Shown: piece after piece, positions 1 to 64,000 of the stretch
How positions within the stretch are numbered: position 1 is the first letter of the stretch
How the letters are laid out: the number at the start of each line of letters is the position of its first letter
NCBI GenBank assembly: GCA_002293825.1
Contig: DBDW01000008.1
Span: 9,430-73,429, forward strand
Direction of reading: 5' to 3'
DNA: 64,000 nucleotides
Origin: Candidatus Magasanikbacteria bacterium UBA922
Lineage (GTDB): Bacteria > Patescibacteriota > Patescibacteriia > Magasanikbacterales > UBA922
Made by a program: the position numbers and the translations under genes
The notes under the pieces: model-generated
Seen by the model: only the letters and a program-made list of their open reading frames with translations
Databases searched by the model: none
What the model was told of the DNA's origin: nothing

Positions 1-2167
1 CTACATCGCGACACCCTATAAGCTGAAACCTTTTATCGAACAACAAATCAATGCTCAGTACCCCTATGCACATATCGAAGAAATAACTGATTACAATATC
101 TTCACCGAACATAGCTCGATTGTGGGTGCGTACCTCAAAGCAAAAGATGCTGCAGCGCTCCCTTTCAAAACATACAAAAAAATGGATTCAGATCCCTTAT
201 CAGGTATTCTAAACACCATTGCACGTATTCATGAATCTGAAAGTTCCGCTGCAATCCAATTCGTTATCCGTCCTGCGCATAAAAAATGGAGGCGAGAAGG
301 GGTGCGTATCGTACGCGAGGTGCGCAAAGGAAAACGTTTTGAAGAAGTGATTGGAAATAAACGTGTATTTGGCGGATTCCTCAATTCATTTGGTGCTGAA
401 GCAAAGCGACAAGTACTGGATCTCAATTCAAAAGAAAAAACTAAAGAATCGTATCAGCTCTCGGCCCTCGAAGAAGAGATGCTCAAAGGAATTGAAGAAA
501 AACTTTCAAAAGGAGGGCTTGATGCTACCATACGCATCGTCTCAGCATCGGATAATCCCGAACTCGCCAGACTCAATCTCGACAATATTGTCAATGCGTT
601 TAGTCCATACAATTTATATCGCTATGGTAACTCACTCGAAGCGATTGTACCAAAAAATCCTCAAAGCATTATTCGTGCGTTCATCTATCGATCATTTCAT
701 GAAAAAAGACACAGTATATTCAATACTGAAGAAATGGCAGGATTATGGCATCTCCCTCTTCATTCTACAGAAGCGCCTAATATCAAATGGCTCCTCGCAC
801 GCAAAGCACCTCCTCCTCCCAATCTCCCTTCAGCAGGTATCGATCTCGGTAGAGTTCTCTATCGCGGACAAGAATATCCTGTAAAAATGAAAGATGAGGA
901 TCGACGTCGACATCTCTATGTAATTGGTAAATCAGGAAGTGGAAAATCTGTCTTTATCGAAAATCTCGCCGTACAAGACGTAATCAATGGAAAAGGACTT
1001 GCGGTAATTGACCCACACGGAGATTTTGCAGAATACGTACTCGAACATATTCCAAAAGAACGCGCTGATGATGTCATCATCTTCAACCCTTCTGATTTCG
1101 AACGTCCAATTGGGCTCAACATGCTTGAAGCAAAGAGTGAAGATGAAAAAGACTTTGCCGTGCAAGAAATGATTGCCATTTTCTACAAGCTCTTTCCACC
1201 TGAGATGATCGGACCCATGTTCGAACACAACATGCGAAACGTGATGCTGACACTCATGGCAGATCTCGAGAATCCAGGAACTATTATCGACATCCCCCGC
1301 ATGTTTACCGACGATGCATACGTAAAAAAATATTTGGTAAAACTAAAAGATCCGGTAGTCAGAGCATTCTGGGAAAAAGAAATGGCAAAGACAAGCGACT
1401 TCCATAAATCAGAGATGCTTGGATATCTGATCTCAAAAGTGGGTCGATTCGTCGAAAATGAAATGATGCGAAACATCATGGGTCAACAGAAATCAGGATT
1501 TGATTTCCGAGATATCATGGATAATCAAAAAATTCTTATCGTGAATCTTGCAAAAGGAAAAACAGGAGAAGTAAATGCAAAACTAATCGGTCTCATCATT
1601 GTAGCAAAACTTCAGATGGCTGCACTCGGGCGTGCTGATCTACCTGAAGATGAACGAAAAGATTTTTATCTCTATATCGATGAGTTCCAAAACTTTATCA
1701 CCGACTCAATCGCGACCATTCTCTCTGAAGCTCGAAAATATCGCCTGGATCTCATTATCGCTCACCAATACCTCGGACAATTGACTGATGATAAAGGAAA
1801 ATCTGATATCAAAGATGCAGTACTCGGTAATGCGGGTACCATGGCTGCCTTCCGTATTGGCCCTGAAGATTCCGAAATATTAGCAAAAGAATTTGCGCCT
1901 GTATTCGGCCCGTATGACCTCATGAATGTAGAAAAATTCACTGCAAATATCAAACTTCTCATAGACAACGAACCAACAAAACCATTCAACATGGCAACCT
2001 ATCCTCCCACCAGAGGAAACAAAGATCTTGGCAATGCCATACGAGAGCTCTCACGTCTCAAATATGGACGCGATCGACGAATCGTAGAAACCGAGATACT
2101 CGAACGTACCAAGCTGGGAGAAAGTAATGAACACAGCAAAACAGACATGATTGAGGCAAGTCTCTAA
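1..2167 (+). CDS. VirD4/TraG/TraD-like type IV coupling protein family P-loop ATPase. It is 5'-partial: the frame is open back to nt 2.
   Basis: Walker A VIGKSGSGKS and Walker B YIDEFQNF. The C-terminal IIAHQYLGQL motif is typical of the TrwB/VirD4 (TraG-D_C) family. A paralog of the 61102..63087 ORF. Confidence 0.7.
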   Translation, partial: YIATPYKLKPFIEQQINAQYPYAHIEEITDYNIFTEHSSIVGAYLKAKDAAALPFKTYKKMDSDPLSGILNTIARIHESESSAAIQFVIRPAHKKWRREGVRIVREVRKGKRFEEVIGNKRVFGGFLNSFGAEAKRQVLDLNSKEKTKESYQLSALEEEMLKGIEEKLSKGGLDATIRIVSASDNPELARLNLDNIVNAFSPYNLYRYGNSLEAIVPKNPQSIIRAFIYRSFHEKRHSIFNTEEMAGLWHLPLHSTEAPNIKWLLARKAPPPPNLPSAGIDLGRVLYRGQEYPVKMKDEDRRRHLYVIGKSGSGKSVFIENLAVQDVINGKGLAVIDPHGDFAEYVLEHIPKERADDVIIFNPSDFERPIGLNMLEAKSEDEKDFAVQEMIAIFYKLFPPEMIGPMFEHNMRNVMLTLMADLENPGTIIDIPRMFTDDAYVKKYLVKLKDPVVRAFWEKEMAKTSDFHKSEMLGYLISKVGRFVENEMMRNIMGQQKSGFDFRDIMDNQKILIVNLAKGKTGEVNAKLIGLIIVAKLQMAALGRADLPEDERKDFYLYIDEFQNFITDSIATILSEARKYRLDLIIAHQYLGQLTDDKGKSDIKDAVLGNAGTMAAFRIGPEDSEILAKEFAPVFGPYDLMNVEKFTANIKLLIDNEPTKPFNMATYPPTRGNKDLGNAIRELSRLKYGRDRRIVETEILERTKLGESNEHSKTDMIEASL

Positions 2168-2210
2168 AATATACACACGTCACACTTGTTCACACACTAA
2201 CACACACTCT

Positions 2211-2957
2211 ATGGATCACATCTCAAGTCTCTTACACAACACCCCTTCTCCGAATGACATGAACATTAGTCGAGGAATACCTACGTTTGATGACACTCCA
2301 CTAGAACCCACACCTGAGCCGGTCCTATCCCCTATTACTAACACCAATAGCCCTTCCTCTTCTCCATCTACGACAGAAACAACAAAAACTGTCAGTACTG
2401 ATACACCGGCACTTGATATTGCTGATATAAAAAAACGTCTCTATCTACTCAAAGATGAAATAGCATCAATCATTCGCACACTTGAAATAGGCGGTGCATT
2501 ACCCGAATACACTAGCGGAACCCAAACCATGCCACGCGGCCGTACACCATCGACAGAAGAAACGCATATCACTATATCATCTGGAGAAAAAATTATTGAA
2601 GGAACCTTCACTGGAGAAAAAATGCGTGGCCCCGATGGACAAGAATATGCAGTTCCTCCAAATTATGCGAGTAAATCAAAACTAGTCGAAGGCGACCGAA
2701 TGAAATTGACCATTACCACTCACGGAAAATTCATCTACAAACAAATCGGACCAATTGAACGAAAACGCATTATCGGAATATTGCAATTCGATGAAAGCAC
2801 TCAATTGTGGAGTGTGATACACGAAGGAAGAATGTATCACATCCTTACTGCTTCTGCGACGTTCTATCACGGAAAACCAGGAGATCATGTGGTCATACTT
2901 GTTCCCAAAGATATTCCATGTAGTTGGGGAGCAGTAGAAAATATTATTGCTTCATAA
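2211..2957 (+). CDS. hypothetical protein with a T/S/P-rich N-terminal half. The start is probably at MDHISS.
   Basis: A long ORF directly downstream of the coupling ATPase, with no recognisable domain. Confidence 0.4.
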   Translation: MDHISSLLHNTPSPNDMNISRGIPTFDDTPLEPTPEPVLSPITNTNSPSSSPSTTETTKTVSTDTPALDIADIKKRLYLLKDEIASIIRTLEIGGALPEYTSGTQTMPRGRTPSTEETHITISSGEKIIEGTFTGEKMRGPDGQEYAVPPNYASKSKLVEGDRMKLTITTHGKFIYKQIGPIERKRIIGILQFDESTQLWSVIHEGRMYHILTASATFYHGKPGDHVVILVPKDIPCSWGAVENIIAS

Positions 2958-3004
2958 TACAAGAAGACGAGACCTGCATCGCTTGAAAAAATTAATTAAA
3001 GAAC

Positions 3005-3035
3005 AAAAAACCCCGGACTAACCGGGGTTTAAAAT
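3005..3035. terminator. bidirectional intrinsic terminator
   Basis: AAAAAA-CCCCGG-actaa-CCGGGG-TTT hairpin between convergent genes. Confidence 0.6.
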
Positions 3036-3054
3036 TTTTCGACTCAATCGTGCC

Positions 3055-3318
3055 TTAGGCAGCAGTCAAGTGATTGTTTACGAGCTTCGCCATTTCAAAC
3101 ATGGTCACTTCACTCTTACCACCAAAGATTGCTTTAAGCTTGTCATCAGCCAAAATGTTTCGTTTGTTCTTTGGATTCTGAAGATCATTCTTCTTGATGT
3201 ATTCCCAGATTTTCTTTACTACCTGTGAGCGAGGCATTGGACCTGCTCCTACTACTGCTGCGAGCTCCGCAGACACCTTGTATGGTCTGAGAAGTGCTGG
3301 ATTTGCTTTGCGTGGCAT
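3055..3318 (-). CDS. SWIB/MDM2 domain protein
   Basis: KKIWEYIKKNDLQNPKNKRNILADDKLKAIFG matches the SWIB fold signature. Confidence 0.75.
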   Translation of the reverse strand: MPRKANPALLRPYKVSAELAAVVGAGPMPRSQVVKKIWEYIKKNDLQNPKNKRNILADDKLKAIFGGKSEVTMFEMAKLVNNHLTAA

Positions 3319-3517
3319 AGAAATATGATTAAATTATTAAATGTGTTACCGCGAGTTCCAATGACAGGAGTGGCCTCGCAAGTACTATGCAGTGCCTAGT
3401 ATATCACTGAGGGTATTCCCTCGCAAGAGCTTATACCTTTTTACCGATTTGTACGGTCCAAAAAACTACGATATACTACGATTCTATTTTGTTCACCCAG
3501 TCTCATTAGTATACCCT

Positions 3518-5131
3518 ATGGCACTCTATCACAAACACCGACCACAGACCTTCGATACTGTGATCCATCAGGAACACATTGTCACCACACTCAAAAACGA
3601 ATTGACCAGCGGTAAGATAGCGCATGCCTATCTCTTTTCAGGTCCACATGGTGTCGGTAAGACTACTACAGCCCGTATTTTAGCCAAATCTTTGAATTGT
3701 ACCGGACGAAAAAAAGATGACCCAAACCCTTGCGATACCTGCGATTCATGTAAAGATATCTCTCAATCACGGTCTATTGATGTGATTGAGATTGATGCAG
3801 CAAGCCAGACCGGTGTAGACAATGTACGAGAAAATATTATTGAAAATGCGCAATTCAAACCCACTCGTGGAACCTACAAAATTTTTATCGTGGACGAAGT
3901 ACATATGTTGTCCACAGCTGCCTTCAATGCGCTTCTAAAAACACTCGAAGAGCCACCCTCTCATGTAGTATTCATTCTGGCTACCACTGATGCACAAAAA
4001 CTTCCTGCAACAGTAGTTTCTCGTTGCCAACGTTTCACCTTTGGCAAAGTTCCTGATGAAACCATGAAAAAACATTTATCACATATTGCACAGGAAGAAG
4101 GTGTTACTATTGATGACGACATTCTACATGCGGTGGTACGCAAAGCGCGCGGTGGAGCACGTGATGCTGTAAGTATTCTCGATCAATTGATCGCGCTTGG
4201 CGAGACACACATTACCAAAGAAAACGCTTCTTTTGTGATGCCGACCACTTCAAACGAATCACAACTCTCCTTTCTCACACATATCGTACAAAAAAATTCC
4301 GCAGCCGCTCTTGAGAGCATTCGTACACTAAGTGAACATGGAATATACCCCTATATTTTCGCAGAGGAATTAGTAGGACTTATGCGAATATTCCTCATCG
4401 CTTCGGTAGATTCCAATCTCGCAAAAAAGGAGGCATATCTTCCCGATAGTGATTTTGCTACACTCGAAGCACTGACGAAACAAATTTCTCGTGGAGATAT
4501 TGTACGATTACTCGATCGCACCATTAGTCGTATGTATGAAATAAAATCTTCTCCACTTCCCTATCTACCACTTGAACTACTTGTCGTCGAATGGAGTGGA
4601 TCAGGAGACCATTCAGTTCCTACTACACCCGTGAACACTTCGCGAATCACACCACCAATTTCACCATCCACGCCACCACCGACAACAAAGACCACTACGC
4701 CGCCCTCAATTCCAGCACCTGAAACTGTAATCGTAACACCTGCAGAAGTAGCACCCACCTCTCCTTCACACACCACCGCGTCACCAGAAACCCAACAAAT
4801 TCCCGCATCAGTCGATGCCTCTACGGTATCTAAAGCATGGAACGCGGTTATCAAAGATATGGAGAAAAGCACCCCTTCTCTCATCTTTATCCTAAAAAAT
4901 GCAACACTCCGACCCGTGAATAATGGTGTTCTTCCTGTAGATGTAGCTTATAGTTTTCACCAAGATAAACTCAACCAAACTGCAAATAAGAAAAAGATAG
5001 AAGAAGGGCTTACACACCATCTCGGATTTCGTCTTACGCTCGACGTAAGCGTCGACCCGAGCAAACAACCGAGAGATGCTGCGGCAGATCTCAATGACCT
5101 TGCTGCGGCATTTGGCGGAAGCGTGGTCTAG
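3518..5131 (+). CDS. dnaX: DNA polymerase III subunit gamma/tau
   Basis: MALYHKHRPQTF start region. AAA+ motifs GPHGVGKTT and IFIVDEVHML, and a zinc module CDTCDSC. A P/T-rich linker follows, then a tau-like C-terminus. The track ORF extends upstream; ATG at 3518 fits the conserved N-terminus. Confidence 0.9.
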   Translation: MALYHKHRPQTFDTVIHQEHIVTTLKNELTSGKIAHAYLFSGPHGVGKTTTARILAKSLNCTGRKKDDPNPCDTCDSCKDISQSRSIDVIEIDAASQTGVDNVRENIIENAQFKPTRGTYKIFIVDEVHMLSTAAFNALLKTLEEPPSHVVFILATTDAQKLPATVVSRCQRFTFGKVPDETMKKHLSHIAQEEGVTIDDDILHAVVRKARGGARDAVSILDQLIALGETHITKENASFVMPTTSNESQLSFLTHIVQKNSAAALESIRTLSEHGIYPYIFAEELVGLMRIFLIASVDSNLAKKEAYLPDSDFATLEALTKQISRGDIVRLLDRTISRMYEIKSSPLPYLPLELLVVEWSGSGDHSVPTTPVNTSRITPPISPSTPPPTTKTTTPPSIPAPETVIVTPAEVAPTSPSHTTASPETQQIPASVDASTVSKAWNAVIKDMEKSTPSLIFILKNATLRPVNNGVLPVDVAYSFHQDKLNQTANKKKIEEGLTHHLGFRLTLDVSVDPSKQPRDAAADLNDLAAAFGGSVV

Positions 5132-5140
5132 AAACAAAAA

Positions 5141-5166
5141 ACGAGTGTAGCACACTCGTTTTTTAT
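5141..5166. terminator. bidirectional intrinsic terminator
   Basis: ACGAGTGT-agca-CACTCGT followed by TTTTTT, between convergent dnaX and the rhodanese gene. Confidence 0.65.
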
Positions 5167-5167
5167 A

Positions 5168-5482
5168 TTATTCAATCGGATATCCTTGCTCTCTCCACAA
5201 TCTCATACCACCCGTCATATTGTATACGGATCCGAATCCCATCATATCGAGCTGTGTAGCGGTGAGCATACTACGTCCACCTGATTGACATACGAGATAA
5301 ATAGTGTCATACGACCTCAGCTCCTCGGCACGTGCAGGAATATCGTTCATCGGTATATTGATTGCTCCAGGTATTTTTCCACTCTTCACCTCAAACGGAA
5401 ATCGCACATCGACAATTACTGATCCTGCTTTTTTCTCACCGAGCAACTTATGCAATTCTGTAGTCGTTATTTCTTTGAACAT
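5168..5482 (-). CDS. single-domain rhodanese-like sulfurtransferase
   Basis: Active-site CQSGGRS loop, about 100 aa. Confidence 0.8.
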   Translation of the reverse strand: MFKEITTTELHKLLGEKKAGSVIVDVRFPFEVKSGKIPGAINIPMNDIPARAEELRSYDTIYLVCQSGGRSMLTATQLDMMGFGSVYNMTGGMRLWREQGYPIE

Positions 5483-5494
5483 ATAGTAATGATG

Positions 5495-6013
5495 TTAAAA
5501 AATATTTTTGTCTTCAGGTACACTTAAAATATTTTGATAAACTTTTTGATAATTTATTTCTTTATTTTTAATTTTTTTAAGTAGCAATTTACATGCTTCA
5601 ATAAAATCTTCAAAAAAATACTCAAAACAAATTATAAGACGTTTTCCTTTTTCATCCTCTAACAAAGACTTATTACATCCATGTTTCTTTTGTGAAAGGC
5701 CAATACAATTACCGGGTCGAGAACTGTGAACCATTGAACATCTCAAATTTGAATATAAATCAAATTTATGTCCTTTTTTATTATAAATATGATAGTTTTG
5801 AGGAAACAATTCTCTAATAGCCAAACGAAATCTTTTTTCTGATAATCCACTATCATCCCAATCATAAGCATCTAGACATGCCCCTAAAAATTCAATTGAT
5901 GAAGCAATGAGTATAAAACCTAGATAAGCATGCTCCGCCTCACCATTATCATTAATTGTCATTTTTTTAATTTCTTCAATCAAAGGACCTTTTATAAAAC
6001 TAGAAACTAACAT
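5495..6013 (-). CDS. hypothetical protein in an extremely AT-rich gene
   Basis: A 172-aa ORF with no recognisable domain. Local GC is far below the neighbours, and it is adjacent to a tRNA. Confidence 0.4.
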   Translation of the reverse strand: MLVSSFIKGPLIEEIKKMTINDNGEAEHAYLGFILIASSIEFLGACLDAYDWDDSGLSEKRFRLAIRELFPQNYHIYNKKGHKFDLYSNLRCSMVHSSRPGNCIGLSQKKHGCNKSLLEDEKGKRLIICFEYFFEDFIEACKLLLKKIKNKEINYQKVYQNILSVPEDKNIF

Positions 6014-6027
6014 AAAAAAACTGTCTT

Positions 6028-6058
6028 TTAAAAAACACGACCATTTGGCCGTGTTTTT
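6028..6058. terminator. hairpin terminator
   Basis: ACACGACC-attt-GGCCGTGT followed by TTTTT, with T/A runs on both sides. Confidence 0.45.
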
Positions 6059-6059
6059 G

Positions 6060-6130
6060 CTCGGGGACAGGGACTCGAACCCCGATACACAGGACCAGAA
6101 CCTGTAGTCCTACCATTAGACGATCCCCGA
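6060..6130 (-). tRNA. tRNA-Gln (anticodon CTG)
   Basis: Reverse complement TCGGGGATCGTCTAATGGTAGGACTACAGGTTCTGGTCCTGTGTATCGGGGTTCGAGTCCCTGTCCCCGAG folds as a cloverleaf. Loop TTCTGGT gives anticodon CTG. The T-loop is TTCGAGT and CCA is not encoded. Confidence 0.85.
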
Positions 6131-6385
6131 ATGTGTTATACCTGTTAACCTTCGACTGAGACATGATCTACCATATCCTGTCTTTAGACTTTTTTCACGC
6201 TTAATTGCATCCTCTTTTACCAAACAAGCTTCATAATACACAAGCTTGAGAGGTCTGCGATTTTTTGTTGATTCAACTAAACCTTTATTGTGTTTAGTTA
6301 TCCTTTCTCGCAAATCCTGCGTCCAACCTATGTATAGATTACCATCTTTTATACTTTGCAAAACATATGTATAAAACATAGCCAC
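6116..6385 (-). CDS. small GIY-YIG nuclease superfamily protein (UPF0213/YhbQ-like)
   Basis: YTYVLQSIKDGNLYIGWTQDLRERITKHN followed by YYEACLVKEDAIKREKSLK (the GIY, YIG, Arg and Glu motifs). The last five codons (HSGIV-stop) lie inside the 5' end of the tRNA-Gln. Confidence 0.7.
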   Translation of the reverse strand: MAMFYTYVLQSIKDGNLYIGWTQDLRERITKHNKGLVESTKNRRPLKLVYYEACLVKEDAIKREKSLKTGYGRSCLSRRLTGITHSGIV

Positions 6386-6562
6386 CTCCCTTTAAAACCA
6401 TTCGACCTGCCCGCATTGCTACGCAAAGCGTTGCAGGCGGGCGATCCCCGAATAGATTTGATGGATATAGTGTACCAAAATAATCAAAAAAGTCAAGAAT
6501 GGTATTGTAGACATCCACCATCATATGGTACAGTATGCACGCACAAAAAATAAATTTTCTGT

Positions 6563-7252
6563 ATGAATCTCAAGCTTGCTCTTGTTATTCTCACAAGCAC
6601 ATTTTTACTCACTGGATGCGGAGAGGTACCTACGCCGCGTCCCGACACTACGAGCACTGGCCTATCAGCCGAAGATCTCTTTGGTACTCAGCCAGCACAG
6701 AATTCAGCCGGATCAAAAAATATATCATTATCGCCCTCACAACTAACTACTACACCTTCTATGGAATTCGATGTCTCAAAACGTTATACCGCAATCCTCA
6801 ATACCAATAAAGGTAACATTGAAATCGCACTCAATTTCGGCCAAACTCCAAATACCGTAAAAAATTTTGTCGATTTATCGCGTAAAGGTTTCTATATCAA
6901 CACCATCTTTCACCGAGTGATCGAGGGATTTATGATTCAAGGGGGTGACCCCAATGGAAATGGTACTGGTGGACCAGGATACCGATTCCATGATGAGCCA
7001 TTTACCGGAGAATATACACGAGGTGCTGTAGCAATGGCGAATGCCGGACCAAACACCAACGGAAGTCAATTCTTCATCATGCATGCTGATTATCCATTAC
7101 CCAAAAATTATACAATTTTTGGTAGAGTAACCAAAGGAATGGACGTGGTCGATTCGATTGCCACCGATGAAGTACAGTATAGTCCCACAGGAGAGCTTTC
7201 ACAGCCTGTGACACCTGCAGTAGTACACAGTGTCGAGATTATCGAGTCCTAA
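6563..7252 (+). CDS. cyclophilin-type peptidyl-prolyl isomerase lipoprotein
   Basis: Lipobox LLTGCG after a signal peptide. Cyclophilin motifs FHRVIEGFMIQGGDP and GSQFFI. Confidence 0.85.
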   Translation: MNLKLALVILTSTFLLTGCGEVPTPRPDTTSTGLSAEDLFGTQPAQNSAGSKNISLSPSQLTTTPSMEFDVSKRYTAILNTNKGNIEIALNFGQTPNTVKNFVDLSRKGFYINTIFHRVIEGFMIQGGDPNGNGTGGPGYRFHDEPFTGEYTRGAVAMANAGPNTNGSQFFIMHADYPLPKNYTIFGRVTKGMDVVDSIATDEVQYSPTGELSQPVTPAVVHSVEIIES

Positions 7253-7274
7253 AAAAACCAAAAACCCTGAACTA

Positions 7275-7303
7275 TTGCTTATTTTAGCAAAAAGTGCTAT
7301 ACT
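7275..7303 (+). promoter_or_regulatory. sigma-70-like promoter
   Basis: TTGCTT, a 17-nt spacer, then TATACT, about 40 nt upstream of the 7345 ORF. Confidence 0.4.
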
Positions 7304-7344
7304 CCCCGCTTATTCACGAATAGTGCTAATAAAAACTATATACT

Positions 7345-7848
7345 ATGCGTAATTTTAGAGACAATCGAGGTGGCGGAGGTGGTAGATTTGGGAAACGAAA
7401 TTTTGGAGGAAACCGTGGAGGATACGGTGGTGGCAATAGAGATCGCCGAGACGGTGACACTTCTAGACCTGGGATGCACAAGGCTACCTGTGCTGAATGT
7501 GGAAAGCCATGTGAAGTACCATTCCGACCTACCGGCGACCGACCGATTTTCTGTAGCGACTGTTTTGGTAAACAAGAAGGTAGAGGCAGTAGTCCACGTG
7601 AAAAAAAGTTTGATCGACCACGATTCGAAAACAAACGACCTGATTTCAGACCTGCTACTCCTGCACAAGATACCAAAGCATTCACTGACATCAAGCAACA
7701 ACTCGAACTCATGAACAATAAAATAGAAAGAATCTTGAGTCTTGTAATGCAGACGCCACCAACTACGGAATCAGCTCCCGAAAAGAAAACTGAACCTAAG
7801 ACGAAAAAAGCAAAAGCAAAGAAAACTACTGCTAAAAAGAAGAAATAG
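7345..7848 (+). CDS. RGG-rich protein with a C4 zinc ribbon (zf-trcl-like) and a basic tail
   Basis: N-terminal RGG/GGN repeats. CAECGKPCEVPFRPTGDRPIFCSDCF has the CxxCG...VPF.P..DRP..C..C layout. The C-terminus is lysine-rich. Confidence 0.5.
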   Translation: MRNFRDNRGGGGGRFGKRNFGGNRGGYGGGNRDRRDGDTSRPGMHKATCAECGKPCEVPFRPTGDRPIFCSDCFGKQEGRGSSPREKKFDRPRFENKRPDFRPATPAQDTKAFTDIKQQLELMNNKIERILSLVMQTPPTTESAPEKKTEPKTKKAKAKKTTAKKKK

Positions 7849-7861
7849 TTTCACTGTATAC

Positions 7862-7893
7862 AAAAAACATCCCTTTCGCAGGGATGTTTTTAT
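7862..7893. terminator. bidirectional intrinsic terminator, a member of a repeated hairpin family
   Basis: AAAAAACATCCCT-ttcg-CAGGGATGTTTTT. It is related to the identical elements at 19194 and 22775. Confidence 0.6.
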
Positions 7894-7900
7894 TTCACAT

Positions 7901-8659
7901 TTATGATTTCTTCTCATACTGATCGCAATAGTATGTAATCGCATCTCGCATGAATACCGCAAGTCCGGGTCGAAACTTTTCATAATATGCTGTGAATCTT
8001 GGGTCTTCGACATACATCGTGCCGAGGTTTCGAAACATTTCGTAACTGCACTCGTAGAAAAAGTTTATTCCGTCATGACTTTTCTTGATAAGTTCCTGTA
8101 CATCTGGATGATTAATTCCTTTGTCCATCGAATCAGCAATTGCAGTCGTATGTTTCTCCCCATCTTCTTTTAATTTCTGCATGTCAGCTTTAGTCATTTT
8201 ACTGACTTTTTTCATACTTTGTTTGTACGCATCGGTATTCCCCCATCGTTCTTTTACTTCATCTTGGTATTGTGTGACATCCTTATCTTTAAAAACATCA
8301 TATAGTTCTTTCTCATTGATTTTTTGATTCGAATTCATAGCGGTTATGGTTGTGTCAATTGCGTGAATTAATTTTTCAAGTCGTGCCTGTTTCAGTCGTA
8401 TGAGTTTCTTCTGTTCACGAAGGGCCTCAATTACACTGAAGCTCGGTCGATTGAGCATTCGCTTGATATCTTCAAGCGAAAATTCAAGTTCACGAAAAAA
8501 GAGTATCTGTTGCAAACGCAGAAGCTCTCTTTCTTCATAATAACGATACCCGTTTTTCGCACTATATGCGGGTTTAAGTAGCCCAATCTCATCATAATAA
8601 TGAAGGGTGCGAACACTAATACCAGCTAATTGTGCGAGTGCCTGAACGGTATATGGCAT
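7901..8659 (-). CDS. MerR-family regulator with a TipAS-like effector domain
   Basis: N-terminal HTH YTVQALAQLAGISVRTLHYYDEIGLL and a coiled-coil linker. The C-terminal roughly 140 aa are typical of TipAS/Mta. Confidence 0.8.
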   Translation of the reverse strand: MPYTVQALAQLAGISVRTLHYYDEIGLLKPAYSAKNGYRYYEERELLRLQQILFFRELEFSLEDIKRMLNRPSFSVIEALREQKKLIRLKQARLEKLIHAIDTTITAMNSNQKINEKELYDVFKDKDVTQYQDEVKERWGNTDAYKQSMKKVSKMTKADMQKLKEDGEKHTTAIADSMDKGINHPDVQELIKKSHDGINFFYECSYEMFRNLGTMYVEDPRFTAYYEKFRPGLAVFMRDAITYYCDQYEKKS

Positions 8660-8806
8660 ACATTTTAGGATCCTACACTATCTATACTAAACTATTACGT
8701 AGCGTAAGAGTAAAGCTACTTTATCCACAATACACCAAAAAACCATATCAAAAAATTTAATTGTTATGTATCACGTTTTATGTGCCTATGCTACAATTCT
8801 GCGTAT

Positions 8807-10342
8807 ATGAAACAACCTTTTCTCAAATTTCCAGAAATCGTACAGATACTGATGGTATTTATCATACTGCATGTACTTGCATTTATCATATACGACTCCG
8901 CCGTTTTACGCATGATCACACTTGCGAGTGTCTTTGTGTCGACTATGTGGATCGCCCACAAATCACTCTTTACCGGACTTCTTATTGCATGTGCTGAAAT
9001 CTTTATCGGAGGACATGGCCATCTCATCAGTGCACCCATTCTCGGATTCCCTCTTTCTCTCCGTATCACTATTTTTCTTGCAATCATGGTAGTATGGATG
9101 ATACACATTCTGCGCAAAAAAATGCATCTCTCATACAAGCACCTTCCTTTATATCCATGGATACTCCTCATACTTGCACTTATACTCGGAGGAATTACCG
9201 GGCTCGCATATGGAAATAACCCTCTTTTTATTTTCGATGATGCAAATGGATATCTCATTCTCGGATATGCACTCCCATTCATCAGTATCGAATGGACCGA
9301 GGCACGCCGAGCCACACTTCTCCGCATACTCACCGCGGCTGCACTCTGGGTAAGTGTAGGCACACTCATCTTGTCATATATATTCACACACTCGATTGAA
9401 TCATATGCACGGCCACTCTACACATTTATCAGAGATACCCGTCTGGCAGAAATAACACTGCAATCCGTATCAAACTCTGAGGGAATTGTTACACACCCAT
9501 TTGCAGCGTATATTTTGGGTGAATCAGGATACTGGTACCGCATCTTTATGCAGTCACAATTTTTTGTCATAGCACTCACTTTTTTCCTTATCACATACAC
9601 AGTACTACATACTGAAAAAATTCGAATACTAAGCTCGACTTCACTACTCATTATTTTTTCAATAGCCACAATCTTTCTATCACAATCACGCAGTTTCTTT
9701 GTAGGATTATGTATCGCACTCACGGTGATAAGTGGATTTATATTCTACCTCAAACGAAAAGAATTTATAACACTGATAAAACAGTACATCTATCTCATTG
9801 GCATGAGCAGTATCGCACTTTTGCTCGTCTGGATATCTATCACACTTCCTATTCCGACGAAGCCATCGGTCGATACGGTATTATTCAGTAATACTTCAAT
9901 TGATACTGATCGATACGCGGCAGTATCTAGTCGCTGGTCACTACTCTCACCCATGATGATAGCTATCGATAACCGTCCGATTCTAGGCTCTGGATTTGGG
10001 ACCGTATTGACCTACAAAAGCGATGATCCGCGTATATATGATGAGACAGGCAGCACTGCGCTCACTACCTATCGATTTGAATGGGGGTATCACGATATAT
10101 GGATCAAAATGGGGCTAATCGGACTCGTAGCGTATGGCTCCTATCTGTACATGCTTTTTCGTGCAAGTGTCACTATGTGGAATCACACACCTCACTGGAT
10201 CATACTTGGGTTCGTAGGTACTACGCTTACTCTATTTGTAACACACATTTTTTCCCCTTACCTGAATCATCCGATTGGTCTCATCTGGCTTCTCTCCATA
10301 ATTCCATTTATATACACCACCCGATCACATACTATGGTATAA
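8807..10342 (+). CDS. polytopic membrane protein of the O-antigen ligase/Wzy_C-like family
   Basis: At least 10 TM segments. The C-terminal periplasmic loop has ...RPILGSGFG...H...G. spacing like Wzy_C. Confidence 0.5.
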   Translation: MKQPFLKFPEIVQILMVFIILHVLAFIIYDSAVLRMITLASVFVSTMWIAHKSLFTGLLIACAEIFIGGHGHLISAPILGFPLSLRITIFLAIMVVWMIHILRKKMHLSYKHLPLYPWILLILALILGGITGLAYGNNPLFIFDDANGYLILGYALPFISIEWTEARRATLLRILTAAALWVSVGTLILSYIFTHSIESYARPLYTFIRDTRLAEITLQSVSNSEGIVTHPFAAYILGESGYWYRIFMQSQFFVIALTFFLITYTVLHTEKIRILSSTSLLIIFSIATIFLSQSRSFFVGLCIALTVISGFIFYLKRKEFITLIKQYIYLIGMSSIALLLVWISITLPIPTKPSVDTVLFSNTSIDTDRYAAVSSRWSLLSPMMIAIDNRPILGSGFGTVLTYKSDDPRIYDETGSTALTTYRFEWGYHDIWIKMGLIGLVAYGSYLYMLFRASVTMWNHTPHWIILGFVGTTLTLFVTHIFSPYLNHPIGLIWLLSIIPFIYTTRSHTMV

Positions 10343-10395
10343 TGTGCATTCGGACGTACTCATTCACACTATTCTCTCTATTTTTGTAGTATTCT

Positions 10396-11343
10396 ATGCC
10401 TGTCTATCTCTCTTTTTTTATACTTGCCGGATTGTTTTTACTCCTCGGCACATCAGCAAATATTGTTGTCGACAATATTAAAAAAATAGGAAAAAAACTT
10501 CGCATTCCAACTTTTTTGCTTGGACTCATGCTCGGTATTCTTACCTCATTTCCCGAACTCTCAATTGCTATCAATACATCAATCAAAGGTATTCAAGATG
10601 TTTCAGTTGGAAATTTATTTGGAGGTATTTTTGTCGTATTCTGTATCACTCTCGGACTCGGACTCATCCTCAATCGTAAAATAAAAACCGATGGAAAAAT
10701 TACCACCCCATTACCAGCGTTTGCTTTTTTGTTTTTTCCACTCATACTCGGATTCGATGGCATGCTCAGCCTGATAGACGGTATTATTATCTCTCTTGGA
10801 TACCTGGTCGTCCTCACTCATTTCTATTTTAGAACACGAGAAGTAGACACTGTGGGAATCATGATTATACAAAAAAGTGCTCTTGCCAAAGAATTATTTC
10901 TTGTGCTCATCGGAACCCTTGTGGTAATTATTAGTTCAAATTTTATCGTACAATTAACCGTAAGCTTACTCGAAGTGTTCAATATTTCAGGATTTATGGT
11001 CGGACTCATGGTGTTTTCACTTGGAACCAATCTTCCCGAACTTACGGTCATTATCACCTCATGGAGAAAAAAACTCAAAGAAATTTCGTTTAGTCACATG
11101 CTCGGATCAGCAATCGTGAACCCTCTCATTTTTGCTATCATGACGTTCTTTGCCCCCGTTCCTATGGCCATCGATCGATCATACGCACTCATTTTCTATT
11201 TCCTTCTCATCCTCTCGATCACACTTCTCTACTTTTATAAAAGTAATAAAAACCTCAGCAGGCCTGAGGGTATCGTACTTATTATCATTTTCTTAATCTT
11301 TGCACTTCTTCAAGGAATGCTCCTTCCGCCACGTCTTATCTAG
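10396..11343 (+). CDS. Ca2+:cation antiporter (CaCA/YrbG-like)
   Basis: Two alpha-repeats, GILTSFPELSIAI and GTNLPELTVII. Confidence 0.7.
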   Translation: MPVYLSFFILAGLFLLLGTSANIVVDNIKKIGKKLRIPTFLLGLMLGILTSFPELSIAINTSIKGIQDVSVGNLFGGIFVVFCITLGLGLILNRKIKTDGKITTPLPAFAFLFFPLILGFDGMLSLIDGIIISLGYLVVLTHFYFRTREVDTVGIMIIQKSALAKELFLVLIGTLVVIISSNFIVQLTVSLLEVFNISGFMVGLMVFSLGTNLPELTVIITSWRKKLKEISFSHMLGSAIVNPLIFAIMTFFAPVPMAIDRSYALIFYFLLILSITLLYFYKSNKNLSRPEGIVLIIIFLIFALLQGMLLPPRLI

Positions 11344-11393
11344 GAGTGCCTACTCGGGGAATCCCACGAGCAGACACTCCTCACCCACCTGTA

Positions 11394-11744
11394 TTACAGC
11401 TCTCTTGAACGCATGCGTTGCCACCGCACCTCTTGATGAGGAGACACCAGGCAGACATCGGCAGCCTGTGAACTGACCACACCATCGACCGTGAAGATCC
11501 AGAAGAGGTCTTGCGTAGGATCTTCACGAAACCCTCTGATCTCAGTCACATAGACACGGCGCTGACCACCTACGTATCGTACCTCATAACTCACACGATC
11601 TTCATGCTTGAGCAGTCGATCGAGCACCGTCTCACGACTACCCAGATCGACATCACACCCGCTACTCATGAAATTAAGACTCGTGAGTGAAGTGGCAGCA
11701 ACGCACACATCTCTCAAAAATCTACGCCGATCACTCAAACTCAC
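11394..11744 (-). CDS. hypothetical small protein with a twin-arginine/lipoprotein-like signal. GC-rich foreign cassette A.
   Basis: GTG start preceded by AGGAGG. The N-terminus reads SDRRRFLRDVCVAATSLTSLNFMSSGC. GC3-rich codons, unlike neighbouring genes. Confidence 0.55.
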   Translation of the reverse strand: MSLSDRRRFLRDVCVAATSLTSLNFMSSGCDVDLGSRETVLDRLLKHEDRVSYEVRYVGGQRRVYVTEIRGFREDPTQDLFWIFTVDGVVSSQAADVCLVSPHQEVRWQRMRSREL

Positions 11745-11759
11745 GTTGAACCTCCTAAT

Positions 11760-11995
11760 TCAACACTGAAACAAAAACCCGCCAGGATTTCTGACGGATT
11801 TTGTTCGTTTAGACATCCGATACGGATCACAATAACAAGCACGGAATTGCGATACGTAATAGGATATCGAAAAAACATTTCTCCGTTCCTGCTCGGGACG
11901 TGAAAACTGATGATACGAACACTCTTGACCGGGCTTGGATACCGTTGCGGCACAGCGGAGGCTACCTGAAACAGGAATACCTCACTTCCAGAGTA
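11760..11995 (-). ncRNA. cobalamin-riboswitch-like leader with intrinsic attenuator (RS1)
   Basis: Minus-strand RNA contains GGAAGUGAGGUAUUCC...GCUGUGCCGCAACGGUA and CCCGAGCAGGAAC, both shared with the riboswitch at 15150. A terminator, CCGUCAGaaaucCUGGCGG followed by GUUUUUGUUU, sits just before the AGGAGG-GTG start. Confidence 0.4.
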
Positions 11996-12143
11996 TATTC
12001 ATAGATTTTGCATATAATGAACTGAGAGAAGTGTACCATGTATAAAAACACTCAGTCAAAAATCGCTAACTACTTTATTTTTTTACTGTTTTCTGGTAAC
12101 ATATCCACAACATAACATAATAAAAACACTACACATTACTCAC

Positions 12144-12989
12144 ATGTCAATTATTATCGACGGAAAACAACTCTCTCGGACTATCCTTCATACACTCAAG
12201 AGTGAAGTCGATGTCCTCAAAAAACAACACATTATTCCCAAATTAGGAATTATTTACGTCGGAAACGATAAACCATCAAAAACGTATATCAAAAGAAAGA
12301 GAGAAGCTGCAGAAACAGTCGGTATCGCATGTGATCTACACCAATACCCAGACACGACTTCAAAAGAAACCATTATTTCAGAAATCAAAAAAATACAAAC
12401 AGACAAAACACTTTCAGGACTTATCGTCCAGCTTCCATTACCAGAACCACTGTTTACAGCAGACGTACTCAATGCGCTCGATCCAGAGCTCGACGTCGAT
12501 TGTCTTACTCATACACAGCTCGGAACACTGGTAATGAATACAAACACCATTGCACCACCTACACCAAGTGCAGTGCTCGAAATATTATCATCGCTCAACA
12601 TAGAACTCAAAGGTACACATGTCGTAATTGTAGGAGCAGGACCGCTTGTCGGAAAACCACTTGCAATTATGCTACTCAACAAAGAAGCCACTGTGACTGT
12701 CTGCAATGCACACACACCCAGACTCAAAAAAATAACCAAACGCGCAGATATCGTCATCAGTGCAGTGGGTAAAAAAAATTTAATAACCAAATCTCACATC
12801 AAAAAAGGTTCGATTGTAATCGATACCGGAATCTCCTTTGATCATGGGAAAATGTATGGGGATGTAGATTTTGCACCAGTGGCACGAAAAGCCGGAGCAC
12901 TCACCCCTACGCCCGGAGGAGTCGGTCCCATTACCGTCGCACTATTACTAAAAAACACCATTACAAACGCAAAAAAACTATCCCATTAA
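12144..12989 (+). CDS. folD: bifunctional methylene-THF dehydrogenase/cyclohydrolase
   Basis: Full-length FolD with GxGxxVG NAD(P)-binding and conserved catalytic regions. Confidence 0.9.
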   Translation: MSIIIDGKQLSRTILHTLKSEVDVLKKQHIIPKLGIIYVGNDKPSKTYIKRKREAAETVGIACDLHQYPDTTSKETIISEIKKIQTDKTLSGLIVQLPLPEPLFTADVLNALDPELDVDCLTHTQLGTLVMNTNTIAPPTPSAVLEILSSLNIELKGTHVVIVGAGPLVGKPLAIMLLNKEATVTVCNAHTPRLKKITKRADIVISAVGKKNLITKSHIKKGSIVIDTGISFDHGKMYGDVDFAPVARKAGALTPTPGGVGPITVALLLKNTITNAKKLSH

Positions 12990-13019
12990 AGGGATAGTTT
13001 TTTATACGATATTTCAAGC

Positions 13020-14054
13020 TTATACAGCTGTCGACTGAAACTCATGAAGAATCTGCTCGAGCTCTGACATACTCTCTACTGCCATCAATTTCATGCGCAA
13101 TTCTTTCATACCTTCTATTTTCTCATGAACACGTTCGTTTTTGAAATACCATGCCAAATGTTTTCTAAACGTTGTAATTGCACGTGTTTTAATCATTTCA
13201 GCATCAATACCTACCTCCTGATTCTTTTTACCGAGTGCACGTACTCGTGATTGATATTCGATATGGAGCCGAGCATGTGCGAGCACCGTATCTACACGTT
13301 CAGCAAAAGAAACTTTATACGTAGGATCAAGATATTCTTTGAAAAACCACGGATTACCCAATGCTCCACGTGCAATCAATACTCCATCAGCGCCTGTAAT
13401 TTTCAAAGCTTCATCTACCTGATGCGGCTGATGTATATCTCCATTAGCAAGTAATGGTACAGTGGCAATTTTTTTTGCTTCACCAATTCGTTTCCAATCT
13501 GATACTCCACTGTACCCCTGCTCTTTGGTACGTCCATGAATCGTAATCAATTGAGCACCAGCCTCTTCGATCGCCGGAATAAAATATCTAAAATCATCAG
13601 GACTACTCCACCCTAATCTGATTTTTATCGACAACGGAGTGTCACCGATTGCTCGTTTTATTTCACGAATAATATTCTGAGCAAGTGCAGGATCTTTCAT
13701 CAGCGCACATCCATTGAAATTACTCGTAATTTTGTATACAGGGCAACCCATGTTGATATCAATTCCTTCAGGCCCTGCATGCTCCATCACAATAGCAGCT
13801 GCACGAGCCATCGTGAGCGGGTCTGAGCCAAAAATTTGCTGTACAATTGGTCGTTCAGCTTCTACAAAATCAGTCATTCCAAGTGTTTTTTCGTTATCAC
13901 GCACAATAGCTTCGGCTGAAACCATCTCACGAAACACCACATCAGCACCTCCGATCATTCGTACCATTTGACAAAAAGCCGAATCTGTCATATCAGCCAT
14001 TGGTGAAAGTGCAAGAATTTTTTTGTTTTTAGTCAAAATATCATTGATCCACAT
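13020..14054 (-). CDS. dus: tRNA-dihydrouridine synthase
   Basis: Dus motifs LAPMADMTDSAFCQM, FMN-binding regions and the C-terminal helical domain. The true start is MWINDIL; the track ORF reads through upstream GC-rich DNA. Confidence 0.85.
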   Translation of the reverse strand: MWINDILTKNKKILALSPMADMTDSAFCQMVRMIGGADVVFREMVSAEAIVRDNEKTLGMTDFVEAERPIVQQIFGSDPLTMARAAAIVMEHAGPEGIDINMGCPVYKITSNFNGCALMKDPALAQNIIREIKRAIGDTPLSIKIRLGWSSPDDFRYFIPAIEEAGAQLITIHGRTKEQGYSGVSDWKRIGEAKKIATVPLLANGDIHQPHQVDEALKITGADGVLIARGALGNPWFFKEYLDPTYKVSFAERVDTVLAHARLHIEYQSRVRALGKKNQEVGIDAEMIKTRAITTFRKHLAWYFKNERVHEKIEGMKELRMKLMAVESMSELEQILHEFQSTAV

Positions 14055-14109
14055 AAATTCAATTTTAGAAACTGCAGGACAGAGGATTTCCCCTGCCCTG
14101 CAGTGTGTT

Positions 14110-14325
14110 TCAGGTATGCCCCTTTGTCTCCACTTCTTCGTCATCTGTGCCATCGTCTGAGACGACTGCAAGGCAGCCGATAAGGAAGAGGGTCCCCACT
14201 ACCAGTGGCGGAAGTCTGCCGTACGGGCGTGAGAGCCCGTGCTTGATGAGGTGCCGAGCCATCTGCCCGACTTTTCCTTTCCAGAGTTTCTTCTCTGCAC
14301 GACGAAACGAAGTGGTCACTCGCAT
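14110..14325 (-). CDS. hypothetical 71-aa protein with a C-terminal TM helix (cassette B, gene 3)
   Basis: Its ATG overlaps the stop of the upstream 56-aa ORF (ATGA coupling). GC3-rich. Confidence 0.4.
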   Translation of the reverse strand: MRVTTSFRRAEKKLWKGKVGQMARHLIKHGLSRPYGRLPPLVVGTLFLIGCLAVVSDDGTDDEEVETKGHT

Positions 14326-14495
14326 CACTCGTCCCCCTCGAACCACACCTGACCGAAGAAGATGAAGCTGATCGAGTTCACAGTCCTCTTGAACGCAAAG
14401 GACAATTCCTCGAAAAATTCAGCGATCCCCATGAAGACATTCCTACCCCACTCTTTCATGAACTCTTCGAAACGTGGAAGTCCGCCAATCATCAT
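14325..14495 (-). CDS. hypothetical 56-aa protein, MMIGGLPRFEEFMKEW... (cassette B, gene 2)
   Basis: Preceded by AAAAGGGG. GC3-rich. Absent from the ORF track because it is under 60 aa. Confidence 0.35.
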   Translation of the reverse strand: MMIGGLPRFEEFMKEWGRNVFMGIAEFFEELSFAFKRTVNSISFIFFGQVWFEGDE

Positions 14496-14621
14496 GCACA
14501 CCCCTTTTCACCAAGACTTATTTCTTGCTTGGCTTATCACTACCCGAAAATAATTCCAGGTACTGATAAACATAGGTTCAGGGTGCGTCTCAAATAGAAA
14601 ACGTACCCTGAACCCCACCCT

Positions 14622-14963
14622 TTAGGCAAGCGCAACCTCGTTCACCGGCCAGTACCGGGTCGGAGACACGCGAGGAGGTGTACGAAGAATCGTACCGCCG
14701 GACCTGACGAGCACCTCGACATCTTTGACACGCTCAGAGATCTCGTCGTCCTGGACGACGAGGATGGTCGCACCAGTCTTCTTCACCATGACCACGAAGC
14801 CACCGGTGTAGCTCTGGTAGATGACAGAGACCGTGTACCTCACACCCTGCGAAAAACAGACGTGCGTCTGCACCCCACGAGGATTGATCGGACCACACCC
14901 TTCACGCAGGTCGAAGAGTTTCGAAATTTCCGCCAGAAAATTCTCGGCCACTTCACGAGTCAT
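14622..14963 (-). CDS. hypothetical 113-aa protein (cassette B, gene 1)
   Basis: ATG at 14963 with a strong SD (AAGGAGAGGGAG). GC3-rich. Followed by a 10-bp perfect-stem hairpin, GGTTCAGGGT...ACCCTGAACC. Confidence 0.5.
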   Translation of the reverse strand: MTREVAENFLAEISKLFDLREGCGPINPRGVQTHVCFSQGVRYTVSVIYQSYTGGFVVMVKKTGATILVVQDDEISERVKDVEVLVRSGGTILRTPPRVSPTRYWPVNEVALA

Positions 14964-15099
14964 ATCACTCCCTCTCCTTGTTAAGTGTTTTGTCCAAAAG
15001 GACACGTGACCCTAGCACACTCCTTGAACTTTTGCAAGTCCGAACATTGCCCACAGGATAATACCAAAAAACAATCTTTTTTGCAAGGTTGAGCAAAAG

Positions 15100-15127
15100 T
15101 TGACAAGTACACACTGCTTGATACAAT
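15100..15127 (+). promoter_or_regulatory. sigma-70 promoter for the riboswitch operon
   Basis: TTGACA, a 16-nt spacer, then TACAAT. Confidence 0.5.
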
Positions 15128-15149
15128 TCACGCATCATTTACAAACAAA

Positions 15150-15315
15150 CCATATTCTACTGGAACTGGGGTGAAATTCCCCGACTGTGCCGCAACGGTA
15201 AAAGTCCGATCTTGTAGAATATGCATTCTCCCGAGCAGGAACTAATACACCCTATCTTTGTGGTATCGGTGTATTATATATACACATTCCTCCGTTCAGG
15301 GGAATTTTTTTATCT
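15150..15315 (+). ncRNA. cobalamin riboswitch (compact variant) with terminator expression platform (RS2)
   Basis: GGAACUGGGGUGAAAUUCCCCGACUGUGCCGCAACGGUAAAAGUCCG matches the cobalamin core (GGUGaAAuUCC ... CCGCaACnGUaA). P1 is AUUCUAC/GUAGAAU. A terminator, AUUCCUC-cguuca-GGGGAAU followed by UUUUUUU, sits 5 nt before the ATG of the DUF4430 gene. Confidence 0.6.
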
Positions 15316-15320
15316 CAATT

Positions 15321-15920
15321 ATGCACCAAAAGCTTTTATACTTCCTTATCACGCTTTTTACCACTGCAACACTGGTAAGTGGATATTCAGTAATCAGAGA
15401 TCAAAAATCACCTGTCGAAAAAAATACAGTTTCTACACAATTAAATACTGACACTCCAGCACACACACAAAACATTGAATCAGATATTAAAAATTCCATT
15501 CACTATACCGAAACTACTCAAAAAAAAGAGCCAGAATCAGACATTGAGAACAGCGAGATCATAAATACTTCCACTACTCCAGACACAGAAACTCATCCTT
15601 ACGAAATATTTGAAGCGAAAGTGACGCTCGCGATCGATGGAAAAAATCTTCATATCCCCTATCACGATAGCATGACCGCTGAACGTGCGATGCGGGACGT
15701 TGCACAACGGTATCCTGAATCATTCCACTATGAAGGAATCGAATATGGCGGGGACCTCGGCACATTCGTGACGGCGATCAACGGTAAGAAAGAAAATCCA
15801 CAAGAAAAAATGCGCTGGATCCTGTATCTCAACGGAAGCCCATCACCCAAAGGAATATCAATACTCACACTTAATCCAGACGATATACTCTCATGGAACT
15901 ATGAAAAAGAAACTCTATAG
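15321..15920 (+). CDS. secreted DUF4430 (transcobalamin beta-domain-like) protein
   Basis: Signal/TM followed by a C-terminal domain: TLAIDGKNLHIPY...YEGIEYGGDLGTFVTAINGK...WILYLNG. This family is typically found downstream of B12 riboswitches. Confidence 0.6.
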   Translation: MHQKLLYFLITLFTTATLVSGYSVIRDQKSPVEKNTVSTQLNTDTPAHTQNIESDIKNSIHYTETTQKKEPESDIENSEIINTSTTPDTETHPYEIFEAKVTLAIDGKNLHIPYHDSMTAERAMRDVAQRYPESFHYEGIEYGGDLGTFVTAINGKKENPQEKMRWILYLNGSPSPKGISILTLNPDDILSWNYEKETL

Positions 15921-18603
15921 CTTGCTCGTAATCATTTCACTTCTTTTCTCAAATATCGGGTTTGTATACGCATCAGAAGAATCTATCGAAGAAACGACTG
16001 CCGAAACCACAGAACAAATTCCCCAAGAAAATACTCCAGACGAAGCCGTAGAATCACCAACCTCAACTCCTGATACAATACCTGAAGATCTTCCTACGCG
16101 TACAGCAAAGCTCAGAATTGAAACATCTAAAGGGGTCTTGTTTGAAGATTCCGTTACCTTTAGTGCATGCAAACCATATGAGACGTCTGAAGAATATACA
16201 CTCAACGCACAATGCCTCATTGAGCAAACGGACGGATTGGACGTAGTTTGGACTCCAGGTGATGACGCATGGCTTGATCGAATAAACCAATACGGCACAG
16301 ACCTTTCAACGGGCTTATACTGGGCATACTTTGCAAATCTCGAATATGGGTCAGTCGCGTTGAATCATCTACCGGTACATGAAGGAGATGAGGTGTTGCT
16401 TGTGTACGGGGTAAACCCGCTTAAGATAGAAGTAGACACTCTTTCACCCACCCTTTACACAACAACAACGGTACGTGTATATGAATTTGGTTTTGATGAG
16501 TTTTGGAGTCCTGTATGGCTTCCTTCAAATAGTAGTACTCTATTACTGGATGAAAATTCGATTGCCGTCTCTCAAAATGGAGAAGCAATTCTCACATTTG
16601 ATACGCTCGACACACAAACACTTCGAGCAATTAAGACAGGACTTGCCTCAAGCAATAGTATTGAAGTGTACCCCATATTGCCAACAACCAAAGCTCAACT
16701 ACATGTAGTGGCACACGGACAAACTCTTTTCCACGACACCATAGAGGTGACAGCATGCATACCTAACGAAACACAGACTGATAGATACACATTAAACGCA
16801 CGATGCTTAATTGATCAAGCAATCGGCATTACACCTACCTGGAGCACCTATGGTACTGATTCCTTTCTCGATTCAATCAATGGTATAGACAACAACTTCG
16901 AAACCGGACTGTATTGGGGATATTTTATCAATCATGAATATGCTTCAACTGCGCTCAATCAATATATTCTCACTGAAGGAGATGAACTATTGATTACATA
17001 CAATACTATCCCACTCAAACTCACATTTTCGACCACTACCCCTACCACCGGAGACACAGTCACCGTATCTCTATACGAATTTGGTTTCGATGAGTTTTGG
17101 AGTCCTGCATGGCTAGCAGCGACCGGGGCATTATTCACAATAAACGGCACACCTGTAACCACCACTGATCACACTTATACATTTATCCCTACGACCACGA
17201 TTCCATATCTCATTCGTGCAGAAAAAGAAGGATATATCACGATTGAAAAAACCTTGGTGGCAACCACGACCCAATCTACCGGTGAATCAACTGAAAATAA
17301 TGAAGGAACAGGAGGCAATGGCAGCTCATCAGGGGGAAATATCACCAATCCTGTACAGCGTATGATCCAATTCCTCGATAGCACACAAAATGCCGACGGA
17401 TCATTTGGTTCAACTCCATTCCTGACTGATTGGGCAGCACTTGCCTATGGATCGTGGACAGACTCTTCACAAGGATTGAACGCTCTCAAAAATTACCTCA
17501 TCAGTGACCCTACCCCACTAGATGGTCCAAACGCAACCACAAATTACGCGCGCCGTAGTATGGCACTCATGGCACTCGGTATCAATCCTTATTCTGGAAC
17601 ACCCACCAACTATATTGAAAAAATAATTTCAGGATTTGACGGGACTCAATTCGGAGATACCGGTCTCATAAATGATGATATATTCGCACTCGTCCCATTA
17701 GTACACGCAGGGTATTCCAATAATCCGATTGTGGCTTCTACCACAAAATTTATCATTGAAAATCAATCAGCAAACGGATCATTTGGCTCAATCGATCTGA
17801 CCGCGGCTGCAATCCAAGCACTCTCTCCATTCTCATCTGACGACAATGTGCGCACCGCACTCACACACGCACGAACATATCTCAAAAATGCACAACGCAT
17901 TGATGCTGGTTTTGGCGATGTATATGCGACAGGATGGGTTCTCCAAGCAATCAGCGCACTTGGTGAACACATCTCTGACTGGCTAGTCAACGGCATCTCG
18001 CCAGTATCATATCTTACCAACGCACAAGCATCTGATGGAGGATTATTGAGTAGTGATGTACGAGCTAATCGTATCTGGTCTACCAGCTACGCAATTCCTG
18101 GACTGCTTGGCACCCCTTGGAATAAAATTCTTGCATCATTTGAGGCTCCAGTCACCACACCTGAAACCAGTGGACAAGGCTCATCTACCGCTACTACTAC
18201 CTTCGACATCATTACCCCTACCACCACTGTGGATAGCACAACCACCTCGACACCCATTTCACCAGAGATTACTATTACTGAAAACAGTGTAGATACGCTC
18301 GAACAAGGTTCCACATACACATCTTCCTCAATGCCGACCCCCATTATCACCTCTCGACAAGTAGAAAGCCAGACATCAATCGTACGAGGAGAACGAATTA
18401 TCGAGGATGTAGAACCATCTACAACACCCTCATCAACACCTACGAACACCCCTGAATCAACACTCGCGCCTGATGCAGATGGTGCGCAAACACTATCACA
18501 CACACCTACTCCCATCACCCGATACATCTTCTGGTCTTCATTTACTGCACTACTACTCGCACTCGGATATAGCTGGTTTATCCGCCCCACTTCAAAAAAA
18601 TAA
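15901..18603 (+). CDS. large surface-anchored protein combining two DUF4430-like repeats with prenyltransferase/squalene-oxidase-like repeats
   Basis: Signal peptide. Two repeats of about 110 aa (VTFSAC..YTLNA(Q/R)CLI...G.YW.YF.N.EY...ALN). QxxDGSFGS-type alpha-toroid repeats. An S/T/P-rich stalk and a C-terminal TM anchor. The layout resembles a transcobalamin alpha-plus-beta architecture. Confidence 0.55.
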   Translation: MKKKLYSLLVIISLLFSNIGFVYASEESIEETTAETTEQIPQENTPDEAVESPTSTPDTIPEDLPTRTAKLRIETSKGVLFEDSVTFSACKPYETSEEYTLNAQCLIEQTDGLDVVWTPGDDAWLDRINQYGTDLSTGLYWAYFANLEYGSVALNHLPVHEGDEVLLVYGVNPLKIEVDTLSPTLYTTTTVRVYEFGFDEFWSPVWLPSNSSTLLLDENSIAVSQNGEAILTFDTLDTQTLRAIKTGLASSNSIEVYPILPTTKAQLHVVAHGQTLFHDTIEVTACIPNETQTDRYTLNARCLIDQAIGITPTWSTYGTDSFLDSINGIDNNFETGLYWGYFINHEYASTALNQYILTEGDELLITYNTIPLKLTFSTTTPTTGDTVTVSLYEFGFDEFWSPAWLAATGALFTINGTPVTTTDHTYTFIPTTTIPYLIRAEKEGYITIEKTLVATTTQSTGESTENNEGTGGNGSSSGGNITNPVQRMIQFLDSTQNADGSFGSTPFLTDWAALAYGSWTDSSQGLNALKNYLISDPTPLDGPNATTNYARRSMALMALGINPYSGTPTNYIEKIISGFDGTQFGDTGLINDDIFALVPLVHAGYSNNPIVASTTKFIIENQSANGSFGSIDLTAAAIQALSPFSSDDNVRTALTHARTYLKNAQRIDAGFGDVYATGWVLQAISALGEHISDWLVNGISPVSYLTNAQASDGGLLSSDVRANRIWSTSYAIPGLLGTPWNKILASFEAPVTTPETSGQGSSTATTTFDIITPTTTVDSTTTSTPISPEITITENSVDTLEQGSTYTSSSMPTPIITSRQVESQTSIVRGERIIEDVEPSTTPSSTPTNTPESTLAPDADGAQTLSHTPTPITRYIFWSSFTALLLALGYSWFIRPTSKK

Positions 18604-18645
18604 TACGATACCGTATACTTAGCACACCTTAACCACATTGTAACT

Positions 18646-19188
18646 ATGAAAACATACCTACTCGTCGTACTCGCTCTTGCTAGCTATGGAGTATTCGCCC
18701 GCCTTATACCACACGACCCTAATTTTGTACCTCTCACAGCACTTGCACTTGTTGGAGGGCTCTATCTCCCTCGCCAATGGGCATATATCGTCCCTATATC
18801 TGCAATGTTCGTAAGTGACATGTTTATTGGCTTTTACCACCCACTCATCATGCTCTCAGTGTATGGATGTCTTATCCTCGCTACATATCTCGGTACAAAA
18901 ACCCGATCCTCAAAACGCATCCTCTCTATTCTCGGTATCACTCTCACAAGCTCACTTGCGTTTTATCTTGTAACCAATGGTATGGTATGGGCTTTTGGTA
19001 CACTCTACCCAAAAACCATCACAGGACTCATGGAAAGCTACTATTTCGCACTTCCATTCTTCCGCAACAGTCTTCTCAGTGATTTTCTCTATACTGGAAT
19101 ACTTGTGGGAGGAATCGAGACTTTCACATGGTGGAGTAGACACCGCGCATCGAAAAGAGTCGAGGCACTTGCTCACCATAAATCATAG
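18646..19188 (+). CDS. small polytopic membrane protein, possibly an ECF-S/BtuM-like cobalamin transporter component
   Basis: 180 aa with about 5 TM helices, immediately downstream of the B12-binding-like genes. The assignment is by context only. Confidence 0.3.
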   Translation: MKTYLLVVLALASYGVFARLIPHDPNFVPLTALALVGGLYLPRQWAYIVPISAMFVSDMFIGFYHPLIMLSVYGCLILATYLGTKTRSSKRILSILGITLTSSLAFYLVTNGMVWAFGTLYPKTITGLMESYYFALPFFRNSLLSDFLYTGILVGGIETFTWWSRHRASKRVEALAHHKS

Positions 19189-19193
19189 TTTAC

Positions 19194-19233
19194 AAAAAAA
19201 CATCCTGATGTATAGTCAGGATGTTTTTTATTA
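19194..19233. terminator. intrinsic terminator, a repeated element identical to the one at 22775
   Basis: AAAAAAACATCCTGAT-gtatag-TCAGGATGTTTTTTATT. Confidence 0.6.
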
Positions 19234-20709
19234 TTACCCTCGTGGTTCAATTGCAGGTTCCTTCATGTATTCTGCCTCCTCACTCATGGGTTCGTATGGC
19301 ATAATCGTAATTGGCTCTTCACTTTGTTTTTCAAGTTCTGCCAACATTTCACGTGCCAACGGAATCACCACGGTCTCTTGCCACAATCCTTCTTTTTGTA
19401 CTGATTCAAAATCTTGTACCCGGGCTATAAGTGCTGGAACAAAAATTTCATTCGAGGTGCCTGTAGCTTCATCAAACTGCCATCGTCTCATATATCCCTC
19501 AGACACGTTTTCAAGTACCACATCAACGGTCTTGGTCGGCTCTGCATATACCGGCATACGACCCTTCGAAAGAATAGCACGGAGACGATTTTCATCTGTC
19601 TCACCTACATATGAGGATGCGCTAAATGTCTTTGTCATAATACCGTCCACACTAGTCACCCTCTTTTCTTGTGAATGTACATTCACGCGAATACCCATCG
19701 GCTCACCATATTCTTCATATACAGGTTTCCCATTGATAACCAATTGATACACTACTGTCTGAACATTTGGAATATAAAACAAACTCTTATCAGTCGCTGT
19801 TTCGTACCCTACTCTCCATCGACTATCTACTGTTCCAGGTGCGTGTGCACGCATATCAATTCCGTATTCAGCAAGAAATGAATCTGCAATTGATATTAAT
19901 TCCTCATCTTCGAGCACATCACTGATTGTGGGTTGCTGAAACGTTCGTACCGGCCATTTTGAATAATTTTCAAAAATTGAAACATACCCACCTACCATGT
20001 CGACCGTCACTACATATCCTCTATCTCGATCTTCTGCCAACGTAAAACTCTGCACATACGCATTATTCACTTTCCCAAGATCGAATAATCCCATTTTTAT
20101 TCTTTGTAACACACCTGCATACTGTGAACCTGCATCGTTATTTGACTCACGTTTCAATACTTCAACAGTTTCAGATAATGAGGGTATCGTACTCTCAAAT
20201 GAAAAGTTGTAATTGGTGTACACTGGTTCGTATAAAAGTGAGCTCATTTTTTCAACACCGCCTCCGAATTCCATAGTCTGTGCATCACCTCCACGTCCCT
20301 CATGTTGAGTATTTACTGAAACAGGCTGCAATGGACCAAACGCATTTGCTTCTGCTCGCGCAATACGCGTACCACCACTAAAACTGTTTTCAATGACACC
20401 TCCTGAAAGCGGGGAGCTAAAGTACACCACAGGGACCGCGATTGCAAGTGTTGCAATTGCTCCGCCGAGCGTGTGTACCCATGGTGATCTAAACCATGAA
20501 TAAGTTTCCTTTTTTGCCACGGCATGTTGAGTAGAAAATTTCTCAAGTACCCGCATTCTCAATTCTTTTGCAAAATTTTCATCATACTTTGTATCTGGTT
20601 TTTGTCTTGTCATAGCCTCGATAACTTGTGCGATTTCTATTTCATGTTTTTTCAATCCGGGGTCAATTGCATATAATTCCTGGAGTATATGCTGAATATT
20701 TTTTTCCAT
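19234..20709 (-). CDS. anti-sigma-factor-like single-pass membrane protein with a large extracytoplasmic domain
   Basis: A single TM segment (GGAIATLAIAVPVVYF) after a roughly 75-aa cytoplasmic N-terminus. Directly downstream of the ECF sigma gene. Confidence 0.45.
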   Translation of the reverse strand: MEKNIQHILQELYAIDPGLKKHEIEIAQVIEAMTRQKPDTKYDENFAKELRMRVLEKFSTQHAVAKKETYSWFRSPWVHTLGGAIATLAIAVPVVYFSSPLSGGVIENSFSGGTRIARAEANAFGPLQPVSVNTQHEGRGGDAQTMEFGGGVEKMSSLLYEPVYTNYNFSFESTIPSLSETVEVLKRESNNDAGSQYAGVLQRIKMGLFDLGKVNNAYVQSFTLAEDRDRGYVVTVDMVGGYVSIFENYSKWPVRTFQQPTISDVLEDEELISIADSFLAEYGIDMRAHAPGTVDSRWRVGYETATDKSLFYIPNVQTVVYQLVINGKPVYEEYGEPMGIRVNVHSQEKRVTSVDGIMTKTFSASSYVGETDENRLRAILSKGRMPVYAEPTKTVDVVLENVSEGYMRRWQFDEATGTSNEIFVPALIARVQDFESVQKEGLWQETVVIPLAREMLAELEKQSEEPITIMPYEPMSEEAEYMKEPAIEPRG

Positions 20710-20802
20710 AGTTTGATTATAATATTATTAGTACAACGTAGTGGATATCCATATACTTGTACTACGTTATTCGGAATACATAGTAACATCTGCTACAAGT
20801 AT

Positions 20803-21378
20803 TTATACCTTGCCACTCATTGCAAGAAACATACATACGTATATACCCATCGGTATCTGCGACCGAAGAGATTTTAATGCTCGAGATGTCGCCATTTTCA
20901 AACTTGCCTCACTTTTTCCCATGATTTCGGCAATCTCTTTATACGATAATTCATCCCATACTCTTAGTATAATGATTTCGCGTTCTTTTTCTGAAAGTTT
21001 TTGTAATGCACCTTGGACACGCATGAGCATTTCCTTGGTATCAAGTGAGGAGCCGAGGTCGACATGATCTGGTATATCGTATGCTTCTGGCATTGATGCA
21101 TATTTTTGTTTTTTTCGATATTCATCGACGAGCGTGTTTCGTGCAATACGATACAGCCACGACGATGTAGTTCCCTTTCCTGGATCAAAACTGGAGATAC
21201 GTTCAAGTGCTTTAGTAAATGTATCAGCCACAATATCTTCAGCACTCTGCTTATCTCGTGTTCTAAAAAAAGCGTAGTCGTATATTTTTTTCACAAATCC
21301 ATCATACACCACTCCAAACGCATTTCGATCTCCCTTGGCAGCTCGAAGCATGTACTCATCATAATTGATATGTTCTGA
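20803..21378 (-). CDS. ECF-type RNA polymerase sigma factor
   Basis: Sigma-70 region 2 (FVKKIYDYAFFRTRDKQSAEDIVADTF) and region 4 (LSEKEREIIILRVWDELSYKEIAEIMGKS). The start is probably MSEHINY. Confidence 0.75.
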   Translation of the reverse strand, partial: SEHINYDEYMLRAAKGDRNAFGVVYDGFVKKIYDYAFFRTRDKQSAEDIVADTFTKALERISSFDPGKGTTSSWLYRIARNTLVDEYRKKQKYASMPEAYDIPDHVDLGSSLDTKEMLMRVQGALQKLSEKEREIIILRVWDELSYKEIAEIMGKSEASLKMATSRALKSLRSQIPMGIYVCMFLAMSGKV

Positions 21379-21550
21379 CATAAACATCAGGTAATTAATA
21401 CAGCACGTACAGTATATCACATGCATATGCACAGATATCTATCCGTATGTATATTGTTCTTATTATGTAAAATTGTTATGCTATGTGTTCCCCTGGCCAT
21501 GCAGCATGCCGGGGTTCGACAGAAATGCTGCCCAAAGGAGAAATGGCCAC

Positions 21551-21871
21551 ATGGCCAAAGTGCTGAATGTTACTCTCTCCGGTGATCCAAGAAATCCGAG
21601 CGGTCCCTGCATCTCACACGCGTTCAACAACTACCGTTCATTCTTCAAAGACACGATCGTGTTCTACGGAGAAACTGACTCGGGTGTTCATGTCGAACTC
21701 GAGGTGAAGGTGAGCGAACTGCGATGGCTCGAAAAAACAGGCTCCTGGCAAGAAATCAAAGGGGTGACTGCTGACTCAAGCTCATCGTACGTGGCACAGC
21801 TCGAGACGGATAAAAAGATCGGTTCCATCCGATGCACCTCTCTCGCCAAGGCGTCCTACGCTGAAGCCTGA
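21551..21871 (+). CDS. hypothetical 106-aa protein (GC-rich cassette C)
   Basis: AAGGAG SD and GC3-rich codons. Followed by an 11-bp perfect inverted repeat, TGCCCACACAC...GTGTGTGGGCA. A possible promoter, TTGTTC-17-TATGCT, lies upstream. Confidence 0.45.
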   Translation: MAKVLNVTLSGDPRNPSGPCISHAFNNYRSFFKDTIVFYGETDSGVHVELEVKVSELRWLEKTGSWQEIKGVTADSSSSYVAQLETDKKIGSIRCTSLAKASYAEA

Positions 21872-22053
21872 TCACCCTGAGGAGTAATTCTATTGCCCAC
21901 ACACCATTGTACCTCGTATACATGTGTGTGGGCACCTTTACACCAGATCCTACAACATCTCTTAATACGTGACACCGCCGAAAAAGTAACACACTTGCCA
22001 AATTCTACGTTCTCAGCTATACTTGTTTATTCTCATTCCCTGAATTACTTCCT

Positions 22054-22740
22054 ATGGAACAGAATAAACAGAAAATAGCAGTATTCGATATCGACGGCAC
22101 TATTTTCCGCTCAAATCTTCATTTTGAACTCTTCAAAGGTCTCGTAGAATATGGAATCTTCCCATCAATCGTACTCAAAGAAATCGAAGAATATCATGAT
22201 GACTGGATCAATCGACGAGGAAAATATCGTGACTTTGAAAAATCACTGATTCTCTCATATCAAAACCGTCTCAAAGGAAAAGTGGTCGAAGATATCGAAA
22301 AAGTTAGCCGAATTGTGGTGCAAGAAAAAATGGAGCATGTCTATGTGTACACCAGAGACATGATCGAAAAACTAAGAGAAGATCACATCCTTCTAGCTAT
22401 TTCAGGATCACCTCATGAAATCGTGACTGCATTTACCGAATATTGGAAATTCGATCGTGCGTATGGGACCGTGTATGCATCTGAAAACGGAATTTTCACC
22501 AGCGATATTATTTTTCCTTCATACGAAATCAAAGATCATACTCTCAAAAATTTTTGCACCGAAGCAGGTCTCTCACTTGAAGGATCCGTAGGGATCGGTG
22601 ACACCAGTGGAGACGTAGCATTCCTCGATCTGGTGGAACATCCTATTGCATTCAACCCAAGCAAGGAGCTCTTTGCTGTAGCACAAGAGAAACAATGGAA
22701 AACAGTAGTCGAGCGAAAAGACGTCATTTACGAAATGTAA
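22054..22740 (+). CDS. HAD-superfamily hydrolase (subfamily IB-like)
   Basis: Motif I VFDIDGTIF and the other HAD motifs near the C-terminus (GDTSGD). Confidence 0.7.
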   Translation: MEQNKQKIAVFDIDGTIFRSNLHFELFKGLVEYGIFPSIVLKEIEEYHDDWINRRGKYRDFEKSLILSYQNRLKGKVVEDIEKVSRIVVQEKMEHVYVYTRDMIEKLREDHILLAISGSPHEIVTAFTEYWKFDRAYGTVYASENGIFTSDIIFPSYEIKDHTLKNFCTEAGLSLEGSVGIGDTSGDVAFLDLVEHPIAFNPSKELFAVAQEKQWKTVVERKDVIYEM

Positions 22741-22774
22741 TGTTAGGTGATTACGATTTGCCCGTTCAAAATAT

Positions 22775-22811
22775 AAAAAACATCCTGATGTATAGTCAGG
22801 ATGTTTTTTAT
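22775..22811. terminator. intrinsic terminator, a repeated element identical to the one at 19194
   Basis: AAAAAACATCCTGAT-gtatag-TCAGGATGTTTTTTATTTCACATT. Confidence 0.6.
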
Positions 22812-22817
22812 TTCACA

Positions 22818-23333
22818 TTACGAATTGCGTTCTTCAATGTGCACGTTGAATCGTTTTTTGAATTTCCCTTCACTATCAGATCTCTTTTCATGCAATTCAT
22901 CTATACGTGTTTTCATGAATTCGAGACGTGTTTCAGCCTGTGCCTGGGTAATCACACCTGCATCTACCAATGCCTGCAATCGCTCTTTCATCTGAGCCTC
23001 TCCATATGTGCGCATTTTTTCTTGCACCACAGTATGGTCAATTCCCTTTTCTTCAAGAAGAGTTTCTAATTTCTTACCCTCCGCCCACGCACCAGCAATT
23101 TCTTCCACTGGAATTCCTGTTATTTCTGACTGATGTGTAAACAGTTGAGTCTGTCTTTCTACAAACTCTTGAGGAGTTTTTATTACACCCATCCCCAACC
23201 CTCGTCCACCACGATGCGTTTCAGTAAAATTTTCAGAGATCATGTTTTGTGCAGCAGACACTGTCCCCGCTCCTAAAAATACTACTGCGAGCGCGGGTAC
23301 TATTCCGTAGGTAAAAATTTTTTTCATATACAT
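22818..23333 (-). CDS. secreted DUF2680/YckD-like protein
   Basis: Signal peptide plus repeated helical ...AGVITQAQAETRLEF... motifs. Confidence 0.45.
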   Translation of the reverse strand: MYMKKIFTYGIVPALAVVFLGAGTVSAAQNMISENFTETHRGGRGLGMGVIKTPQEFVERQTQLFTHQSEITGIPVEEIAGAWAEGKKLETLLEEKGIDHTVVQEKMRTYGEAQMKERLQALVDAGVITQAQAETRLEFMKTRIDELHEKRSDSEGKFKKRFNVHIEERNS

Positions 23334-23397
23334 ATAAGATTAATAGATACTATATTGTCACCCGGGTTATACTATTATTACACTATCCAAAAAATTT

Positions 23398-24099
23398 TTA
23401 TTTCATTTCTGGAATCTGTCGCACACCCAAAGCTTCAATAGTCGAACCAATCTTTTTGCCCACCACGATTACTCGATCACCTACTTGAAGTGCTTCACGA
23501 GCAATTATGCGAGTACCTGGATGGATTGATACGATAATCACCTCTTGACGCGGGTTTTTCATATCAAACCCCTTATTAGTAAAGAAAATAATTTTTCCCA
23601 CTTCTGCATTATTCCACACAGGCTCGCGTATTTCTCGATATAAATTATGCATCACCGGAAGAGGTCGCATCTCCATCCGATGCATCATCACCACATGTAG
23701 TGGTGTGCGCGCAAGCATCCATGCAGTTCCCAATATAATCACCACCATGATACCTGCTGAATACAATAATGGCCTACGATATGCAAACGAATATTTCTGC
23801 ACCAACAACTCAAGTACGATCAAAAACACACCAATCAATATAATTAAAATCCATGGCAATGATTTAAGAAACACAATCATTCCATACCACCCAAATCCTG
23901 GTGCAAATAAAATTCCCGTCTCTCGAAGTCCAAACATGATAAGACTCATGAGATAAATCAATACCAGAAAAAGAATTATAAATCCAAGTGTTGCTAGCAC
24001 TGTTTTCAATACAAAATGCCAGCGCGGACGCATCACAATCTCACCCCGTTTAATTGCAGTGAGAACCTTTGCCTGAATTTTTTGAGTATGTTCATCCAT
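23398..24099 (-). CDS. membrane protein, a putative anti-sigma factor partner
   Basis: Four TM segments plus a C-terminal soluble domain. Immediately downstream of the ECF sigma gene. Confidence 0.35.
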   Translation of the reverse strand: MDEHTQKIQAKVLTAIKRGEIVMRPRWHFVLKTVLATLGFIILFLVLIYLMSLIMFGLRETGILFAPGFGWYGMIVFLKSLPWILIILIGVFLIVLELLVQKYSFAYRRPLLYSAGIMVVIILGTAWMLARTPLHVVMMHRMEMRPLPVMHNLYREIREPVWNNAEVGKIIFFTNKGFDMKNPRQEVIIVSIHPGTRIIAREALQVGDRVIVVGKKIGSTIEALGVRQIPEMK

Positions 24100-24103
24100 A
24101 TAA

Positions 24104-24673
24104 TTATTTCGGAGAAACTATTTTTTTGAGCTGCGCTTTCGCTCGAGCGATTCGCACTCCTACTGTAGAGATCGGTATCGACAATACATCAGCGATCTCT
24201 TTGTATCCCAACTCTTCGAGATAGAATAATATCAATACTTCACGATATTTGGGAGAAAGCTGCTTCATTCTATCTACAATTTTTTCCGTACTTTCTTTCG
24301 TATCAAGCAAACCTTCAAGTGTGTCTTCGGTACGAACCGGTAGACTGATAAACGTGTCAAAGTCAAAAAATGATACCGGCTCCCTTCCATTCTTTTTGAT
24401 TACGTTAATAAACGTATTATGAGCAATTCGATATATCCATGTTGAAAATTTTTTATCAGTATCAAAACTTTTAATATTTCGATATGTCTTGATAAAGACT
24501 TCCTGAACCGCATCTTCTAAATCTTCGTATGAATACAAAAACCGCTGACCGTAACGCAGCATTTTTTGTTCATATCGCTGAAACAATATCGTAAACGCAT
24601 CGTCAGTACCCTGTTGCACTGCCCGTGCGAGTTCCTCATCACTCATGTGTGTCTGCATATACGTTTTGAACAT
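24104..24673 (-). CDS. ECF-type RNA polymerase sigma factor
   Basis: Region 2 (QEVFIKTYRNIKSFD..FSTWIYRIAHN) and region 4 (ILFYLEELGYKEIADVLSIPISTVGVRIARA). Confidence 0.75.
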   Translation of the reverse strand: MFKTYMQTHMSDEELARAVQQGTDDAFTILFQRYEQKMLRYGQRFLYSYEDLEDAVQEVFIKTYRNIKSFDTDKKFSTWIYRIAHNTFINVIKKNGREPVSFFDFDTFISLPVRTEDTLEGLLDTKESTEKIVDRMKQLSPKYREVLILFYLEELGYKEIADVLSIPISTVGVRIARAKAQLKKIVSPK

Positions 24674-24834
24674 ACCTTACAGATATGCCTCTCTAGTACT
24701 ACACCCTCACCCCTTCATTTATTTCATCTATAGGACAATACCTCTACTAACTATAAAATCAAACATTACATACGTCAATAAAGCCCTATTTTGTCATCTT
24801 GTGATTATCTTTCGATATGCTATGATAGTATTCT

Positions 24835-25338
24835 ATGCAACTCCCCTACCGAAAACCAGGAAAATTTAGTCGTCCACTATTTGATCCTCATATTACCCAA
24901 GAAAAACACGATGAGCTCACGCAAACACTAGAGACTCTCCTCCGCAAGCGTCCACACGCTGCACGAGAAGTAGCACGGCTCGCTGAATTGGGTGATTTTT
25001 CAGAAAACGTAGAATATCAGCTCGCTAAAGGCCGTTTGCGACGTATCAACGAACAGATACTCGTCCTTGAAAATCAGCTCAAACAAGCAGAAATCATCCA
25101 TACTGACCACTCTTCCCCCTTTATAGAACTCGGAGACACGCTTGAAGTTTCGGTCAACGGTAGCACAAAAACACTCACCATTCTCGGATCTTCTGAGACT
25201 GATCCTGTCCGTGGAATCATTTCCCAGCATTCGCCAATCGGCACAGCTCTACTTGGAAAAAAAATCGGTGAAACTGTTGTTGTTCCGATTGGGAAACGGA
25301 CAGTAACGTATACCATATTATCAAAAAAGCGCCCATAA
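24835..25338 (+). CDS. greA: transcription elongation factor GreA
   Basis: N-terminal coiled coil and C-terminal FKBP-like domain. The GDFSENVEYQLAKGRL signature contains the acidic D/E tip. Confidence 0.85.
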   Translation: MQLPYRKPGKFSRPLFDPHITQEKHDELTQTLETLLRKRPHAAREVARLAELGDFSENVEYQLAKGRLRRINEQILVLENQLKQAEIIHTDHSSPFIELGDTLEVSVNGSTKTLTILGSSETDPVRGIISQHSPIGTALLGKKIGETVVVPIGKRTVTYTILSKKRP

Positions 25339-25348
25339 GCGCTTTTTA
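25323..25348. terminator. bidirectional intrinsic terminator
   Basis: AAAAAAGCGC-ccataa-GCGCTTTTTATT. Confidence 0.55.
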
Positions 25349-26560
25349 TTATTGTCCAATTTCCTGTGCCAAAAGTTTTTTACCACGCTCTACCCATTCG
25401 GTAAACCCGCCATGTTCCATTTCGAGTATGTAATCACTAATCAGTGTCTTTCGCTGAGAAAAATCGATTTCTGGACGAGTCGCAAGATATCTCTCAATAC
25501 ACTCGTACTGAAATGAGAGTCGCTCAGTCTCATTCTCGATCTGCAACCACAAATTATTCTCGAATGCCCATGCAATAAATGCGGGATCATCCTTTTTTTC
25601 TATAATCATTGTGCTGAGTTGTTCCTGAATTGCCTCAGTATCATTTCCACTATAATCATCACGAGAAAGCCTGTTCTTGATCGGATCCATTGTTTTTTCA
25701 AGATACTCGTTCAATTCACTTGGGATATATGGAATATCTGCGACGGTGTGCGCTGGACGCATGGTAAGGGAAATATTATCTGGATGGTGCGCGAGTTGTA
25801 TACGAGATAATTCCCGAACAATGGTTTCAGCCTCATCAAACGTAAGATCAGTTTGTACAATTTTATAAATAATATAATGAAGTACGGTATCTATTTTTGA
25901 TGGCTCATCTGGAATATAATCAATAAGCATTTTTTTAATAAATGTCGAATGATTGTGTGCACGCTGCGGTTCTCCAATCTGATATACATGTCGCTGTCTC
26001 AACCATTGCAATGTTTCAGTTGTAGGTAATCTGAGACTTCGAAGAATACCCAATGTTTCTGAAAAACCAACAATCACCACATAATCTGCAGTGTATCCTA
26101 CAATTTTTTCAATCTGAGTAATTCCATACTCAATTCCACCAAACGCACAGGCATTTGATACATAGTAATCACTCGAAGTCGTCCCTGCCCCGGGAGGAAG
26201 CGGAGAATACGTACCCCGCGGTACTGCCGTAATGGTGACATGTTCTTTAACCTTATCAATAGATACCATCTGAATCACATCACAATGACCATTGGTCTGC
26301 CCGACACGCTTATCCAATCCGAGAAGTAATATACGGACAGTCCCATCTTCTCCAAACGGATCACTTGTCGTATTCACATCTTTTTCCATTTTTGCACGAC
26401 GAGCCGAGAGTACCCGCTCGATCGCTTCTTCCTGTGCACGCACCACCGCTCGACCATCATCACCCGCCTTAAACCACAACAAAGCCGTATACCCATACCA
26501 GGCAAGGGCTCCTGCAACCATCACACCAAGAATAATTAGAATAGTCTTTTTCATGAACAT
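25349..26560 (-). CDS. LytR-CpsA-Psr (LCP) family cell-envelope phosphotransferase
   Basis: N-terminal TM followed by the LCP core: ILLLGLDKR....HCDVIQMVSID....ITAVPRGT. Confidence 0.7.
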   Translation of the reverse strand: MFMKKTILIILGVMVAGALAWYGYTALLWFKAGDDGRAVVRAQEEAIERVLSARRAKMEKDVNTTSDPFGEDGTVRILLLGLDKRVGQTNGHCDVIQMVSIDKVKEHVTITAVPRGTYSPLPPGAGTTSSDYYVSNACAFGGIEYGITQIEKIVGYTADYVVIVGFSETLGILRSLRLPTTETLQWLRQRHVYQIGEPQRAHNHSTFIKKMLIDYIPDEPSKIDTVLHYIIYKIVQTDLTFDEAETIVRELSRIQLAHHPDNISLTMRPAHTVADIPYIPSELNEYLEKTMDPIKNRLSRDDYSGNDTEAIQEQLSTMIIEKKDDPAFIAWAFENNLWLQIENETERLSFQYECIERYLATRPEIDFSQRKTLISDYILEMEHGGFTEWVERGKKLLAQEIGQ

Positions 26561-26730
26561 TATCCTACTATTTTTGATACAAAAACACAACCATAGTACT
26601 GTGCATGCGTTGTGTATCAAAAAAACCACCCATCGTATGTAGTAAGTATCTTCGATATAATCGACTACTTACCACAATCGAAGTGTGGGTGGTTTTTCTG
26701 CACACACACCTCGATAGGCATGTGCCACAC

Positions 26731-27432
26731 TCACTCGATCGGAAAACGGTGACGAACTTCGAAGTGCACTCCACGCTTATCCAGCATGAACTGCACCACA
26801 TCGACCGACACGTAGAGATTCTCCCGCCCACTCGCAGGAAAATCTTCCATCACCTTCGGAAGTCCGCTCTTTTCGATCGCTTCTGCGGACATCGCTCCGG
26901 TAAACCGAGCGATCGTCATGTGCGTACCCCAGGGAAGTGGAAGCTCGGCCCCTTTCCGATGACAGGATCCGAGCATCTCGGACATGGAGTGTACCAGCTC
27001 TGCAGTGGGATACGTCTTCAGGATTGCCGACACCTGATTGAATGTCGGGCGATCGATTCTTGCCGCAAGACGAGACCGATCCCGATTGCCCCACGTGCGA
27101 ATTGTTTCCTCGACAGCATCGTAGCAGGCGTCCAAGATCTGGACCACCTTTTCTTCGGACTCCTGCACGCAGTCCACGAGACCGATCACCGTATGTAGAT
27201 CACGAGTCTCATACACCAGTGCCGACGGAACTGCTTTTTTGAGCTTTTTGAGCCACGGTGCGAACGCCTCCCTGATGTTCTGGTGTGGTCTCATGACGAT
27301 TCCAACACCACGCGAAGGTCGTGTGAACACCGGATCTTCCAGAACTCCTTCTTTCCGTGCTTTCCAGTGCCCCGCCCGAATCTCGTCGTAGATTTTATCC
27401 TGCCGATGAATAAACGCAGGAAAATTGAGCAT
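26731..27432 (-). CDS. 2H phosphoesterase superfamily protein (LigT/ThpR-like) in GC-rich cassette D
   Basis: Two HxT/S motifs (LHTVIGLV and HMTIARF), GC3-rich codons and a strong SD (GGAGGGGGG) before MLNFPAF. The track ORF is 14 codons longer. Confidence 0.5.
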   Translation of the reverse strand: MLNFPAFIHRQDKIYDEIRAGHWKARKEGVLEDPVFTRPSRGVGIVMRPHQNIREAFAPWLKKLKKAVPSALVYETRDLHTVIGLVDCVQESEEKVVQILDACYDAVEETIRTWGNRDRSRLAARIDRPTFNQVSAILKTYPTAELVHSMSEMLGSCHRKGAELPLPWGTHMTIARFTGAMSAEAIEKSGLPKVMEDFPASGRENLYVSVDVVQFMLDKRGVHFEVRHRFPIE

Positions 27433-27544
27433 GATTCCCCCCTCCCATATCGAATGTTGTCTGTACCACTTCATCGACCCTATGTCGAAAAAGTACTACG
27501 ATTATCTATCATATCACACTCCTTTTGTCAACCGATATTCATAC

Positions 27545-27571
27545 AAAAAAATCTCTATTATAGAGATTTTT
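27545..27571. terminator. perfect palindromic bidirectional terminator
   Basis: AAAAAAATCTCTA-tta-TAGAGATTTTTT. Confidence 0.6.
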
Positions 27572-27597
27572 TAGGCATCATTCATTTTATACAGCTA

Positions 27598-28233
27598 TTA
27601 CGTTTTTCTTTTTTTACCCTCACTTACCATCATATAAATCATCACACTCACAATTGCTGCAAAAAAGCACCATACCGACGTAAAATTTTCATAATAAAGC
27701 CATGACGCGATAAACGCTGAAATGGCCATAATAAAAAATAACACTTTTACCATATATCTACTCGACAACACTCCCGCACCTACTGTAACAAACATATACA
27801 TCACTGCAGCTACCATGCTATATGGTGCCTGATATTCATAGTAAATACACTGATTCACGACCGACGCACTCACCGGATTCATGAGAAAATGTACATATAA
27901 ATACATACCGAGTGCTGTACCAATCAGACACGCAATCGTGAGCACTGTTCTCCTCCATCCAAAAGGTTCGATACTTCGAACAGCAAAAGGTACAAATGTA
28001 GGCCACCAAAATAATGCAAAGAATAAAAACAATGCACTCAACAATACTGCATCACTTCCACCATCAGCAATCGTAAGCCACAACCCACCTTCGATTGCCT
28101 GCTGAATCGCAAATACAAGTGGAATCGTTGCAAGTGGCAACATTTTTCTATCTTTTGTTTTTGCGAGTGTTGCAATACCCGTAGCTCCTAGCACCGCACT
28201 TGCCGCAAAGCTTGCGGTAGCTGAAAAACACAT
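27598..28233 (-). CDS. hypothetical polytopic membrane protein
   Basis: 211 aa with about 6 TM helices and no motif recognised. Confidence 0.4.
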   Translation of the reverse strand: MCFSATASFAASAVLGATGIATLAKTKDRKMLPLATIPLVFAIQQAIEGGLWLTIADGGSDAVLLSALFLFFALFWWPTFVPFAVRSIEPFGWRRTVLTIACLIGTALGMYLYVHFLMNPVSASVVNQCIYYEYQAPYSMVAAVMYMFVTVGAGVLSSRYMVKVLFFIMAISAFIASWLYYENFTSVWCFFAAIVSVMIYMMVSEGKKRKT

Positions 28234-28252
28234 ACGAAATCTGGGTATTGAA

Positions 28253-31111
28253 TTAATTACACACCGCAGTATTGAGTGCTTCTCGTGTTTTCGGACCGAT
28301 ATGACCCACCTGCTCTATTCCTGCATTTTTTTGAAAACGAAGTACTGCGTCTCTCGTAAGCGGACCGAAAAATCCAGTTGCTGGATGTGAAAGATATGAT
28401 GCTTTTCCGAGCATTGTCTGAGCAGTTTTTACCACATCGCCACTCATACCATAGGACAATGTTTGTTCAGTCTTGAGACATGTCCCTGTGTGCGTCTGTT
28501 CAGAAGATACATGAGATTCAGATTGCTCTTTGCTATGTGCACACGCAGATTCGTGTATGTTTTTAATCTTTGCGAGACTCGTAGTATAGACATATCCGGT
28601 GCCACTGGTAATTCCCCACGGAGTCAATATTTCTGAAGCGTGTTTTTCTTGCCAACGAATTACCGCTTGTACATCACGCTCTTCGTAAACGCCATTGATC
28701 GGTAGATTTGCATTTTCATATGTGTTCAAAAATTTTTCAAGTAATTTCACATCATCCGCATTATTAGATGCACCAAATTTCACCGGTCGATTCAAATATA
28801 CCACAGCTTCACATGCTAATGCTGGTGGTGGAGTAGCCACAGATCCCTCTACGAGCATGATCGTGTCAGAGCTGACACTGGTACCACCTTCTGCAGATCT
28901 GAGCTTGATATACACGGTCTTTGTACCCGTGCCCATACTCAGCGTGTACGGATACGTCGGTGCAAATGACACAAAGGTAGCGTTCTCAAATTCAGGATTG
29001 TCACTCACTGCCATCTGGGTGGCATTAGTTGCAGAAATATATAACGTAACATTTCTTTCGATAGTTTCAGACGCACCATTATTGATCACAAACTCACTTA
29101 CCCGAGGAGCACGTGGTGCAGTAAACCCTCCTCCACTTTTCTCATTACCAAACAGTGCAAAAATCGAAAACCCGTTCGTGGTACATGTAATCGTATTGAT
29201 ATTCTGAGCAACTACACAATTATCGAGTTTTCGCCACCCACTATGATGATAGTTATAGAGCACGAGTGAATTTTCATTCAAATTTGCGATATCTTCATCA
29301 GAATATGTATATACAATCGTTACCGGCACATCAAACGAATCCAAAATAATTGAATCATTGATAATCGCCTTTACATCAAATACTTTTACCCCTACCGATG
29401 TTTTGGTTCTATCTGGCATCCCAATACTGGGCAACACCGTGTCACTCTGTATCGTATTAATCTGCACCACAAGACTATCGGCGCTCGATGTCACATTGCT
29501 CGGAACTTGTACCTCGATAACTGTCTGATCTACCACCAAGCTTGACGTACCACCAGAAGCCACTGTTACGACCGTAGACGTGGTATTCGCCTCAGACGGC
29601 GTTCCTTCACATCCACTGGTCATAAAACTTCTCAGTGAGGAAGTAGACATATTACTCGACGCATCGCTCGATTCTACTCTATACGAATAGACCGTACATG
29701 GTAGTAGTGATGATACCTGCACTTCGTGAGACAAGACACGTGGAGCAATATCAAATTCGGTCGTACTTACCGAAGCACTCTGAGAAACTCCGTACCACAC
29801 TCTACTTGACGCTAATTCATTGGTAGCCCAAGAAATCGTACTCGTAGTTCGTCCTGGAGTCGATGTGACTGAGGTAATCACCGGAGCAGTAAAATCTCCT
29901 GTGGTAAAATTCCATGCTGTAGGACTCGAAATACCTGCATATGCCACTGCCGAAAGATTTTGAAATGCTGTTGAGGAAACCAATACATAGTACCCTGTCT
30001 GTTCTTCAAATATAACAGATGGATTGATCGTAATGGTGTTAGATCCACTGCCAGACACTTGTGTACTTGTTACTGAAATTTGCTCCACGAGACTATTATC
30101 TGATGTTTTTCGAATTTCGATATATCCGGTGCTCGTAACTACGGTACTACTAAAGGTCATTACCAAATTTGGCTCGAGAGTAATACCTGTCGCATTATCT
30201 GCAGGTGTACGCGTGTTCAATACAGGTGCCTGTATCGTAGTAATTGAAACATTTGCCGCAGAAATACTTGGAAGATTTCCCGATGTACCAAATTCAACTA
30301 CATATCCAGAAAGCACAAAATCACACGGCAGATCATTCCACGTCCCATTGGTCACATAGAACTGCCCACAATCTTCTCCGGTTCCAAAATCATTAGGTTC
30401 TGAATCTGCCCAATTATCATAATTTCCTCCTATTAGAGTTCCATTTTCAGGACCACTCACCCATCGCCACACTCCTTCCTGCGCTGCATCACTCGCACCC
30501 ATCCACCCATCACCCTGCAATCGATCTGCCACAAATTCATTTTCTGCTTGAGACATAATCGTAGCCAAATATCCAGGCACTCCATATGCGGTCTGATTCT
30601 GAGCTGCTGTCACTGCACTATTCCACGAAATTGCTCCTGAAATAAATTTATACAAATGGCCATTGTCTGCAAAAAATACTTCTCCTTGTTGTACTAGTGA
30701 AATTTCAAGTGTATCAGTACCTACATTATTGCGTGTATACATGAGCGTCTGCAATGCAGCATTGATATCTGCCACCGTACCACTAAAATTGAGTGTGGAA
30801 CCAGACTGCCCACCAGTAAAGGTAAGTCCTGTGGTCGAACCAAACGAGAGCGTACCATTACTTACCAATAATTTCACCGGTGTAGTTGATGCACTATTGC
30901 CCACCAATTGTATATCACTAATCAAAGTTGCAGTGCTCATCGTCGTCGTCACGCCGACCGGATTATTTATGGTAATAGTCCCATTGGCGTCCACAGGTGC
31001 AGCTTGACTAAACAGTGTTGCAAAAAACGCAATCCCGATTATGAGACTGAATAGATAATACGGATTTCTGAAAGATTTCATAAGTAAAAAAAATTTTTTA
31101 TAGTATATCAT
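28253..31111 (-). CDS. large cell-surface protein with Ig/Fn3-like domains, a C-type lectin-like domain and a C-terminal peptidoglycan-binding domain
   Basis: N-terminal TM/signal. Lectin-like segment GDGWMGASDAAQEGVWRWV...EPNDFGTGEDCGQF...WNDLPCD. The C-terminal roughly 60 aa match PG_binding_1 (LSYGMSGDVVKTAQTML....GFFGPLTRDAVLRFQ). Confidence 0.65.
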   Translation of the reverse strand: MIYYKKFFLLMKSFRNPYYLFSLIIGIAFFATLFSQAAPVDANGTITINNPVGVTTTMSTATLISDIQLVGNSASTTPVKLLVSNGTLSFGSTTGLTFTGGQSGSTLNFSGTVADINAALQTLMYTRNNVGTDTLEISLVQQGEVFFADNGHLYKFISGAISWNSAVTAAQNQTAYGVPGYLATIMSQAENEFVADRLQGDGWMGASDAAQEGVWRWVSGPENGTLIGGNYDNWADSEPNDFGTGEDCGQFYVTNGTWNDLPCDFVLSGYVVEFGTSGNLPSISAANVSITTIQAPVLNTRTPADNATGITLEPNLVMTFSSTVVTSTGYIEIRKTSDNSLVEQISVTSTQVSGSGSNTITINPSVIFEEQTGYYVLVSSTAFQNLSAVAYAGISSPTAWNFTTGDFTAPVITSVTSTPGRTTSTISWATNELASSRVWYGVSQSASVSTTEFDIAPRVLSHEVQVSSLLPCTVYSYRVESSDASSNMSTSSLRSFMTSGCEGTPSEANTTSTVVTVASGGTSSLVVDQTVIEVQVPSNVTSSADSLVVQINTIQSDTVLPSIGMPDRTKTSVGVKVFDVKAIINDSIILDSFDVPVTIVYTYSDEDIANLNENSLVLYNYHHSGWRKLDNCVVAQNINTITCTTNGFSIFALFGNEKSGGGFTAPRAPRVSEFVINNGASETIERNVTLYISATNATQMAVSDNPEFENATFVSFAPTYPYTLSMGTGTKTVYIKLRSAEGGTSVSSDTIMLVEGSVATPPPALACEAVVYLNRPVKFGASNNADDVKLLEKFLNTYENANLPINGVYEERDVQAVIRWQEKHASEILTPWGITSGTGYVYTTSLAKIKNIHESACAHSKEQSESHVSSEQTHTGTCLKTEQTLSYGMSGDVVKTAQTMLGKASYLSHPATGFFGPLTRDAVLRFQKNAGIEQVGHIGPKTREALNTAVCN

Positions 31112-31134
31112 TCATTACTCAAAATTCAAAAGAC

Positions 31135-32814
31135 TCATGCGTTTCCAGCTAATTCCTGCTCTGCTCGCAATGAAGCAAGTGTGCGCTTATTCCACGCACG
31201 ATCTCGTAATATAGCTGCCATCCAATGTCCACCAAGTGCATGTGGCATCATCACAAAATCAGCACCATATTCATACAATAATCGTGTATCAGGAGCTTGG
31301 TAGCTATTCGCAATAATCAATACCTTGGCGTTTATTTTTTTCACATGCTTGATGAGATTGATCTGATCATCGATTGACGGAATCGTCATGACGATCATAG
31401 TACTCGATCCCAATGGTAATCCTTCCAAAAATTCAATATCAGCAATATCTCCGAAATAAAATGGCGTATTGTCAGCTCGAAGTTTTTTCACGACATGGGG
31501 ATCAAAATCTATCACCGCATGTCTCGTTTTCATCGCTCGCAATGTCTCTACTATTTTTCTACCAATTCGGTGATACCCTACCACCCAGACATCGTATTTT
31601 TTTACTGGCTTGGTGCTTTGTCTATATTTATCAGGACCAAACCATCGAAATACAGGAAGTAACCATTCATAGATTCTCTCACTATAGGTAATAAGATATG
31701 AAGACAAGAAAATTGTCGTAATCGCCACGACCGTAAAAATCGGAATCTCAGTACCCTGTATATGCCCAATTTGCCTCCCAGTAAATAATATAACAAAGCC
31801 AAATTCACTCACCTGTGCTGCAGTAAGCCCAGCCAGAAAACTGTTTCTCCGTGTAAATTTGCACCATCTAAACAAGATATATAAGACAATCGGATTACCA
31901 ATCAATATAAATAATGAAAGTATAATACCCGGCACGAACACCTCTGAAAAATTACTAAGCCCCATCTCGCTTCCCAATACAATAAAAAATAAGACCAAAA
32001 AGAAATCGCGAAGCGGCTTGATCCTACTCGCAATCTCGAGCTGATATGGAGACGAACTCAATGAAATACCTGCGATAATCGCTCCGATTTCCAATGAAAA
32101 TCCAGCCCAACGCAATAGACTGGCGGCACCAAAACACCATGCGAGTGTAAAAATAAATAACAATTCACTAGAATTCGATATTCTATCTAATACACGTGGA
32201 AGTACGTATTTGCTCAGACCCACAAACAAGACAATAATCGCACTGATTTTTGCTACCAACCACACAATCGTATTCGTAACACCGCCTCCCTCGGCATGCT
32301 GTATTGCAAACATCCCAAGCCCGATCATAATCAAGACTGCGATAATATCTTGCACGAGCATGAGCCCAATCGTATATCGTCCATAGGTAGTCTCAGTATC
32401 TTTCTTGTCACTCAACAATTTCATGATAATAATCGTACTCGAGAAGGTGATCGCTACTGCTACATACAGTGCTGAAAGCCAGCCAAATCCCAATATCCAT
32501 AAAATCAGGGTTCCAATACTTCCCGTAAATAAGACCTGTCCCACACCTGTAATCATTGACACTTTTCCAATAGATTTGAGATGTCTAAAATTCAAATTGA
32601 GTCCGATGATAAACAAGAGCAACACCACACCAAATTGTGCAAATGCCTGATACATGTGATGATCCCCTTCCAATAAATTCAATAACAATGGCCCACTTGC
32701 GATGCCTGCAAAAATATACGCGATAATCAATGGTTGTCGAAATAGCCTAACTACAAAAGCGATTACGGTCGTAATCGCCAAGAGCACACTGATTTGGATA
32801 AATACACTATCCAC
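31135..32814 (-). CDS. monovalent cation:proton antiporter (CPA2/Kef-like) with a C-terminal RCK/TrkA-N domain
   Basis: About 12 TM helices, then a Rossmann segment VWVVGYHRIGRKIVETL...AVIDFDP. Confidence 0.7.
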   Translation of the reverse strand: MDSVFIQISVLLAITTVIAFVVRLFRQPLIIAYIFAGIASGPLLLNLLEGDHHMYQAFAQFGVVLLLFIIGLNLNFRHLKSIGKVSMITGVGQVLFTGSIGTLILWILGFGWLSALYVAVAITFSSTIIIMKLLSDKKDTETTYGRYTIGLMLVQDIIAVLIMIGLGMFAIQHAEGGGVTNTIVWLVAKISAIIVLFVGLSKYVLPRVLDRISNSSELLFIFTLAWCFGAASLLRWAGFSLEIGAIIAGISLSSSPYQLEIASRIKPLRDFFLVLFFIVLGSEMGLSNFSEVFVPGIILSLFILIGNPIVLYILFRWCKFTRRNSFLAGLTAAQVSEFGFVILFTGRQIGHIQGTEIPIFTVVAITTIFLSSYLITYSERIYEWLLPVFRWFGPDKYRQSTKPVKKYDVWVVGYHRIGRKIVETLRAMKTRHAVIDFDPHVVKKLRADNTPFYFGDIADIEFLEGLPLGSSTMIVMTIPSIDDQINLIKHVKKINAKVLIIANSYQAPDTRLLYEYGADFVMMPHALGGHWMAAILRDRAWNKRTLASLRAEQELAGNA

Positions 32815-32890
32815 ACGATTCTAAATTATATTGTGATAGATAGTATATAAAAAAATTACCGTTCATGCAAAAAAAATCACGTGTTCCGCA

Positions 32891-33961
32891 TTATTCATTC
32901 TTGAATTCTCCAACGATTGCTTCGAGTATGTCATGAAAACTGATAATACCGACAAAGGCATTTGATGTTTTTTCTGTAATCAACACAATACTTACTGACG
33001 AACGTTTCAATCGCTCAATTGCTACCAATGACGGAACGTCTGCGTGAATATGCATGACCGGCTGCAATAATGACCGTACATCGAATTCTCCTTCTCCTGT
33101 ATCAAAGATATGTCGTAATACATCTTTTACCTCAATTGCACCCAAATTTCTCTCAAACGTTCCTTCACACACTGGAAATACTGATCGATCGCTCTTCTTT
33201 ATCTTCTGTTTAATTACTTCTACGGTATCGTGCACATCGATCCATACCACCTCGGTACTTGGTGTCATAAAATCTTTGATTGGTCTATTGCCGAGATGAA
33301 AAATACTCTCAACCATGTTTTGCTCAGACCGCTCGAATACTCCTGTCTCTGCTCCCTCGGCAATCAACAACTTGATCTCTTCTTCACTTACCACCTGCTC
33401 GACCGAGGGTCGGATACGCAATATTCTCAATACACCTGCCGTAGACGCACTCAATACTGCCACCAATGGTGTCGCCAGCTTCATCACCATCTTGATCGGT
33501 CCTGCTACTTGTAGCGCAATTTTTTCTGGATTTGATAATGCGATTTGTTTTGGTACCAATTCACCCACCACGAGCGACAAAAAGGTAATCGCAATCACGA
33601 CCACGATCACACTCACTGGCTCACTATATGCAGCAAGTACCGGAATATTCATGAGCCATTCCTCCATATATTCTGCTACGGTAGCCCCACCATACGCTCC
33701 AGCAAAAATACCAATCATCGTAATTCCGATCTGTACCGTGGAAAGCATTTCTGAGGATTTTCTCGTAAGAAACAATGCGTTTTCAGCTTTCGAATTCCCC
33801 TCTTTCACGAGATGTTTCAATCTGCTTTTTTTCACACTCAATAGTGCTATTTCAGAAAGCGAAAAATAGCCATTGAGGATAATCAAGACCAGTATTAGAA
33901 TTATTTCAATTGAAATTGAAGGCATAGTAGGATTACGCATTAAGGCTCTGCATTCTAGCAC
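32891..33961 (-). CDS. CNNM/CorC/HlyC-family protein (DUF21 plus a CBS pair)
   Basis: N-terminal 4-TM DUF21, then two CBS domains and a CorC_HlyC-like C-terminus. Confidence 0.7.
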   Translation of the reverse strand: MLECRALMRNPTMPSISIEIILILVLIILNGYFSLSEIALLSVKKSRLKHLVKEGNSKAENALFLTRKSSEMLSTVQIGITMIGIFAGAYGGATVAEYMEEWLMNIPVLAAYSEPVSVIVVVIAITFLSLVVGELVPKQIALSNPEKIALQVAGPIKMVMKLATPLVAVLSASTAGVLRILRIRPSVEQVVSEEEIKLLIAEGAETGVFERSEQNMVESIFHLGNRPIKDFMTPSTEVVWIDVHDTVEVIKQKIKKSDRSVFPVCEGTFERNLGAIEVKDVLRHIFDTGEGEFDVRSLLQPVMHIHADVPSLVAIERLKRSSVSIVLITEKTSNAFVGIISFHDILEAIVGEFKNE

Positions 33962-34004
33962 ACCATCGCCTGCAGTATCAAACGTGAATATATTTCACAC
34001 ACTC

Positions 34005-34715
34005 TCAGCCTTCCGTGGGTTTACGCCTTTTTTTCTGAGCACGTCTGCTCTCGTCTCTGATTACCGCGCCATCACGCAATTCTACAATACGATCCGTGAG
34101 CTCGGCATATTCCAATTCATGCGTCACCATGATAATCGTCTGTCCTGCGTGATTGAGGCGAATAAAGATATCCATAATCTCACGAGAACGTGCCGTATCT
34201 AGATTTGCCGTAGGTTCATCTGCAAAAATTATCTTGGGATTATGTGCAATTGCTCGTGCAATACTTACTCTCTGCTGCTCACCACCCGAGAGCTGACTCG
34301 GTAGATTGTGCAATCTGTGACCGAGCCCCACCTCTTCGAGCGTTTTTGCAGAAATACGATACGCCATTTTTTCCTTCTCACCCCGCATCAAGAGTGGTAA
34401 GACCACATTTTCTACGGCAGTTAATTCGGGAAGTAGTGCGTACTCTTGAAATATAAAACCAAAATTATTGAGTCTAAAATCTACTGTTTTTTGTGCATTC
34501 AACGTGGTCGTCGCGGTACCATCAATTTCGATTGAGCCACTGCTCGGCTGATCAAGTAAACTCAAAATATACATCAACGTACTCTTTCCCGCACCTGATC
34601 TGCCAATGATCGACACAAACTCTCCGGTCTGAACAGAAAAATCAATACCCTTTAAAATTACCATCTCTGATTCACCGTTATTAAATTTTTTTACAATATG
34701 TTTGGCACTCAACAT
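34005..34715 (-). CDS. ABC transporter ATP-binding protein (MacB/LolD-like)
   Basis: Walker A GRSGAGKST, signature LSGGEQQR and Walker B IIFADEPT. Confidence 0.85.
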   Translation of the reverse strand: MLSAKHIVKKFNNGESEMVILKGIDFSVQTGEFVSIIGRSGAGKSTLMYILSLLDQPSSGSIEIDGTATTTLNAQKTVDFRLNNFGFIFQEYALLPELTAVENVVLPLLMRGEKEKMAYRISAKTLEEVGLGHRLHNLPSQLSGGEQQRVSIARAIAHNPKIIFADEPTANLDTARSREIMDIFIRLNHAGQTIIMVTHELEYAELTDRIVELRDGAVIRDESRRAQKKRRKPTEG

Positions 34716-34717
34716 AG

Positions 34718-35971
34718 TTATCTACCTAATATAGAATCGAGCGTATTTTTTCTAATAATCATTTGAGCAGGAACAAATCCTGCGATGAGTGTGGTCACAA
34801 ATAACATACCCACTCTCCAGAGTGTTCCCCCTGTTGAGACAAACAAGACTCCATCGCTAAAAGGAAAATCGATCGGGTGTAACTCAAAATACGGCACCAA
34901 GAGACCGTACAAAATCATCAATCCAAATGCCGTACCTAAACACGCATAAAACACTGACTGAAAAAGATATGAGAATCGTATTGCACTACCACTGATTCCG
35001 ATCCCTTTCATAATACCAATAAACTTTTTGCGACTGATGGCATTGATAAAAATTACGATAAACACCGTAATTGATGCCACTCCCAAGCCGGTAGCACCGA
35101 TAATGTTTCCCAGTATCGCAAAGGTAGACGAAAGATCTTTGAAAAAACTCCCCTGCGCTTCTTCCCAGTTCTGTACAAGTGCACTGCTACTAATATTGCT
35201 ATTGACGATGTCATTTTTGACACGATCAGCGTCGATCGGTGGCTCGAGGTCTTTGAGTGAAATCGCAATTTCATTCGACTGGTCTGAATTGCGACCGAGT
35301 ATATTCCTCATCTGTTTTTGCGTCATGTATACTCGCTGCGCAATTTCGCTTGTCTTGGTATCTACGATTCCCTTCACCACCACCTCCTGGCTTGTATCTC
35401 CGACACTCAATCGTATATTACTTCCCACCTGCACCCCCTCAAGCGTACTCTCTCCCAATCCGATAGAATATTGTTCCAATAATCCACTCCCAATCAATAC
35501 TTCATTCGTATCAGTGTCTTCGAGATACGTACCCTCGACTACCAATTCTGAAAGACTCGTAACCGCATTCTCTATCTCAGGGTCAATCCCGGTCAAGAGA
35601 GATGATGCAACATCTCTCACTTTGTTCCCCGTAATAAGTCTCTTGTAATTTGCCTCGAGCTGTACGGGCTCGAGGTAGCGTACACTCACTGCATCTACGT
35701 CGGGCAAATTCGAAGCTACCTGATAAATATATCTACTATTATCAATAAATTTATATTCTGTATTCGGCTTGATAAAGACATCGCCTGAATAGTGTGTCCT
35801 AAAATCATTGCTCGATCCAGAAATCAATCCGACCAAAATTCCGCTAATCACGACAAGGTTTAGAAACGTTACCATCATGATGAAAATAATCAAAGCCGTG
35901 ATCCAATAACTCGATCGCTTGATCTGCCGATAGGCTAGAAAATATCCTACTTTTACGTTTAGAAAGCTCAT
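34718..35971 (-). CDS. ABC transporter permease (FtsX/MacB-like, 4 TM with a large periplasmic domain)
   Basis: N-terminal TM, a large extracytoplasmic domain, and a C-terminal FtsX-like 3-TM bundle with the conserved KRLVG-like motif (ISRKKFIGIMKGIG). Confidence 0.75.
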   Translation of the reverse strand: MSFLNVKVGYFLAYRQIKRSSYWITALIIFIMMVTFLNLVVISGILVGLISGSSNDFRTHYSGDVFIKPNTEYKFIDNSRYIYQVASNLPDVDAVSVRYLEPVQLEANYKRLITGNKVRDVASSLLTGIDPEIENAVTSLSELVVEGTYLEDTDTNEVLIGSGLLEQYSIGLGESTLEGVQVGSNIRLSVGDTSQEVVVKGIVDTKTSEIAQRVYMTQKQMRNILGRNSDQSNEIAISLKDLEPPIDADRVKNDIVNSNISSSALVQNWEEAQGSFFKDLSSTFAILGNIIGATGLGVASITVFIVIFINAISRKKFIGIMKGIGISGSAIRFSYLFQSVFYACLGTAFGLMILYGLLVPYFELHPIDFPFSDGVLFVSTGGTLWRVGMLFVTTLIAGFVPAQMIIRKNTLDSILGR

Positions 35972-36083
35972 GTATTTAATTCTTTTGATATAGCAAATAA
36001 ATATTTCCTACTGTAGTTATTGTACGTAACTAGAGAGATATGGTCAAACAAAAACCACCCGGAAGGGTGGTTTTGCGATAGTG

Positions 36084-36154
36084 CTCGGGGACAGGGATTC
36101 GAACCCCGATAGCTGGGACCAAAACCCAGAGTCCTACCATTAGACGATCCCCGA
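36084..36154 (-). tRNA. tRNA-Gln (anticodon TTG)
   Basis: Reverse complement TCGGGGATCGTCTAATGGTAGGACTCTGGGTTTTGGTCCCAGCTATCGGGGTTCGAATCCCTGTCCCCGAG. It matches the 6060..6130 tRNA outside the anticodon arm, apart from one T-loop base. Loop TTTTGGT gives anticodon TTG. Confidence 0.85.
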
Positions 36155-36370
36155 ATGTTTAAGAATGCTCATCTTTTCTTCACGTCCATAACCGGACTTC
36201 AAAAATAATTCACGTTTATAAGCTTCTTCCCTAGAAGCATATTCTTCAGTATGAATTACTTTTAATGGCCGATACCCCTTTGTCGATCTTGTTTTTCCTG
36301 CATTATGATCTTTGATTCGTTGCACCAAGTCAGACGTACGATCCTCGAATGTTTCATTCGTCATCCCCAT
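36140..36370 (-). pseudogene. N-terminally truncated GIY-YIG-like ORF overlapping tRNA-Gln, a probable degenerate copy
   Basis: It aligns with the C-terminal half of the 6116..6385 protein (LVQRIKDHNAGK..RPLKV...EEAYKRELFLKSGYGRE) and has the same HSGIV-stop overlap. The GIY/YIG hairpin region is missing and there is an in-frame stop upstream. Confidence 0.45.
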
Positions 36371-36457
36371 GAAACCTTTCCTCGACTTGATCAGGGAACG
36401 GGGATCTTAAAAACTTAATACCAGATTCCCACTTTCACAGGAATGACGCGAAGTCTC

Positions 36458-37363
36458 TTAGGTTCGCAGATACTTGCGCATTGCAAGTATGCTCGAGATA
36501 AACGTGAGAAGAAAGACTGCTCCGAACTGTATCCCAAGCAGGAAAAGTATATGTGAGGAGAAGTAATTTGTCAAGATATTCTGGGTCTCGAAAACTACAC
36601 TCATATAAGGGTCGATAAACCCGAGAGCAAACCATACCACCCCCACCGTAATCGCACTACTCACGATACTGAAAATGAGTGATTCGATAATATATGGTCC
36701 GCTAATAAACCAATTCGTAGCACCTACCAATCGCTTGATACCGATCTCCACGCGTTGCGTATAGATTGCTACACGAATCGTATTGAAGATAATTACAAAT
36801 GCAATAATCGCAAATAATCCTGTGAGCGCATAGGTAAATCGCTCCACCTGCTGTGTCACCATCTCGATTCGATTGATCGCTGTCTCTGTGTCTCCAAATG
36901 TCTTTGTCTCAATAATTTCATCATACTCAGGGACCGAAAGTGCTGTCATGATTTTCTCATAATCCCTCGGTTCACGTGTCTTCACAATGAGTGTTGAACC
37001 AAGCGGATTGGTACCTAGCTCTTCCAAAGATGCAATAATTTCGGTATTTGCAGCATACGTCTGCTTGAATCCTTCGAGTACTTCTTCACGAGTAAGATAG
37101 CGCTCCTCGGTCACCTCTGGAAGTCCTGCCACAAAATCTCGCACTTCCTGAATCTTTTCTTCAGGTGCCGCTGGATCAAAATAAATACTCACATCAATCT
37201 GATCTTTCACCGATGTGATCGATCGATCTGTAAGCACTTGTACAATAATGAGTGTATTGATCGAGAGGAGCATGAGTACGAGAATCAAGACTGTCATGAA
37301 TGACAGACTCATGTTCCGTACAATATCCTGAAAAGAAAATTTGATAATTCGTCCGAGTGACAT
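36458..37363 (-). CDS. ftsX: cell-division ABC permease FtsX
   Basis: Four-TM FtsX topology with a periplasmic domain, adjacent to ftsE. Confidence 0.8.
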   Translation of the reverse strand: MSLGRIIKFSFQDIVRNMSLSFMTVLILVLMLLSINTLIIVQVLTDRSITSVKDQIDVSIYFDPAAPEEKIQEVRDFVAGLPEVTEERYLTREEVLEGFKQTYAANTEIIASLEELGTNPLGSTLIVKTREPRDYEKIMTALSVPEYDEIIETKTFGDTETAINRIEMVTQQVERFTYALTGLFAIIAFVIIFNTIRVAIYTQRVEIGIKRLVGATNWFISGPYIIESLIFSIVSSAITVGVVWFALGFIDPYMSVVFETQNILTNYFSSHILFLLGIQFGAVFLLTFISSILAMRKYLRT

Positions 37364-37374
37364 AGCAAAAATAT

Positions 37375-38055
37375 TTATATGCGATATTTACCTTCACGCT
37401 CATCGCTTGCTATTTTTCCACCATGCAATACGACGACTCTACGACGAAGCTGATTCACAATCTCACGATTATGTGTCACCAAGACGATTGTGGTACCAAA
37501 TTCATTTATTTTTTTCAAAATCTCAATAATTTCTTGTGTATTGATGGAATCAAGATTACCCGTAGGCTCATCTGCTACGAGAATTTTCGGCCGATGTACG
37601 AGTGAACGTGCGATTGCCACACGCTGCTGTTCCCCACCCGAGAGTTGATGTGGATACCGATCAAATTTGTGTGACAAACCCACGATATCGAGCACACGTG
37701 GGACCACCTGTGTGATACGTGCACGACGCTCACCTGCGACCTCAAGTGCAAATGAGACATTTTCTTTCACCGTCTTCTTTGGAAGTAACTTGAAATCCTG
37801 AAATATTACACCGATTTGTCGTCGGAGTAATGGAACGTCTTGTGGTCCGATCTTGGTAATATCCCATCCGCCAATCTCAATAGAACCCGCATTTGGGCGT
37901 TCTTCTGCAATAAGCATTTTTACCAAGGTGGTCTTGCCGGTCCCGCTCTGCCCCACAATCGACACGAATTCTCCTGATTCAATATGCAGACTCACCTCAT
38001 TGAGTCCTACACTATCACGAGAATAAAATTTGCTAACATTTTTTAGAGTGATCAT
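37375..38055 (-). CDS. ftsE: cell-division ABC ATPase FtsE
   Basis: Walker [23 protein letters not shown] and DEPTGNLD. The start is probably MITLKNV. Confidence 0.85.
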
Positions 38056-38112
38056 AGATACTACACGACAAACATGTGTAGAGTATAGCACATCACCATA
38101 TACTGATACAAC

Positions 38113-38988
38113 TTATGACGTTGCAAGTATATCAACAATCGAATCAAGACGACCTTCCACTACCTGAGCAATCGTATAGACTAATGGAAATGAATCTGTC
38201 TCGCCCAACAAACTCACTACAACAGGAGCTGAAATCACTCCTTCACACACTAGTGGCTTCTCGCCTTTTGCAATATTTCTCCCTTCATTTCTATGTCTCG
38301 AATCCTCGCTCATACCAGTAGCAATAAAATCTCCCATACCCGCAATTGAATACGCAGTCTCCCTCACTCCTCCACACACTTCGATAATTCGCCCCATTTC
38401 TTCGACCACTTTTGTCGCATACCATCCGCGTGCATTGCTTCCCATACCGAGCTCATCGAGCATACCAAGACCAATCGCATATACATTTTTCAATACACCT
38501 GCAAGCACTGCTCCTCGCACATCATCTATTCGCTGTAATCGCACCCTACTTCCTGCAACAAGCGACATCATCGTCTGATACACATGATCATGCGAAGTTG
38601 CGATTGCTCCAAATGCATATTTTCCCTGTGCAATCTCGGGAGCTACCATTGGTCCGCCAAAAAATGCAAACATGTGATCTGGTAATACTTCGCTAAACAC
38701 GTGATCTACTGTTTTTCCCGTACCTTGTTCAAAACCTTTTGCCACCACAACCACGGGTGTTTCCACGCGAAGAACATGTCTAATCCTCTCAAGTGTTTCT
38801 CGTATCACCCATGAATGAATGCACAAAAAAATAATATCTGCCACAGCGACACGTTCTTCGAGCGAACCCATACCAGTACATCTACTCGGATCACGATCCC
38901 ACCACTCTACCGAATGTCCGACATTCCTAATCGTTTCTCCAACTGCAGAACCTATCTTCCCTCCACCAATAACGAGTACATGTTTCAT
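38113..38988 (-). CDS. gpsA: NAD(P)H-dependent glycerol-3-phosphate dehydrogenase
   Basis: N-terminal GGGKIGSA Rossmann motif and GpsA core motifs (GPMVAPEIA, LKNVYAIG). Confidence 0.75.
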   Translation of the reverse strand: MKHVLVIGGGKIGSAVGETIRNVGHSVEWWDRDPSRCTGMGSLEERVAVADIIFLCIHSWVIRETLERIRHVLRVETPVVVVAKGFEQGTGKTVDHVFSEVLPDHMFAFFGGPMVAPEIAQGKYAFGAIATSHDHVYQTMMSLVAGSRVRLQRIDDVRGAVLAGVLKNVYAIGLGMLDELGMGSNARGWYATKVVEEMGRIIEVCGGVRETAYSIAGMGDFIATGMSEDSRHRNEGRNIAKGEKPLVCEGVISAPVVVSLLGETDSFPLVYTIAQVVEGRLDSIVDILATS

Positions 38989-39073
38989 ATACATATGTAA
39001 AAAGACTACTTCTTAATGATATACCAAATAATATAGAACTACAAAAAATCACCCCACATGAGGTGATTATACT

Positions 39074-39147
39074 GAGCCGACATCGGGGATCGAACCCGAG
39101 ACCTACAGTTTACGATACTGTCGCTCTACCAGCTGAGCTATGTCGGC
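39074..39147 (-). tRNA. tRNA-Thr (anticodon CGT)
   Basis: Reverse complement GCCGACATAGCTCAGCTGGTAGAGCGACAGTATCGTAAACTGTAGGTCTCGGGTTCGATCCCCGATGTCGGCT. The loop ATCGTAA gives anticodon CGT. Confidence 0.85.
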
Positions 39148-39897
39148 ATACATATTTTATATTGAAAATGGAACGTACTAATTGAAAAAATAGTCTAATT
39201 TTCCAGCTTTTTACAGGGAGAAGTGTACTCAATTTTAGGTAAACTGTCAATTGAAAACAAAAAACCCTTACTTCGATATTCGATACCACTATCGACTACC
39301 AGAGTAAGGGTGCCGCGTATCCTGCCATTTCAGACAAAACACGCGGCATATGAACCATGAATTTATATGTCGTAGCGCCCACGGCTCAGGCGCTCAGAGA
39401 AAATTCTCCAATTTTCAACCCCCTTTAATCGGAGATGGATTTTTGTCACGGACAAGTATTGTTGTAGCACGTCCGAGGACGTGTACGGCACTTGTGTGAC
39501 GTCTCGGTATCCAGCGTCTCAGCCGTCCAGTGTATGCCCCACAAGGGTGGCTCCACATAGATCATTCCAGAGACTTACCGTACCTATTAATAAAACGCAT
39601 AGGTGCGTACCAGTTGTCGCATGGTTGCGTGTTTTTTTGATAACGTAGAAAAACATACACTACGGACTCACATTTTATGTTATTGCGCTGTGGGTCATAT
39701 GCGCTCATGTGTGATACATCATTCACCATCCTATGTACGGTACGGGTGATTTGCGAGTCAAAAATTATGCTCGCGTTCAAGCCCTCATACGCGGTATTTC
39801 CGCCAGGGCTCGGATCAATATCCCACAAGATACTTATCCGAACCGACGACCATCACACACTTAAGACGCCTCACCATATCACAACAAGCGTTTTTTG

Positions 39898-41016
39898 TCA
39901 ATACCTATGATATGCACCTATAGCATCCCGTACAGACGTGTATCCATCAGCTTTCAGAAGCTGTACCAAACCATAATTGATTTCACCCACCACTTGCGGA
40001 CCTTCATAAATCATACCTGTAATCATCTGCACCAATGATGCACCACGTTTTATCTTTTCATAGGCATCTTCTGCGCAAAATATACCGCCTGTACCAATAA
40101 TTACCATCTCTGAACCACAGTATGCGTAGGTACGAGAAATAAGTTCATTTGAACGCTCCCATGTGGGTTTACCGCTAACAGACCCACGAATATCTTCAGG
40201 AATTTTTTCTTGTATAGTAGGATCAGATCGATCTTTATTGAGATTACCAATATTCACTCCCCATACTTTATACTTCCGTGCCACATCAAGAAGTTCTCTG
40301 TGCATATCCCACGTGATATTGATCGGCATTTTCAAAATAAGTGGCTTATCAGAACGAGACTTTACTATGGCTTGCAATAATTTTTCCAATTTTTCAGATG
40401 TCGTAAATGGCTCACCTCCAAATGTATTTGGACAAGAAATATTGATTTCATATGCATCGATGTGTGCCACCCCTTTACACACCTCCAGACCTCGGACATA
40501 GTCTGTGATTCCTGCGGTCTCGTCTACAGTACTACTGCAATTAGTCTTTCCAATCGATACGATACAAGGAATTGTCTTTCGATATGTCTTTATACGATCG
40601 ATAATACGTGTAGCCCCCTCATTCTTCAGACCATAATTCACCACAATAGCTCTCGATCGAGGGAGACGGTACAGTCGTGGCGTAGGATTCCCTTCATACG
40701 CACTATGGGTAATGGTACCAATTTCTGAAAAACCAAATCCCACTGACTCGAGTACTGGGTACACATACCCATCCTTATCGAATCCAGCCGCAAGACCAAC
40801 TGGATTCGAAAAATATATACCTTTGATCTGTTGTCCAAGCATTGGATTCGTATAACAGAAAAAATACGCACTCAATTTTCGAAGTAATTGATTCTTCCCA
40901 ATGTACACGCTCATGCGCACCATGCGATCGTGCACACGCTCAGGATCCTGAAGAAAAAATATCTTCTTTACTATATGTACATAAAAAAATCGTACCAAAG
41001 CATGACGATACTTCAT
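39898..41016 (-). CDS. pyrD: dihydroorotate dehydrogenase (quinone), class 2
   Basis: Class-2 N-terminal extension (LQDPERVHDRMV), NPVGLAAGFDKDG, and the FMN/substrate motifs through the C-terminus. Confidence 0.9.
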   Translation of the reverse strand: MKYRHALVRFFYVHIVKKIFFLQDPERVHDRMVRMSVYIGKNQLLRKLSAYFFCYTNPMLGQQIKGIYFSNPVGLAAGFDKDGYVYPVLESVGFGFSEIGTITHSAYEGNPTPRLYRLPRSRAIVVNYGLKNEGATRIIDRIKTYRKTIPCIVSIGKTNCSSTVDETAGITDYVRGLEVCKGVAHIDAYEINISCPNTFGGEPFTTSEKLEKLLQAIVKSRSDKPLILKMPINITWDMHRELLDVARKYKVWGVNIGNLNKDRSDPTIQEKIPEDIRGSVSGKPTWERSNELISRTYAYCGSEMVIIGTGGIFCAEDAYEKIKRGASLVQMITGMIYEGPQVVGEINYGLVQLLKADGYTSVRDAIGAYHRY

Positions 41017-41083
41017 ACACTACAGAGAAGAGATAGGTGAATGCTTGTGTTTCAATGAAACATGAAACACTCTTTCATTATTG

Positions 41084-41154
41084 AGCGGGATACGAGAATC
41101 GAACTCGCTTCTCTGGCTTGGGAAGCCAGCATAATACCAGTATACTAATCCCGC
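41084..41154 (-). tRNA. tRNA-Gly (anticodon CCC)
   Basis: Reverse complement GCGGGATTAGTATACTGGTATTATGCTGGCTTCCCAAGCCAGAGAAGCGAGTTCGATTCTCGTATCCCGCT. The loop TTCCCAA gives anticodon CCC, and the discriminator is U. Confidence 0.8.
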
Positions 41155-41199
41155 GCGGAATGCTCGATACACTACACTTTCTATCGAGCATTTCTCACA

Positions 41200-42297
41200 T
41201 TATTCCATGACCTCATTCGTTTCGACTGTTTGTACTTCTGGAGTACTGGTCGGTGCAGTGGTCAATTCTTCAAATGGATTTCGAAGTCCTTTTGACACTC
41301 TGATTTCTGAAGAAAGTAATCGACTATTCATAAAATCTGCAAATGGTGCAGTATCATTCTCATTTGTGGCAAACAAAATATGTCGCGCCTTTACCTCTTT
41401 GACATTTTCTCCTGTGGTCTGATCCTTGGTCGTACGGATATCGTCAACACGGAGGATATGATACCCGAAATCAGTTTCTACCAACTCACTCGAAAGTTCT
41501 CCTTTTTTCAATGCAAACGCAGCTGCTTCGAATTGTGGAACCATCGCTCCTTCACCAAACCAGCCCAAATCTCCTCCCTGATCTTTGGTACTATCAGATC
41601 CAAATTCGCTCGCAAGTTGTTCAAATGATTCTCCTCCCTTGATCCGATCAAGCACACTCTGTGCCGTAGTTTTTACCTTTTCTTTTGCATTTGGATCACG
41701 GACAGTCTCGAGATATGCATTTGACAATTTGGTCTCAAGTTCAGCTGGATATACAATTTTCTGTACAAATTGATCGAGATTCCATCCATAGCGACCCGAG
41801 ATTTCTTCATCCGCTTTTTCTCTACTTTCAAAACTAGGCAACAGTCTGGTGTCTACCACCGAATTGATTTCTTCTTGAGTGAGTGAAACATTGTATTCTC
41901 CTGCTACAATTTTCGTGAGTTCATTGATCAATAATCTACTCAATACATAGTCCGACATTTCTGCGTCGCTCGGACGAGTGAGTCCGGTCGTATCAGTGTC
42001 ATAAAATTTTCGCATTGCATTGAGATTGTCGACATACTCCCCATAAGGAATTTTATTTCCTTCAATAGAAGCTACAGGAATTCTAAAAATCTGTGCAGTA
42101 GTAAGTGCGAATTTTGATTCTGACAGTGCTTTGACACTCTGAATACCCACCACATACCATATGATCAACCCCACCACTACCGCTACACCAAGTCCTGCCA
42201 ACAACAATGATACGGTATTGCGTCCTGAATCAGATTTCTTTTCAGGAACAGTACCGATACTCTCTTCATGAGCACTGTGTTTCTTTTCTTCGTCCAT
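41200..42297 (-). CDS. membrane-anchored parvulin-type peptidyl-prolyl isomerase (PrsA/SurA-like)
   Basis: N-terminal TM and a chaperone-like helical region. The rotamase domain reads ASEFGSDSTKDQGGDLGWFGEGAMVPQFE...GYHILRV. Confidence 0.7.
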   Translation of the reverse strand: MDEEKKHSAHEESIGTVPEKKSDSGRNTVSLLLAGLGVAVVVGLIIWYVVGIQSVKALSESKFALTTAQIFRIPVASIEGNKIPYGEYVDNLNAMRKFYDTDTTGLTRPSDAEMSDYVLSRLLINELTKIVAGEYNVSLTQEEINSVVDTRLLPSFESREKADEEISGRYGWNLDQFVQKIVYPAELETKLSNAYLETVRDPNAKEKVKTTAQSVLDRIKGGESFEQLASEFGSDSTKDQGGDLGWFGEGAMVPQFEAAAFALKKGELSSELVETDFGYHILRVDDIRTTKDQTTGENVKEVKARHILFATNENDTAPFADFMNSRLLSSEIRVSKGLRNPFEELTTAPTSTPEVQTVETNEVME

Positions 42298-42308
42298 AAC
42301 CTTTAGAA

Positions 42309-42731
42309 TTAACCCTCGCTCGGTGGCGAGTGATGAATGAAATAATACCACCATTTTAACGGATTTGGAGACTCTTGTCCACCCATGTCCCTCTGCCCAT
42401 CATCAGGTGTCGCTGATGCTGATTCTTTACCCAAATTTTTAATAAATAGCACATTTTCTCCTGGTTTTTTCATATTAAGATCCAGGCGAGCGGTATCTTC
42501 GAGATAACTTGTACTCGACACATATTTCAAAAGTTCAATCGATTCAATTTTCTTCTTCTCTAATTGATCGATCTCTTCCTGAAGGCGTTTTACTTCCTCC
42601 CGAAACGCATAGTCCTTGAAATACGCGCGAGCAAACCCAATCGCAAATAATAATGTCAACAAAAACGTAACTACTAAAAAAACCTTGGAACTAAAAAACA
42701 GACGTGTACGTGAAGATGTGGAACGACTCAT
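42309..42731 (-). CDS. FtsB/DivIC-like septum formation initiator
   Basis: Short cytoplasmic tail, one TM segment, then the coiled coil KRLQEEIDQLEKKKIESIELLKY. Confidence 0.5.
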   Translation of the reverse strand: MSRSTSSRTRLFFSSKVFLVVTFLLTLLFAIGFARAYFKDYAFREEVKRLQEEIDQLEKKKIESIELLKYVSSTSYLEDTARLDLNMKKPGENVLFIKNLGKESASATPDDGQRDMGGQESPNPLKWWYYFIHHSPPSEG

Positions 42732-42760
42732 ATGCGCTCTAGTATATCACGCTCTTTATA

Positions 42761-43366
42761 TTACCTCAATTGTCGCAATTTTGTTTCAATCAACTCCCTG
42801 AGACGATGGAGTTCTGGCTGTTCGAGAGTATTAATCATTCGATATATCTGCTCAAATGAATGCTGATTTTCTGATGTCTCTGTGCGAATTTTCTGCTTTC
42901 TCAATTCATTGAGTAACCGCTGAATTCCAACCGGACGAGACACATGATCCACCACAATTCTCACTTTTGAATCTTTGATTCTGATTTCAATGGTTCCATA
43001 CTTACACAACATTCGCCATAGACCTCGTTGCCGTACTACCACATCTTCGATATTGTAGAGATCAACTTCTGAAATAGTTTTTCCAAATAACCCATCTTTG
43101 ACAATATCGATGACACGCTCGGTCGTGAGCACAAGGACTGTACCTCTTGACCGAATCAAGACCATCGCCACTCCCCACACTCCACCGAAACACAGCGCAC
43201 TAAATCCAATAATTCCCCACGTACCCTGAGCAAAAAACCAAAACATACCGACTGAAGCCGTGAGTAATAGGAAAAATGAGCCGATCCACTGCCACACAAA
43301 ACTCGATGCACGCTGACGTATTTCTGCAATAATATGCTCACCTTGTATCAGTGGAATTTTTACCAT
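42761..43366 (-). CDS. bacterial PH-domain (bPH_2/YdbT-like) membrane protein
   Basis: Two N-terminal TM helices followed by a PH-like beta-sandwich region. Confidence 0.45.
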   Translation of the reverse strand: MVKIPLIQGEHIIAEIRQRASSFVWQWIGSFFLLLTASVGMFWFFAQGTWGIIGFSALCFGGVWGVAMVLIRSRGTVLVLTTERVIDIVKDGLFGKTISEVDLYNIEDVVVRQRGLWRMLCKYGTIEIRIKDSKVRIVVDHVSRPVGIQRLLNELRKQKIRTETSENQHSFEQIYRMINTLEQPELHRLRELIETKLRQLR

Positions 43367-43374
43367 ACATACGA

Positions 43375-44532
43375 TTACGATACTATGTGATCAATCGGAC
43401 CAATCCACGGTTCCAATTTCTTGAGCTGAATTTCCCATTGAAATATCTCAAGTATTCGTTGTCTTCCTGCACGTCCCATACGATCCCTCTCATCATGATT
43501 ACCCAGCAGTGCGACAATTGTATCGGTAATTTTTTGTGCCTCGTGATACACATCGAGCACCTGGCCTGTCTCCCCATCAATCACCGCTTCTTCCACACCA
43601 CCACTTTTGCCTGCAACAATTGCTTTCCCAGCTGCTGCAGCCTCGAGAAATACGAGACCCAATCCTTCTTCTCTCCCATCATCTGGATGAGTTAATAACA
43701 CAAATAAATCAGCAAGATAATAATACTGTGGCAATTTTTCATGTGATACCCCACCAATATACCGAACCACATTTTGAAGTTGTCTTTTTTGAATCTCAGA
43801 CACAATCATTTCACGTTTCGGCCCATCACCAATCACTACCCACACAGCATGAGTTTCTTTTTTTAGAATATCACTAAACGCGCGGATGAGATGCGGAAAC
43901 CCTTTTCCATCATCGAGTCTTCCCACCGACAACACCACTTTCTTACCTTCGAGAGCGAGAGTGCGTCTAAGCGTATCAATCTCTTCTCTGACAGGTGTAC
44001 GAGAAAATAATGCATCGGGACAGGGATACATCACCATAGAGCGATTTTCAAACTCAGGTAATCGCTCGAGAAAACGACGACGTAATGATTCACTGTTGAA
44101 TACCACCTGCTCTGAATCTCGTATAATTTTTCTGAGCCATCGCTTCTTCCATGATGTCTGTGTACCATATACCACATCCGTACCATGAGAGATCACCAGA
44201 TAAGGAACTTTTAGTATCTTCTTTATTATCCACGCAGCATATCCTAGTGGGAGTACATGATGTACGATAATCATTTCAATTTGTTCTTTTTTTACGATTG
44301 CCCTCATTTGAAATACCGCTCGTATCCATCGTGGCCACACTGCACGATACAACTGCTTTTTTCGCACAATTGTATATTCTTCGTGCTGATCAAATTCAGA
44401 TGCACCGGCCTCCTGAGGCGCATACACCACTACATTATGAGAGGCTAATGCTCGAGCCATATTCGCAGTGTACGTCGCAATGCCACCGAGCTGCGGAGGA
44501 AATTCCATTGTTGCAAGTAAAATTTTTTTCAT
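43375..44532 (-). CDS. family-4 glycosyltransferase
   Basis: GT-B fold with the EGLGLVFLEAAAAGKAIVAGKSGGVEE motif. Confidence 0.8.
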   Translation of the reverse strand: MKKILLATMEFPPQLGGIATYTANMARALASHNVVVYAPQEAGASEFDQHEEYTIVRKKQLYRAVWPRWIRAVFQMRAIVKKEQIEMIIVHHVLPLGYAAWIIKKILKVPYLVISHGTDVVYGTQTSWKKRWLRKIIRDSEQVVFNSESLRRRFLERLPEFENRSMVMYPCPDALFSRTPVREEIDTLRRTLALEGKKVVLSVGRLDDGKGFPHLIRAFSDILKKETHAVWVVIGDGPKREMIVSEIQKRQLQNVVRYIGGVSHEKLPQYYYLADLFVLLTHPDDGREEGLGLVFLEAAAAGKAIVAGKSGGVEEAVIDGETGQVLDVYHEAQKITDTIVALLGNHDERDRMGRAGRQRILEIFQWEIQLKKLEPWIGPIDHIVS

Positions 44533-44539
44533 ATACGTA

Positions 44540-45973
44540 TTATGTTTTCAATGATTTGAAATATGCAATATCCTCATGTGTCACACCTCGACACAGGATA
44601 AACACACACCCAAATATGCACGCACCTACGAGTGCCCGCACCATAACTGAGATATCAAATATACCCATATACATGACACCTGCACTCATCACCGCACTCG
44701 ATATGAGCAACTTCCCTATAAGCCAAGCATTTTTGACATGCTCAAGAACAACCGTGCGTACAACCACCACCCAAGAAATACCTGTAATTAACCAGTTACC
44801 AATTGTCGCAGACAATGCAGCACCGACCGGACCCAGCTTCGGAATCAAAAACGCATTCAACACAATATTCACACACATCATGCTTCCAATAATCGCCGTC
44901 TGCATATTTTGACGACCGGCAGCATTCAATAATGCACCTAATAAGATATTCATAAATGACGGCACGATGCCGAACATGAGAATCTGCAACGGCACAATCG
45001 ACCCTTCATATTCATTACCAAAAAATGTATAAATGATATCAGTGCTCAATACGACAATACCTACCGAAAGCGGAATCGACACCAGTAATAAATATCGAAG
45101 TCCTTGATTGAATACTTCGCTAAAACGCTTCGTATCATCAACAAAATATTCACTCAATCTCGGATATAATCCTGCGATAAGTGCAAATGGAATAAATTGA
45201 AATGCATACGCAATTTTATAGGGTACGCTATACCACCCGACCGCCACATCGCCTGCCATTTTTGACAACATTACCGAATCTGCATATGACAAAATACGTC
45301 CAAAAATAGTTGCAAGTGCGAATGGTATTGTGATCGGTATCAAATACCGTACAATTTCGCGTACATATCGTGGGCGTAATCGTATTGCATATCGTGAATG
45401 TGCGATATATCCTGCAAATACAGAACTCAATATACTCGGTATCAAAAACGCAATCATGAGAAAATACAACGGCAACTTGAAATACAAAAATATAGTACCC
45501 AGAATCAGAGTCACCAATTGACTCACTAAAATCCCCAATGCCTCATACTTCACATTACCCACTGCACGTAATGCTCCATAGAGTGTCGTTTGCAACGAAT
45601 CAAAAAGCATCGTAATTCCTGAAATAAGCACAAGAGTTTGTGTCTCGAATTCATGATTCAACATCAGTAACACTCCAGCCATTACAATATAGGAACCCAA
45701 TGAAAGAAATATTTTTACATACAATACCGATGAAATAATATCGGAGATTTTCTGTTTCAATCGAGCACCTTCACGAACCAACACATTCGTAAACCCCATG
45801 TCGACAAACACTACAAAAATTGTAGTGAATGAAAGCGCAAAAAAATATTTCCCCGTATCACCCGCCCCGAGAGAACGAGCAATGATTGCAAAATAGACAA
45901 ACGAAATAATCTTTTGTCCGACCGAGGCCATGGTCATGTATAACGTGCTTGTACCTACAGAGAGAGATTTCAT
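44540..45973 (-). CDS. MOP-superfamily oligosaccharide/lipid-II flippase (Wzx/MurJ-like)
   Basis: About 14 TM helices. The N-terminal region resembles Polysacc_synt (QKIISFVYFAIIARSLGAGDTGKY). Confidence 0.7.
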   Translation of the reverse strand: MKSLSVGTSTLYMTMASVGQKIISFVYFAIIARSLGAGDTGKYFFALSFTTIFVVFVDMGFTNVLVREGARLKQKISDIISSVLYVKIFLSLGSYIVMAGVLLMLNHEFETQTLVLISGITMLFDSLQTTLYGALRAVGNVKYEALGILVSQLVTLILGTIFLYFKLPLYFLMIAFLIPSILSSVFAGYIAHSRYAIRLRPRYVREIVRYLIPITIPFALATIFGRILSYADSVMLSKMAGDVAVGWYSVPYKIAYAFQFIPFALIAGLYPRLSEYFVDDTKRFSEVFNQGLRYLLLVSIPLSVGIVVLSTDIIYTFFGNEYEGSIVPLQILMFGIVPSFMNILLGALLNAAGRQNMQTAIIGSMMCVNIVLNAFLIPKLGPVGAALSATIGNWLITGISWVVVVRTVVLEHVKNAWLIGKLLISSAVMSAGVMYMGIFDISVMVRALVGACIFGCVFILCRGVTHEDIAYFKSLKT

Positions 45974-46082
45974 ACTAACCGTAGTGTAGCGTAAAAATAC
46001 ACTAAAGCCAAGAGGAATTTATACTATACATAGCATACAATACATCTTGTATCTTTTTTTATGTATATAGCGTATGTGTTGA

Positions 46083-46108
46083 AAACAAAAACCCGCCTCT
46101 TCGGCGGG
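46083..46108 (-). terminator. intrinsic terminator of the ribosomal-protein operon
   Basis: On the minus strand, CCCGCC-gaaga-GGCGGG followed by TTTTTGTTTT, directly after the rpsI stop. Confidence 0.65.
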
Positions 46109-46123
46109 AATTGTATTGTTTCG

Positions 46124-46537
46124 TTAACGTTTTCTCCACTGATGTCCACGACGAGCTCGAGTAAGACCTGGTTTTTTTCGTTCTTTTGCTCGTGAATCTC
46201 GAGTCAAGAAACCTTCTGCTTTGAGTACTGGCTTCAATTCTGGATTCCATGCAATCAATGCTCGTGAAATACCGTGTCGTACGGCAAATGCCTGTCCGGC
46301 AACTCCTCCACCGACCACACGTACCGTCACATCGAGACTTCCGTCTTTCTGTACTACACGCAATGGAGACATTACCACGTTCTGATGAATCTTAGTTGGG
46401 AAATATTCAGTATACTCCCGTCCATTTACCGTGATCGTGCCTTTTCCTGTCATGAGTTTCACGCGTGCAGCAGCCTCTTTTCGGCGACCGACTGCTCGAG
46501 TAGTAGAATCGTTTTTAGTAATTCGTTTGGTAGCCAT
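46124..46537 (-). CDS. rpsI: 30S ribosomal protein S9
   Basis: Strong similarity throughout, ending ...RRGHQWRKR. Confidence 0.95.
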   Translation of the reverse strand: MATKRITKNDSTTRAVGRRKEAAARVKLMTGKGTITVNGREYTEYFPTKIHQNVVMSPLRVVQKDGSLDVTVRVVGGGVAGQAFAVRHGISRALIAWNPELKPVLKAEGFLTRDSRAKERKKPGLTRARRGHQWRKR

Positions 46538-46544
46538 ACAGCGC

Positions 46545-46898
46545 TTATGCTTTAATAGTTAACCGCTTCATCAAGATTTCTCGGTGTTTATTCTTCGGAA
46601 GCATTCCATTGACCGCGCGGCGGAGTACCTCGGTAGGATCCTCGGTAAAAATAGTCTGGAGTGAAGTAGTCTTCAATCCTCCTGGGAACATGGTGTGTCG
46701 CTTGTAGTCTTTCTGTACGAACTTCTTTCCAGTGAATTTCACTTTACTCGCATTCACTACTACAACCGTTGCCCCTCGATCGATGTGGCGTTCAAAAGTT
46801 GGCTCATCTTTTCCCATGAGCGCCATTGCGACCTCTGTTGCTACTCGACCTACCGCTCGATCGGTAGCGTCAATTTCGATATGTTTTCTCGTATTCAT
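46545..46898 (-). CDS. rplM: 50S ribosomal protein L13
   Basis: L13 signature region. The start is probably MNTRKH. Confidence 0.9.
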   Translation of the reverse strand: MNTRKHIEIDATDRAVGRVATEVAMALMGKDEPTFERHIDRGATVVVVNASKVKFTGKKFVQKDYKRHTMFPGGLKTTSLQTIFTEDPTEVLRRAVNGMLPKNKHREILMKRLTIKA

Positions 46899-46908
46899 AG
46901 CATTCATA

Positions 46909-47259
46909 TTATACAAATTCAATTTTTGCGGTCTCAGCACTGTCATTGGTGCGATATCCGAGCTTCACGATACGAGTGTATCCACCTTTTCGTTCAGCAT
47001 AACGAGGCGCAATTTCTTTGACCAATTTGGTCACTGCCTTACCAGTGTACAAGGTCTTCATGATGATCTCCATGTCTACTGGACCATGTTTCTTTGCCTT
47101 GGTAATCAATGGCTCAATTACTTTTTTCAACTCTTTTGCTTTTGCAGTGGTTGTTACAATAGAACCATGCAAAATTAAACTTTCAGCAAGACTGCGGAAC
47201 AATGCTTTGCGCTGTCCACTTTCTCGACCGAATTTTTTTCCTTTTTTTTGATGTCTCAT
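46909..47259 (-). CDS. rplQ: 50S ribosomal protein L17
   Basis: L17 motif GGYTRI. Confidence 0.9.
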   Translation of the reverse strand: MRHQKKGKKFGRESGQRKALFRSLAESLILHGSIVTTTAKAKELKKVIEPLITKAKKHGPVDMEIIMKTLYTGKAVTKLVKEIAPRYAERKGGYTRIVKLGYRTNDSAETAKIEFV

Positions 47260-47283
47260 ATCACACTTAAAAAATCTCAAAAA

Positions 47284-48006
47284 TTACTCTTCAGTACTGC
47301 CCGATTTTGATGCTGTACCAGAGACATCAAGCACAAGACTGTAATGATCCATAAGGATTTTGGTTGCCCGTTCTACTGCAACTTTGGGCGAAATCGTTCC
47401 ATTCGTTTCAATTCTGATCGTCAATTTTTCGTAATCAGTCACATCTCCAACACGGGTATTTTCTACTGAGTATCCCACATCTTTGATTGGTGAGTAGAAT
47501 GAATCCATCACAATTGTTCCCAAATCTAAATGTTTACTCTCTTTTTCTGCAGCTGGAACATATCCCAATCCCTTGCCAATAATTACTTCAAGTGAAAATT
47601 CCTTTTTGTCTGAAGTAATTGTTGCAATTTTCAATTCAGGATTCACAATTTCAATATCAGCATTTTTTGCAAAATCAGCAGCAGTAACATCTCCTACGCC
47701 TTTTTTCTTCAGCGTAAGTACTACCGGCTCATCACTGTGTGAAATTACCGCAAGCTGTTTCAAATTGAGGGTTACTTCAATAACATCTTCAAGCACACCT
47801 TCGATTGCTGAAAATTCATGTTGTACTCCATCAATTTTTACTGCTTCAACCGCAGAACCTTCGATTGAAGACAATAGTACTCGTCGGAGTGAATTACCGA
47901 GCGTCGTACCATACCCCTGATGACATGGGGTTACCACCAATTCACCGATATTTTTGTCGCCGGTTTCTCGAAACTCGATTGATGACGGAAGTAAGATATA
48001 ATCCAT
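47284..48006 (-). CDS. rpoA: DNA-directed RNA polymerase alpha subunit, N-terminal domain only (240 aa)
   Basis: Alpha-NTD dimerisation/assembly domain. The ORF stops after about 240 aa, with no alpha-CTD. Confidence 0.85.
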   Translation of the reverse strand: MDYILLPSSIEFRETGDKNIGELVVTPCHQGYGTTLGNSLRRVLLSSIEGSAVEAVKIDGVQHEFSAIEGVLEDVIEVTLNLKQLAVISHSDEPVVLTLKKKGVGDVTAADFAKNADIEIVNPELKIATITSDKKEFSLEVIIGKGLGYVPAAEKESKHLDLGTIVMDSFYSPIKDVGYSVENTRVGDVTDYEKLTIRIETNGTISPKVAVERATKILMDHYSLVLDVSGTASKSGSTEE

Positions 48007-48058
48007 AGATAAGTAGATTATTGACAGGGCGTGAATAAACTCACACTCCTACCTCTGA

Positions 48059-48679
48059 TTAGCGAGTTGAGTAATACTCAACGATAAGCTTAACATCGAA
48101 TACACGTTCGAAATCCGTAGGCAATGGACGCGCGGTAACTTTTCCAGCCGCACCATTTTCAATTCGAAGCCATGAAGGAAGTTCTTGTTTTTTCAATTTT
48201 TCTTCAATTCCTTCAAAAATTTTCTTTCCTGCTTTGTTTGCTTTGAGTACGATCTCATCTCCGACACTCACAATATGAGAAGGAATGTTCATCTTCTTTC
48301 CGTTCAACATAAACATGCCATGACTTACCAATTGTCGAGCTTGTGCGCGAGTAACTGCAAATCCGAGACGATATACTACATTATCCATGCGCATTTCAAG
48401 AATTTGATTCAAGTTTACTCCAGAATCCCCCGCCATATTACTCGCAGTTTCTACATAGCGTCGGAATTGGCGTTCACGAAGACCATACACAAATTTTGCT
48501 TTCTGTTTTTCATCAAGCTGACGTCCATATGATGAACCTGCTCCTTTGCGCTTATTTGGTCCATGTTGCCCAGGAGACTGATTCAATCGGCGCGCAACTT
48601 TGGTCGCATTTGTTTTCAAACCCAAATTCACGTGAAAACGTCGTGCGATTTTATTTTTTGGTCCAATATTTCTACCCAT
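48059..48679 (-). CDS. rpsD: 30S ribosomal protein S4
   Basis: S4 N-terminal region and the S4 RNA-binding domain. Confidence 0.95.
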   Translation of the reverse strand: MGRNIGPKNKIARRFHVNLGLKTNATKVARRLNQSPGQHGPNKRKGAGSSYGRQLDEKQKAKFVYGLRERQFRRYVETASNMAGDSGVNLNQILEMRMDNVVYRLGFAVTRAQARQLVSHGMFMLNGKKMNIPSHIVSVGDEIVLKANKAGKKIFEGIEEKLKKQELPSWLRIENGAAGKVTARPLPTDFERVFDVKLIVEYYSTR

Positions 48680-48706
48680 AGTATTTGAAATTCGTTATGT
48701 TTAGTA

Positions 48707-49102
48707 TTAAACGCGACGGCGTTTTGGAGGACGACATCCGTTGTGTGGAATTGGAGTAATATCTTTTACCGCAAGTACGTTGACTCCATTGGTATTAAAC
48801 GCACGAATTGCAGCTTCGCGTCCACCACCCACACCTTTTACAAACACATTTACTTCTTTTACTCCATACGCTTTGATCGCTTCAAGTACATTCTTTACCA
48901 CCATACCTGCTGCATACGGAGTTGCTTTTTTAGGACCTTTAAAACCTGCTCCACCGGCTGAACCCCATCCAAGTACATCACCATTCTGATCAGTGACCGT
49001 AACAATCGTATTATTGAATGAAGCCTGAACATACGCTCGTCCATGAGAAACTGAGCGAATTGCCTTTTTCTTTTTCGTAACTTTTTTAGTTGCTTGTGCC
49101 AT
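48707..49102 (-). CDS. rpsK: 30S ribosomal protein S11
   Basis: S11 signature. Confidence 0.95.
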   Translation of the reverse strand: MAQATKKVTKKKKAIRSVSHGRAYVQASFNNTIVTVTDQNGDVLGWGSAGGAGFKGPKKATPYAAGMVVKNVLEAIKAYGVKEVNVFVKGVGGGREAAIRAFNTNGVNVLAVKDITPIPHNGCRPPKRRRV

Positions 49103-49146
49103 AGTTATGTTTAGACAGAGTTTAGAAAATTACTCATTCACCTGTT

Positions 49147-49533
49147 TTAGGTCTTCTGAGCTGCTGGTTTCTTTCCACTAGGTGCGATATTACGCTTATT
49201 GCCACGAGTGGTGCGACTGTTGGTCTTCGTTCTCTGACCTCGCGCAGGTAGACGACGTGCATGGCGAATACCACGGTATGATTTGATATCTTTCAAACGC
49301 TTAATATTTGCCACCACTTCACGACGAAGATTACCTTCTGTGGTTTCATTTTTTTCAATGATAGTGCGAATTTTATCTTCCTCTTCCTGAGTAAGATCTT
49401 TTACTCGAACACTTTCTGAGATCTTTGCTGTTTCCAAAATTTTCTTTGCTTTCGTACTACCGATACCGTAAATATAGGTAAGTGCAATTACGATTCGTTT
49501 TTCGCGTGGAATGGTTACACCTGAGACTCGCAT
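49147..49533 (-). CDS. rpsM: 30S ribosomal protein S13
   Basis: S13 signature. Confidence 0.95.
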
Positions 49534-49558
49534 ACGTTATTACAATTATATTCTAAAA

Positions 49559-49699
49559 TTAACTACCCGCCTTGGTTCGCAACTTACGTCCTTGACGTTG
49601 CTTGTGACGTGGGTTCTTGCAAATAACGAATCGAACTCCGCGTCGTACCACGATTTTGCAGTCTTTGCATCGTGTCTTTACTGCTGGCTGTACTTTCAT
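49559..49699 (-). CDS. rpmJ: 50S ribosomal protein L36
   Basis: [37 protein letters not shown]... has C-x2-C...C-x5-H zinc-ribbon spacing. Not in the ORF track because it is under 60 aa. Confidence 0.85.
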
Positions 49700-49806
49700 A
49701 AAACACTCAGATTTAAACAAAAATCATCAACTACTATGCGATATCGACGCCCTGAACGAGTCACAGGCTACACCGCTCTAGTTGAGACTTTTAAACTAAT
49801 TAATCA

Positions 49807-50025
49807 TTAGAACCGATAGGTAATACGTCCTTTTGAGAGATCATACGGCGTCATTTCGACTTTCACCTCGTCACCGACGTTGAGTCGAATATTGAACATT
49901 CGCATTTTTCCACCCAAATGAGCGATTACTTCGTGTTCGTTTTCAAGTTTTACACGAAATTTGGCACCAGGAAGAAGTTCATCGATCACTCCCCTGACTT
50001 CCAAAAAATCATTGTTTTTTGGCAT
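49807..50025 (-). CDS. infA: translation initiation factor IF-1
   Basis: 72 aa with an S1-like OB fold ([14 protein letters not shown]...). Confidence 0.95.
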
Positions 50026-50147
50026 GTAAAAAAAATATTTAACGCGGGTATTGTAGCGTATATGAATAAAATTGTCAATACGAGCACGATGTGCACAGAA
50101 TTACGTTATTTTTGCGCTATATAAAGCTCAAAAATCTATATGACTGA

Positions 50148-50600
50148 CTACTCCTTCTCACCTGCTCGCTCACGATACACCCAGAATCTGAATAATGCAA
50201 AATTCCACAAAACCATGCAGGCAATTGATAACACCCGCACAGCTACATGATGAATTCCCCATTGTTCATTTCCCACGTACATCGCACTCACCGAAAACAC
50301 ATAATTCCACGTAGCAAGTATCAAATATCGCACAAGCTCCTGATGAGCTTTCCCTACACTTCCAAATGACCACTTTTTATTGAGTGTAAAATTAAATGTA
50401 AGAACAATCGCCTGACTCAGGACCACTGACACGGTAGGGTTAATCGAAAGGATATCCGCACATACGATCAATAATGAGATATCGATCGCTACACTAGAAA
50501 CTCCCACGATCACGTATTTTGCAAATTTAACACGCTCATTCCATGCGCGTCGTATGAACGGTATCAAAAAATCTTTCATAGATTCTACAGTATACCCCAC
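50148..50600 (-). CDS. GtrA-family membrane protein
   Basis: Four TM helices with FAKYVIVGVSS and NFTLNKKWSF motifs. Confidence 0.65.
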   Translation of the reverse strand: MGYTVESMKDFLIPFIRRAWNERVKFAKYVIVGVSSVAIDISLLIVCADILSINPTVSVVLSQAIVLTFNFTLNKKWSFGSVGKAHQELVRYLILATWNYVFSVSAMYVGNEQWGIHHVAVRVLSIACMVLWNFALFRFWVYRERAGEKE

Positions 50601-50630
50601 CTACGGCAAGATTGCTAGAAAACCGTACAC

Positions 50631-51482
50631 TTATACACTCACTACACTCGTATTCTTTTTTCGATGAGATCGAATTACCGAAAACGCGAACGCACCCAAG
50701 AATACACAACCCTGGAAGAACACAATCGCACCCCCGGTCGAAACATCAAGATAATAACTCGCATATGCGCCCACAACCGAAGAAACCACACTGACCACAC
50801 TTGCAATTACAAGCATCACTGGAAAACGCTTGGTAAGTAAAAACGCAGTAGACCCAGGCGTGATAAGCATAGCGATTACGAGAATAATACCTACGGTCTG
50901 TAATGATGCAGTGATCGTCACGGCGAGCAATACCAATAGAAAGTAGTGAATGAATTTTGCACTCACCCCTACCGATTGCATATGTGTGGGATCAAAACAA
51001 AACAAGAGCAGTGTACGGCGAAAGGTGAGAATAATAGCTGCAACCACCGCAGAGACACCGATGGTATACCATGCAGCTACATCGGAAATTCCGAGTACAT
51101 AGCCAAAAAGTACATGCATGAGATCGATAGAACTCACCGTACGAGAAATCAAAATGAGTCCCAACGCAAACAAGGTAGTGAATACGATTCCCATCACAGC
51201 ATCCTCTTTTATCTTCGTATGCGTCTTGATACTCCCGATCAGTAATACTGCCAAAAGTGCAAAGATAAATCCTCCAACGCTAAACGGGATACCGATAATA
51301 TAAGCGAGCACTACCCCTGGAAGCACAGCGTGAGAGATAGCATCACCCAAGAGTGACCATCCTTTCAAAATAAGGAAGCATGACAGGAGTGCGCATACCG
51401 CACCCACCACAGATGAGACTACAATAGCCTTCACCATAAAGGGGTACTGGAGTGGAATGGTAATTAAATCGACGATATTCAT
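50631..51482 (-). CDS. metal (Mn/Zn/Fe) ABC transporter permease (TroC/MntB/ZnuB family)
   Basis: Eight TM helices, ABC-3 family, in an operon with the ATPase and the cluster A-I binding protein. Confidence 0.8.
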   Translation of the reverse strand: MNIVDLITIPLQYPFMVKAIVVSSVVGAVCALLSCFLILKGWSLLGDAISHAVLPGVVLAYIIGIPFSVGGFIFALLAVLLIGSIKTHTKIKEDAVMGIVFTTLFALGLILISRTVSSIDLMHVLFGYVLGISDVAAWYTIGVSAVVAAIILTFRRTLLLFCFDPTHMQSVGVSAKFIHYFLLVLLAVTITASLQTVGIILVIAMLITPGSTAFLLTKRFPVMLVIASVVSVVSSVVGAYASYYLDVSTGGAIVFFQGCVFLGAFAFSVIRSHRKKNTSVVSV

Positions 51483-51543
51483 ACGGTATATTAGAGTTTA
51501 TAGCACATAGTTTATATAAAAAACACATTCGTATTCCTATTAG

Positions 51544-52281
51544 CTATGCGCTAAACTTGATACGATGCATAGCTCCATCAAATGTCTGCGTCACATTGTC
51601 CCGTGTGAAGACTTCTGTCGTCGGTCCATATGCTACCACTGTCTTTTTGATCAGTGCCACATGATCACAATATTCGGACAACGACGTAAGTTCGTGAGTA
51701 GACAATATAATGGTCTTTCCAGCTTGCTTCAACGTGAGCAACAATTCGGTCAATGCATGTTCACTTTTTGCATCTACTCCTGCAAACGGCTCGTCGAGTA
51801 ACAATATATCCGCACCATGTGCTAGTGCACGAGCCACAAAGACCCGTTTTTTCTGCCCACCCGAAAGCTCTCCGATCTGTCGATCTCGGTATTCTTTCAT
51901 TCCTACTTTTTCGAGTGCATTCATGACCTGCGCATGATCTTCTGCTCTTGGTGTGCGAAATATATTTTGCAAACCAAACCTTCCCATCATCACCACATCA
52001 TATACAGAGACAGGAAAATCCCAGTCTACCAATTCATTCTGTGGCACATAGGCTACGACTCCTTCTTTTTGTGCCTGCAATGGCGTCTTCTGATCCACCA
52101 GTACCGACCCACTCGTCGGACGCACCAATCCCATAATGACTTTGAACAGAGTAGATTTCCCTGCACCGTTCATACCGATCACTCCAGAAAATGTTCCTTC
52201 TGGAATCTGAATAGATGCATTTTCTAATCCCATTCTATCTTGATATTCTACTGATACATTGTGCAATTCTATCGCGTACAT
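51544..52281 (-). CDS. metal ABC transporter ATP-binding protein (TroB/MntA/ZnuC family)
   Basis: Walker A GMNGAGKST, LSGGQKKR and LLLDEP. Confidence 0.85.
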   Translation of the reverse strand: MYAIELHNVSVEYQDRMGLENASIQIPEGTFSGVIGMNGAGKSTLFKVIMGLVRPTSGSVLVDQKTPLQAQKEGVVAYVPQNELVDWDFPVSVYDVVMMGRFGLQNIFRTPRAEDHAQVMNALEKVGMKEYRDRQIGELSGGQKKRVFVARALAHGADILLLDEPFAGVDAKSEHALTELLLTLKQAGKTIILSTHELTSLSEYCDHVALIKKTVVAYGPTTEVFTRDNVTQTFDGAMHRIKFSA

Positions 52282-52307
52282 ACTATTTTTTTTGTTGAAT
52301 AATACAA

Positions 52308-53237
52308 TTACAGACCACGTAGTCCATTCACAATCGTCTCTACGGTGTGTGTGAGTAATGCGAGATACGTTGGTGCCGGACCGTCTGCACCTGACAACGA
52401 ATCTACATATAATACTCCCCCCATACGGCTTCCCGATTCGCGCACAACTTCTTCTTGAATTTTTGGCTCTACCGTACTCTCACAAAAGATTGCCGGAATA
52501 GTATTCTTTTTCACTTGATCAACTACATAGGCAATTTGTTGCGGACTCCCTTGTGACTCATCATTGATAGCCCAGAGATATAACTCTTTCATACCATAAT
52601 CCTTTGCGAGATAACTAAATGCTCCTTCACAAGTAGTAAGATAACGTTGTGCTTCGGGAATTTTTGATATAGATTCTCTCAGTTGAATATCAAGTGCTTT
52701 GATTTTTTCCGAATAGATGCGTGCCCGCTCAGCAAAATACGCCTCATCTTCTGGGGAAACCTCGGTCAATGCTTTTCTAATATTTTCCACATACACGAGT
52801 GCCTGTTTGGGCGACATCCATGCGTGTGGATTTGGTTTGTCTTTGTATGCACCCTCAGCAATTGGCACTACCTCGATCCCTTCACTAATGGTCACATGTG
52901 GAACATTAGAAATACTTGTATACAATTTTTGTGCCCACAATTCGAGATTGAGACCATTGTCAAAAATAATATCAGCACGTGACGCACGAACCAAATCTCC
53001 AGGAGTCGGTTCATATCCATGAATTTCTACTCCGGGCTTGGTCAAAGAAATTGCTTCCACTTTCTCACCCCCCACTTCACGCACCATATCTGAAATTACG
53101 GTAAACGTAGAAAGTACCGTGAGTCGAGTGTCTGTATTTTGTTTTTCACGATCTGCATCTCGAGATACAAGAAACACCCAACTCAACATTATCGAGATGG
53201 CCACTACTACAATAGATATAATAATTTTTTTATTCAT
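52308..53237 (-). CDS. periplasmic metal-binding protein, cluster A-I (TroA/MntC/ZnuA family), membrane-anchored
   Basis: N-terminal TM, then a TroA-like fold with metal-ligand His/Asp positions conserved. Confidence 0.8.
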   Translation of the reverse strand: MNKKIIISIVVVAISIMLSWVFLVSRDADREKQNTDTRLTVLSTFTVISDMVREVGGEKVEAISLTKPGVEIHGYEPTPGDLVRASRADIIFDNGLNLELWAQKLYTSISNVPHVTISEGIEVVPIAEGAYKDKPNPHAWMSPKQALVYVENIRKALTEVSPEDEAYFAERARIYSEKIKALDIQLRESISKIPEAQRYLTTCEGAFSYLAKDYGMKELYLWAINDESQGSPQQIAYVVDQVKKNTIPAIFCESTVEPKIQEEVVRESGSRMGGVLYVDSLSGADGPAPTYLALLTHTVETIVNGLRGL

Positions 53238-53304
53238 AATTTTATTCTAGATTCAAATACGTGATGTACACATAAATTTTTCTATGTGTATCCCTCTTTT
53301 GTTT

Positions 53305-53709
53305 TTATTTTTTGATTTTCTTTCCATGAGGATCCACATCTGGATTACCGAGAAATTTCGCGAGACGCTCGATCACCTTGTCTGAAAACGCATGCTCCAG
53401 TTTGTGAGCTTCCGCATGAATATCCGACGACGGAATATCGAGTACTGTATGAAGAAATACTTCAATCAAACGATGCTTGTATGTGAGTTTTTCTGCAAGA
53501 CCATGCCCTCGTGTAGTCAATGTAATACCTCCACTTCGATTGGTCTTGATCAATCGTGCACGCTCGAGATCATGCACACGTTCGGAAACCGTAGAACGAG
53601 CGAGCGAAAGATATCGTGCAATATCGATAATACGAACCTGTACCCCTTGTTCACCAAGACAATGAATTGCTCTCACATAATCTTCTCTTGTTGATGTAAT
53701 TTTTTTCAT
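53305..53709 (-). CDS. DtxR/MntR-family metal-dependent repressor
   Basis: N-terminal wHTH (DYVRAIHCL...RIIDIARYLSLARSTVSERV) and metal-site residues in DIHAEAHKLEHAF. Confidence 0.85.
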   Translation of the reverse strand: MKKITSTREDYVRAIHCLGEQGVQVRIIDIARYLSLARSTVSERVHDLERARLIKTNRSGGITLTTRGHGLAEKLTYKHRLIEVFLHTVLDIPSSDIHAEAHKLEHAFSDKVIERLAKFLGNPDVDPHGKKIKK

Positions 53710-53718
53710 ATATCCTAT

Positions 53719-53738
53719 TTGTTCGTATATACGAACAA
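53719..53738. promoter_or_regulatory. candidate MntR/DtxR-type operator
   Basis: Perfect 20-bp palindrome TTGTTCGTATATACGAACAA, 10 nt upstream of the repressor start codon. Confidence 0.5.
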
Positions 53739-53895
53739 TACTATACCACGACCTATTGATATCGTCAAGAAGCCTGTGTTCCTCTCATGATACATTGACA
53801 ACAAAACCCTACTATGATAGCTTCTTTCCAAGTTTGGACTGTCTCAGTCTAGACTCTAGCCAACAACCAACCCTTGCGACGACCAAGGAGGACAT

Positions 53896-53991
53896 ATGGA
53901 CCCGCCGAAGAAAAACCTGGTGAAAAAAGATAACATGATGGACAAGTCCAGCATCGGCAAGACGGCGCGCACGACGACCGCGGCACGCTGA
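53896..53991 (+). CDS. hypothetical 31-aa lysine-rich peptide (GC-rich cassette E, first ORF)
   Basis: A consensus SD (AAGGAGGA) sits 6 nt before the ATG. GC3-rich codons, unlike the AT-rich host genes. Confidence 0.35.
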   Translation: MDPPKKNLVKKDNMMDKSSIGKTARTTTAAR

Positions 53992-54144
53992 TCCACGACA
54001 CGGAGGTCGAGGATCCGCACCCCCCCACCGTAAGGAAAGGAAATGAAAAAGTATGCAGTCTTCTAGCGATTCCAACCTTTGGCTTTCGTGACCACAGTCA
54101 ACCTTACTACCGCAGATGCGGTACGAAAAAAGCTGTGCTCGCAC

Positions 54145-54199
54145 CTAGAGCCACACCTATCACACGAACAACAACTCAAGTGATATGGTGTGGCTCTAG
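54145..54199. repeat. long nested inverted repeat (13-bp perfect stem plus 6-bp inner stem)
   Basis: CTAGAGCCACACC-TATCAC...GTGATA-tg-GGTGTGGCTCTAG. Confidence 0.6.
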
Positions 54200-54220
54200 A
54201 CTACTATTATCATCTATCTC

Positions 54221-54243
54221 AAAAACGCCTATAAGGCGTTTTA
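54221..54243. terminator. bidirectional intrinsic terminator
   Basis: AAAAACGCC-tataa-GGCGTTTTATT. Confidence 0.55.
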
Positions 54244-54254
54244 TTGGTTTTCTA

Positions 54255-54283
54255 TTGACAATTTCTCGTTATTTGTGTACCAT
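54255..54283 (+). promoter_or_regulatory. near-consensus sigma-70 promoter
   Basis: TTGACA, a 17-nt spacer, then TACCAT. Confidence 0.5.
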
Positions 54284-54376
54284 CTCACGGCCTGTTTTAC
54301 CTGTGTTCCAGTATTCACTGATACACAACAGGTTACATAACTACACGAGTAACAACAATACACTTTTGGAGCAATC

Positions 54377-54601
54377 GTGCACGATCCTCGTTTTTCCTCG
54401 TTCTTCTACGACACCCTCCCTGACAAGAGTGAAAGCGCCCGATCGACCACGCTCGTCCCCGACGACTCGATCCCCACGGGACCGCTACACCCGCGTCGAG
54501 TACGGGCAGGAGGCAACCGCCGGATCCAGACCGACAACGGTCTCATGAAGTTCACCGGCGAGGAGACGCCAGGCAACACAGGTGACGGAAACGTCGCCTA
54601 A
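54377..54601 (+). CDS. hypothetical 74-aa acidic/proline-rich protein (GC-rich cassette E, second ORF)
   Basis: GTG start with GGAG 5 nt upstream and GC3-rich codons. The ORF on the opposite strand is probably frame noise. Confidence 0.4.
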   Translation: MHDPRFSSFFYDTLPDKSESARSTTLVPDDSIPTGPLHPRRVRAGGNRRIQTDNGLMKFTGEETPGNTGDGNVA

Positions 54602-54705
54602 GAAGCACTCTCTGTAGTTACCGGCGCTGTATTCAACCGACTTCTCGTAGTTGGGTACGGCGTCCGGACTCAACTTGTTCATTCTAAGATAATCTTATCT
54701 ACAAG

Positions 54706-54765
54706 AAAAAGCAGATAGCAAGTAGCAAACTAATTTGATACTACACTATCTGCTTTTTTATTTTG
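54706..54765. terminator. bidirectional terminator hairpin with a large loop
   Basis: AAAAAGCAGATAG...(loop)...CTATCTGCTTTTTTATTTT, between the convergent cassette E gene and guaC. Confidence 0.5.
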
Positions 54766-54775
54766 AACAAAATCT

Positions 54776-55741
54776 TTACGTAATTACATGTTCGACATTT
54801 CTAATATCATAGAGTGTCGTTCCTCCACTATACGAAATTGCACTTTGCAAATCTTCTTCAATCTCTTGTAACTTTTGCTCATACGTCATCGTATTGCATT
54901 CGATGTGACGTAAAAATCCTTCTACATGATGGCGCGTACCTTTATTATGCTCTGATGCTGAGCCAAAATATATCTTCTTTACTTCCCCATCAACACTGAT
55001 CGTCTCACCAGGAGAATCGACACATGCACTAAACATACCCCCAATCATCACCATATCTGCTCCTGCATGAATCGCTTTTGCAATATCTCCATTATGCTTG
55101 ATTCCTCCATCTGCGATAAGTATGGTTTTTAATTTTTTTTCTTTTTTCACTTGCCCACATGCACTCACACACGAATACATCGGATACGTAAATCCTGTCT
55201 TAAATTTGGTCGAACATGCAGACCCGCCACCAATTCCTATTTTTACCGCATCAGCCCCCCATTCCGACAAATCCACCAACGCGTCTCCACTTGCCACATT
55301 TCCTGCAATAATAAAACATTCAGGAAAATGTTTTCTCGTATGTTCCAAAATTTTCTTGACTGCCAGACTATGTCCATGTGCAATATCGATTGTTACCGCA
55401 TCAACACGAAGATTCTTTGACTTCAAGGTATCGATTAGTGCGTAATCAGCATCTTTTACTCCGAGAGAAATTGAAATAAAAATATCTTGATTCTTCTCGA
55501 TCCACGCAACAATCTCTTCGTATGCATAAAATCTATGGAGAATATAAAAATATTGATGTTCTGCCATCCAGCGTGCAAGCGTAAAATCAATGGTGCATTT
55601 CATATTTGCAGGCATCACCGGCACCTTCCACTGTTTTCCAGCATACTGTACCGACGTATTACACTCTGATCGAGAATTCACGACACAGAGTTTTGGCACA
55701 AGCCACACCTGTGAATATTCGAGTGCTTTTTCCATAGACAT
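54776..55741 (-). CDS. GMP reductase / IMPDH-family TIM-barrel oxidoreductase lacking CBS domains
   Basis: IADGGIKHNGDIAKAIHAGADMVMIGGMFSA, and a catalytic Cys region (GIGGGSACST). Confidence 0.7.
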   Translation of the reverse strand: MSMEKALEYSQVWLVPKLCVVNSRSECNTSVQYAGKQWKVPVMPANMKCTIDFTLARWMAEHQYFYILHRFYAYEEIVAWIEKNQDIFISISLGVKDADYALIDTLKSKNLRVDAVTIDIAHGHSLAVKKILEHTRKHFPECFIIAGNVASGDALVDLSEWGADAVKIGIGGGSACSTKFKTGFTYPMYSCVSACGQVKKEKKLKTILIADGGIKHNGDIAKAIHAGADMVMIGGMFSACVDSPGETISVDGEVKKIYFGSASEHNKGTRHHVEGFLRHIECNTMTYEQKLQEIEEDLQSAISYSGGTTLYDIRNVEHVIT

Positions 55742-55806
55742 GTATGGTTAAAACTTATGATATATATTATTTTTGCACGTAAAAAAAGGGTTATGACTAA
55801 CCCTTT

Positions 55807-57831
55807 TTATTCTACGACTGCTTTGATACGGCGAACCCCTGCACTTACCGCTTCTTCTTTTACAATTTTGAATTTTCCGATCACTCCCGTGTGTTCCACA
55901 TGTGGTCCTCCACAGAGTTCTCTACTAAACGTCGGAGCTTTCGGATCTGCGACTGGCAACTCTTTTGGATCACCCACACTGTACACTTTTACCATATCTT
56001 CGTATTTGTCTCCAAATAGCCCCATTGCCCCGCGTTTTCTCGCTTCTTCGAGAGGTAATATCTCGAATCCTACAGGATAATCTCGCTCAATTGCTGCATT
56101 TACCAATTCTTCAACGGCTGCAATCTGCTCGGGTGTCATTTTTTCTCCATGCGCAAAATCAAATCTCAAACGCTCGGGCGTGATATTACTTCCTTTTTGT
56201 ACCGCATGAGGACCTAACACCTTTTGTACTGCAGCATGGAGTAAATGTGTAGCGGTATGATATTTCAGACTCATCTCACTATGATCCGCGAGCCCACCTT
56301 TGAATTTCTGCTCAGATGCTTGACGAGAAAGTTCTTGATGTCTATTTTTTTCATTCTCAAACCCTTGTAAATCAACTTTTAACGCCCTCTCATTTGCAAG
56401 TTCTAGAGTTAATTCAATTGGAAAACCATATGATTGCACCAAATCAAAAGCTTGAACACCATCAATCACATTATCATCAAGTGCATTTTTATCTTTTATA
56501 ATACTTTCAAATTTTTTAAGACCTTGTTCTAAGGTATTTCTAAATTTCTTCTCCTCTTTTTCCAATTCATTCAAAATATCAATTCGTTTTTCATTTAAAT
56601 TAGCGTAAGCGCTGGAATAATAATTAATAAAACAATCAGCAACAAATGAAGTAAAGTTCTCTTTTATTCTAAGCTTTAAACCAAATCTCACTGCTCTTCT
56701 AATAAGCCTTCTAACAAAATATCCTTGATCTTTATTCCCAGGTAACACCCCATCACTAATCAAAAATGTTGCAGCACGAATATGATCAAGAATTACTCTA
56801 AACGCATAGGTAATTTCTTTTTGACTGATAGGATAAGTTCCATCTTGGATTTTTTCTGTCTCAAGTTTATTTCCAGAACTAAAAACATATTCAGCGGTGA
56901 AAGGTTCACTTTGATATCTAAGTTTTGTTTTTTCTTCAAGCAAAAATATTGCATCCTCAAATACATCAATCCTAAACACATCAGGATTTCCATTCAGTGC
57001 CGCTGCAATACGTTCGAGCCCTCCGCCAAAATCCACATTCTGCTGCTGTAATTTTTCAAAACCATTCTCAGTCTTCTGATATTCCATGAATACATTGTTT
57101 CCAATTTCCATGAATCGACCACAGTCGCAATTCACATGACACGGACTATCTTTCCATTCTGATGTTTCGTGCAATCCGAGCTCTACTCCAAAATCCCAAA
57201 ACATTTCAGTGTCTGGGCCACCAGGCTCTCCGACTGGCATGTTGCCAGGCACCCCACTTCTGCTCCACCAATTTTTCTTTTCTGAATAATAAAAAATTCG
57301 CTCACCTGGTTTCATCCCATCTTTTTCTGGATCTTCCCCGATACCCGCATCGATATTTTTTTCTTTATAAAGTTTCTGCCACAATTCTGCAGCTTCGGTA
57401 TCACGAGGAATACCAAGCTCTTCATTTCCTTTGAAACACGTGAAATACAACCGATTCGGATCGAGACCGACTTCTGTGGTCAAAAATTCCCACATCCAGG
57501 GAATCTGCTCTTGCTTAAAATAATCACCCAAGGACCAGTTACCAAGCATTTCAAAAAAGGTAGTGTGGCGATTATCACCCACTTCTTCGATATCTTGTGA
57601 TCGAAAACATTTTTGCGAATCAGTAATTCTGGTTCCCTGAGGATGCTTCTGTCCGAGTAAATATGGAACCATCGGTTGCATTCCTGAGCCAGTAAACAGA
57701 GTAGTAGGATCATTCTCCGGAATAAGCGAAGAAGATGGGATTACCACGTGTCCCTTCTGTGCAAAAAATTCGAGATATTTTTTTCTAAGTTCTGATGTAG
57801 ACATACCTGTGCAATCGTACACGAAATTCAC
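55807..57831 (-). CDS. alaS: alanine--tRNA ligase, short form lacking the C-Ala domain
   Basis: Class-II catalytic core (FTGSGMQPMVPYLLG), tRNA-recognition and editing domain with HTATHLLHAAVQKVLG. It ends after about 674 aa. Confidence 0.85.
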   Translation of the reverse strand: MNFVYDCTGMSTSELRKKYLEFFAQKGHVVIPSSSLIPENDPTTLFTGSGMQPMVPYLLGQKHPQGTRITDSQKCFRSQDIEEVGDNRHTTFFEMLGNWSLGDYFKQEQIPWMWEFLTTEVGLDPNRLYFTCFKGNEELGIPRDTEAAELWQKLYKEKNIDAGIGEDPEKDGMKPGERIFYYSEKKNWWSRSGVPGNMPVGEPGGPDTEMFWDFGVELGLHETSEWKDSPCHVNCDCGRFMEIGNNVFMEYQKTENGFEKLQQQNVDFGGGLERIAAALNGNPDVFRIDVFEDAIFLLEEKTKLRYQSEPFTAEYVFSSGNKLETEKIQDGTYPISQKEITYAFRVILDHIRAATFLISDGVLPGNKDQGYFVRRLIRRAVRFGLKLRIKENFTSFVADCFINYYSSAYANLNEKRIDILNELEKEEKKFRNTLEQGLKKFESIIKDKNALDDNVIDGVQAFDLVQSYGFPIELTLELANERALKVDLQGFENEKNRHQELSRQASEQKFKGGLADHSEMSLKYHTATHLLHAAVQKVLGPHAVQKGSNITPERLRFDFAHGEKMTPEQIAAVEELVNAAIERDYPVGFEILPLEEARKRGAMGLFGDKYEDMVKVYSVGDPKELPVADPKAPTFSRELCGGPHVEHTGVIGKFKIVKEEAVSAGVRRIKAVVE

Positions 57832-58220
57832 GATTAACGCAAGTATTTGAGGGCAACAAAAAGAAGAATTCCTACCAAAATGAGGTACGGCCAGGTAGCT
57901 GCGAAAAAGTCCCAGATTCCGATGATACCATCCATAGATTAAGGGTATTAAAATTTGAAGTAATTGGGGTTTTTAGCCCTAATATATCGGGCTTTTAGAG
58001 TATACCACACTTTCTAAAGAAGAATACAGGCTCTATTGAAAAACCCGTTCTGATATGCAGCATTAGAACACTCAACACAACTAGCTGCAAAAGGGTTGGT
58101 AGAATGTCTAAATTCTCATTCTCAAAAAGAAATAGAGAGCTTCGAACACTCGTTTGAGCGGACACTGTCCCGTGTTTGTCCCCCGACGTATGTCGAGGTC
58201 TCGATGAACACGAGCAGCAC

Positions 58221-58250
58221 AAACACATTCACCTATACAGGTGTTTTTTA
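58221..58250 (+). repeat. left copy of a 30-bp direct repeat containing a terminator hairpin
   Basis: AAACACATTCACCTATACAGGTGTTTTTT. An identical copy lies at 58635. Confidence 0.75.
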
Positions 58251-58359
58251 TTATGTAAAAAACACCATACAATTGACAAAATTATAAAAACATGGTATTT
58301 TGATTTGTCCTTTTGGACCACCCATCTTTGATGTAAGTGCACTCGAACAGGAGTCTGAC

Positions 58360-58563
58360 ATGGTAGAAAAAATCGTCACCTTCCCCAAGGAAGGTACTGA
58401 GCAAGAAATCCGAAACATGCACAGTCAAGAAGCCAACCTGGCAATCGTTGCCCAGGCAAATGACTGGCTTACCCAGAAGGCCGACAGCATCGACGTTCTC
58501 CATCGGTCAGTCCACACGAGTGGAGGCCTACTGGTCATCACGGTCTGGTATAACGATCGGTGA
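58360..58563 (+). CDS. hypothetical 67-aa protein (GC-rich cassette F)
   Basis: Promoter TTGACA-17-TATTTT at 58273..58301. SD AGGAG and GC3-rich codons. Followed by a 10-bp inverted repeat, CTGATTCCCG...CGGGAATCAG. Confidence 0.5.
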   Translation: MVEKIVTFPKEGTEQEIRNMHSQEANLAIVAQANDWLTQKADSIDVLHRSVHTSGGLLVITVWYNDR

Positions 58564-58634
58564 TCAGATAACGGACACCACAACTGATTCCCGTTTTTGC
58601 AACCCTCCTCGGGCAAGTAAATACGGGAATCAGT

Positions 58635-58664
58635 AAACACATTCACCTATACAGGTGTTTTTTT
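58635..58664 (+). repeat. right copy of the 30-bp direct repeat / terminator
   Basis: AAACACATTCACCTATACAGGTGTTTTTTT. Confidence 0.75.
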
Positions 58665-58668
58665 ATTT

Positions 58669-59757
58669 TTACGCAATAACTCCCCCACCGAGACATTCAC
58701 CATCTTTATAAAGTACCGCAAACTGACCCGGACTAATCGCTCGTTGAGGATTTTCACAAATGATAGTGATATTTCGAGGATCAGACACCTGTATCGTGCA
58801 TGTTTCAAGTTTCTGACGATGACGAAAACGTACCAGACAATCAAATGAAGATTTCAATGGTCGACCAGCAATCCAATTCATTTCACAAATTTCTATTCTT
58901 GTAGTAAAAAGCATCGGATCGGTATCATATCCTACGACAAGCTCATTCTTCTCCACATCTTTACCCACCACATAGAGCGGACGTTTTCCTCCTGTCTGTT
59001 CAAAACCATGGCGCTGACCAATCGTGTAAAATGGCAATCCTTCATGCTCGCCAATTTTTTCCCCTTTTGAATTTTTTACCATACCCCTTCTTCCTCTAAT
59101 ACGTTTTTCCAAAAAACTTTTTATCGGTACTTCACCAATAAAACAGATTCCCATACTTTCTTCCTTATTGGCAGTAGGTAGGTCAAATTTTTTTGCAAGT
59201 TTTCTCACTTCAGATTTTGTATATTTTCCAATTGGAAACATTGCATGAGAAAGTTGTTCTTGATTGAGTTGGTGCAAAAAATAAGTCTGATCTTTGTCAG
59301 TATCAACTGATTCAAGCAAACGATAGAGGCCTCTTTTTTTCTCTACCTGTGCATAGTGTCCTGTCGCGAGAATGTCAAATCCTTTCTGTTTTGCGACCTC
59401 AAGCCAGGCACCATATTTAATAAGACTATTGCACAAGATATCAGGATTTGGTGTGCGTCCTGCTTCGTATTCTCGATATACATATTCCAATACTTTTTCC
59501 TGATACTCTTTTCTAAAATCTAATTGTAATAGCGGAATATCTAAACGTGCTGCCACCCGAAGTGCATCACGATATTCTGGAATCCAGCACGATTCACCAT
59601 CAGTCGTGATTGCTTCATCTGCAGTATCATAATTGATCATGAACGCACCTGTAACGTCATATCCCTGACGTACCAAAAGAGCGGCAGCAACTGATGAGTC
59701 GACACCGCCGGACATAGTCATGAGAATTTTGGATTTTGTTGTATTTCTAAACCACAT
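58669..59757 (-). CDS. mnmA: tRNA-specific 2-thiouridylase
   Basis: PP-loop SGGVDSS, and the catalytic Cys and C-terminal domains are conserved. The start is probably near MWFRNTT/MTMSGG. Confidence 0.9.
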   Translation of the reverse strand: MWFRNTTKSKILMTMSGGVDSSVAAALLVRQGYDVTGAFMINYDTADEAITTDGESCWIPEYRDALRVAARLDIPLLQLDFRKEYQEKVLEYVYREYEAGRTPNPDILCNSLIKYGAWLEVAKQKGFDILATGHYAQVEKKRGLYRLLESVDTDKDQTYFLHQLNQEQLSHAMFPIGKYTKSEVRKLAKKFDLPTANKEESMGICFIGEVPIKSFLEKRIRGRRGMVKNSKGEKIGEHEGLPFYTIGQRHGFEQTGGKRPLYVVGKDVEKNELVVGYDTDPMLFTTRIEICEMNWIAGRPLKSSFDCLVRFRHRQKLETCTIQVSDPRNITIICENPQRAISPGQFAVLYKDGECLGGGVIA

Positions 59758-59758
59758 A

Positions 59759-60205
59759 TTATAATCGTGCAGAACCTCCCATATTTTGTCCCTCTCCCCT
59801 CTGTCGTTCCATTTCACGTTCATGCTCCTCCCTTCGCATCTCGGTTACCAATTCTACAGCCCAATCTCCAATAACCTCTCTTTGGTGAAATTGTTCTACT
59901 GGACCCACAAACAATCCTCCTTCTGGAATTTCATCCGTTCCATACTCCTTGAATAAGTATCGATTGGCAATTGTAAGATCTGAAATAAGTGCATTATGTT
60001 TAATCGTTCGAAGCTTATCAGCATTTGCAAACTTATCTTGAAAATCATACGATCCTTGATGAATTGCGAGTATCCTTTCTGTACGCTCAATCTGACGAAT
60101 ATAATCAGTCGCTTTGACAAGGACATTTTCAATTAATTTTAATGCTTGAGGATCTGAAGTCACTTTGTCCTTTATTTCACGTATACGATCCGTATATTTA
60201 CCCAT
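59759..60205 (-). CDS. hypothetical protein
   Basis: A 148-aa ORF directly upstream of mnmA with no motif recognised. Confidence 0.4.
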   Translation of the reverse strand: MGKYTDRIREIKDKVTSDPQALKLIENVLVKATDYIRQIERTERILAIHQGSYDFQDKFANADKLRTIKHNALISDLTIANRYLFKEYGTDEIPEGGLFVGPVEQFHQREVIGDWAVELVTEMRREEHEREMERQRGEGQNMGGSARL

Positions 60206-60267
60206 ATTCTTGACTTATTAGTAAAAATGTGTAACAATAGGCCGTTCCCCGAAAAGGAGAAGGGAAC

Positions 60268-60582
60268 ATGAAGACTTTGCTAGAAGCCTATCAAAAAGCA
60301 GTCCTTCACGCCAGAGACAAAGATACACTGTTCACGCTCCTCGAACAATTCGAGGATGCAATAGCAGCGATTCTTACACATCTGGACGCGAGGGGTTCTG
60401 CCCATCTTGTCAACAAGGAGGTGAACAATGTGACAGAACTTTCTCACTCTGTCACAGAAGCAAAAAAACTACTTGCAAAACTTCCGATCGAGGGACTTGT
60501 CCTCGATTTTGTCTCCGATGAGGAGATGGTGAGTTTTGCAATCGAACTGGGATATACTCGCACTTTGTCACGTGCGAGATAA
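60268..60582 (+). CDS. hypothetical 104-aa protein (possible cassette G)
   Basis: Strong SD (AAAGGAGAAGGG), moderately GC-enriched. Followed by terminator ACTCGTGG...CCACGAGT-CTTTCTTTTT at 60585..60628. Confidence 0.45.
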   Translation: MKTLLEAYQKAVLHARDKDTLFTLLEQFEDAIAAILTHLDARGSAHLVNKEVNNVTELSHSVTEAKKLLAKLPIEGLVLDFVSDEEMVSFAIELGYTRTLSRAR

Positions 60583-60635
60583 TAAACTCGTGGTCTACTC
60601 TATGTGGCCACGAGTCTTTCTTTTTATATAAAACT

Positions 60636-61091
60636 TTATTTTTTCTTCAGACCTGCATCACCAAACGTATACGTCCGATCGTATTCAAATCCTGCATAGG
60701 CAGTCGTACCGAGTACCACCACGGTGAGTGCATAAAACTTCCAATCACGAATCATTTCGTACAGCAACGAGACAACTTCGTCTAGTGAAAGTCCCAAAAA
60801 AAGCATTCCGATATCAAATACATAAAACACTACCAAGGTGTATATCCCCAAAAATACTCCTCGACTAAACGAAGGTTGAAATTTTCTGAAGTACCATTTT
60901 GAGAGCATTAAAATCAACGGAATCGTGAGTACTAAATATATAACGTGCACAAACACAGGAATCTGATCAGGTGCGGTGCCAATTGTTACCCCACACGCAA
61001 AAAGTACTGTAGCAAACAATATAAATGTAGCGATATACAGGATGACCGCAAACGCAAATGCTCTCAAAACATTTACAGATTTCATATACAA
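60636..61091 (-). CDS. hypothetical membrane protein
   Basis: 151 aa with 4 TM helices. Confidence 0.4.
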   Translation of the reverse strand: MYMKSVNVLRAFAFAVILYIATFILFATVLFACGVTIGTAPDQIPVFVHVIYLVLTIPLILMLSKWYFRKFQPSFSRGVFLGIYTLVVFYVFDIGMLFLGLSLDEVVSLLYEMIRDWKFYALTVVVLGTTAYAGFEYDRTYTFGDAGLKKK

Positions 61092-61101
61092 GTATTAAAA
61101 A

Positions 61102-63087
61102 TTACGTAAGATCGTCAAAAGAAATTTCCTCATCTTCAAGTAAATCTTTTGGTGCTCGATCAATTGAAGGCGGAACACTCTTCGTCGACGGTGGAGTCAC
61201 TATCGGCGCATCGTTTGTTTTTTCTGCAACAACGGGAGGTGTCTGTGTTTGTGTCTGGAGATCTGCAAACGCAGTCGCAAACGGACGGTGCGATTGTGAT
61301 CCCGCTGGTTGAGCAGGTGTGTGAGAAATCACTCCTTCCCCACCCCCATTTCTCTTCTTGCGTTTTCGTCTACGTTTGCGCTTTCCTTCACCTGGCAATG
61401 ATAATTCAGACGTCCCCGCAGGCACACTCTGACTCACGACGTGCGGTACGCTAGAACGTGGAGATGTACTCGTATTCATCCGCGGTTGCTCAGCACGCTG
61501 GTCTTGATTCCGCGATGTCACCGCTGGTTCTCCCGCAGGCATTGTTTTTTCGACGACACGCTGAGCTGATTCAGCAACATTTTTTTGATGTTGCTCAAAC
61601 CGTTTCTGATTTTGTGATTTTGGTTCATCATTCTTTTTCTTCTGATCAAACACCACTCTACGATCTTCTTTTCTCACAGGAGCATTATTCATCTGCGTAC
61701 GCTGAGTAGTATTTTGAACTGGTGCAGATGATGTACTACGTACCCCTTCAATTCCCTGATCTTCCTCATCATTCGTAGATTGGCTCCATCGTGAAATTTT
61801 TTCCTCGACAACCTCTTTCTTTCGTCCATATCGTTCTTGTGACACACGCACCACTTTTTCCGATGATTTGGTAGAGCTTGCGAGTGGTGGTAGTGTCGCA
61901 GCGCTAAACGGCTGTGACGCAACACCGTCGATCATGAGTTTCAAAATAATCTGATATTTTGTCAGATTTACAATATCTTCTTCGGTAAATGTAGGAGTAA
62001 ATTCTTTGACAAGCATTTCAGCATCAGCACCACCAACACGGAAGGTGACAATCGTTCCTACGTTTCCAAATACTGCATTTGCAACCACTTCATCCAACTG
62101 TGCAACATATTGATGAGCCATAATCAGACTCAGCCGATATTTTCGAGCCTCAGACAAAATATTTGCAAATGACGGAGTTGCAAAATTCTGAAACTCATCA
62201 ACATAGAGGAAGAAATCTTTTCGATCGTTTTCTGGCGTATCGACACGTTCCATTGCAGCAAGTTGTAATTTGGTAATCAACATTCCCCCAAGCAATCGAC
62301 TATTATCTTCCCCGATACGTCCTTTTGATAAATTCATGATAAAAATTTTTCTCGTATCCATTATCTCACGCACATTGATCGTAGATTTCACCTGCGCCAC
62401 CATGTTTCTGATAATTGAAGCCGACAAAAATTGTCCGATTTTATTCTGAATTGGGGCTACTGCTTCTTTTGCATAGCGATCATCATAATTTGCAAATTCA
62501 TCACGCCAAAAGGCTTTAATTACTGGATCTTTGAGGTGGCGCACGACACGCTTACGATATTCCTTATCTGAAAGCAGACGATTGACACCGAGCAAAGTGG
62601 ATCCTGGATAGTCTAGAAGTGCGAGAAGTGTATTATTCAATATATATTCCATACGCGAACTCCACACATCAGGCCAAATCTTCTTGAACGTTCCCATGAG
62701 TCCGGCTGCGACTAGATGTTTCTGCTCTTCAGTTTTTACTTCAAGAATATTAAATCCAATCGGATTTTCCACATCGGCAGGATTGAGATATACCACATCA
62801 TTCAGACGCCATGACGGAATATGATCAATAATCTTTTCTGCAAAATCTCCATGTGGATCGACGAGCCCCACTCCATGTCCTGCATAAATATCCGACAACA
62901 CCATGTTTTCCATGATAGTGGTTTTTCCCATTCCTGTCTTCCCGATCACGTACATGTGACGTCTACGGTCATCTGTTTTAATTCCAAAACGCCGTACCTG
63001 ATTACGGAAATTGGTCTGTGCAAAAACACAGATATCTTGGGAAACTTTTGGAGCCTGACCTTTACTCGTGAGCTGTGGACTGGGCAT
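61102..63087 (-). CDS. VirD4/TraG/TraD-like coupling-protein family ATPase with a long low-complexity C-terminal tail
   Basis: HMYVIGKTGMGKTT Walker A, YVDEFQNF, and LIMAHQYVAQL. A paralog of the ORF at 1..2167. The last roughly 250 aa are Q/P/E/K/R-rich. Confidence 0.7.
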   Translation of the reverse strand: MPSPQLTSKGQAPKVSQDICVFAQTNFRNQVRRFGIKTDDRRRHMYVIGKTGMGKTTIMENMVLSDIYAGHGVGLVDPHGDFAEKIIDHIPSWRLNDVVYLNPADVENPIGFNILEVKTEEQKHLVAAGLMGTFKKIWPDVWSSRMEYILNNTLLALLDYPGSTLLGVNRLLSDKEYRKRVVRHLKDPVIKAFWRDEFANYDDRYAKEAVAPIQNKIGQFLSASIIRNMVAQVKSTINVREIMDTRKIFIMNLSKGRIGEDNSRLLGGMLITKLQLAAMERVDTPENDRKDFFLYVDEFQNFATPSFANILSEARKYRLSLIMAHQYVAQLDEVVANAVFGNVGTIVTFRVGGADAEMLVKEFTPTFTEEDIVNLTKYQIILKLMIDGVASQPFSAATLPPLASSTKSSEKVVRVSQERYGRKKEVVEEKISRWSQSTNDEEDQGIEGVRSTSSAPVQNTTQRTQMNNAPVRKEDRRVVFDQKKKNDEPKSQNQKRFEQHQKNVAESAQRVVEKTMPAGEPAVTSRNQDQRAEQPRMNTSTSPRSSVPHVVSQSVPAGTSELSLPGEGKRKRRRKRKKRNGGGEGVISHTPAQPAGSQSHRPFATAFADLQTQTQTPPVVAEKTNDAPIVTPPSTKSVPPSIDRAPKDLLEDEEISFDDLT

Positions 63088-63176
63088 GGTAATAAATTAA
63101 TATATGTGGTGAAAACCGGTACTATCACCTCTTCTAGAATACTAGTATAGCATACTACACATACTCTCCTCTACAA

Positions 63177-64000
63177 CTAGGTACGTATATATTCAAAAAC
63201 TTTCAGTATTTCTTCTTTCTGCGCAACTTTAAGTGTCTCATGCATCCGTCGGGCAATCGAATGTCTACTCTGCTCATCTGCCAATAATTCACGTATTTTT
63301 TTTGCCACATATAAGCCATCAGCAGTGAGTTCATTTACCACAAGCGCGGCACCTTTGTCCTCCAATAAACGCACATTTTCCACCTGATGTCCTGGTTTTG
63401 GAATAATGATACAGGGTTTTTTCAGCGCAGCCCCTTCGGTAAGTGTCCCAAAACCTCCTCGACATACAATAACATCAGCTACCGCATATGCATCTTTCAT
63501 TTCAGCGTCCAAAAATTGATATAAATGGTAATGAGAAAACAATTCGCTCGCTCGAGTGACTATTTCTTGTGGACGTTCACGGCCAGAAAGATGGATCACT
63601 TCGGCATGTGTTTTGAGATGTGGTATTGCTTCGACAATTAATTGATTTACCTTCAAAGACCCTGTCCCACCGCCCAATGCAAGCACTACCGGCACGGTAC
63701 CGGTAAGCCCAAATATTTTTTGCGCACGCTTTTTATCTCCTTGTAAAATTTCACTACGCACAGGATTACCGAGCCACATCGTTTTTCGTTTTGGAAATTC
63801 TGATACCAATTCTTTGAGCGACGTGGTAATCACCCGCGCACCAGGAACCATAAGCTTGTTTGCAAACCCTACTTCTACATCCTGCTGATGTATCCACGTA
63901 GGTATTCCGAGTAGCCATGCTGCGAAATGGACTGGTACCGATACAAACCCTCCTGCTGAAATACAGACATCTGGATACTCTTTCCACAATATCCTCAGTG
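63177..64000 (-). CDS. murG: UDP-N-acetylglucosamine--N-acetylmuramyl-(pentapeptide) pyrophosphoryl-undecaprenol GlcNAc transferase. The start lies beyond the window.
   Basis: MurG C-terminal domain motifs (LALGGGTGS, ...CRGGFGTLTEGAALKKPCIIIP). The frame continues to the window edge. Confidence 0.75.
   Translation of the reverse strand, partial: LRILWKEYPDVCISAGGFVSVPVHFAAWLLGIPTWIHQQDVEVGFANKLMVPGARVITTSLKELVSEFPKRKTMWLGNPVRSEILQGDKKRAQKIFGLTGTVPVVLALGGGTGSLKVNQLIVEAIPHLKTHAEVIHLSGRERPQEIVTRASELFSHYHLYQFLDAEMKDAYAVADVIVCRGGFGTLTEGAALKKPCIIIPKPGHQVENVRLLEDKGAALVVNELTADGLYVAKKIRELLADEQSRHSIARRMHETLKVAQKEEILKVFEYIRT

Follow-up and report, generated by a model that had tools for sequence, protein, structure and literature searches.

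Surface proteins that combine SLBB domains with a toroid have been predicted to scavenge vitamin B12 in bacteria without B12 synthesis (Burroughs, Balaji, Iyer and Aravind 2007, PMC1796856), and CbrT and BtuM have been shown experimentally to be B12 transporters with an S-component fold (PMC5997447, PMC6072759). Here we describe a tiny-genome bacterium of the Patescibacteria in which a B12-sensing RNA switch lies ahead of candidate capture and import genes. The stretch analysed (the window) spans 64 kb, and the identical locus was found on several public metagenome contigs; the names of its homologues point to Patescibacteria, and within these to Magasanikbacteria. We consider it likely that the three-gene operon serves corrinoid (vitamin B12) acquisition and is turned off by B12 via a cobalamin riboswitch; most likely, B12 is caught at the cell surface and handed to a DUF6580 membrane protein. 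The idea of surface capture is not new and dates from 2007 (Burroughs et al., PMC1796856), but the link of the SLBB capture module to DUF6580, and the prevalence of this module in Patescibacteria, appear to be new. The features of the locus are:

11394..11744, minus strand: DUF4430 (SLBB) protein of 116 aa, with a Tat-like RRRF and lipobox-like ...SSGC N-terminus
11917..11998, minus strand: candidate second, divergent cobalamin riboswitch aptamer, core CUGUGCCGCAACGGUA, with the T-loop replaced by a hairpin
15100..15127, plus strand: sigma-70-like promoter, TTGACA, 16 nt, extended -10 TGaTACAAT
15150..15224, plus strand: cobalamin riboswitch aptamer, compact, best match RF01689, 10-bp P1, without P2 and P6 extension
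15225..15311, plus strand: expression platform, P13-like regulatory helix and U7, intrinsic terminator
15321..15920, plus strand: ORF1, 199 aa, N-terminal hydrophobic signal or anchor, polar linker of ~80 aa, C-terminal DUF4430 (SLBB)
15901..18603, plus strand: ORF2, 900 aa, signal peptide, two DUF4430 and beta-sandwich units, toroid, stalk, C-terminal TM anchor
18646..19188, plus strand: ORF3, 180 aa, DUF6580 (PF20221), ECF S-component-like fold, candidate corrinoid translocator

The initial annotation had placed a cobalamin riboswitch in the leader, and this was borne out by an Rfam search of the whole 64 kb (both strands, 4227 families). RF01689 (AdoCbl-II, clan CL00101) matched at 15152..15222 (+) with 44.8 bits (gathering score 36.5; E = 1.5e-7), the only gathering-level cobalamin match in the window, and the core quoted earlier, GGUGAAAUUCC...CUGUGCCGCAACGGUAA, is present. 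The aptamer helices are further supported by covariation across 41 related aptamers, matched by a search model (R1) built in this analysis: paired cells reached 92.7% over the 41 matches, compared to 36–49% when the partners were slid, and both sides had changed in 16 of the 21 pairs.

The promoter agrees with the consensus at 11 of 12 positions and has the TG, and neither of its hexamers varies among the orthologous leaders at three other loci (L007, L008 and L009); four species show a conserved leader over its whole length, promoter and terminator included. In the expression platform, the 5' strand of the P13-like helix, UCCCGAGCAGGAAC (15229..15242), is invariant, and the helix encloses a variable hairpin (~15243..15275). 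As the 3' strand, UUCCUCCGUUCAGGGGAAU, runs into U7 (15305..15311), the platform was assigned as an intrinsic terminator. A terminator scan returned a terminator-like hairpin at 15286..15305 with the T7 directly after it, the RNAalifold consensus of the leader pairs 142-154 with 204-219, and the platform has an MFE of -26.8 kcal/mol, its stem abutting the U run. A terminator had been noted 5 nt from the start codon; the terminator is there, but 9 nt separate the end of its T run from the ATG at 15321. The platform motif was also found downstream of 25 of 32 aptamers at other loci.

ORF1 is a DUF4430 protein, as had been annotated: PF14478 matches aa 136-196 with 36 bits (cut-off 23.8; E 9.4e-9), and public gene calls of the locus give the same 199-aa product. 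DUF4430 is an SLBB domain that resembles the beta domain of transcobalamin. The domain layout of ORF2 was derived from Pfam, internal repeat comparison, HMMs built in this analysis and an AF2 model. A signal peptide (aa 1-24) and an acidic linker are followed by SLBB-a (~66-175), beta-sandwich-a (175-256), SLBB-b (~262-372), beta-sandwich-b (373-452), a disordered linker (458-480), an alpha/alpha toroid (485-750), a Ser/Thr/Pro-rich stalk (~750-868) and a TM anchor with the tail RPTSKK; the LPXTG motif is absent from ORF2. Residues 63-255 and 258-447 form a tandem duplication, hence the two DUF4430 and beta-sandwich units. Pfam DUF4430 matches ORF2 above its cut-off (44.7 bits), and SQHop_cyclase_C and Cobalamin_bind match the C-terminal third below threshold; these two families match 41 and 19 of 45 ORF2 homologues, respectively. 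For aa 62-765, AF2 gave a model with a pLDDT of 91, whose pTM of 0.56 does not support any one way of docking SLBB against the toroid. Foldseek matched this model to the alpha2-macroglobulin TED, terpene cyclases and transcobalamin, the toroid matching transcobalamin structures with E 1-2e-5, and the ORF2 family profile matches the haptocorrin beta domain (E 6e-5), the intrinsic-factor beta domain and the DUF4430 structure 3U7Z. The duplication, the confident toroid model, the stalk and the C-terminal anchor agree with the earlier description of ORF2 as a surface-anchored protein with two DUF4430-like repeats and a toroid. Its proposed likeness to a full transcobalamin alpha-plus-beta architecture holds for the presence of both domains; however, their order is reversed (beta...alpha), and the toroid is not specially close to transcobalamin, its likeness to terpene-cyclase and TED toroids being equal or greater.

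ORF3 matches Pfam DUF6580 with 146.7 bits (E 9e-43). It had been described as a roughly 5-TM protein of ECF-S/BtuM type; it is a membrane protein, but six to seven helices are predicted (AF2 pLDDT 93). The suggested comparison with CbrT and BtuM linked it to the former by profile and to the latter by structure. The closest PDB fold is 8OVV, BtuM with OH-Cbl (TM 0.72/0.74, rmsd 3.1 A), followed by S-components. The DUF6580 profile matches CbrT (6FNP_A, E 9e-5), with shared R...PN..P and S-D/N motifs; this is the sole sequence-level link of DUF6580, and no sequence similarity between BtuM and DUF6580 was detected by HMMER. The conserved polar set of DUF6580 comprises R19, H23, N26, D58, T110, N111, W115, Y121, R140 and N141, and no Cys is conserved (at most 21% in any column). 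Thus the fold assignment stands but the family membership does not: ORF3 belongs to DUF6580, which is separate from the BtuM family and from PF12822 (ECF_trnsprt), in which Pfam places CbrT.

The module was then compared across 80 species-representative loci with DUF6580, 69 of which had enough upstream sequence for a riboswitch test. At 71 of the 80 loci, a DUF4430 (SLBB) gene immediately precedes DUF6580 or precedes the toroid gene. At least 34 of the 69 testable loci have a cobalamin riboswitch ahead of the module, including 24 of the 29 modules with three genes (S-T-D and S-T-S-D); no riboswitch was detected at about half of the loci, mostly those of the two-gene S-D form. All three Rfam cobalamin riboswitch classes occur ahead of modules. 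In Bacteroidia and Ignavibacteria, which are diderm, the riboswitch is followed by a TonB-dependent receptor gene and then by DUF6580. The commonest flanking genes encode NrdJ (7), BtuR/CobO (5) and PduO (3), and DUF6580, an additional TM helix and DUF4430 occur together in a naturally fused protein. This survey of some 80 other species suggests that DUF6580 is an unrecognised B12 importer. Taken together, the riboswitch above the Rfam threshold, DUF4430 in ORF1 and ORF2, the S-component-like ORF3 and the context of the 80 loci support the B12-scavenging module that the initial annotation had proposed. No B12-dependent enzyme or adenosyltransferase was found in the 64-kb window.

Upstream, on the minus strand, the candidate second aptamer is followed by the shared CCCGAGCAGGAAC motif (11898..11885) and by a terminator-like hairpin with U5 (11797..11773). 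It scored 24.5 bits with R1 (E 9e-7, 501-nt search) and was not reported by Rfam at E <= 1; its orthologue at L007 shows compensatory changes in the outer P1. The 116-aa protein encoded behind this divergent riboswitch-like leader (SD AGGAGG, GTG start) matches PF14478 above the Pfam cut-off (E 9.7e-8) and probably represents a third surface lipoprotein that binds B12 and belongs to the regulon of the operon.

We propose that transcription starts at about 15134 and that the aptamer senses a cobalamin. Once the aptamer is occupied, the P13-like helix and U7 would stop transcription before the ATG at 15321; when B12 is scarce, ORF1, ORF2 and ORF3 would be made. Domain homology and context suggest that ORF1, a membrane-tethered transcobalamin-beta-like domain, and the stalked ORF2, with two further SLBB units and the toroid, take up corrinoids outside the cell, and that toroid and SLBB domain clamp the ligand like the alpha and beta domains of transcobalamin; the separate, SLBB-only ORF1 may supply the beta half. 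ORF3 would receive the ligand from the SLBB proteins and move it across the membrane, most likely acting solo, as BtuM does, without an ECF ATPase module, which is the least certain step. In relatives, the imported corrinoid would be adenosylated (BtuR or PduO) and then used by the B12-dependent ribonucleotide reductase NrdJ. Corrinoid binding, transport and its energy source are what we infer for the operon proteins.

Solo import by ORF3 has to be weighed against a quite possible, if not favoured, alternative in which B12 is likewise taken up but ORF3 is a group II ECF S-component that, like CbrT, relies on a shared, ATP-driven EcfA-EcfA'-EcfT module encoded elsewhere. The profile match to CbrT fits this alternative, as do a PF12822 match in one DUF6580 homologue and a weak ECF-ribofla_trS match in another; solitary CbrT is unable to transport, and genes for group II S-components typically lie apart from the ECF module (PMC5997447). 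No ECF module (CbiQ/EcfT or ECF-type ATPase) adjoins the DUF6580 module in 77 loci or occurs in the 64-kb window, but because group II modules are normally encoded away, this absence in cis does not demonstrate the independence of DUF6580. Solo action is favoured by the position of diderm DUF6580 directly after a BtuB-like receptor, as for the ECF-independent BtuM (PMC6072759), by BtuM being the best structural match and by the assignment of CbrT to a Pfam family other than DUF6580.

The nature of the ligand and the role of ORF2 might also be read differently. Import of another tetrapyrrole or corrinoid precursor (heme or cobinamide) instead of complete cobalamin would recall the proposal made for L. 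sakei lsa1836-1840: a preprint models heme in the transcobalamin-like alpha and beta proteins of that species (10.1101/864751), cobinamide is also carried by CbrT, and Burroughs et al. (PMC1796856) leave room for B12 'or its precursors'. We hold this to be improbable, as the operon is under a cobalamin riboswitch, NrdJ and corrinoid adenosyltransferases, not heme enzymes, are encoded next to its relatives, and the 64-kb window is without cobinamide-salvage genes. It is highly improbable that ORF2 is a B12-unrelated surface enzyme or adhesin (terpene-cyclase/prenyltransferase-like or alpha2-macroglobulin-like) that is merely co-transcribed. Squalene-hopene cyclases do give the strongest toroid profile matches (E 6e-13), in line with the frequency of SQHop_cyclase_C among the homologues, some of which NCBI labels 'terpene cyclase/mutase family', and alpha2-macroglobulin and TEP proteins are the top Foldseek matches of the whole ORF2 model. 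However, ORF2 is extracellular, as judged by its signal peptide, stalk and C-terminal anchor; the DxDD acid motif of the cyclases aligns to S-I-D-L-T-A, with a single Asp; and SLBB domains are either part of the toroid protein or encoded beside it, with the toroid behind a cobalamin riboswitch in most three-gene modules. The alpha2-macroglobulin matches have an rmsd of 20-39 A and therefore reflect only the shared mix of beta-sandwich and toroid.

As a corrinoid acquisition operon, the locus combines elements of several described systems. Its aptamer shares with RF01689 (formerly AdoCbl-variant, env8-type) the four-way-junction core sequence and helices, but the second helix of the model (P2, 5 pairs) is missing and P1 is lengthened to a continuous 10 bp. 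The hairpin 3' of P1, formed by the platform helix, is the counterpart of the 3' regulatory hairpin of RF01482. In contrast to the compact riboswitches RF01689 and RF01482, the regulatory helix here is an intrinsic terminator instead of sequestering the RBS, distant Patescibacteria share its 5' strand CCCGAGCAGGA without variation, and no convincing L5-L13 kissing complementarity was found in the leader.

Among transporters, the small cobalamin-binding and -transporting S-component CbrT of Lactobacillus delbrueckii ECF-CbrT (PDB 6FNP; Santos et al. 2018, PMC5997447) is detected by the DUF6580 profile, and its cluster nrdJ-cbrS-cbrT-pduO follows the same logic as NrdJ, riboswitch, SLBB, DUF6580 and PduO at one of the loci (L065); CbrT, however, depends strictly on an ECF module, and the neighbourhoods of DUF6580 genes showed none. 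BtuM of Thiobacillus denitrificans (PDB 6FFV, 8OVV; Rempel et al. 2018, PMC6072759), the top structural match to ORF3, is a solitary S-component-like B12 transporter whose gene adjoins btuB in diderm bacteria, as DUF6580 does a BtuB-like receptor gene at three loci (L059, L076 and L078), but it is defined by an invariant cobalt-ligating Cys80 that has no conserved equivalent in DUF6580.

Mammalian transcobalamin, intrinsic factor and haptocorrin (PF01122 and PF14478) sandwich B12 between a toroid and an SLBB beta-grasp half, both also present in ORF2. There, compared with mammalian transcobalamin, the order is reversed, the SLBB is duplicated, beta-sandwich spacers are added and the stalk is membrane-anchored; PF01122 is not the family that specifically lies nearest to the toroid and, in ORF2, falls short of its cut-off. 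The Gram-positive SLBB and toroid operons (PMC1796856; e.g. L. sakei lsa1836-1840) differ in their anchor, an LPXTG sortase signal instead of the C-terminal TM helix of ORF2, and those of Firmicutes carry CbiO-like ATPase and CbiQ-like genes (ECF-type), whereas the Patescibacteria module lacks such genes in cis and ends with DUF6580. They likewise encode secreted or anchored SLBB proteins with the toroid fused or adjacent, in some cases C-terminal to SLBB as in ORF2, and, as here, a second paralogous SLBB protein and immunoglobulin-like beta-sandwich spacers; a host without B12 synthesis and a predicted role in B12 scavenging are listed as shared.

The operon, of which the initial annotation had made a B12-scavenging module, consists of three genes behind a leader with its own promoter and terminator:

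15100..15127, plus strand: near-consensus promoter, TTGACA-16-TGaTACAAT
15286..15311, plus strand: hairpin with a T7 run
15321..15920, plus strand: ORF1, 199 aa
15901..18603, plus strand: ORF2, 900 aa
18646..19188, plus strand: ORF3, 180 aa

The three ORFs are as first described: on metagenome contigs with an identical sequence, public gene calling also arrives at proteins of 199, 900 and 180 aa. Judged by what its homologues are called, the source lies within Patescibacteria, close to Candidatus Magasanikbacteria. ORF1 and ORF2 overlap by 20 nt. At gathering thresholds, the Rfam scan of the 64-kb window returned four tRNAs and one riboswitch, a plus-strand match to RF01689 (AdoCbl-II, clan CL00101) covering 15152..15222. 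With 44.8 bits, this match exceeds the gathering score of 36.5 (E 1.5e-7, whole window), which bears out the cobalamin riboswitch proposed from inspection of the leader; the core on which that proposal was based, GGUGAAAUUCC then CUGUGCCGCAACGGUAAAAGUCCGA, is present in the RF01689 alignment. The second helix of the RF01689 model (five pairs) is missing, and a continuous 10-bp outer aptamer helix, P1 (CAUAUUCUAC / GUAGAAUAUG), is found instead. The aptamer alone adopts a stable fold (-27.6 kcal/mol). The leader is conserved whole, from promoter hexamers to terminator, in three related species (loci L007, L008 and L009); the conserved parts are both promoter hexamers, the aptamer, UCCCGAGCAGGAAC directly 3' of P1, a variable hairpin with compensatory changes, and the terminator. 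We built a covariance model (R1) from the four aptamers of the window and these three loci, and its search in 1.1 Mb of related loci yielded 41 matches. In the resulting alignment, which is fitted to the model and thus favours structure, 92.7% of the cells are paired, whereas sliding the 3' partners leaves only 36-49%, both-side changes occur in 16 of the 21 pairs, and the observed score was reached by none of 500 shuffles, a margin that is nonetheless large. The predicted aptamer helices are backed by compensatory changes among related sequences.

The region 3' of the aptamer (the platform) most stably folds into one long interrupted stem, with AUUCUCCCGAGCAGGAA pairing with UUCCUCCGUUCAGGGGAAU around the variable hairpin. 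This stem (-26.8 kcal/mol) abuts the U run on folding and therefore represents an intrinsic terminator. Between the end of the T run and the ATG at 15321 the distance is 9 nt, not the 5 nt initially given. The 11-mer CCCGAGCAGGA (window positions 15229..15242) lies 3' of 25 of the 32 aptamer matches examined (E <= 1e-3, divergent loci L007-L065) and almost nowhere else; in the Rfam alignment of an RF01482-type relative, it corresponds to the 5' strand of the 3' regulatory hairpin of the RF01482 model. Distant Patescibacteria share this strand unchanged but differ in its 3' partner, so it may have a second contact or an alternative pairing. The leader alignment, folding and the divergent loci revealed no convincing or conserved complementarity for a kissing-loop partner of aptamer loop L5 (GCC) or for a P1-based antiterminator. 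The leader is a compact riboswitch variant with an invariant regulatory strand, in which we infer the link from ligand binding to termination.

A second, riboswitch-like leader is present on the minus strand:

11998..11917, minus strand: divergent, cobalamin-riboswitch-like aptamer element (R1, 24.5 bits)
11898..11885, minus strand: CCCGAGCAGGAAC motif
11797..11773, minus strand: terminator-like hairpin with U5
within 11394..11998, minus strand: gene for a 116-aa DUF4430 protein downstream of the aptamer-like element, GTG at 11744, with Tat-like RRRF and lipobox-like SSGC

The CUGUGCCGCAACGGUA core and CCCGAGCAGGAAC strand of the main leader recur in this element, which has its own terminator and whose L007 orthologue keeps the outer P1 through compensatory changes. 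The Rfam search of this leader, even at E <= 1, reported no cobalamin riboswitch. A sub-threshold Phe_leader match (11770..11891, minus strand; 36.9 bits against 55) was discarded, as it merely covers the terminator. The DUF4430 domain of the 116-aa protein scores 32.8 bits in Pfam (cut-off 23.8). If the minus-strand element is real, the window would hold two B12-controlled units. A strong Shine-Dalgarno sequence, AGGAGG, precedes the minus-strand gene; none is recognisable before any of the three operon genes, the gene junctions at 15880..15903 and 18604..18648 included.

On its 3' side, the B12 operon faces two minus-strand genes (19234..21432) that look like a convergent sigma/anti-sigma pair: a sigma-70 gene (r2/r4, ECF-like) and, after it, a gene whose 491-aa product has a single TM helix and matches nothing in Pfam. 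The 491-aa gene (19234..20709) was considered as a member of the module and rejected, given its place behind the ECF-type sigma factor gene and its lack of B12-related features. In many related loci, too, a convergent gene of comparable size (about 480 aa) lies 3' of the module. Two TrwB/TraG-type coupling-protein-like ATPases are located near the window ends (122..2167 and 61102..63087).

ORF1 starts with a hydrophobic segment, continues with a polar linker of ~80 residues and ends in a DUF4430 domain (E 9e-9), the transcobalamin-beta-like domain referred to below as SLBB. The DUF4430 assignments made initially for ORF1 and ORF2 hold, with PF14478 scores of 36 and 44.7 bits (gathering cut-off 23.8). 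ORF2 is built of a signal peptide, an acidic linker, two tandem units of ~190 residues that each consist of a DUF4430 domain and a beta-sandwich, a disordered Gly/Ser linker, an alpha/alpha toroid (aa 485-750), a Ser/Thr/Pro-rich stretch of ~120 residues and a C-terminal hydrophobic helix with a basic tail; its C-terminus bears no LPXTG motif. An AlphaFold2 model of aa 62-765 (45 sequences) reached a mean pLDDT of 91 and a pTM of 0.56, so the fold of each domain can be trusted, but not how the domains are placed relative to one another. In the predicted secondary structure, both SLBB units show two strands, a helix (42-47 and 239-244), a hairpin and three strands. A beta-hairpin insertion that follows the beta-grasp helix is the mark of the transcobalamin-like SLBB clade (Burroughs et al. 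2007, PMC1796856), and the modelled ORF2 units fit this clade. In the PDB, the ORF2 family profile matched the haptocorrin beta domain (4KKI, E 6e-5), that of intrinsic factor, and 3U7Z, a bacterial structure of DUF4430. Searches of the PDB by phmmer with ORF1, ORF2 and ORF3 gave no matches; CbrT and the haptocorrin and intrinsic-factor beta domains were found by profiles only. Judging from context, the SLBB domains would bind B12.

The toroid is less specific. Through it, the ORF2 family profile matched squalene-hopene cyclases (E 6e-13), and Foldseek placed terpene cyclases (E 3.5e-6) close to transcobalamin (E 1-2e-5, TM 0.40-0.43), the cyclases being as good a match as transcobalamin or a better one. 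Homologues were collected with the toroid alone, as the search with full-length ORF2 was swamped by low-complexity words (11 matches); among 45 toroid homologues, Pfam identified SQHop_cyclase_C in 41 and Cobalamin_bind in 19 (E <= 1e-3, best 5.8e-8). A class II terpene cyclase or prenyltransferase (PF13243, PF00432) was nevertheless rejected: in ORF2, SQHop_cyclase_C stays at 22-23 bits, below its cut-off of 26.1, and opposite the cyclase 'vDdTA' the alignment has SIDLTA, which offers one Asp only at the acid motif. The catalytic acid motif of class II terpene cyclases is DxDD. Kinship with alpha2-macroglobulin/TEP proteins, which took the top Foldseek ranks for the multidomain ORF2 but with rmsd of 20-39 A, was read as a shared domain mix and not as homology. 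PF01122 remained below its gathering score over the ORF2 alpha domain (20.4-21.5 bits against 25, 44 residues covered), and the order of ORF2 (SLBB, beta-sandwich, SLBB, beta-sandwich, toroid) is not that of PF01122-type proteins, which have an N-terminal alpha6/alpha6 toroid and a C-terminal beta domain. The suggested transcobalamin alpha-plus-beta architecture thus stands as regards the presence of a toroid fold and SLBB domains, but the order is reversed and the toroid is not specifically transcobalamin-like. As modelled, it is a generic six-hairpin toroid, and its assignment to B12 follows from fusion and context rather than from specific similarity to transcobalamin.

ORF3 belongs to DUF6580 (PF20221; 146.7 bits against a cut-off of 27, E 9e-43, aa 4-160 on positions 6-155 of the 162-position profile), the only Pfam family it matched; PF12822 (ECF_trnsprt) was not found. 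The best solved-structure match of its AF2 model (pLDDT 93) is BtuM with hydroxycobalamin (8OVV; TM 0.72/0.74, rmsd 3.1 A over 175 columns), followed by the ECF S-components PanT, RibU, ThiT and FolT. A 27-sequence DUF6580 profile searched against the PDB detected one significant protein, 6FNP_A (E 9e-5), which is CbrT, the B12-specific S-component of L. delbrueckii (PMC5997447). The CbrT fragment matches PF12822 in Pfam and not DUF6580, and its distant homology to DUF6580 is detectable by profile. BtuM is defined by an invariant cysteine, Cys80, a ligand of cobalt (PMC6072759); in a 107-sequence alignment of DUF6580, no counterpart exists and no column exceeds 21% Cys. The positions conserved in >= 97% of these sequences are R19, H23, N26, D58, T110, N111, W115, Y121, R140 and N141. 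The initial assignment of ORF3 to an ECF-S/BtuM type is therefore right in fold, with BtuM as the top match and CbrT as the profile match, but the BtuM cysteine is absent and the protein belongs to a family of its own. A natural fusion protein from the 50%-identity representative library (P0260, 337 aa) joins DUF6580 (aa 5-165), an extra TM segment (~190-212) and DUF4430 (255-329). It is a putative Rosetta-stone link between transporter and SLBB binder, and its extra TM helix is what an inward-facing S-component C-terminus needs for an SLBB domain outside. A second protein, P0200, resembles a fusion of a toroid C-terminus with DUF6580, but gene calling may have produced it artificially.

We then surveyed DUF6580 loci. 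With one genome per species, DUF6580 (about 6,900 clusters at 50% identity) was found in at least 548 species, and the best 80 loci, numbered L, were taken; almost all are from Patescibacteria, with a few from Bacteroidia and Ignavibacteria. L007, L008, L009, L010 and many others are labelled Gammaproteobacteria; they are syntenic with Magasanikbacteria loci, with DUF6580 65-77% identical, and the label is probably wrong. Gene orders were called with HMMs from the domains of the window.

Table. Gene orders at the best 80 DUF6580 loci (S, SLBB gene; T, toroid gene; D, DUF6580)
S-D: 32 loci
S-T-D: 29 loci
S-T-S-D: 3 loci
S-T-T-D (toroid split over two ORFs): 1 locus
T-S-D: 1 locus
T-D: 5 loci (contig end cuts five of the six)
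D alone: 9 loci

Across these loci the toroid proteins carry zero, one or two N-terminal SLBB units; where the unit is lacking, there is no candidate beta partner other than the separate SLBB protein. Of 45 loci scanned with Rfam, 17 have a gathering-level cobalamin riboswitch immediately upstream in the same strand (RF01689 in six, RF01482 in six, RF00174 in five). Taken together, Rfam and R1 place one in at least 34 of the 69 loci with >= 300 nt upstream: 21/26 for S-T-D, 3/3 for S-T-S-D, 6/28 for S-D and 3/9 for D alone. The three positives with D alone are diderms (Bacteroidia, Ignavibacteria) that have no SLBB gene and show the order RF00174 riboswitch, TonB-dependent receptor, DUF6580:

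L059, 1121..4010
L076, 4673..8513
L078, 267..3405

In a Pfam census of 138 flanking ORFs, ribonucleotide reductase and TSCPD came first (7), followed by BtuR/CobO (5) and PduO-type adenosyltransferase (3). NCBIfam identifies the flanking reductases as NrdJ, at 564-599 bits (cut-off 400), and two of the neighbours as PduO. NrdJ directly upstream and a PduO-type adenosyltransferase downstream of the SLBB-DUF6580 module are seen in L065 (5020..9142; NrdJ, riboswitch, SLBB, DUF6580, PduO and a further aptamer-like match at 9082..9142) and also in L049, L054, L058, L060 and L062. These data establish that DUF6580 is strongly and repeatedly associated with SLBB genes, cobalamin riboswitches, BtuB-like receptors, NrdJ and adenosyltransferases.

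Whether DUF6580 works alone, as BtuM does, or with an ECF module was considered next. ORF3 has the S-component fold, and no ECF module is encoded in the window or, within the local sequence, beside 77 modules. ABC_tran occurs in only 2 of the 138 flanking ORFs and CbiQ/EcfT in none of them; the rare ABC ATPases near modules (L077) were rejected as ECF modules, being of ABC-2 and exporter types. The 64-kb window also contains no B12-dependent enzyme. The diderm context, the structural match to BtuM and the absence of an ECF module in cis favour solitary operation. Conversely, group II S-component genes are normally unlinked from the ECF module (PMC5997447) and the sole sequence link of DUF6580 is to the ECF-dependent CbrT. 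On balance we lean slightly towards a solitary, BtuM-like DUF6580. We propose, more tentatively still, that DUF6580 could be a third family of small S-component-like B12 permeases, Cys-less, with a His/Asp/Arg pocket and ECF-free, which in Patescibacteria would be fed directly by membrane-tethered SLBB proteins with or without a toroid.

The leader combines a cobalamin-class aptamer with a terminator, and the three products have named domains and predicted folds. In the proposed mechanism, B12 would repress the operon via transcription termination, the SLBB and toroid proteins would bind corrinoids at the cell surface, DUF6580 would translocate them, and the imported corrinoid would end as AdoCbl in NrdJ. 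Comparative evidence gives the uncharacterised family DUF6580 a testable role in B12 transport and suggests for Patescibacteria a two-part design, in which it works with transcobalamin-like proteins for capture, whose mammalian relatives are the B12 carriers. This might explain how ultra-small, biosynthetically poor bacteria obtain the cofactor of their ribonucleotide reductase, replication then depending on the cobamides of others. If so, the SLBB/DUF6580 pair would be the main B12 route of reduced-genome Patescibacteria, and their NrdJ-based DNA synthesis would depend on corrinoids from hosts or neighbours.

The literature searched, with incomplete coverage, contained no description of DUF6580/PF20221, of Patescibacteria with a cobalamin riboswitch, of a candidate phyla radiation ribonucleotide reductase linked to B12 or of the cbrS gene. 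DUF6580 as membrane partner, the two- or three-gene module near-universal in Patescibacteria and the riboswitch variant were likewise not found described, which is absence of evidence only. The B12-importing membrane protein is still unidentified in many B12-dependent bacteria (PMC6072759). Parts of the operon are already of known kinds, since bacterial SLBB and toroid surface proteins were proposed as B12 scavengers, a second SLBB paralogue often belonging to the same operon (Burroughs et al. 2007, PMC1796856), and CbrT (PMC5997447) and BtuM (PMC6072759) are characterised B12 transporters with an S-component fold. The proteins of Burroughs et al. were described in Gram-positives and are accompanied by CbiO/CbiQ genes (PMC1796856). 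The nrdJ-cbrS-cbrT-pduO cluster, which led to CbrT, follows the same logic as L065, and BtuM adjoins BtuB, just as DUF6580 holds the same position after the TonB-dependent receptor in diderms.

Follow-up and report, generated by a model that had tools for sequence, protein, structure and literature searches.

Results

Two small-gene cassettes in the spacer between mntR and a guaC-like gene

The stretch of DNA analyzed here, referred to as the window, comprises 64,000 nucleotides of a Candidatus Magasanikbacteria bacterium UBA922 contig (DBDW01000008.1). Within it, mntR and a guaC-like gene are separated by a spacer of 1,066 nt that holds two small-gene cassettes: unit 1 at approximately 53830-54250, with a transcript of about 420 nt predicted from its promoter and terminator, and unit 2 on the + strand, with a predicted extent of approximately 54290-54765. 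The order alaS, guaC, G+C-rich spacer, mntR is kept in relatives at approximately 72 to 77% MntR identity, and alaS, the guaC-like gene, mntR and manganese transporter genes are neighbors in all of the relatives. The cassette island adjoins mntR in every case, and the spacer has a G+C content of 44 to 55%, compared with 40 to 44% for the locus. Spacer content varies between relatives. The unit 1 module is found again in the related loci L167, L173, L174 and L175, and the gene 3' of unit 1 is a different one in each relative; units 1 and 2 are found apart from each other, and in L176 the ORF2 unit alone adjoins mntR. Several assemblies end within the spacer.

On the mntR side, a perfect 20-bp palindrome (TTGTTCGTATATACGAACAA, 53719-53738) lies outside the cassettes in the mntR leader and is a putative MntR operator. 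It is unique in the window (chance expectation 0.01), is approximately 90% conserved in L167, L171 and L169, and is the sole operator-like palindrome, about 60 nt outside the unit 1 promoter, an arrangement that would be compatible either with the interference with metal regulation raised in the original prediction or with its absence. The promoter scan also placed the mntR promoter, a context element, on the - strand at 53740-53768 (TTGACG-17-TATAGT with TG), back-to-back with the unit 1 promoter; the same mntR element is present in L167.

Unit 1 begins with a conserved stem-loop and a small ORF of the M(x)DPP family

The predicted promoter of unit 1 (53795-53823, + strand) consists of a -35 hexamer TTGACA (53795-53800), a 17-nt spacer and an extended -10 element TGaTAGCTT (53815-53823), with the -10 hexamer at 53818-53823. 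This TTGACA-17-TG-n-TAGCTT element was read from the sequence, and the pattern TTGACA-17-TGnTAnnnT is conserved with variable spacer sequence in four lineages (the window, L167-B, L173 and L174). The original prediction had paired TTGACA with TATGAT, which is incorrect: TATGAT (53813-53818) is only 12 nt from TTGACA, and the promoter scan was silent there. At the predicted transcript start, RNA folding revealed a 5'-terminal stem-loop (AAGTTTGGACTG-tct-CAGTCTAGACT, 53830-53855, + strand) with zero substitutions relative to L084; its outer stem, AAGTTTGG.../...CCAGACTT, is kept in L167-B and L173 and is represented by GTCGG/CCGAC in L174.

ORF1 (53896-53991, + strand) encodes a Lys/Thr-rich, hydrophilic peptide of 31 aa, MDPPKKNLVKKDNMMDKSSIGKTARTTTAAR (start MDPPKKNLVKKDN), as originally described. 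Its Shine-Dalgarno sequence AAGGAGGA (53885-53892, + strand; read from the sequence) is 3 nt from the ATG, not 6 nt as had been proposed. Relative to L084 there are 0 substitutions in the 195 nt from 53802 to 53996, which include the ORF1 leader and the ORF, and 7 substitutions and 1 indel cluster directly 3' of the ORF1 stop; pS of the flanking genes in the same comparison is 0.06 to 0.11. The GC3 of ORF1 is 0.81, compared with 0.25 to 0.46 in host genes.

ORF1 belongs to F1, a family of small ORFs with an M(x)DPP start, and homologous ORFs lie in the equivalent position in L167, L173, L174, L175 and L171. The M(x)DPP start is invariant and is conserved through differing codons (GAC/GAT, CCG/CCC/CCT), the next approximately eight residues are weakly conserved, and the rest is variable, with lengths of 31 to 61 aa. 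D-P-P is followed by K, M or T in ORF1 and the F1 members of L167, L171, L173, L174 and L175, where the consecutive prolines lie in a strong XPPX context; NKDPPx-stop mini-ORFs are present in L172 and L175. A start of the form M(x)DP[PR] led by an SD has only one further occurrence in approximately 2 Mb of loci, and a profile search with F1 found one extra member, P0125, on a Patescibacteria-like contig.

Conservation of the first 5 to 13 residues followed by a variable remainder is what might be seen in a RiPP-like precursor, an option raised in the original prediction, with a conserved N-terminal leader (MxDPPKxN...) and a hypervariable C-terminal core. We consider this highly improbable: no maturation enzyme was found nearby in 7/7 relatives, protease and transporter genes are likewise absent from spacer and flanks in all seven, the leader would be very short, the cores are hydrophilic, basic and nearly without Cys, and L167 and L173 have the core segment TDRDRYAR in common. 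Two further ideas were rejected. An alternative genetic code or UGA read-through of ORF1 does not agree with the host ORFs, which are intact under table 11, or with the post-stop frame, which is shifted in L084; an anti-SD role for the proline codons would involve an SD pairing that is poor and not conserved.

The second cistron of unit 1 is a conserved seven-codon ORF

Unit 1 has a second cistron, which had previously been overlooked: a Shine-Dalgarno sequence, AAGGAAAGGAA, and the mini-ORF ATG AAA AAG TAT GCA GTC TTC TAG, encoding MKKYAVF (54032-54066, + strand; ORF at 54043-54066), with a hairpin close behind it. There are eight copies in six loci, SD-led in all eight, with the consensus M[KR][KL][YFH]AVF, and no further copy was detected elsewhere in approximately 2 Mb of loci. 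Valine is encoded by GTC, GTG, GTT or GTA and alanine by GCA or GCG, and all of the codon differences at Ala, Val and Phe are synonymous, as is the single difference from L084 (TAT to TAC). The stop codon is TAG in 8/8 copies; host genes use TAA 43 times, TAG five times and TGA three times. Read-through of UAG or a pyrrolysine-like extension was rejected, the downstream frame being open and its peptide not conserved. With its conservation at the amino acid level and its fixed UAG, the mini-ORF may, in our assessment, rank with the shortest conserved bacterial ORFs.

Conservation at the peptide level, M[KR][KL][YFH]AVF, could indicate that the heptapeptide is itself the product, or acts on its own ribosome, and that ORF1 encodes a separate small basic protein. 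Precedents would be the macrolide-resistance E-peptides of 4 to 6 residues, e.g., MRLFV, and minigenes that trap peptidyl-tRNA. The heptapeptide would resemble such M-R-L-F-V-type peptides in its basic residue 2 and hydrophobic tail, and its Ala lies two residues ahead of the C-terminus, a known context for stalling dependent on drugs that act at the peptidyl-transferase center. It is, however, longer at seven residues than the characterized E-peptides, a resistance or regulated gene is absent nearby, and the invariant UAG and the hairpin would be left unexplained, so that we regard this reading as very improbable.

Structured 3' region and terminator of unit 1

The small hairpin UACCGC-AGAU-GCGGUA (54108-54123, + strand), found by RNA folding, is invariant in L084. 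It is followed by a 55-nt hairpin (54145-54199, + strand) that was detected by inverted-repeat search and folding and corresponds to the nested inverted repeat of the original prediction, with 13 perfect pairs in the outer stem and an inner stem of 6 bp; the fold proposed with that prediction as a check, performed on 151 nt, gave z = -7.6. Homologs of the long hairpin in L167, L175, L173 and L174 exhibit five compensatory pairs with both sides changed, and 92.9% of cells are paired compared with 38 to 49% for the control with slid partners, figures for which the covariation statistics are thin because only 4 to 6 independent lineages were compared. An integron attC site was considered and rejected, the hairpin being without a matching core-site motif.

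Unit 1 is closed by the intrinsic terminator that had been predicted, AAAACGCC-TATAA-GGCGTTTT with a T-run (54222-54252, + strand; hairpin at 54222-54242), which was found by terminator scan and, because it is symmetric, could also act on the - strand. AAACGCC-loop-GGCG(A)TTTTTT closes cassettes in L167 (twice), L173, L174, L175 and L176, and in L084 the unit 1 stem is kept, with an inverted loop and longer A/T tracts.

The succession of small ORFs, hairpin, terminator and further ORF would be expected of a leader-peptide attenuator, in which translation of ORF1 and the mini-ORF decides whether the terminator at 54222 is used or is read through into ORF2 or, in the relatives, into the next cassette. 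The mini-ORF stop of L173, 6 nt 5' of the long hairpin, would suit such an arrangement; in other loci the interval extends to approximately 95 nt, so the spacing is not conserved. ORF2 has a promoter to itself, whose hexamers are kept in both L084 and L176, and in the latter locus its unit stands beside mntR without unit 1; the gene downstream of unit 1 is unlike in every relative, and RNA folds of unit 1 gave no alternative antiterminator pairing. We regard attenuation of this kind as very improbable.

Unit 2 encodes an acidic 74-aa protein between conserved RNA structures

The second promoter of the original prediction, TTGACA-17-TACCAT, was confirmed at 54255-54283 (+ strand), with 10/12 matches to the consensus. 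Both hexamers are invariant relative to L084 and 3/17 spacer bases are changed, and TTGACA-17-TATCCT is found 5' of the ORF2 ortholog in L176. The leader of unit 2 forms a stem-loop with the apical sequence CAGU-AUUC-ACUG (54289-54334, + strand; 44 bits with covariance model R1), a motif common to leaders in L176, L167-A, L167-B, L173 and L174, with a compensatory change of a single apical pair (GC to UA). Model R1 detected no second copy in the window and, elsewhere, just the training cassettes and their orthologs.

ORF2 and its Shine-Dalgarno sequence occupy 54368-54601 (+ strand). The GGAG (54368-54371) is 5 nt upstream of a GTG start, and the ORF (54377-54601) encodes the 74-aa protein that had been predicted, MHDPRF..., which begins with D-P-R and not D-P-P. 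The ortholog in L176 has 74 aa, no indel and 75% amino acid identity; dN/dS between the two is 0.35, identity by codon position is 0.83/0.91/0.73, highest at position 2 and lowest at position 3, and the frame and stop are unchanged in L084. Conservation in homologous segments, proposed originally as a test, was thus found for ORF1 and ORF2 alike. The pS of ORF2 is 0.32 compared with 0.62 to 0.77 in the flanking genes, with equal dN; later exchange between lineages together with relaxed protein constraint could be an alternative cause of the low synonymous divergence. The protein is acidic and P/T/G-rich and is probably disordered, as suggested by an AF2 single-sequence model without secondary structure (pLDDT 59).

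Folding and comparison with L176 placed a hairpin in the 3'-UTR of unit 2 (54621-54667, + strand) that is near-invariant between the window and L176 despite saturated synonymous sites in the flanking genes, its pair changes being G-U to A-U only. This hairpin, the leader stem-loop at 54289-54334 and the 5' stem-loop at 53830-53855 had all been overlooked originally. An inverted-repeat search identified a bidirectional terminator (54706-54765; hairpin at 54706-54758) with 13-bp arms and a 27-nt loop, which is common to unit 2 (+) and the guaC-like gene (-) and is 85 to 90% conserved in L167, L169 and L171.

Selection, base composition and database searches

The features of the cassettes exceed chance because the modules recur in relatives with compensatory and synonymous changes, and the comparisons between loci establish purifying selection on the ORFs, the mini-ORF, the promoters and the hairpins. 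The cassette ORFs have a GC3 of 0.72 to 0.97 compared with approximately 0.35 for their genomes, and G+C islands of 60 to 66% (GC3 0.72 to 0.81) lie within a 42% genome. This bias is retained in orthologs even where the flanking genes are saturated. By the same comparisons, G/C is held at third codon positions in an A+T-rich genome and, since third positions are selected for G/C, the nucleotide composition of the message appears to be functional in itself.

Such atypical composition, together with spacer content unlike between relatives and the several assemblies that break there, might point to foreign G+C-rich DNA or decaying pseudogenes in a recombination hot spot, with ORFs and signals due to chance; G+C-rich sequence is in any case prone to long ORFs on either strand. 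Purifying selection on ORFs, promoters and hairpins and the persistence of the G+C bias in orthologs with saturated flanking genes have largely refuted this reading, which we would now give very little credence. Distant blastn searches of phages and plasmids revealed no similarity, and the other spacer ORFs are broken or unstable and were rejected as genes: the 137-aa (+) and 110-aa (-) ORFs contain stops or a frameshift in L084, and the 65-aa ORF (-) lacks its stop codon in L084 and its start codon in L176. Public gene calls annotate the spurious 137-aa ORF in the spacer. As a variant of the same reading, no more probable, the cassettes could be a type I toxin-antitoxin system. A toxin-antitoxin pair, as put forward in the original prediction, is not supported: the peptides are hydrophilic or disordered and not hydrophobic, the units are separate in relatives, and in the promoter scan of the gap the only - strand promoter-like site was the mntR promoter and no antisense promoter was found.

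The original statement that no homology is recognizable holds for the databases and fails for related genomes, which carry the cassettes. At gathering thresholds, Rfam matched only four tRNAs and an AdoCbl-II riboswitch in the window, all outside the cassettes; for 53650-54850 with E up to 10 there was hairpin-driven microRNA-type noise alone, far below threshold, and L167, L169 and L171 gave no Rfam match. No Pfam family was found for eight window ORFs (E up to 10) or six ORFs of relatives (E up to 1), and ORF2 had just two marginal low-complexity matches among 1.84 billion representative proteins. A pattern scan of viral contigs for the mini-ORF found nothing. Scanning genome contigs with AlaRS gave a best relative at 66% identity without spacer similarity, and the metagenome-contig scan with the guaC-like protein was uninformative, every match having at most 48% identity. 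The G+C-rich islands of the window share no sequence with each other.

Discussion

The best explanation as a whole, which we favor by a modest degree of confidence and draw from comparative sequence analysis, is that the cassettes are a family confined to one Patescibacteria clade and that they form two independent transcription units; with similarly guarded confidence, they are best read as real, clade-specific small-protein and mini-ORF transcripts. Of the options in the original prediction, an sRNA or leader-peptide regulator is the one favored, through conservation of the 5' and 3' RNA structures, of the D-P-P start and of the mini-ORF. Like a dual-function sRNA/small-protein mRNA, the cassettes have a promoter and an intrinsic terminator of their own and combine conserved RNA structure with a small ORF that is likewise conserved.

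It is, in our view, unlikely that the units are two purely non-coding structured sRNAs, in which the stem-loops and the G+C-rich body are functional and the ORFs incidental. The 5' and 3' hairpins conserved with covariation, the untranslated leader of unit 1 that is invariant relative to L084, the constrained synonymous sites of ORF2 and the separate promoter and terminator of each unit would all be accommodated by such a reading. Against it stand the coding pattern of ORF2 (codon-position gradient, no indels, dN/dS 0.35), the constancy of the mini-ORF amino acids across all four Val codons with an SD always present, the conservation of M(x)DPP despite codon variation, and the absence of Rfam matches with E as high as 10.

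For the small-protein and mini-ORF transcripts, we propose, tentatively and with low confidence, a mechanism in which cassette output is controlled at the time of translation by ribosome pausing. D-P-P would act as a strong EF-P-dependent pause motif, and output would be set during translation; because the motif is at codons 2-5, a ribosome halted there would sit over the SD, the start codon and the 5' end. Rare G/C-ending codons may further slow elongation, and the mini-ORF would terminate at the invariant UAG, an RF1-only stop, near the hairpin. The half-life of the mRNA and the amount of peptide would then depend on ribosome occupancy together with the 5' and 3' stem-loops, which would make the cassettes reporters of translation capacity, i.e., EF-P, prolyl-tRNA and RF1. 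The effector may be the small proteins, the heptapeptide or the RNA. Against this mechanism stand the lack of a regulated gene downstream on the cassette transcripts, unit 1 ending at its terminator, the D-P-R in place of D-P-P in ORF2, and the variable interval of 6 to approximately 95 nt between the mini-ORF stop and the long hairpin. More speculatively, and with greater doubt, these could be Patescibacteria-specific "translation-gauge" cassettes, with D-P-P in the first cistron, xxxAVF-UAG in the last and selected G/C codons, in which ribosome dwell time and not a downstream gene is regulated; dwell time would set the level of the disordered small proteins, the heptapeptide or the RNA.

Dual-function small RNAs that encode small proteins include SR1/SR1P, RNAIII/delta-haemolysin and SgrS/SgrT. 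The cassettes are like these in being stand-alone transcripts of a few hundred nucleotides with their own promoter and terminator and with conserved stem-loops and small ORF; they differ in having two cistrons, one of seven codons, and in lacking any sequence or Rfam relationship to them. TnaC, ErmCL, the cat/cmlA leaders and SpeFL are regulatory mini-peptides of arrest or termination stalling, with which the cassettes share a tiny ORF conserved in its amino acids and a fixed stop codon beside RNA structure. Those peptides are, however, encoded upstream of a regulated gene, whereas the cassettes have no evident ligand or regulated gene, and to our knowledge AVF-UAG is not among the described arrest sequences. 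The ermC leader, aprE and the cryIIIA STAB-SD are Gram-positive stabilizers of mRNA that depend on a 5' stem-loop or a stalled ribosome; by analogy, the cassettes may be comparable in their stem-loop at the extreme 5' end, strong SDs and possible ribosome pausing nearby.

DPP is among the strong proline pause motifs (PMC4739656), and mgtP, in the leader of Salmonella mgtCBR, is a proline-codon leader ORF that responds to EF-P or prolyl-tRNA (PMC3641672, PMC5299641). The cassettes resemble mgtP in possessing a very short SD-led ORF with conserved consecutive proline codons, here M(x)DPP. In contrast, mgtP is located in the leader of the operon that it controls, with alternative stem-loops, whereas ORF1 is followed by its own terminator and no downstream gene; the cassette motif is also at codons 2-5, and pausing there is a prediction from sequence.

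Bacteria of the candidate phyla radiation (CPR; Patescibacteria) have minimal genomes, and their small proteins and RNA-level regulation are almost unstudied. Apparently empty G+C-rich spacers in CPR genomes can harbor selected genes that annotation pipelines overlook. If the pausing model is true, the cassettes would offer a simple and natural way of reading the activity of EF-P, prolyl-tRNA and RF1.

An actinobacterial origin of the island was considered and is not supported, because a 323-aa membrane protein carried in the spacers of relatives belongs to a family of hypothetical proteins confined to Patescibacteria.

Two small-ORF cassettes between mntR and guaC

The 1,066-nt gap between mntR (53305-53709, - strand) and a guaC-like gene of the IMPDH family (54776-55741, - strand) is filled by cassettes. 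Comparative sequence analysis shows two stand-alone units, comprising promoters, RNA stem-loops and two small ORFs plus one 7-codon ORF under purifying selection. The locus represents a family of small-ORF cassettes that is restricted to one clade and had not been described before; we class it among known kinds of transcript, namely small-protein or dual-function ones that carry regulatory mini-ORFs. The original prediction is confirmed with corrections, and its interpretation is upheld in part: small-ORF cassettes are supported, and the toxin-antitoxin and RiPP readings, like a classical attenuator or junk DNA, failed the tests or fitted them less well.

The window has 42% G+C and dense housekeeping genes, most on the - strand. 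The best match to its AlaRS among 185,579 species genomes has 66% identity, and the matches are Patescibacteria (CPR) metagenome-assembled genomes, for example Uhrbacteria and Saccharibacteria. Because three public contigs carry identical DNA (100%), the locus is a natural sequence. Within the gap, the islands 53851-54125 and 54351-54675 reach 60-66% G+C. ORF1 has a GC3 of 0.81 and ORF2 one of 0.72; 51 host genes lie between 0.14 and 0.46, all but one of them at 0.25-0.46. An influence of MntR on unit 1 is conceivable; the sole operator-like palindrome (53719-53738) is inside the mntR leader. We found no phage or plasmid similarity at the locus. Independent assemblies break within or next to the spacer, contig L003 ending 1,082 nt and contigs L176 and L177 543 nt upstream of mntR, which suggests heterogeneity among strains, or else that coverage or composition causes a problem at the island.

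Constraint in a close strain

A close strain (contigs L084-L086), found through an antisense ORF recorded by gene callers, is ~97% identical in the gap. The whole gap differs by 3.3% between the window and L084, and flanking genes have pS of 0.06-0.11. The unit-1 leader and ORF1 (53896-53991, 31 aa as predicted) are unchanged over 195 nt; directly past the ORF1 stop there are seven substitutions and one indel. The predicted 13+6-bp hairpin (54145-54199; z = -7.6 for a 151-nt fold) is also unchanged. The intrinsic terminator (54222-54242) keeps its stem, with an inverted loop in L084. In the second promoter, TTGACA-17-TACCAT (54255-54283), both hexamers are identical and three spacer bases differ.

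Several alternative ORFs fare worse in this comparison. A 137-aa ORF (54135-54548, + strand), annotated by JGI and NCBI/Logan, spans the hairpin, the terminator and the second promoter and has a stop codon in L084; as read from this alignment, it is almost certainly spurious. A 110-aa - strand ORF is broken in L084, and a 65-aa - strand ORF that overlaps ORF2 loses its stop there and lacks its start in the more distant relative L176. The real small ORFs of the locus are absent from the protein collection.

Unit 1 in distant relatives

Contigs of distant relatives were retrieved through MntR homologs. Those with ~72-77% MntR identity keep the order alaS-guaC-[spacer]-mntR, unchanged or in variant form, and their spacers, 1.5-2.6 kb long and in every case higher in G+C than the locus they belong to, hold cassettes of the same kinds in the orientation of the window. 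The island is absent from L178 (69% MntR identity). Across these spacers blastn aligns just three stretches: the end with the mntR operator and promoter, the terminator of guaC, and a terminator module that recurs.

Unit 1 is conserved as a module, with one order of parts in L167 (unit B, one of its two cassettes), L173, L174 and L175: TTGACA-17-TGnTAnnnT, a 5' stem-loop, a Shine-Dalgarno (SD) sequence and an ORF that starts M(x)DPP, then the 7-codon ORFs (one or two, each SD-led), and finally a long hairpin and a terminator. Promoter alignment places the true -10 of the window at TGaTAGCTT (53815-53823). The TTGACA and TATGAT originally proposed to drive ORF1 are only 12 nt apart and so form no promoter, and the SD, AAGGAGGA, sits 3 nt, not 6 nt, from the ORF1 ATG. 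The ORFs of this family (F1, including ORF1) encode 31-61 aa, with GC3 of 0.84-0.97 in the relatives; M(x)DPP is invariant despite varying codons, and the remainder is weakly conserved. In ~2 Mb of Patescibacteria loci there is just one other SD-led M(x)DP[PR] start, and one further family member emerged when a profile was run against 5.8 billion proteins.

The 7-codon ORF, ATG AAA AAG TAT GCA GTC TTC TAG (54043-54066), had been overlooked. Its one difference from L084 is synonymous. Eight copies give the consensus M[KR][KL][YFH]AVF, with all four codons used for Val and two for Ala. The stop is TAG in all eight; host genes use TAA 43, TAG 5 and TGA 3 times. A hairpin begins 2-11 nt past this stop in every copy. 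The window hairpin is homologous to those of the relatives, with five pairs altered on both sides and 92.9% of alignment cells paired, against 38-49% in a slid-partner control. A second conserved mini-ORF type, M-x-N-K-D-P-P-x-stop, is SD-led in both instances, MSNKDPPH (L172 4501-4527, - strand) and MKNKDPPL (L175 358-384, + strand), and is another case of D-P-P in a tiny ORF.

Unit 2 encodes a conserved protein

ORF2 (54377-54601) has the GTG start and 74-aa length of the original description, and L176 carries an ortholog directly adjoining mntR (MntR identity 72-77%). Both begin GTG CAC GAY CCT CGT TTT and have 74 aa with no indels. Amino acid identity is 75%, dN/dS 0.35, and identity by codon position 0.83/0.91/0.73; these values mark unit 2 as a protein gene that has been conserved. 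Flanking genes are saturated against L176 (pS 0.62-0.77); ORF2 has pS of 0.32, and dN of 0.15 versus 0.16-0.18 in the flanking genes. By our estimate, pS of ~0.3 is roughly expected if third positions switch only between G and C. Because ORF2 lies near this value, its G/C-ending codons appear to be kept by selection and not to be the vanishing remnant of a recent transfer.

No ORF2 homolog was found among 1.84 billion representative proteins, and the protein is predicted to be unstructured (pLDDT 59). The unit-2 leader stem-loop, which has an apical AUUC, also occurs in the other cassettes and includes one compensatory apical pair. The 3' hairpin (54621-54667) is nearly invariant between the window and L176, and a bidirectional terminator lies at 54706-54758.

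A possible role for ribosome dwell time

We infer that the time ribosomes dwell on these transcripts may be the means of control. Among EF-P-dependent pause motifs D-P-P is a strong one (PMC4739656), and leader ORFs that sense EF-P through proline codons are known, as in mgtP (PMC3641672, PMC5299641). In the cassettes D-P-P lies directly behind the start codon, the codons are ones that the host seldom uses, and the mini-ORF closes with an RF1-only stop that has a hairpin alongside. Against such control, we found no regulated gene downstream of the cassettes and no alternative RNA structures, and ORF2 has D-P-R where D-P-P would fit.

Other features of the window and related spacers

Divergence between the window (44301-56817) and L084 is strongly mosaic: identity is 100% in rpoA, >99% in S4, S11 and S13, 88-90% in S9 and L13, 79% in alaS and 42% in one intergenic spacer. 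This pattern indicates recombination between lineages. Precomputed Pfam hits on the identical contig place a TrwB/TraG-like type IV coupling protein gene (PF10412) at 61102-63087 (- strand), ~6 kb from the locus. Other intergenic G+C-rich islands with SD-led ORFs (GC3 0.57-0.65; genome ~0.35) lie at 14622-15005 (-), 21473-21871 (+), 26605-27474 (both strands) and 58360-58563 (+); they have no leader stem-loop and no sequence in common with the mntR locus or one another, and probably correspond to the other cassettes of the original description. An AdoCbl-II (cobalamin) riboswitch (15152-15222, + strand, 44.8 bits), with a G+C-rich island (14076-14975) upstream, immediately precedes ORFs at 15258-15920 and 15901-18603.

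In some relatives (L172, L174, L178) an NRAMP (MntH-type) transporter replaces the ZnuA/ABC Mn transporter genes after mntR. The G+C-rich island upstream of mntR occurs with both transporter types (L172, L174) and is missing in L178. A conserved A+T-rich leader of ~140 nt (...CATGCATTCGGTCAGT...TTGCACAACTGACT...GCTGAGTGGTGA...) is found in L167 (~4540-4690, -), L169 (~5670-5820, -) and L171 (~4885-5035, -). It is absent from the window, has no Rfam match and is possibly a new cis-regulatory RNA. It lies upstream of a 323-aa membrane protein, of a family confined to Patescibacteria, in L167 and L169, and of a 66-aa ORF in L171, all adjoining mntR.

Follow-up and report, generated by a model that had tools for sequence, protein, structure and literature searches.

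The intergenic region between mnmA and alaS in the window (the whole 64-kb stretch of DNA analysed here) probably holds a tandem array of small-gene cassettes, each transcribed on its own and each ending in a structured module of ~90 nt, which is reshuffled by recombination at composite terminator-promoter junctions. As we reconstruct it, each cassette would open with a strong promoter of the sigma-70 type and a hairpin in the 5' leader, continue with a GC3-rich ORF of 60–120 aa, and close with a long helix of conserved base and variable tip, a conserved linker and a terminator. The array is bounded by the promoter of the alaS operon on one side and by the 3' end of mnmA on the other, and is found in a genus-level clade of Magasanikbacteria-like CPR bacteria. 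The window belongs to the genome of a CPR bacterium of ~42% GC, whose relatives bear Magasanikbacteria-type names. We observed directly the anatomy of the locus, its conservation, the covariation of its structures, its variable content and its mosaic identity between relatives.

The locus is marked by an exact 29-mer, AAACACATTCACCTATACAGGTGTTTTTT, that occurs twice in the 64-kb window (58221–58249 and 58635–58663), with no third copy in the 64 kb when up to three mismatches are allowed and a chance expectation of 0. The bases bordering the two copies differ on both sides (c against t before, T6-A against T7-A after), so the exact repeat is 29 nt long; an earlier sequence-only reading had placed the two copies correctly, at 58221 and 58635, but had taken them for a 30-mer. 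The copies are 414 bp apart from start to start and bracket a discrete unit of 385 bp, given earlier as 384 bp. Both score in a terminator scan as the hairpin CACCT-ATAC-AGGTG followed by a T-run on the plus strand, which bears out the earlier description of the repeat as a hairpin with a T-tract. Each qualifies as a predicted Rho-independent terminator, with a 5-bp stem containing three GC pairs, a 4-nt loop and T6 or T7 on the plus strand, although the stem alone is weak. The repeat arrangement is not an assembly artefact, as contigs from four assemblies (JGI 3300014773, JGI 3300005689, ENA ERZ761600 and Logan SRR5325111) show no difference from the window over the locus, and exact-protein look-ups for alleles without ORF67, the small ORF lying between the copies, returned only identical contigs. 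As part of the explanation that we favor, the two 29-mers are likely to be the terminal segments (linker plus predicted Rho-independent terminator) of two ~90-nt modules, each forming the 3' end of a cassette.

On the minus strand the gene order is mnmA, an intergenic region of 837 nt, a 33-aa mini-ORF and alaS, and the features of the region are as follows.

55807–57831, minus strand: alaS (alanyl-tRNA synthetase), Pfam tRNA-synt_2c at 6.6e-120; a conserved flank of the array
57834–57935, minus strand: hydrophobic mini-ORF of 33 aa, stopping 2 nt ahead of the alaS GTG start
57999–58007, minus strand: extended -10 box TGGTATACT of the mini-ORF/alaS operon promoter, with AGTATAC invariant in the alignment; conserved at empty sites too
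58012–58158, plus strand: body of the relic cassette in slot 1 (alaS-proximal), GC 0.37, with a -35 element TTGAAA at 58036–58041 and a 12-nt spacer
58159–58256, plus strand: module copy 1, comprising helix P1 (about 58166–58218) with a variable tip, the linker AAACACATT and the terminator hairpin with T6; holds the first 29-mer, R1 (58221–58249)
58273–58301, plus strand: predicted cassette promoter TTGACA-17-TATTTT with TG before the -10 (promoter scan, 10 of 12 positions)
58307–58318, plus strand: 5' leader hairpin GTCC-TTTT-GGAC at the predicted transcript start; fold -5.2 kcal/mol
58349–58353, plus strand: AGGAG, preceding ORF67
58360–58563, plus strand: ORF67, AGGAG-led, encoding an orphan small protein of 67 aa; mnmA-proximal slot
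58580–58670, plus strand: module copy 2, with P1 as a 12-bp helix (58583–58634) followed by the second 29-mer, R2 (58635–58663); adjoins the mnmA stop codon
58669–59823, minus strand: mnmA (tRNA 2-thiouridine synthase), Pfam tRNA_Me_trans at 5.9e-73; a conserved flank

More than 20 Magasanikbacteria-like loci retain the synteny of mnmA and alaS, the spacer ranging from 0 to ~5.7 kb, and the neighbors of the array are bacterial housekeeping genes (mnmA, alaS, murG and ribosomal protein genes). Array transcription converges on the 3' end of mnmA. The mini-ORF is kept in sequence in the relatives L003, L004 and L005 and is annotated in L056 as a gene of 33 aa; it marks the edge that the mnmA-alaS intergenic region had ancestrally, and in relatives the -10 box of the mini-ORF/alaS promoter stands back to back with the first cassette promoter. 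Within the window, the 385-bp unit between the repeats is predicted to be a self-contained transcription unit with a lineage-specific orphan ORF; both the TTGACA-17-TATTTT promoter and the AGGAG-led, GC-rich ORF of 67 aa that had been described from the sequence were found again, the promoter as a scan prediction.

Each 29-mer is the last third of the ~90-nt module, which is laid out as CTGTCCCGTGTTTGTCC, a variable hairpin tip, GGACGAACACGGGCGGCAC, the linker, CACC(loop)GGTG and T6-7, and the homology of the two window units spans this whole module in diverged form. A covariance model built from 15 module copies, with filters off for the window scan, found only two sites in the 64 kb, copy 1 at 75.4 bits (E 1.9e-14) and copy 2 at 68.3 bits (E 7.2e-13), the next best hit scoring 18.8 bits. 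A generic terminator, which would have undermined the association of the repeat with inserted DNA, is rejected on this result. Across 27 sources the covariance model and nhmmer gave 15 module hits, all of them within the clade, between mnmA and alaS and antisense to mnmA. Thirteen of these lie outside the window, in seven related genomes. For each relative ~10–13 kb around the mnmA/alaS locus was examined, and it is for that span that the locality of the module holds. Neither copy (58159–58256 and 58580–58670) matched a family of Rfam 15 in scans at gathering thresholds and at E<=1, nor in an E-value scan of 53600–58800, and two patterns drawn from the module gave 0 matches in viral contigs.

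The structure of the module is upheld by covariation. Its 12-bp core helix, P1, is paired in 97% of cells, with compensatory double changes in 5 of the 12 pairs and an observed covariation score that was reached by none of 500 shuffles, and pairing collapses to 35–53% when the register is slid. The frequent U-G wobbles in P1 are compatible only with the cassette-sense strand. One bulge aside, the helix is unbroken (12 bp plus 5 bp), and its tip varies in sequence and length in nearly every copy while always retaining its folding; the terminator hairpin also changes compensatorily between species. In module copy 2, which folds at -33.5 kcal/mol (z -7.3), the arms read CTGATTCCCGTTTTTG ... TAAATACGGGAATCAG and lead into the second 29-mer; the helix has diverged here from the consensus yet has been kept through compensatory changes, and it is this structure that had been noticed as a 10-bp inverted repeat, an inverted repeat that extends in fact to 12 bp at 58583–58634. 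The base sequence of P1 is conserved beyond structural need, as would likewise be expected if a protein, perhaps a recombinase encoded at another locus, recognized it. We also considered a terminator/antiterminator switch, with GUGUUUGU in the 5' arm set against ACAAACAC in the linker, and set it aside: the 5' arm is already paired within P1, and we saw neither a leader ORF nor a ligand-binding fold.

Terminal 5' and 3' stem-loops protect bacterial mRNAs against exonucleolytic decay. For the RNA we infer a comparable function, in which the 5' hairpin and the 3' helix and terminator, all predicted structures, probably stabilize the cassette mRNAs, and the predicted terminator would in addition block antisense read-through into mnmA.

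The clade comprises ~12 species, whose mnmA is 78–83% identical to that of the window, and the locus was read in eleven of them. The array is present in 8 of the 11, including the most basal species. The sites of L003, L005 and L047/48 are empty, with no cassette, no terminator and no module copy, and at these sites the mnmA stop runs almost straight into the TATACT -10 of the mini-ORF/alaS promoter. In array-bearing relatives, the space from the alaS promoter to mnmA is occupied by one to three units (0 to 3 when the empty sites are counted), and in each of these relatives a module begins 0–45 nt past the mnmA stop codon, on the opposite strand. A unit in these relatives consists of a TTGACA-17-TAnnnT promoter, a short leader (usually GATTTGTCC(T/C)TT..GGAC), an RBS, an ORF of 60–120 aa and the module. 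L004 and L044 have a single module copy at the locus, as the end of another cassette; the prediction of relatives that would carry an empty site with a single terminator copy therefore holds for the copy number, but this terminator is not a host one. Module copy 1 of the window is orthologous to the lone mnmA-side module of L004 and L044, and also to the terminal modules of L045, L046, L049, L051 and L054. In L045 and L054 there are bAvd-like genes near mnmA; a DGR connection was dropped, with no reverse transcriptase and no template/variable repeat pair found.

The ORFs of the cassettes belong to unrelated families (A, B, C, D and E, together with ORF67), distributed as follows.

Family A: L044, L046, L052 and L054; always alaS-proximal
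Family B: L046, L049 and L051–53; mnmA-proximal
Family C-like: L004 and L045
Family D: L046
Family E: L051, L052 and L054
ORF67: the window only; mnmA-proximal

Families A and B recur in matching relative positions across several species. The cassette ORFs of the relatives gave no Pfam or PHROG match, and a homologue search with the cassette ORF of L004 found none. As the ORF families are unrelated, an origin of the units by tandem duplication with divergence is rejected. The alaS-proximal cassette of the window is a decayed one: where relatives have a TTGACA-17-TATTAT promoter and a family A ORF of 95–113 aa, the sole remaining ORF is 17 aa long (58104–58157), the promoter is degraded and only the module is intact, and the body of this relic has no similarity to any relative compared.

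The module and the promoter that follows it make up a composite terminator-promoter junction of ~100–110 nt that is conserved between species (junction alignment, 5 species), and the leader motif GATTTGTCC(T/C)TT is invariant across these junctions. Between the window and L046 the junction is 84% identical over 63 nt, including the ATTAT..AAAAAACA spacer, and the cassette promoter of the window is conserved with those of L045, L046 and L051–54. The promoter and 5' leader of the second window unit are orthologous to those of the second slot in L046, while the ORFs differ (ORF67 as against families B and D). This orthologous framing indicates that the ORF67 unit occupies the slot that matches the second one of L046.

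A comparison of L052 and L054, whose mnmA proteins are 95% identical, makes turnover plain and shows how unevenly identity is spread over the locus. Their mnmA genes are a mosaic of 75–100% identity: one block of 300 nt reaches 100%, and the 3' end stands at 75–80%. L052 carries one cassette more than L054, of family B, and this difference is bounded by modules. Cassette E is 100% identical between them over ~540 nt, whereas the adjacent cassette A is just 65–75% identical, and the identical block as a whole stands beside flanks of 65–80%. One edge of the block is sharp and falls immediately after the module linker; the other fades through the next module into cassette A. In the window, the identity between the two units jumps at the boundary of P1 and linker, on the other side of the linker from the L052/L054 edge, which is at the boundary of linker and terminator, so that the 11-nt linker has a sharp breakpoint at either end. 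In L046, two cassettes share an identical 38-nt linker-plus-terminator end, with a loop unlike that of the window and a boundary inside the helix arm. As read from these sequences, then, the putative breakpoints cluster near the linker and not at one position. Neighboring terminators differ in L045, L049 and L051–53 and are identical in only two of the five multi-cassette arrays, so homogenization is not general.

With regard to the age of the array, a neighbor-joining tree of mnmA, which is a tree of one protein, places L046 with its two-slot array as basal and nests the empty-site genomes among the array-bearing ones. This suggests that the array is probably ancestral and that the empty sites are probably losses.

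The base composition of the cassettes sets them apart from their neighbors in all species. ORF67 has a GC content of 0.52 and a GC3 of 0.62, against a GC3 of 0.30 for mnmA and alaS, with GC1 and GC2 similar (GC2 0.35 in ORF67). In every species, all cassette ORFs have a GC3 of 0.55–0.76 as against 0.28–0.37 in the adjacent mnmA, and this pattern of GC3 far above GC2 supports the cassette reading frames. Because the clade-shared families A and B have the same GC3 excess, it is a standing property of the array and not a mark of recent import. The sequence-only reading had taken the GC-rich cassettes to be mobile additions; a discrete cassette at a plastic site is indeed what we find, but high GC does not serve as evidence of recent acquisition when the excess is clade-wide. 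It is possible that the excess arose through biased gene conversion at a recombination hot spot, through selection on the mRNA, or through a shared external cassette pool. A compositional anomaly of this size (GC3 ~0.6–0.75 against 0.3) can evidently last in long-resident genes, which calls for caution in reading GC islands as recent imports.

These observations enabled us to propose a mechanism, which we infer from the patterns of conservation and identity described above. It is plausible that cassettes are gained, lost and replaced through recombination between the conserved junctions, either within the genome or with DNA of related strains. In this model, the jump to 100% identity at the linker would record a breakpoint, of recombination or of gene conversion, from the event in which ORF67 and its own hairpin came into the slot: the incoming ORF and hairpin would have been joined onto the resident linker and terminator, and the 29-nt identity would be the trace of that joining. 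Some observations count against recombination at the junctions. Perfect identity of 29–38 nt is near the lower limit for RecA-dependent exchange, and the four assemblies of the organism all agree with one another and all have ORF67.

We consider it highly unlikely that the repeat arose when a mobile element entered a terminator already present in the host and copied 30 bp of that terminator, whether as a target-site duplication or as attL/attR. Such an event would produce sharp-edged exact repeats around a self-contained unit and leave relatives with a single copy at the same position, and both are seen. However, the supposed host terminator is the 3' part of a cassette-ending module, and so belongs to another cassette of the same family; the cassette-free genomes have no terminator at the site; the homology of the two units covers the whole ~90-nt module; and the promoter framing of the supposed insert is orthologous to a resident slot in L046. 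A length of 29 bp is also far above that usual for a target-site duplication, and inverted repeats are missing from the termini at 58250 and 58634. In agreement with the earlier remark that no recombinase is nearby, no recombinase, integrase or transposase domain was found by Pfam in the scanned ORFs of the 64-kb window. Replication slippage had been offered as a second origin of the repeat, and is rejected since slippage cannot create the 385 bp between the copies, which are unrelated to the flanks. A history of vertical descent with concerted evolution only, in which two slots are ancestral, ORF67 evolved rapidly or was overprinted in place and the 29-nt identity is a short gene-conversion tract, with no mobility involved, would account for the basal L046, which has the same two-slot layout, the same junction and an identical terminator pair of its own. 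It would also suit the retention of families A and B in their relative positions across species, the GC3 excess common to all cassettes, old and new, and the length of ORF67 (67 aa), which is near that of family B (63–73 aa). We nevertheless think it unlikely, given that no similarity could be detected between ORF67 and family B or the other cassette ORFs, that the P1 helix of its unit is unlike all others, that a 100% identical cassette beside one of 65–75% in L052 and L054 needs lateral exchange, and that species with mnmA proteins 78–95% identical differ in cassette number, from 0 to 3.

Capture in the manner of an integron would cast the long helix as an attC-analogous site for a recombinase encoded elsewhere, with circular cassettes integrating at a resident module by a crossover in the linker and leaving an identical linker-plus-terminator on both sides. 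The sharp breakpoints flanking the 11-nt linker (P1 and linker in the window, linker and terminator in L052/L054) are in keeping with this, as are the co-oriented small orphan ORFs that each end in an imperfect palindrome of conserved base and variable tip, a helix-base sequence conserved more than pairing demands, and the different cassette content of close relatives. Even so, we hold this reading to be an improbable one. No tyrosine or serine recombinase and no HUH enzyme was found in the 64-kb window or, for 8 relatives, at distances of up to ~5 kb from the array, and the module was absent from the viral contigs searched. Its GTT...AAC has the polarity opposite to that of the attC R''/R' (RYYYAAC...GTTRRRY) and comes without an unpaired central spacer, and every cassette has its own promoter and terminator. 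Moreover, the identity boundary in L046 lies within the helix arm and not at the linker, and the far edge of the identical block in L052/L054 decays gradually, as it would in homologous exchange. Quite unlikely, too, is the broader proposition that the module is the recombination site of an undescribed gene-capture platform of CPR bacteria, in which an unlinked recombinase would recognize the helix base and linker, and promoter-bearing orphan cassettes would be captured, stacked and swapped at one chromosomal site. If this were true, an integron-like function would be served by a different site architecture and by self-expressed cassettes, and the GC3 of the cassettes, persistently doubled, would set their pool apart as a genomic compartment of its own, driven by recombination.

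To our knowledge, a cassette locus between mnmA and alaS in CPR bacteria has no prior description, and we consider that shuffling at the junctions is best filed as regulatory-cassette-mediated modular shuffling, with some resemblance to cassette arrays. In the hyperplastic regions of T4-type phages, ORFans are flanked by PeSLs (promoter-early stem-loops), ~100 bp motifs in which a stem-loop is combined with promoter motifs, and where one phage has an ORFan between two motifs, its relative has just one motif; homologous recombination between the motifs, possibly via mini-circles, has been proposed to generate these indels (Arbiol et al. 2010, PMC2839356; Comeau et al. 2014, PMC4122927). The array motif is similar in its size of ~100 nt, in joining a stem-loop terminator to a strong sigma-70-type promoter (both predicted here) and in its location between small ORFans, and here as well it is the motif that delimits the indels and replacements seen between close relatives (L052 against L054; the window against L004, L044 and L046). 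In contrast to the PeSL, with its ~50 copies per genome, the array motif sits in a bacterial (CPR) chromosome and not in a phage, and is confined to one locus, with 2 copies in 64 kb. It also adds a long conserved helix with a variable tip before the terminator and a conserved 5' leader hairpin, and the array ORFs have twice the GC3 of host genes.

The likeness to integron arrays and CALINs lies in the co-oriented, small and mostly orphan ORFs, in the imperfect palindrome with conserved outer arms and variable center that follows each of them, and in array content that varies between relatives. The differences from integrons are substantial. The module arms, CCCGTGTTTGTC ... GACGAACACGGG, carry GTT in the 5' arm and AAC in the 3' arm whichever strand is read, and so depart from the R''/R' consensus of attC, and the helix has no unpaired central spacer. 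The cassettes carry their own promoters and terminators, the site is a fixed one between housekeeping genes in one genus, and no IntI integrase with attI and Pc was found beside the array, either in the 64-kb window or within ~5 kb in 8 relatives. As CALINs by definition have no IntI, its absence alone does not exclude a CALIN. A search of the literature on integrons in Patescibacteria returned nothing relevant.

Two further systems offer partial parallels. Phage "morons" are promoter-ORF-terminator units of atypical composition that are inserted between genes, and the cassettes resemble them as self-contained transcription units that lie between two conserved genes and differ in composition from their neighbors. 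Unlike morons, they have no prophage or phage context, are stacked with common conserved ends, and show a composition bias that persists across the clade and so does not signal that they came in recently from outside. In the minimal mobile elements of Neisseria, cassettes are swapped between conserved flanking genes by homologous recombination, and a fixed site with different small cassettes in each lineage, together with the mosaic identity of mnmA, is what we see here. The difference is that the array cassettes carry conserved internal junctions, which makes the units stackable and exchangeable singly.

The tiny genomes of CPR bacteria are rich in orphan genes, and how new genes are gained and tested in these bacteria is poorly understood. 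The locus provides a compact, genus-conserved site at which unrelated small ORFs are set in a ready-made expression frame and, on the reading that we prefer, would be exchanged between lineages, extending the PeSL-mediated modular shuffling of T4-type phages to a bacterial chromosome. The covarying structured RNA/DNA motif is now available as a search model elsewhere.

ORF67 itself has no known relatives. A word-indexed search of 5.8 billion proteins and an exhaustive HMMER search of 1.84 billion representatives returned no homologue other than the protein itself, and it matched no Pfam or PHROG family. Structure prediction, which had been suggested for the 67-aa protein, gave a confident single-sequence AlphaFold2 model (pLDDT 82.3, pTM 0.66) with the order beta-alpha-alpha-beta-beta. 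Against the PDB this model shows a sub-threshold resemblance to dodecin (E 0.12, TM ~0.4), and against BFVD a likewise sub-threshold one to small uncharacterized phage proteins (TM up to 0.66, E at least 0.009). ORF67 is probably a real small protein.

Every open reading frame of the cassettes, the small transcription units of promoter, GC3-rich ORF and hairpin-terminator module found between mnmA and alaS, has a GC3 of 0.55–0.76, compared with 0.28–0.37 in the adjacent mnmA genes. This comparison covered the window and nine mnmA–alaS loci of related Magasanikbacteria-like CPR bacteria (L004, L044–L046, L049 and L051–L054), and the high GC3 also holds for cassette families that are common across the clade.

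A comparison of two of these loci, L052 and L054, revealed a mosaic pattern of nucleotide identity. One block of 100% identity lies inside mnmA (L052 941–1240, L054 1143–1442) and another extends over a whole cassette (L052 1901–2440, L054 1708–2244), with the flanks of both at only 65–80% and the MnmA proteins of the two species 95% identical. This pattern indicates recent recombination between lineages.

The mnmA–alaS intergenic region also carries other genes. A hydrophobic mini-ORF beside alaS is conserved, every close relative having it even where the site lacks a cassette, and in three relatives (L004, L045 and L049) a large membrane-protein gene lies in the region on the mnmA strand:

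Window 57834–57935, minus strand: 33-aa hydrophobic mini-ORF, ending 2 nt before the GTG start of alaS
L045 6596–8020, mnmA strand: DUF4153 gene, between two cassettes
L049 2566–3987, mnmA strand: DUF4153 gene, between two cassettes
L004 7828–9894, mnmA strand: 688-aa ORF (putative membrane protein), between the mini-ORF and alaS

Upstream of mnmA, at 59759–60582 in the window, a DUF3232 gene is accompanied by a 104-aa ORF in divergent orientation. Both are present in L044–L046 as well and missing from L003–L005, L047, L049 and L051; the pair is a second presence/absence polymorphism adjoining mnmA. Immediately upstream of mnmA in L045 (3728–4093) and L054 (164–529) are genes of the bAvd/23S_rRNA_IVP type, encoding four-helix bundles. 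Bundles of this type are the accessory protein type of diversity-generating retroelements; no reverse transcriptase was found in the stretches read.

Elsewhere in the window, a 38-nt predicted bidirectional terminator, AAAAAACATCCTGATGTATAGTCAGGATGTTTTTTATT, occurs in two exact copies (19195–19232 and 22775–22812), both at convergent gene junctions. The 3.58 kb between them carry genes for an ECF sigma factor and a HAD hydrolase, together with two ORFs, one of 491 aa and a GC-rich one of approximately 121–132 aa (21473–21871). This pair is a second instance in the genome of a gene block flanked by identical terminators.

Two GC-rich units, with GC up to 0.66, stand in tandem at 53780–54770, each with its own predicted TTGACA promoter and terminator. 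The second (~54363–54767) matches 10233–10643 of L005, an empty-site relative, at 88.6% nucleotide identity with a 5-nt indel; the first (53780–54245) has no counterpart in L005, and an Rfam search of the two units gave no match. A GC-rich, ORF-poor stretch (14076–14975) lies just ahead of an AdoCbl-II riboswitch (15152–15222, plus strand, 44.8 bits), itself immediately upstream of DUF4430-domain genes (15258–18603). Two paralogous TraG/VirD4-like coupling-protein genes (TrwB_AAD_bind; 122–2167, plus strand, and 61102–63087, minus strand) form an inverted repeat of 70% identity, approximately 60 kb apart.
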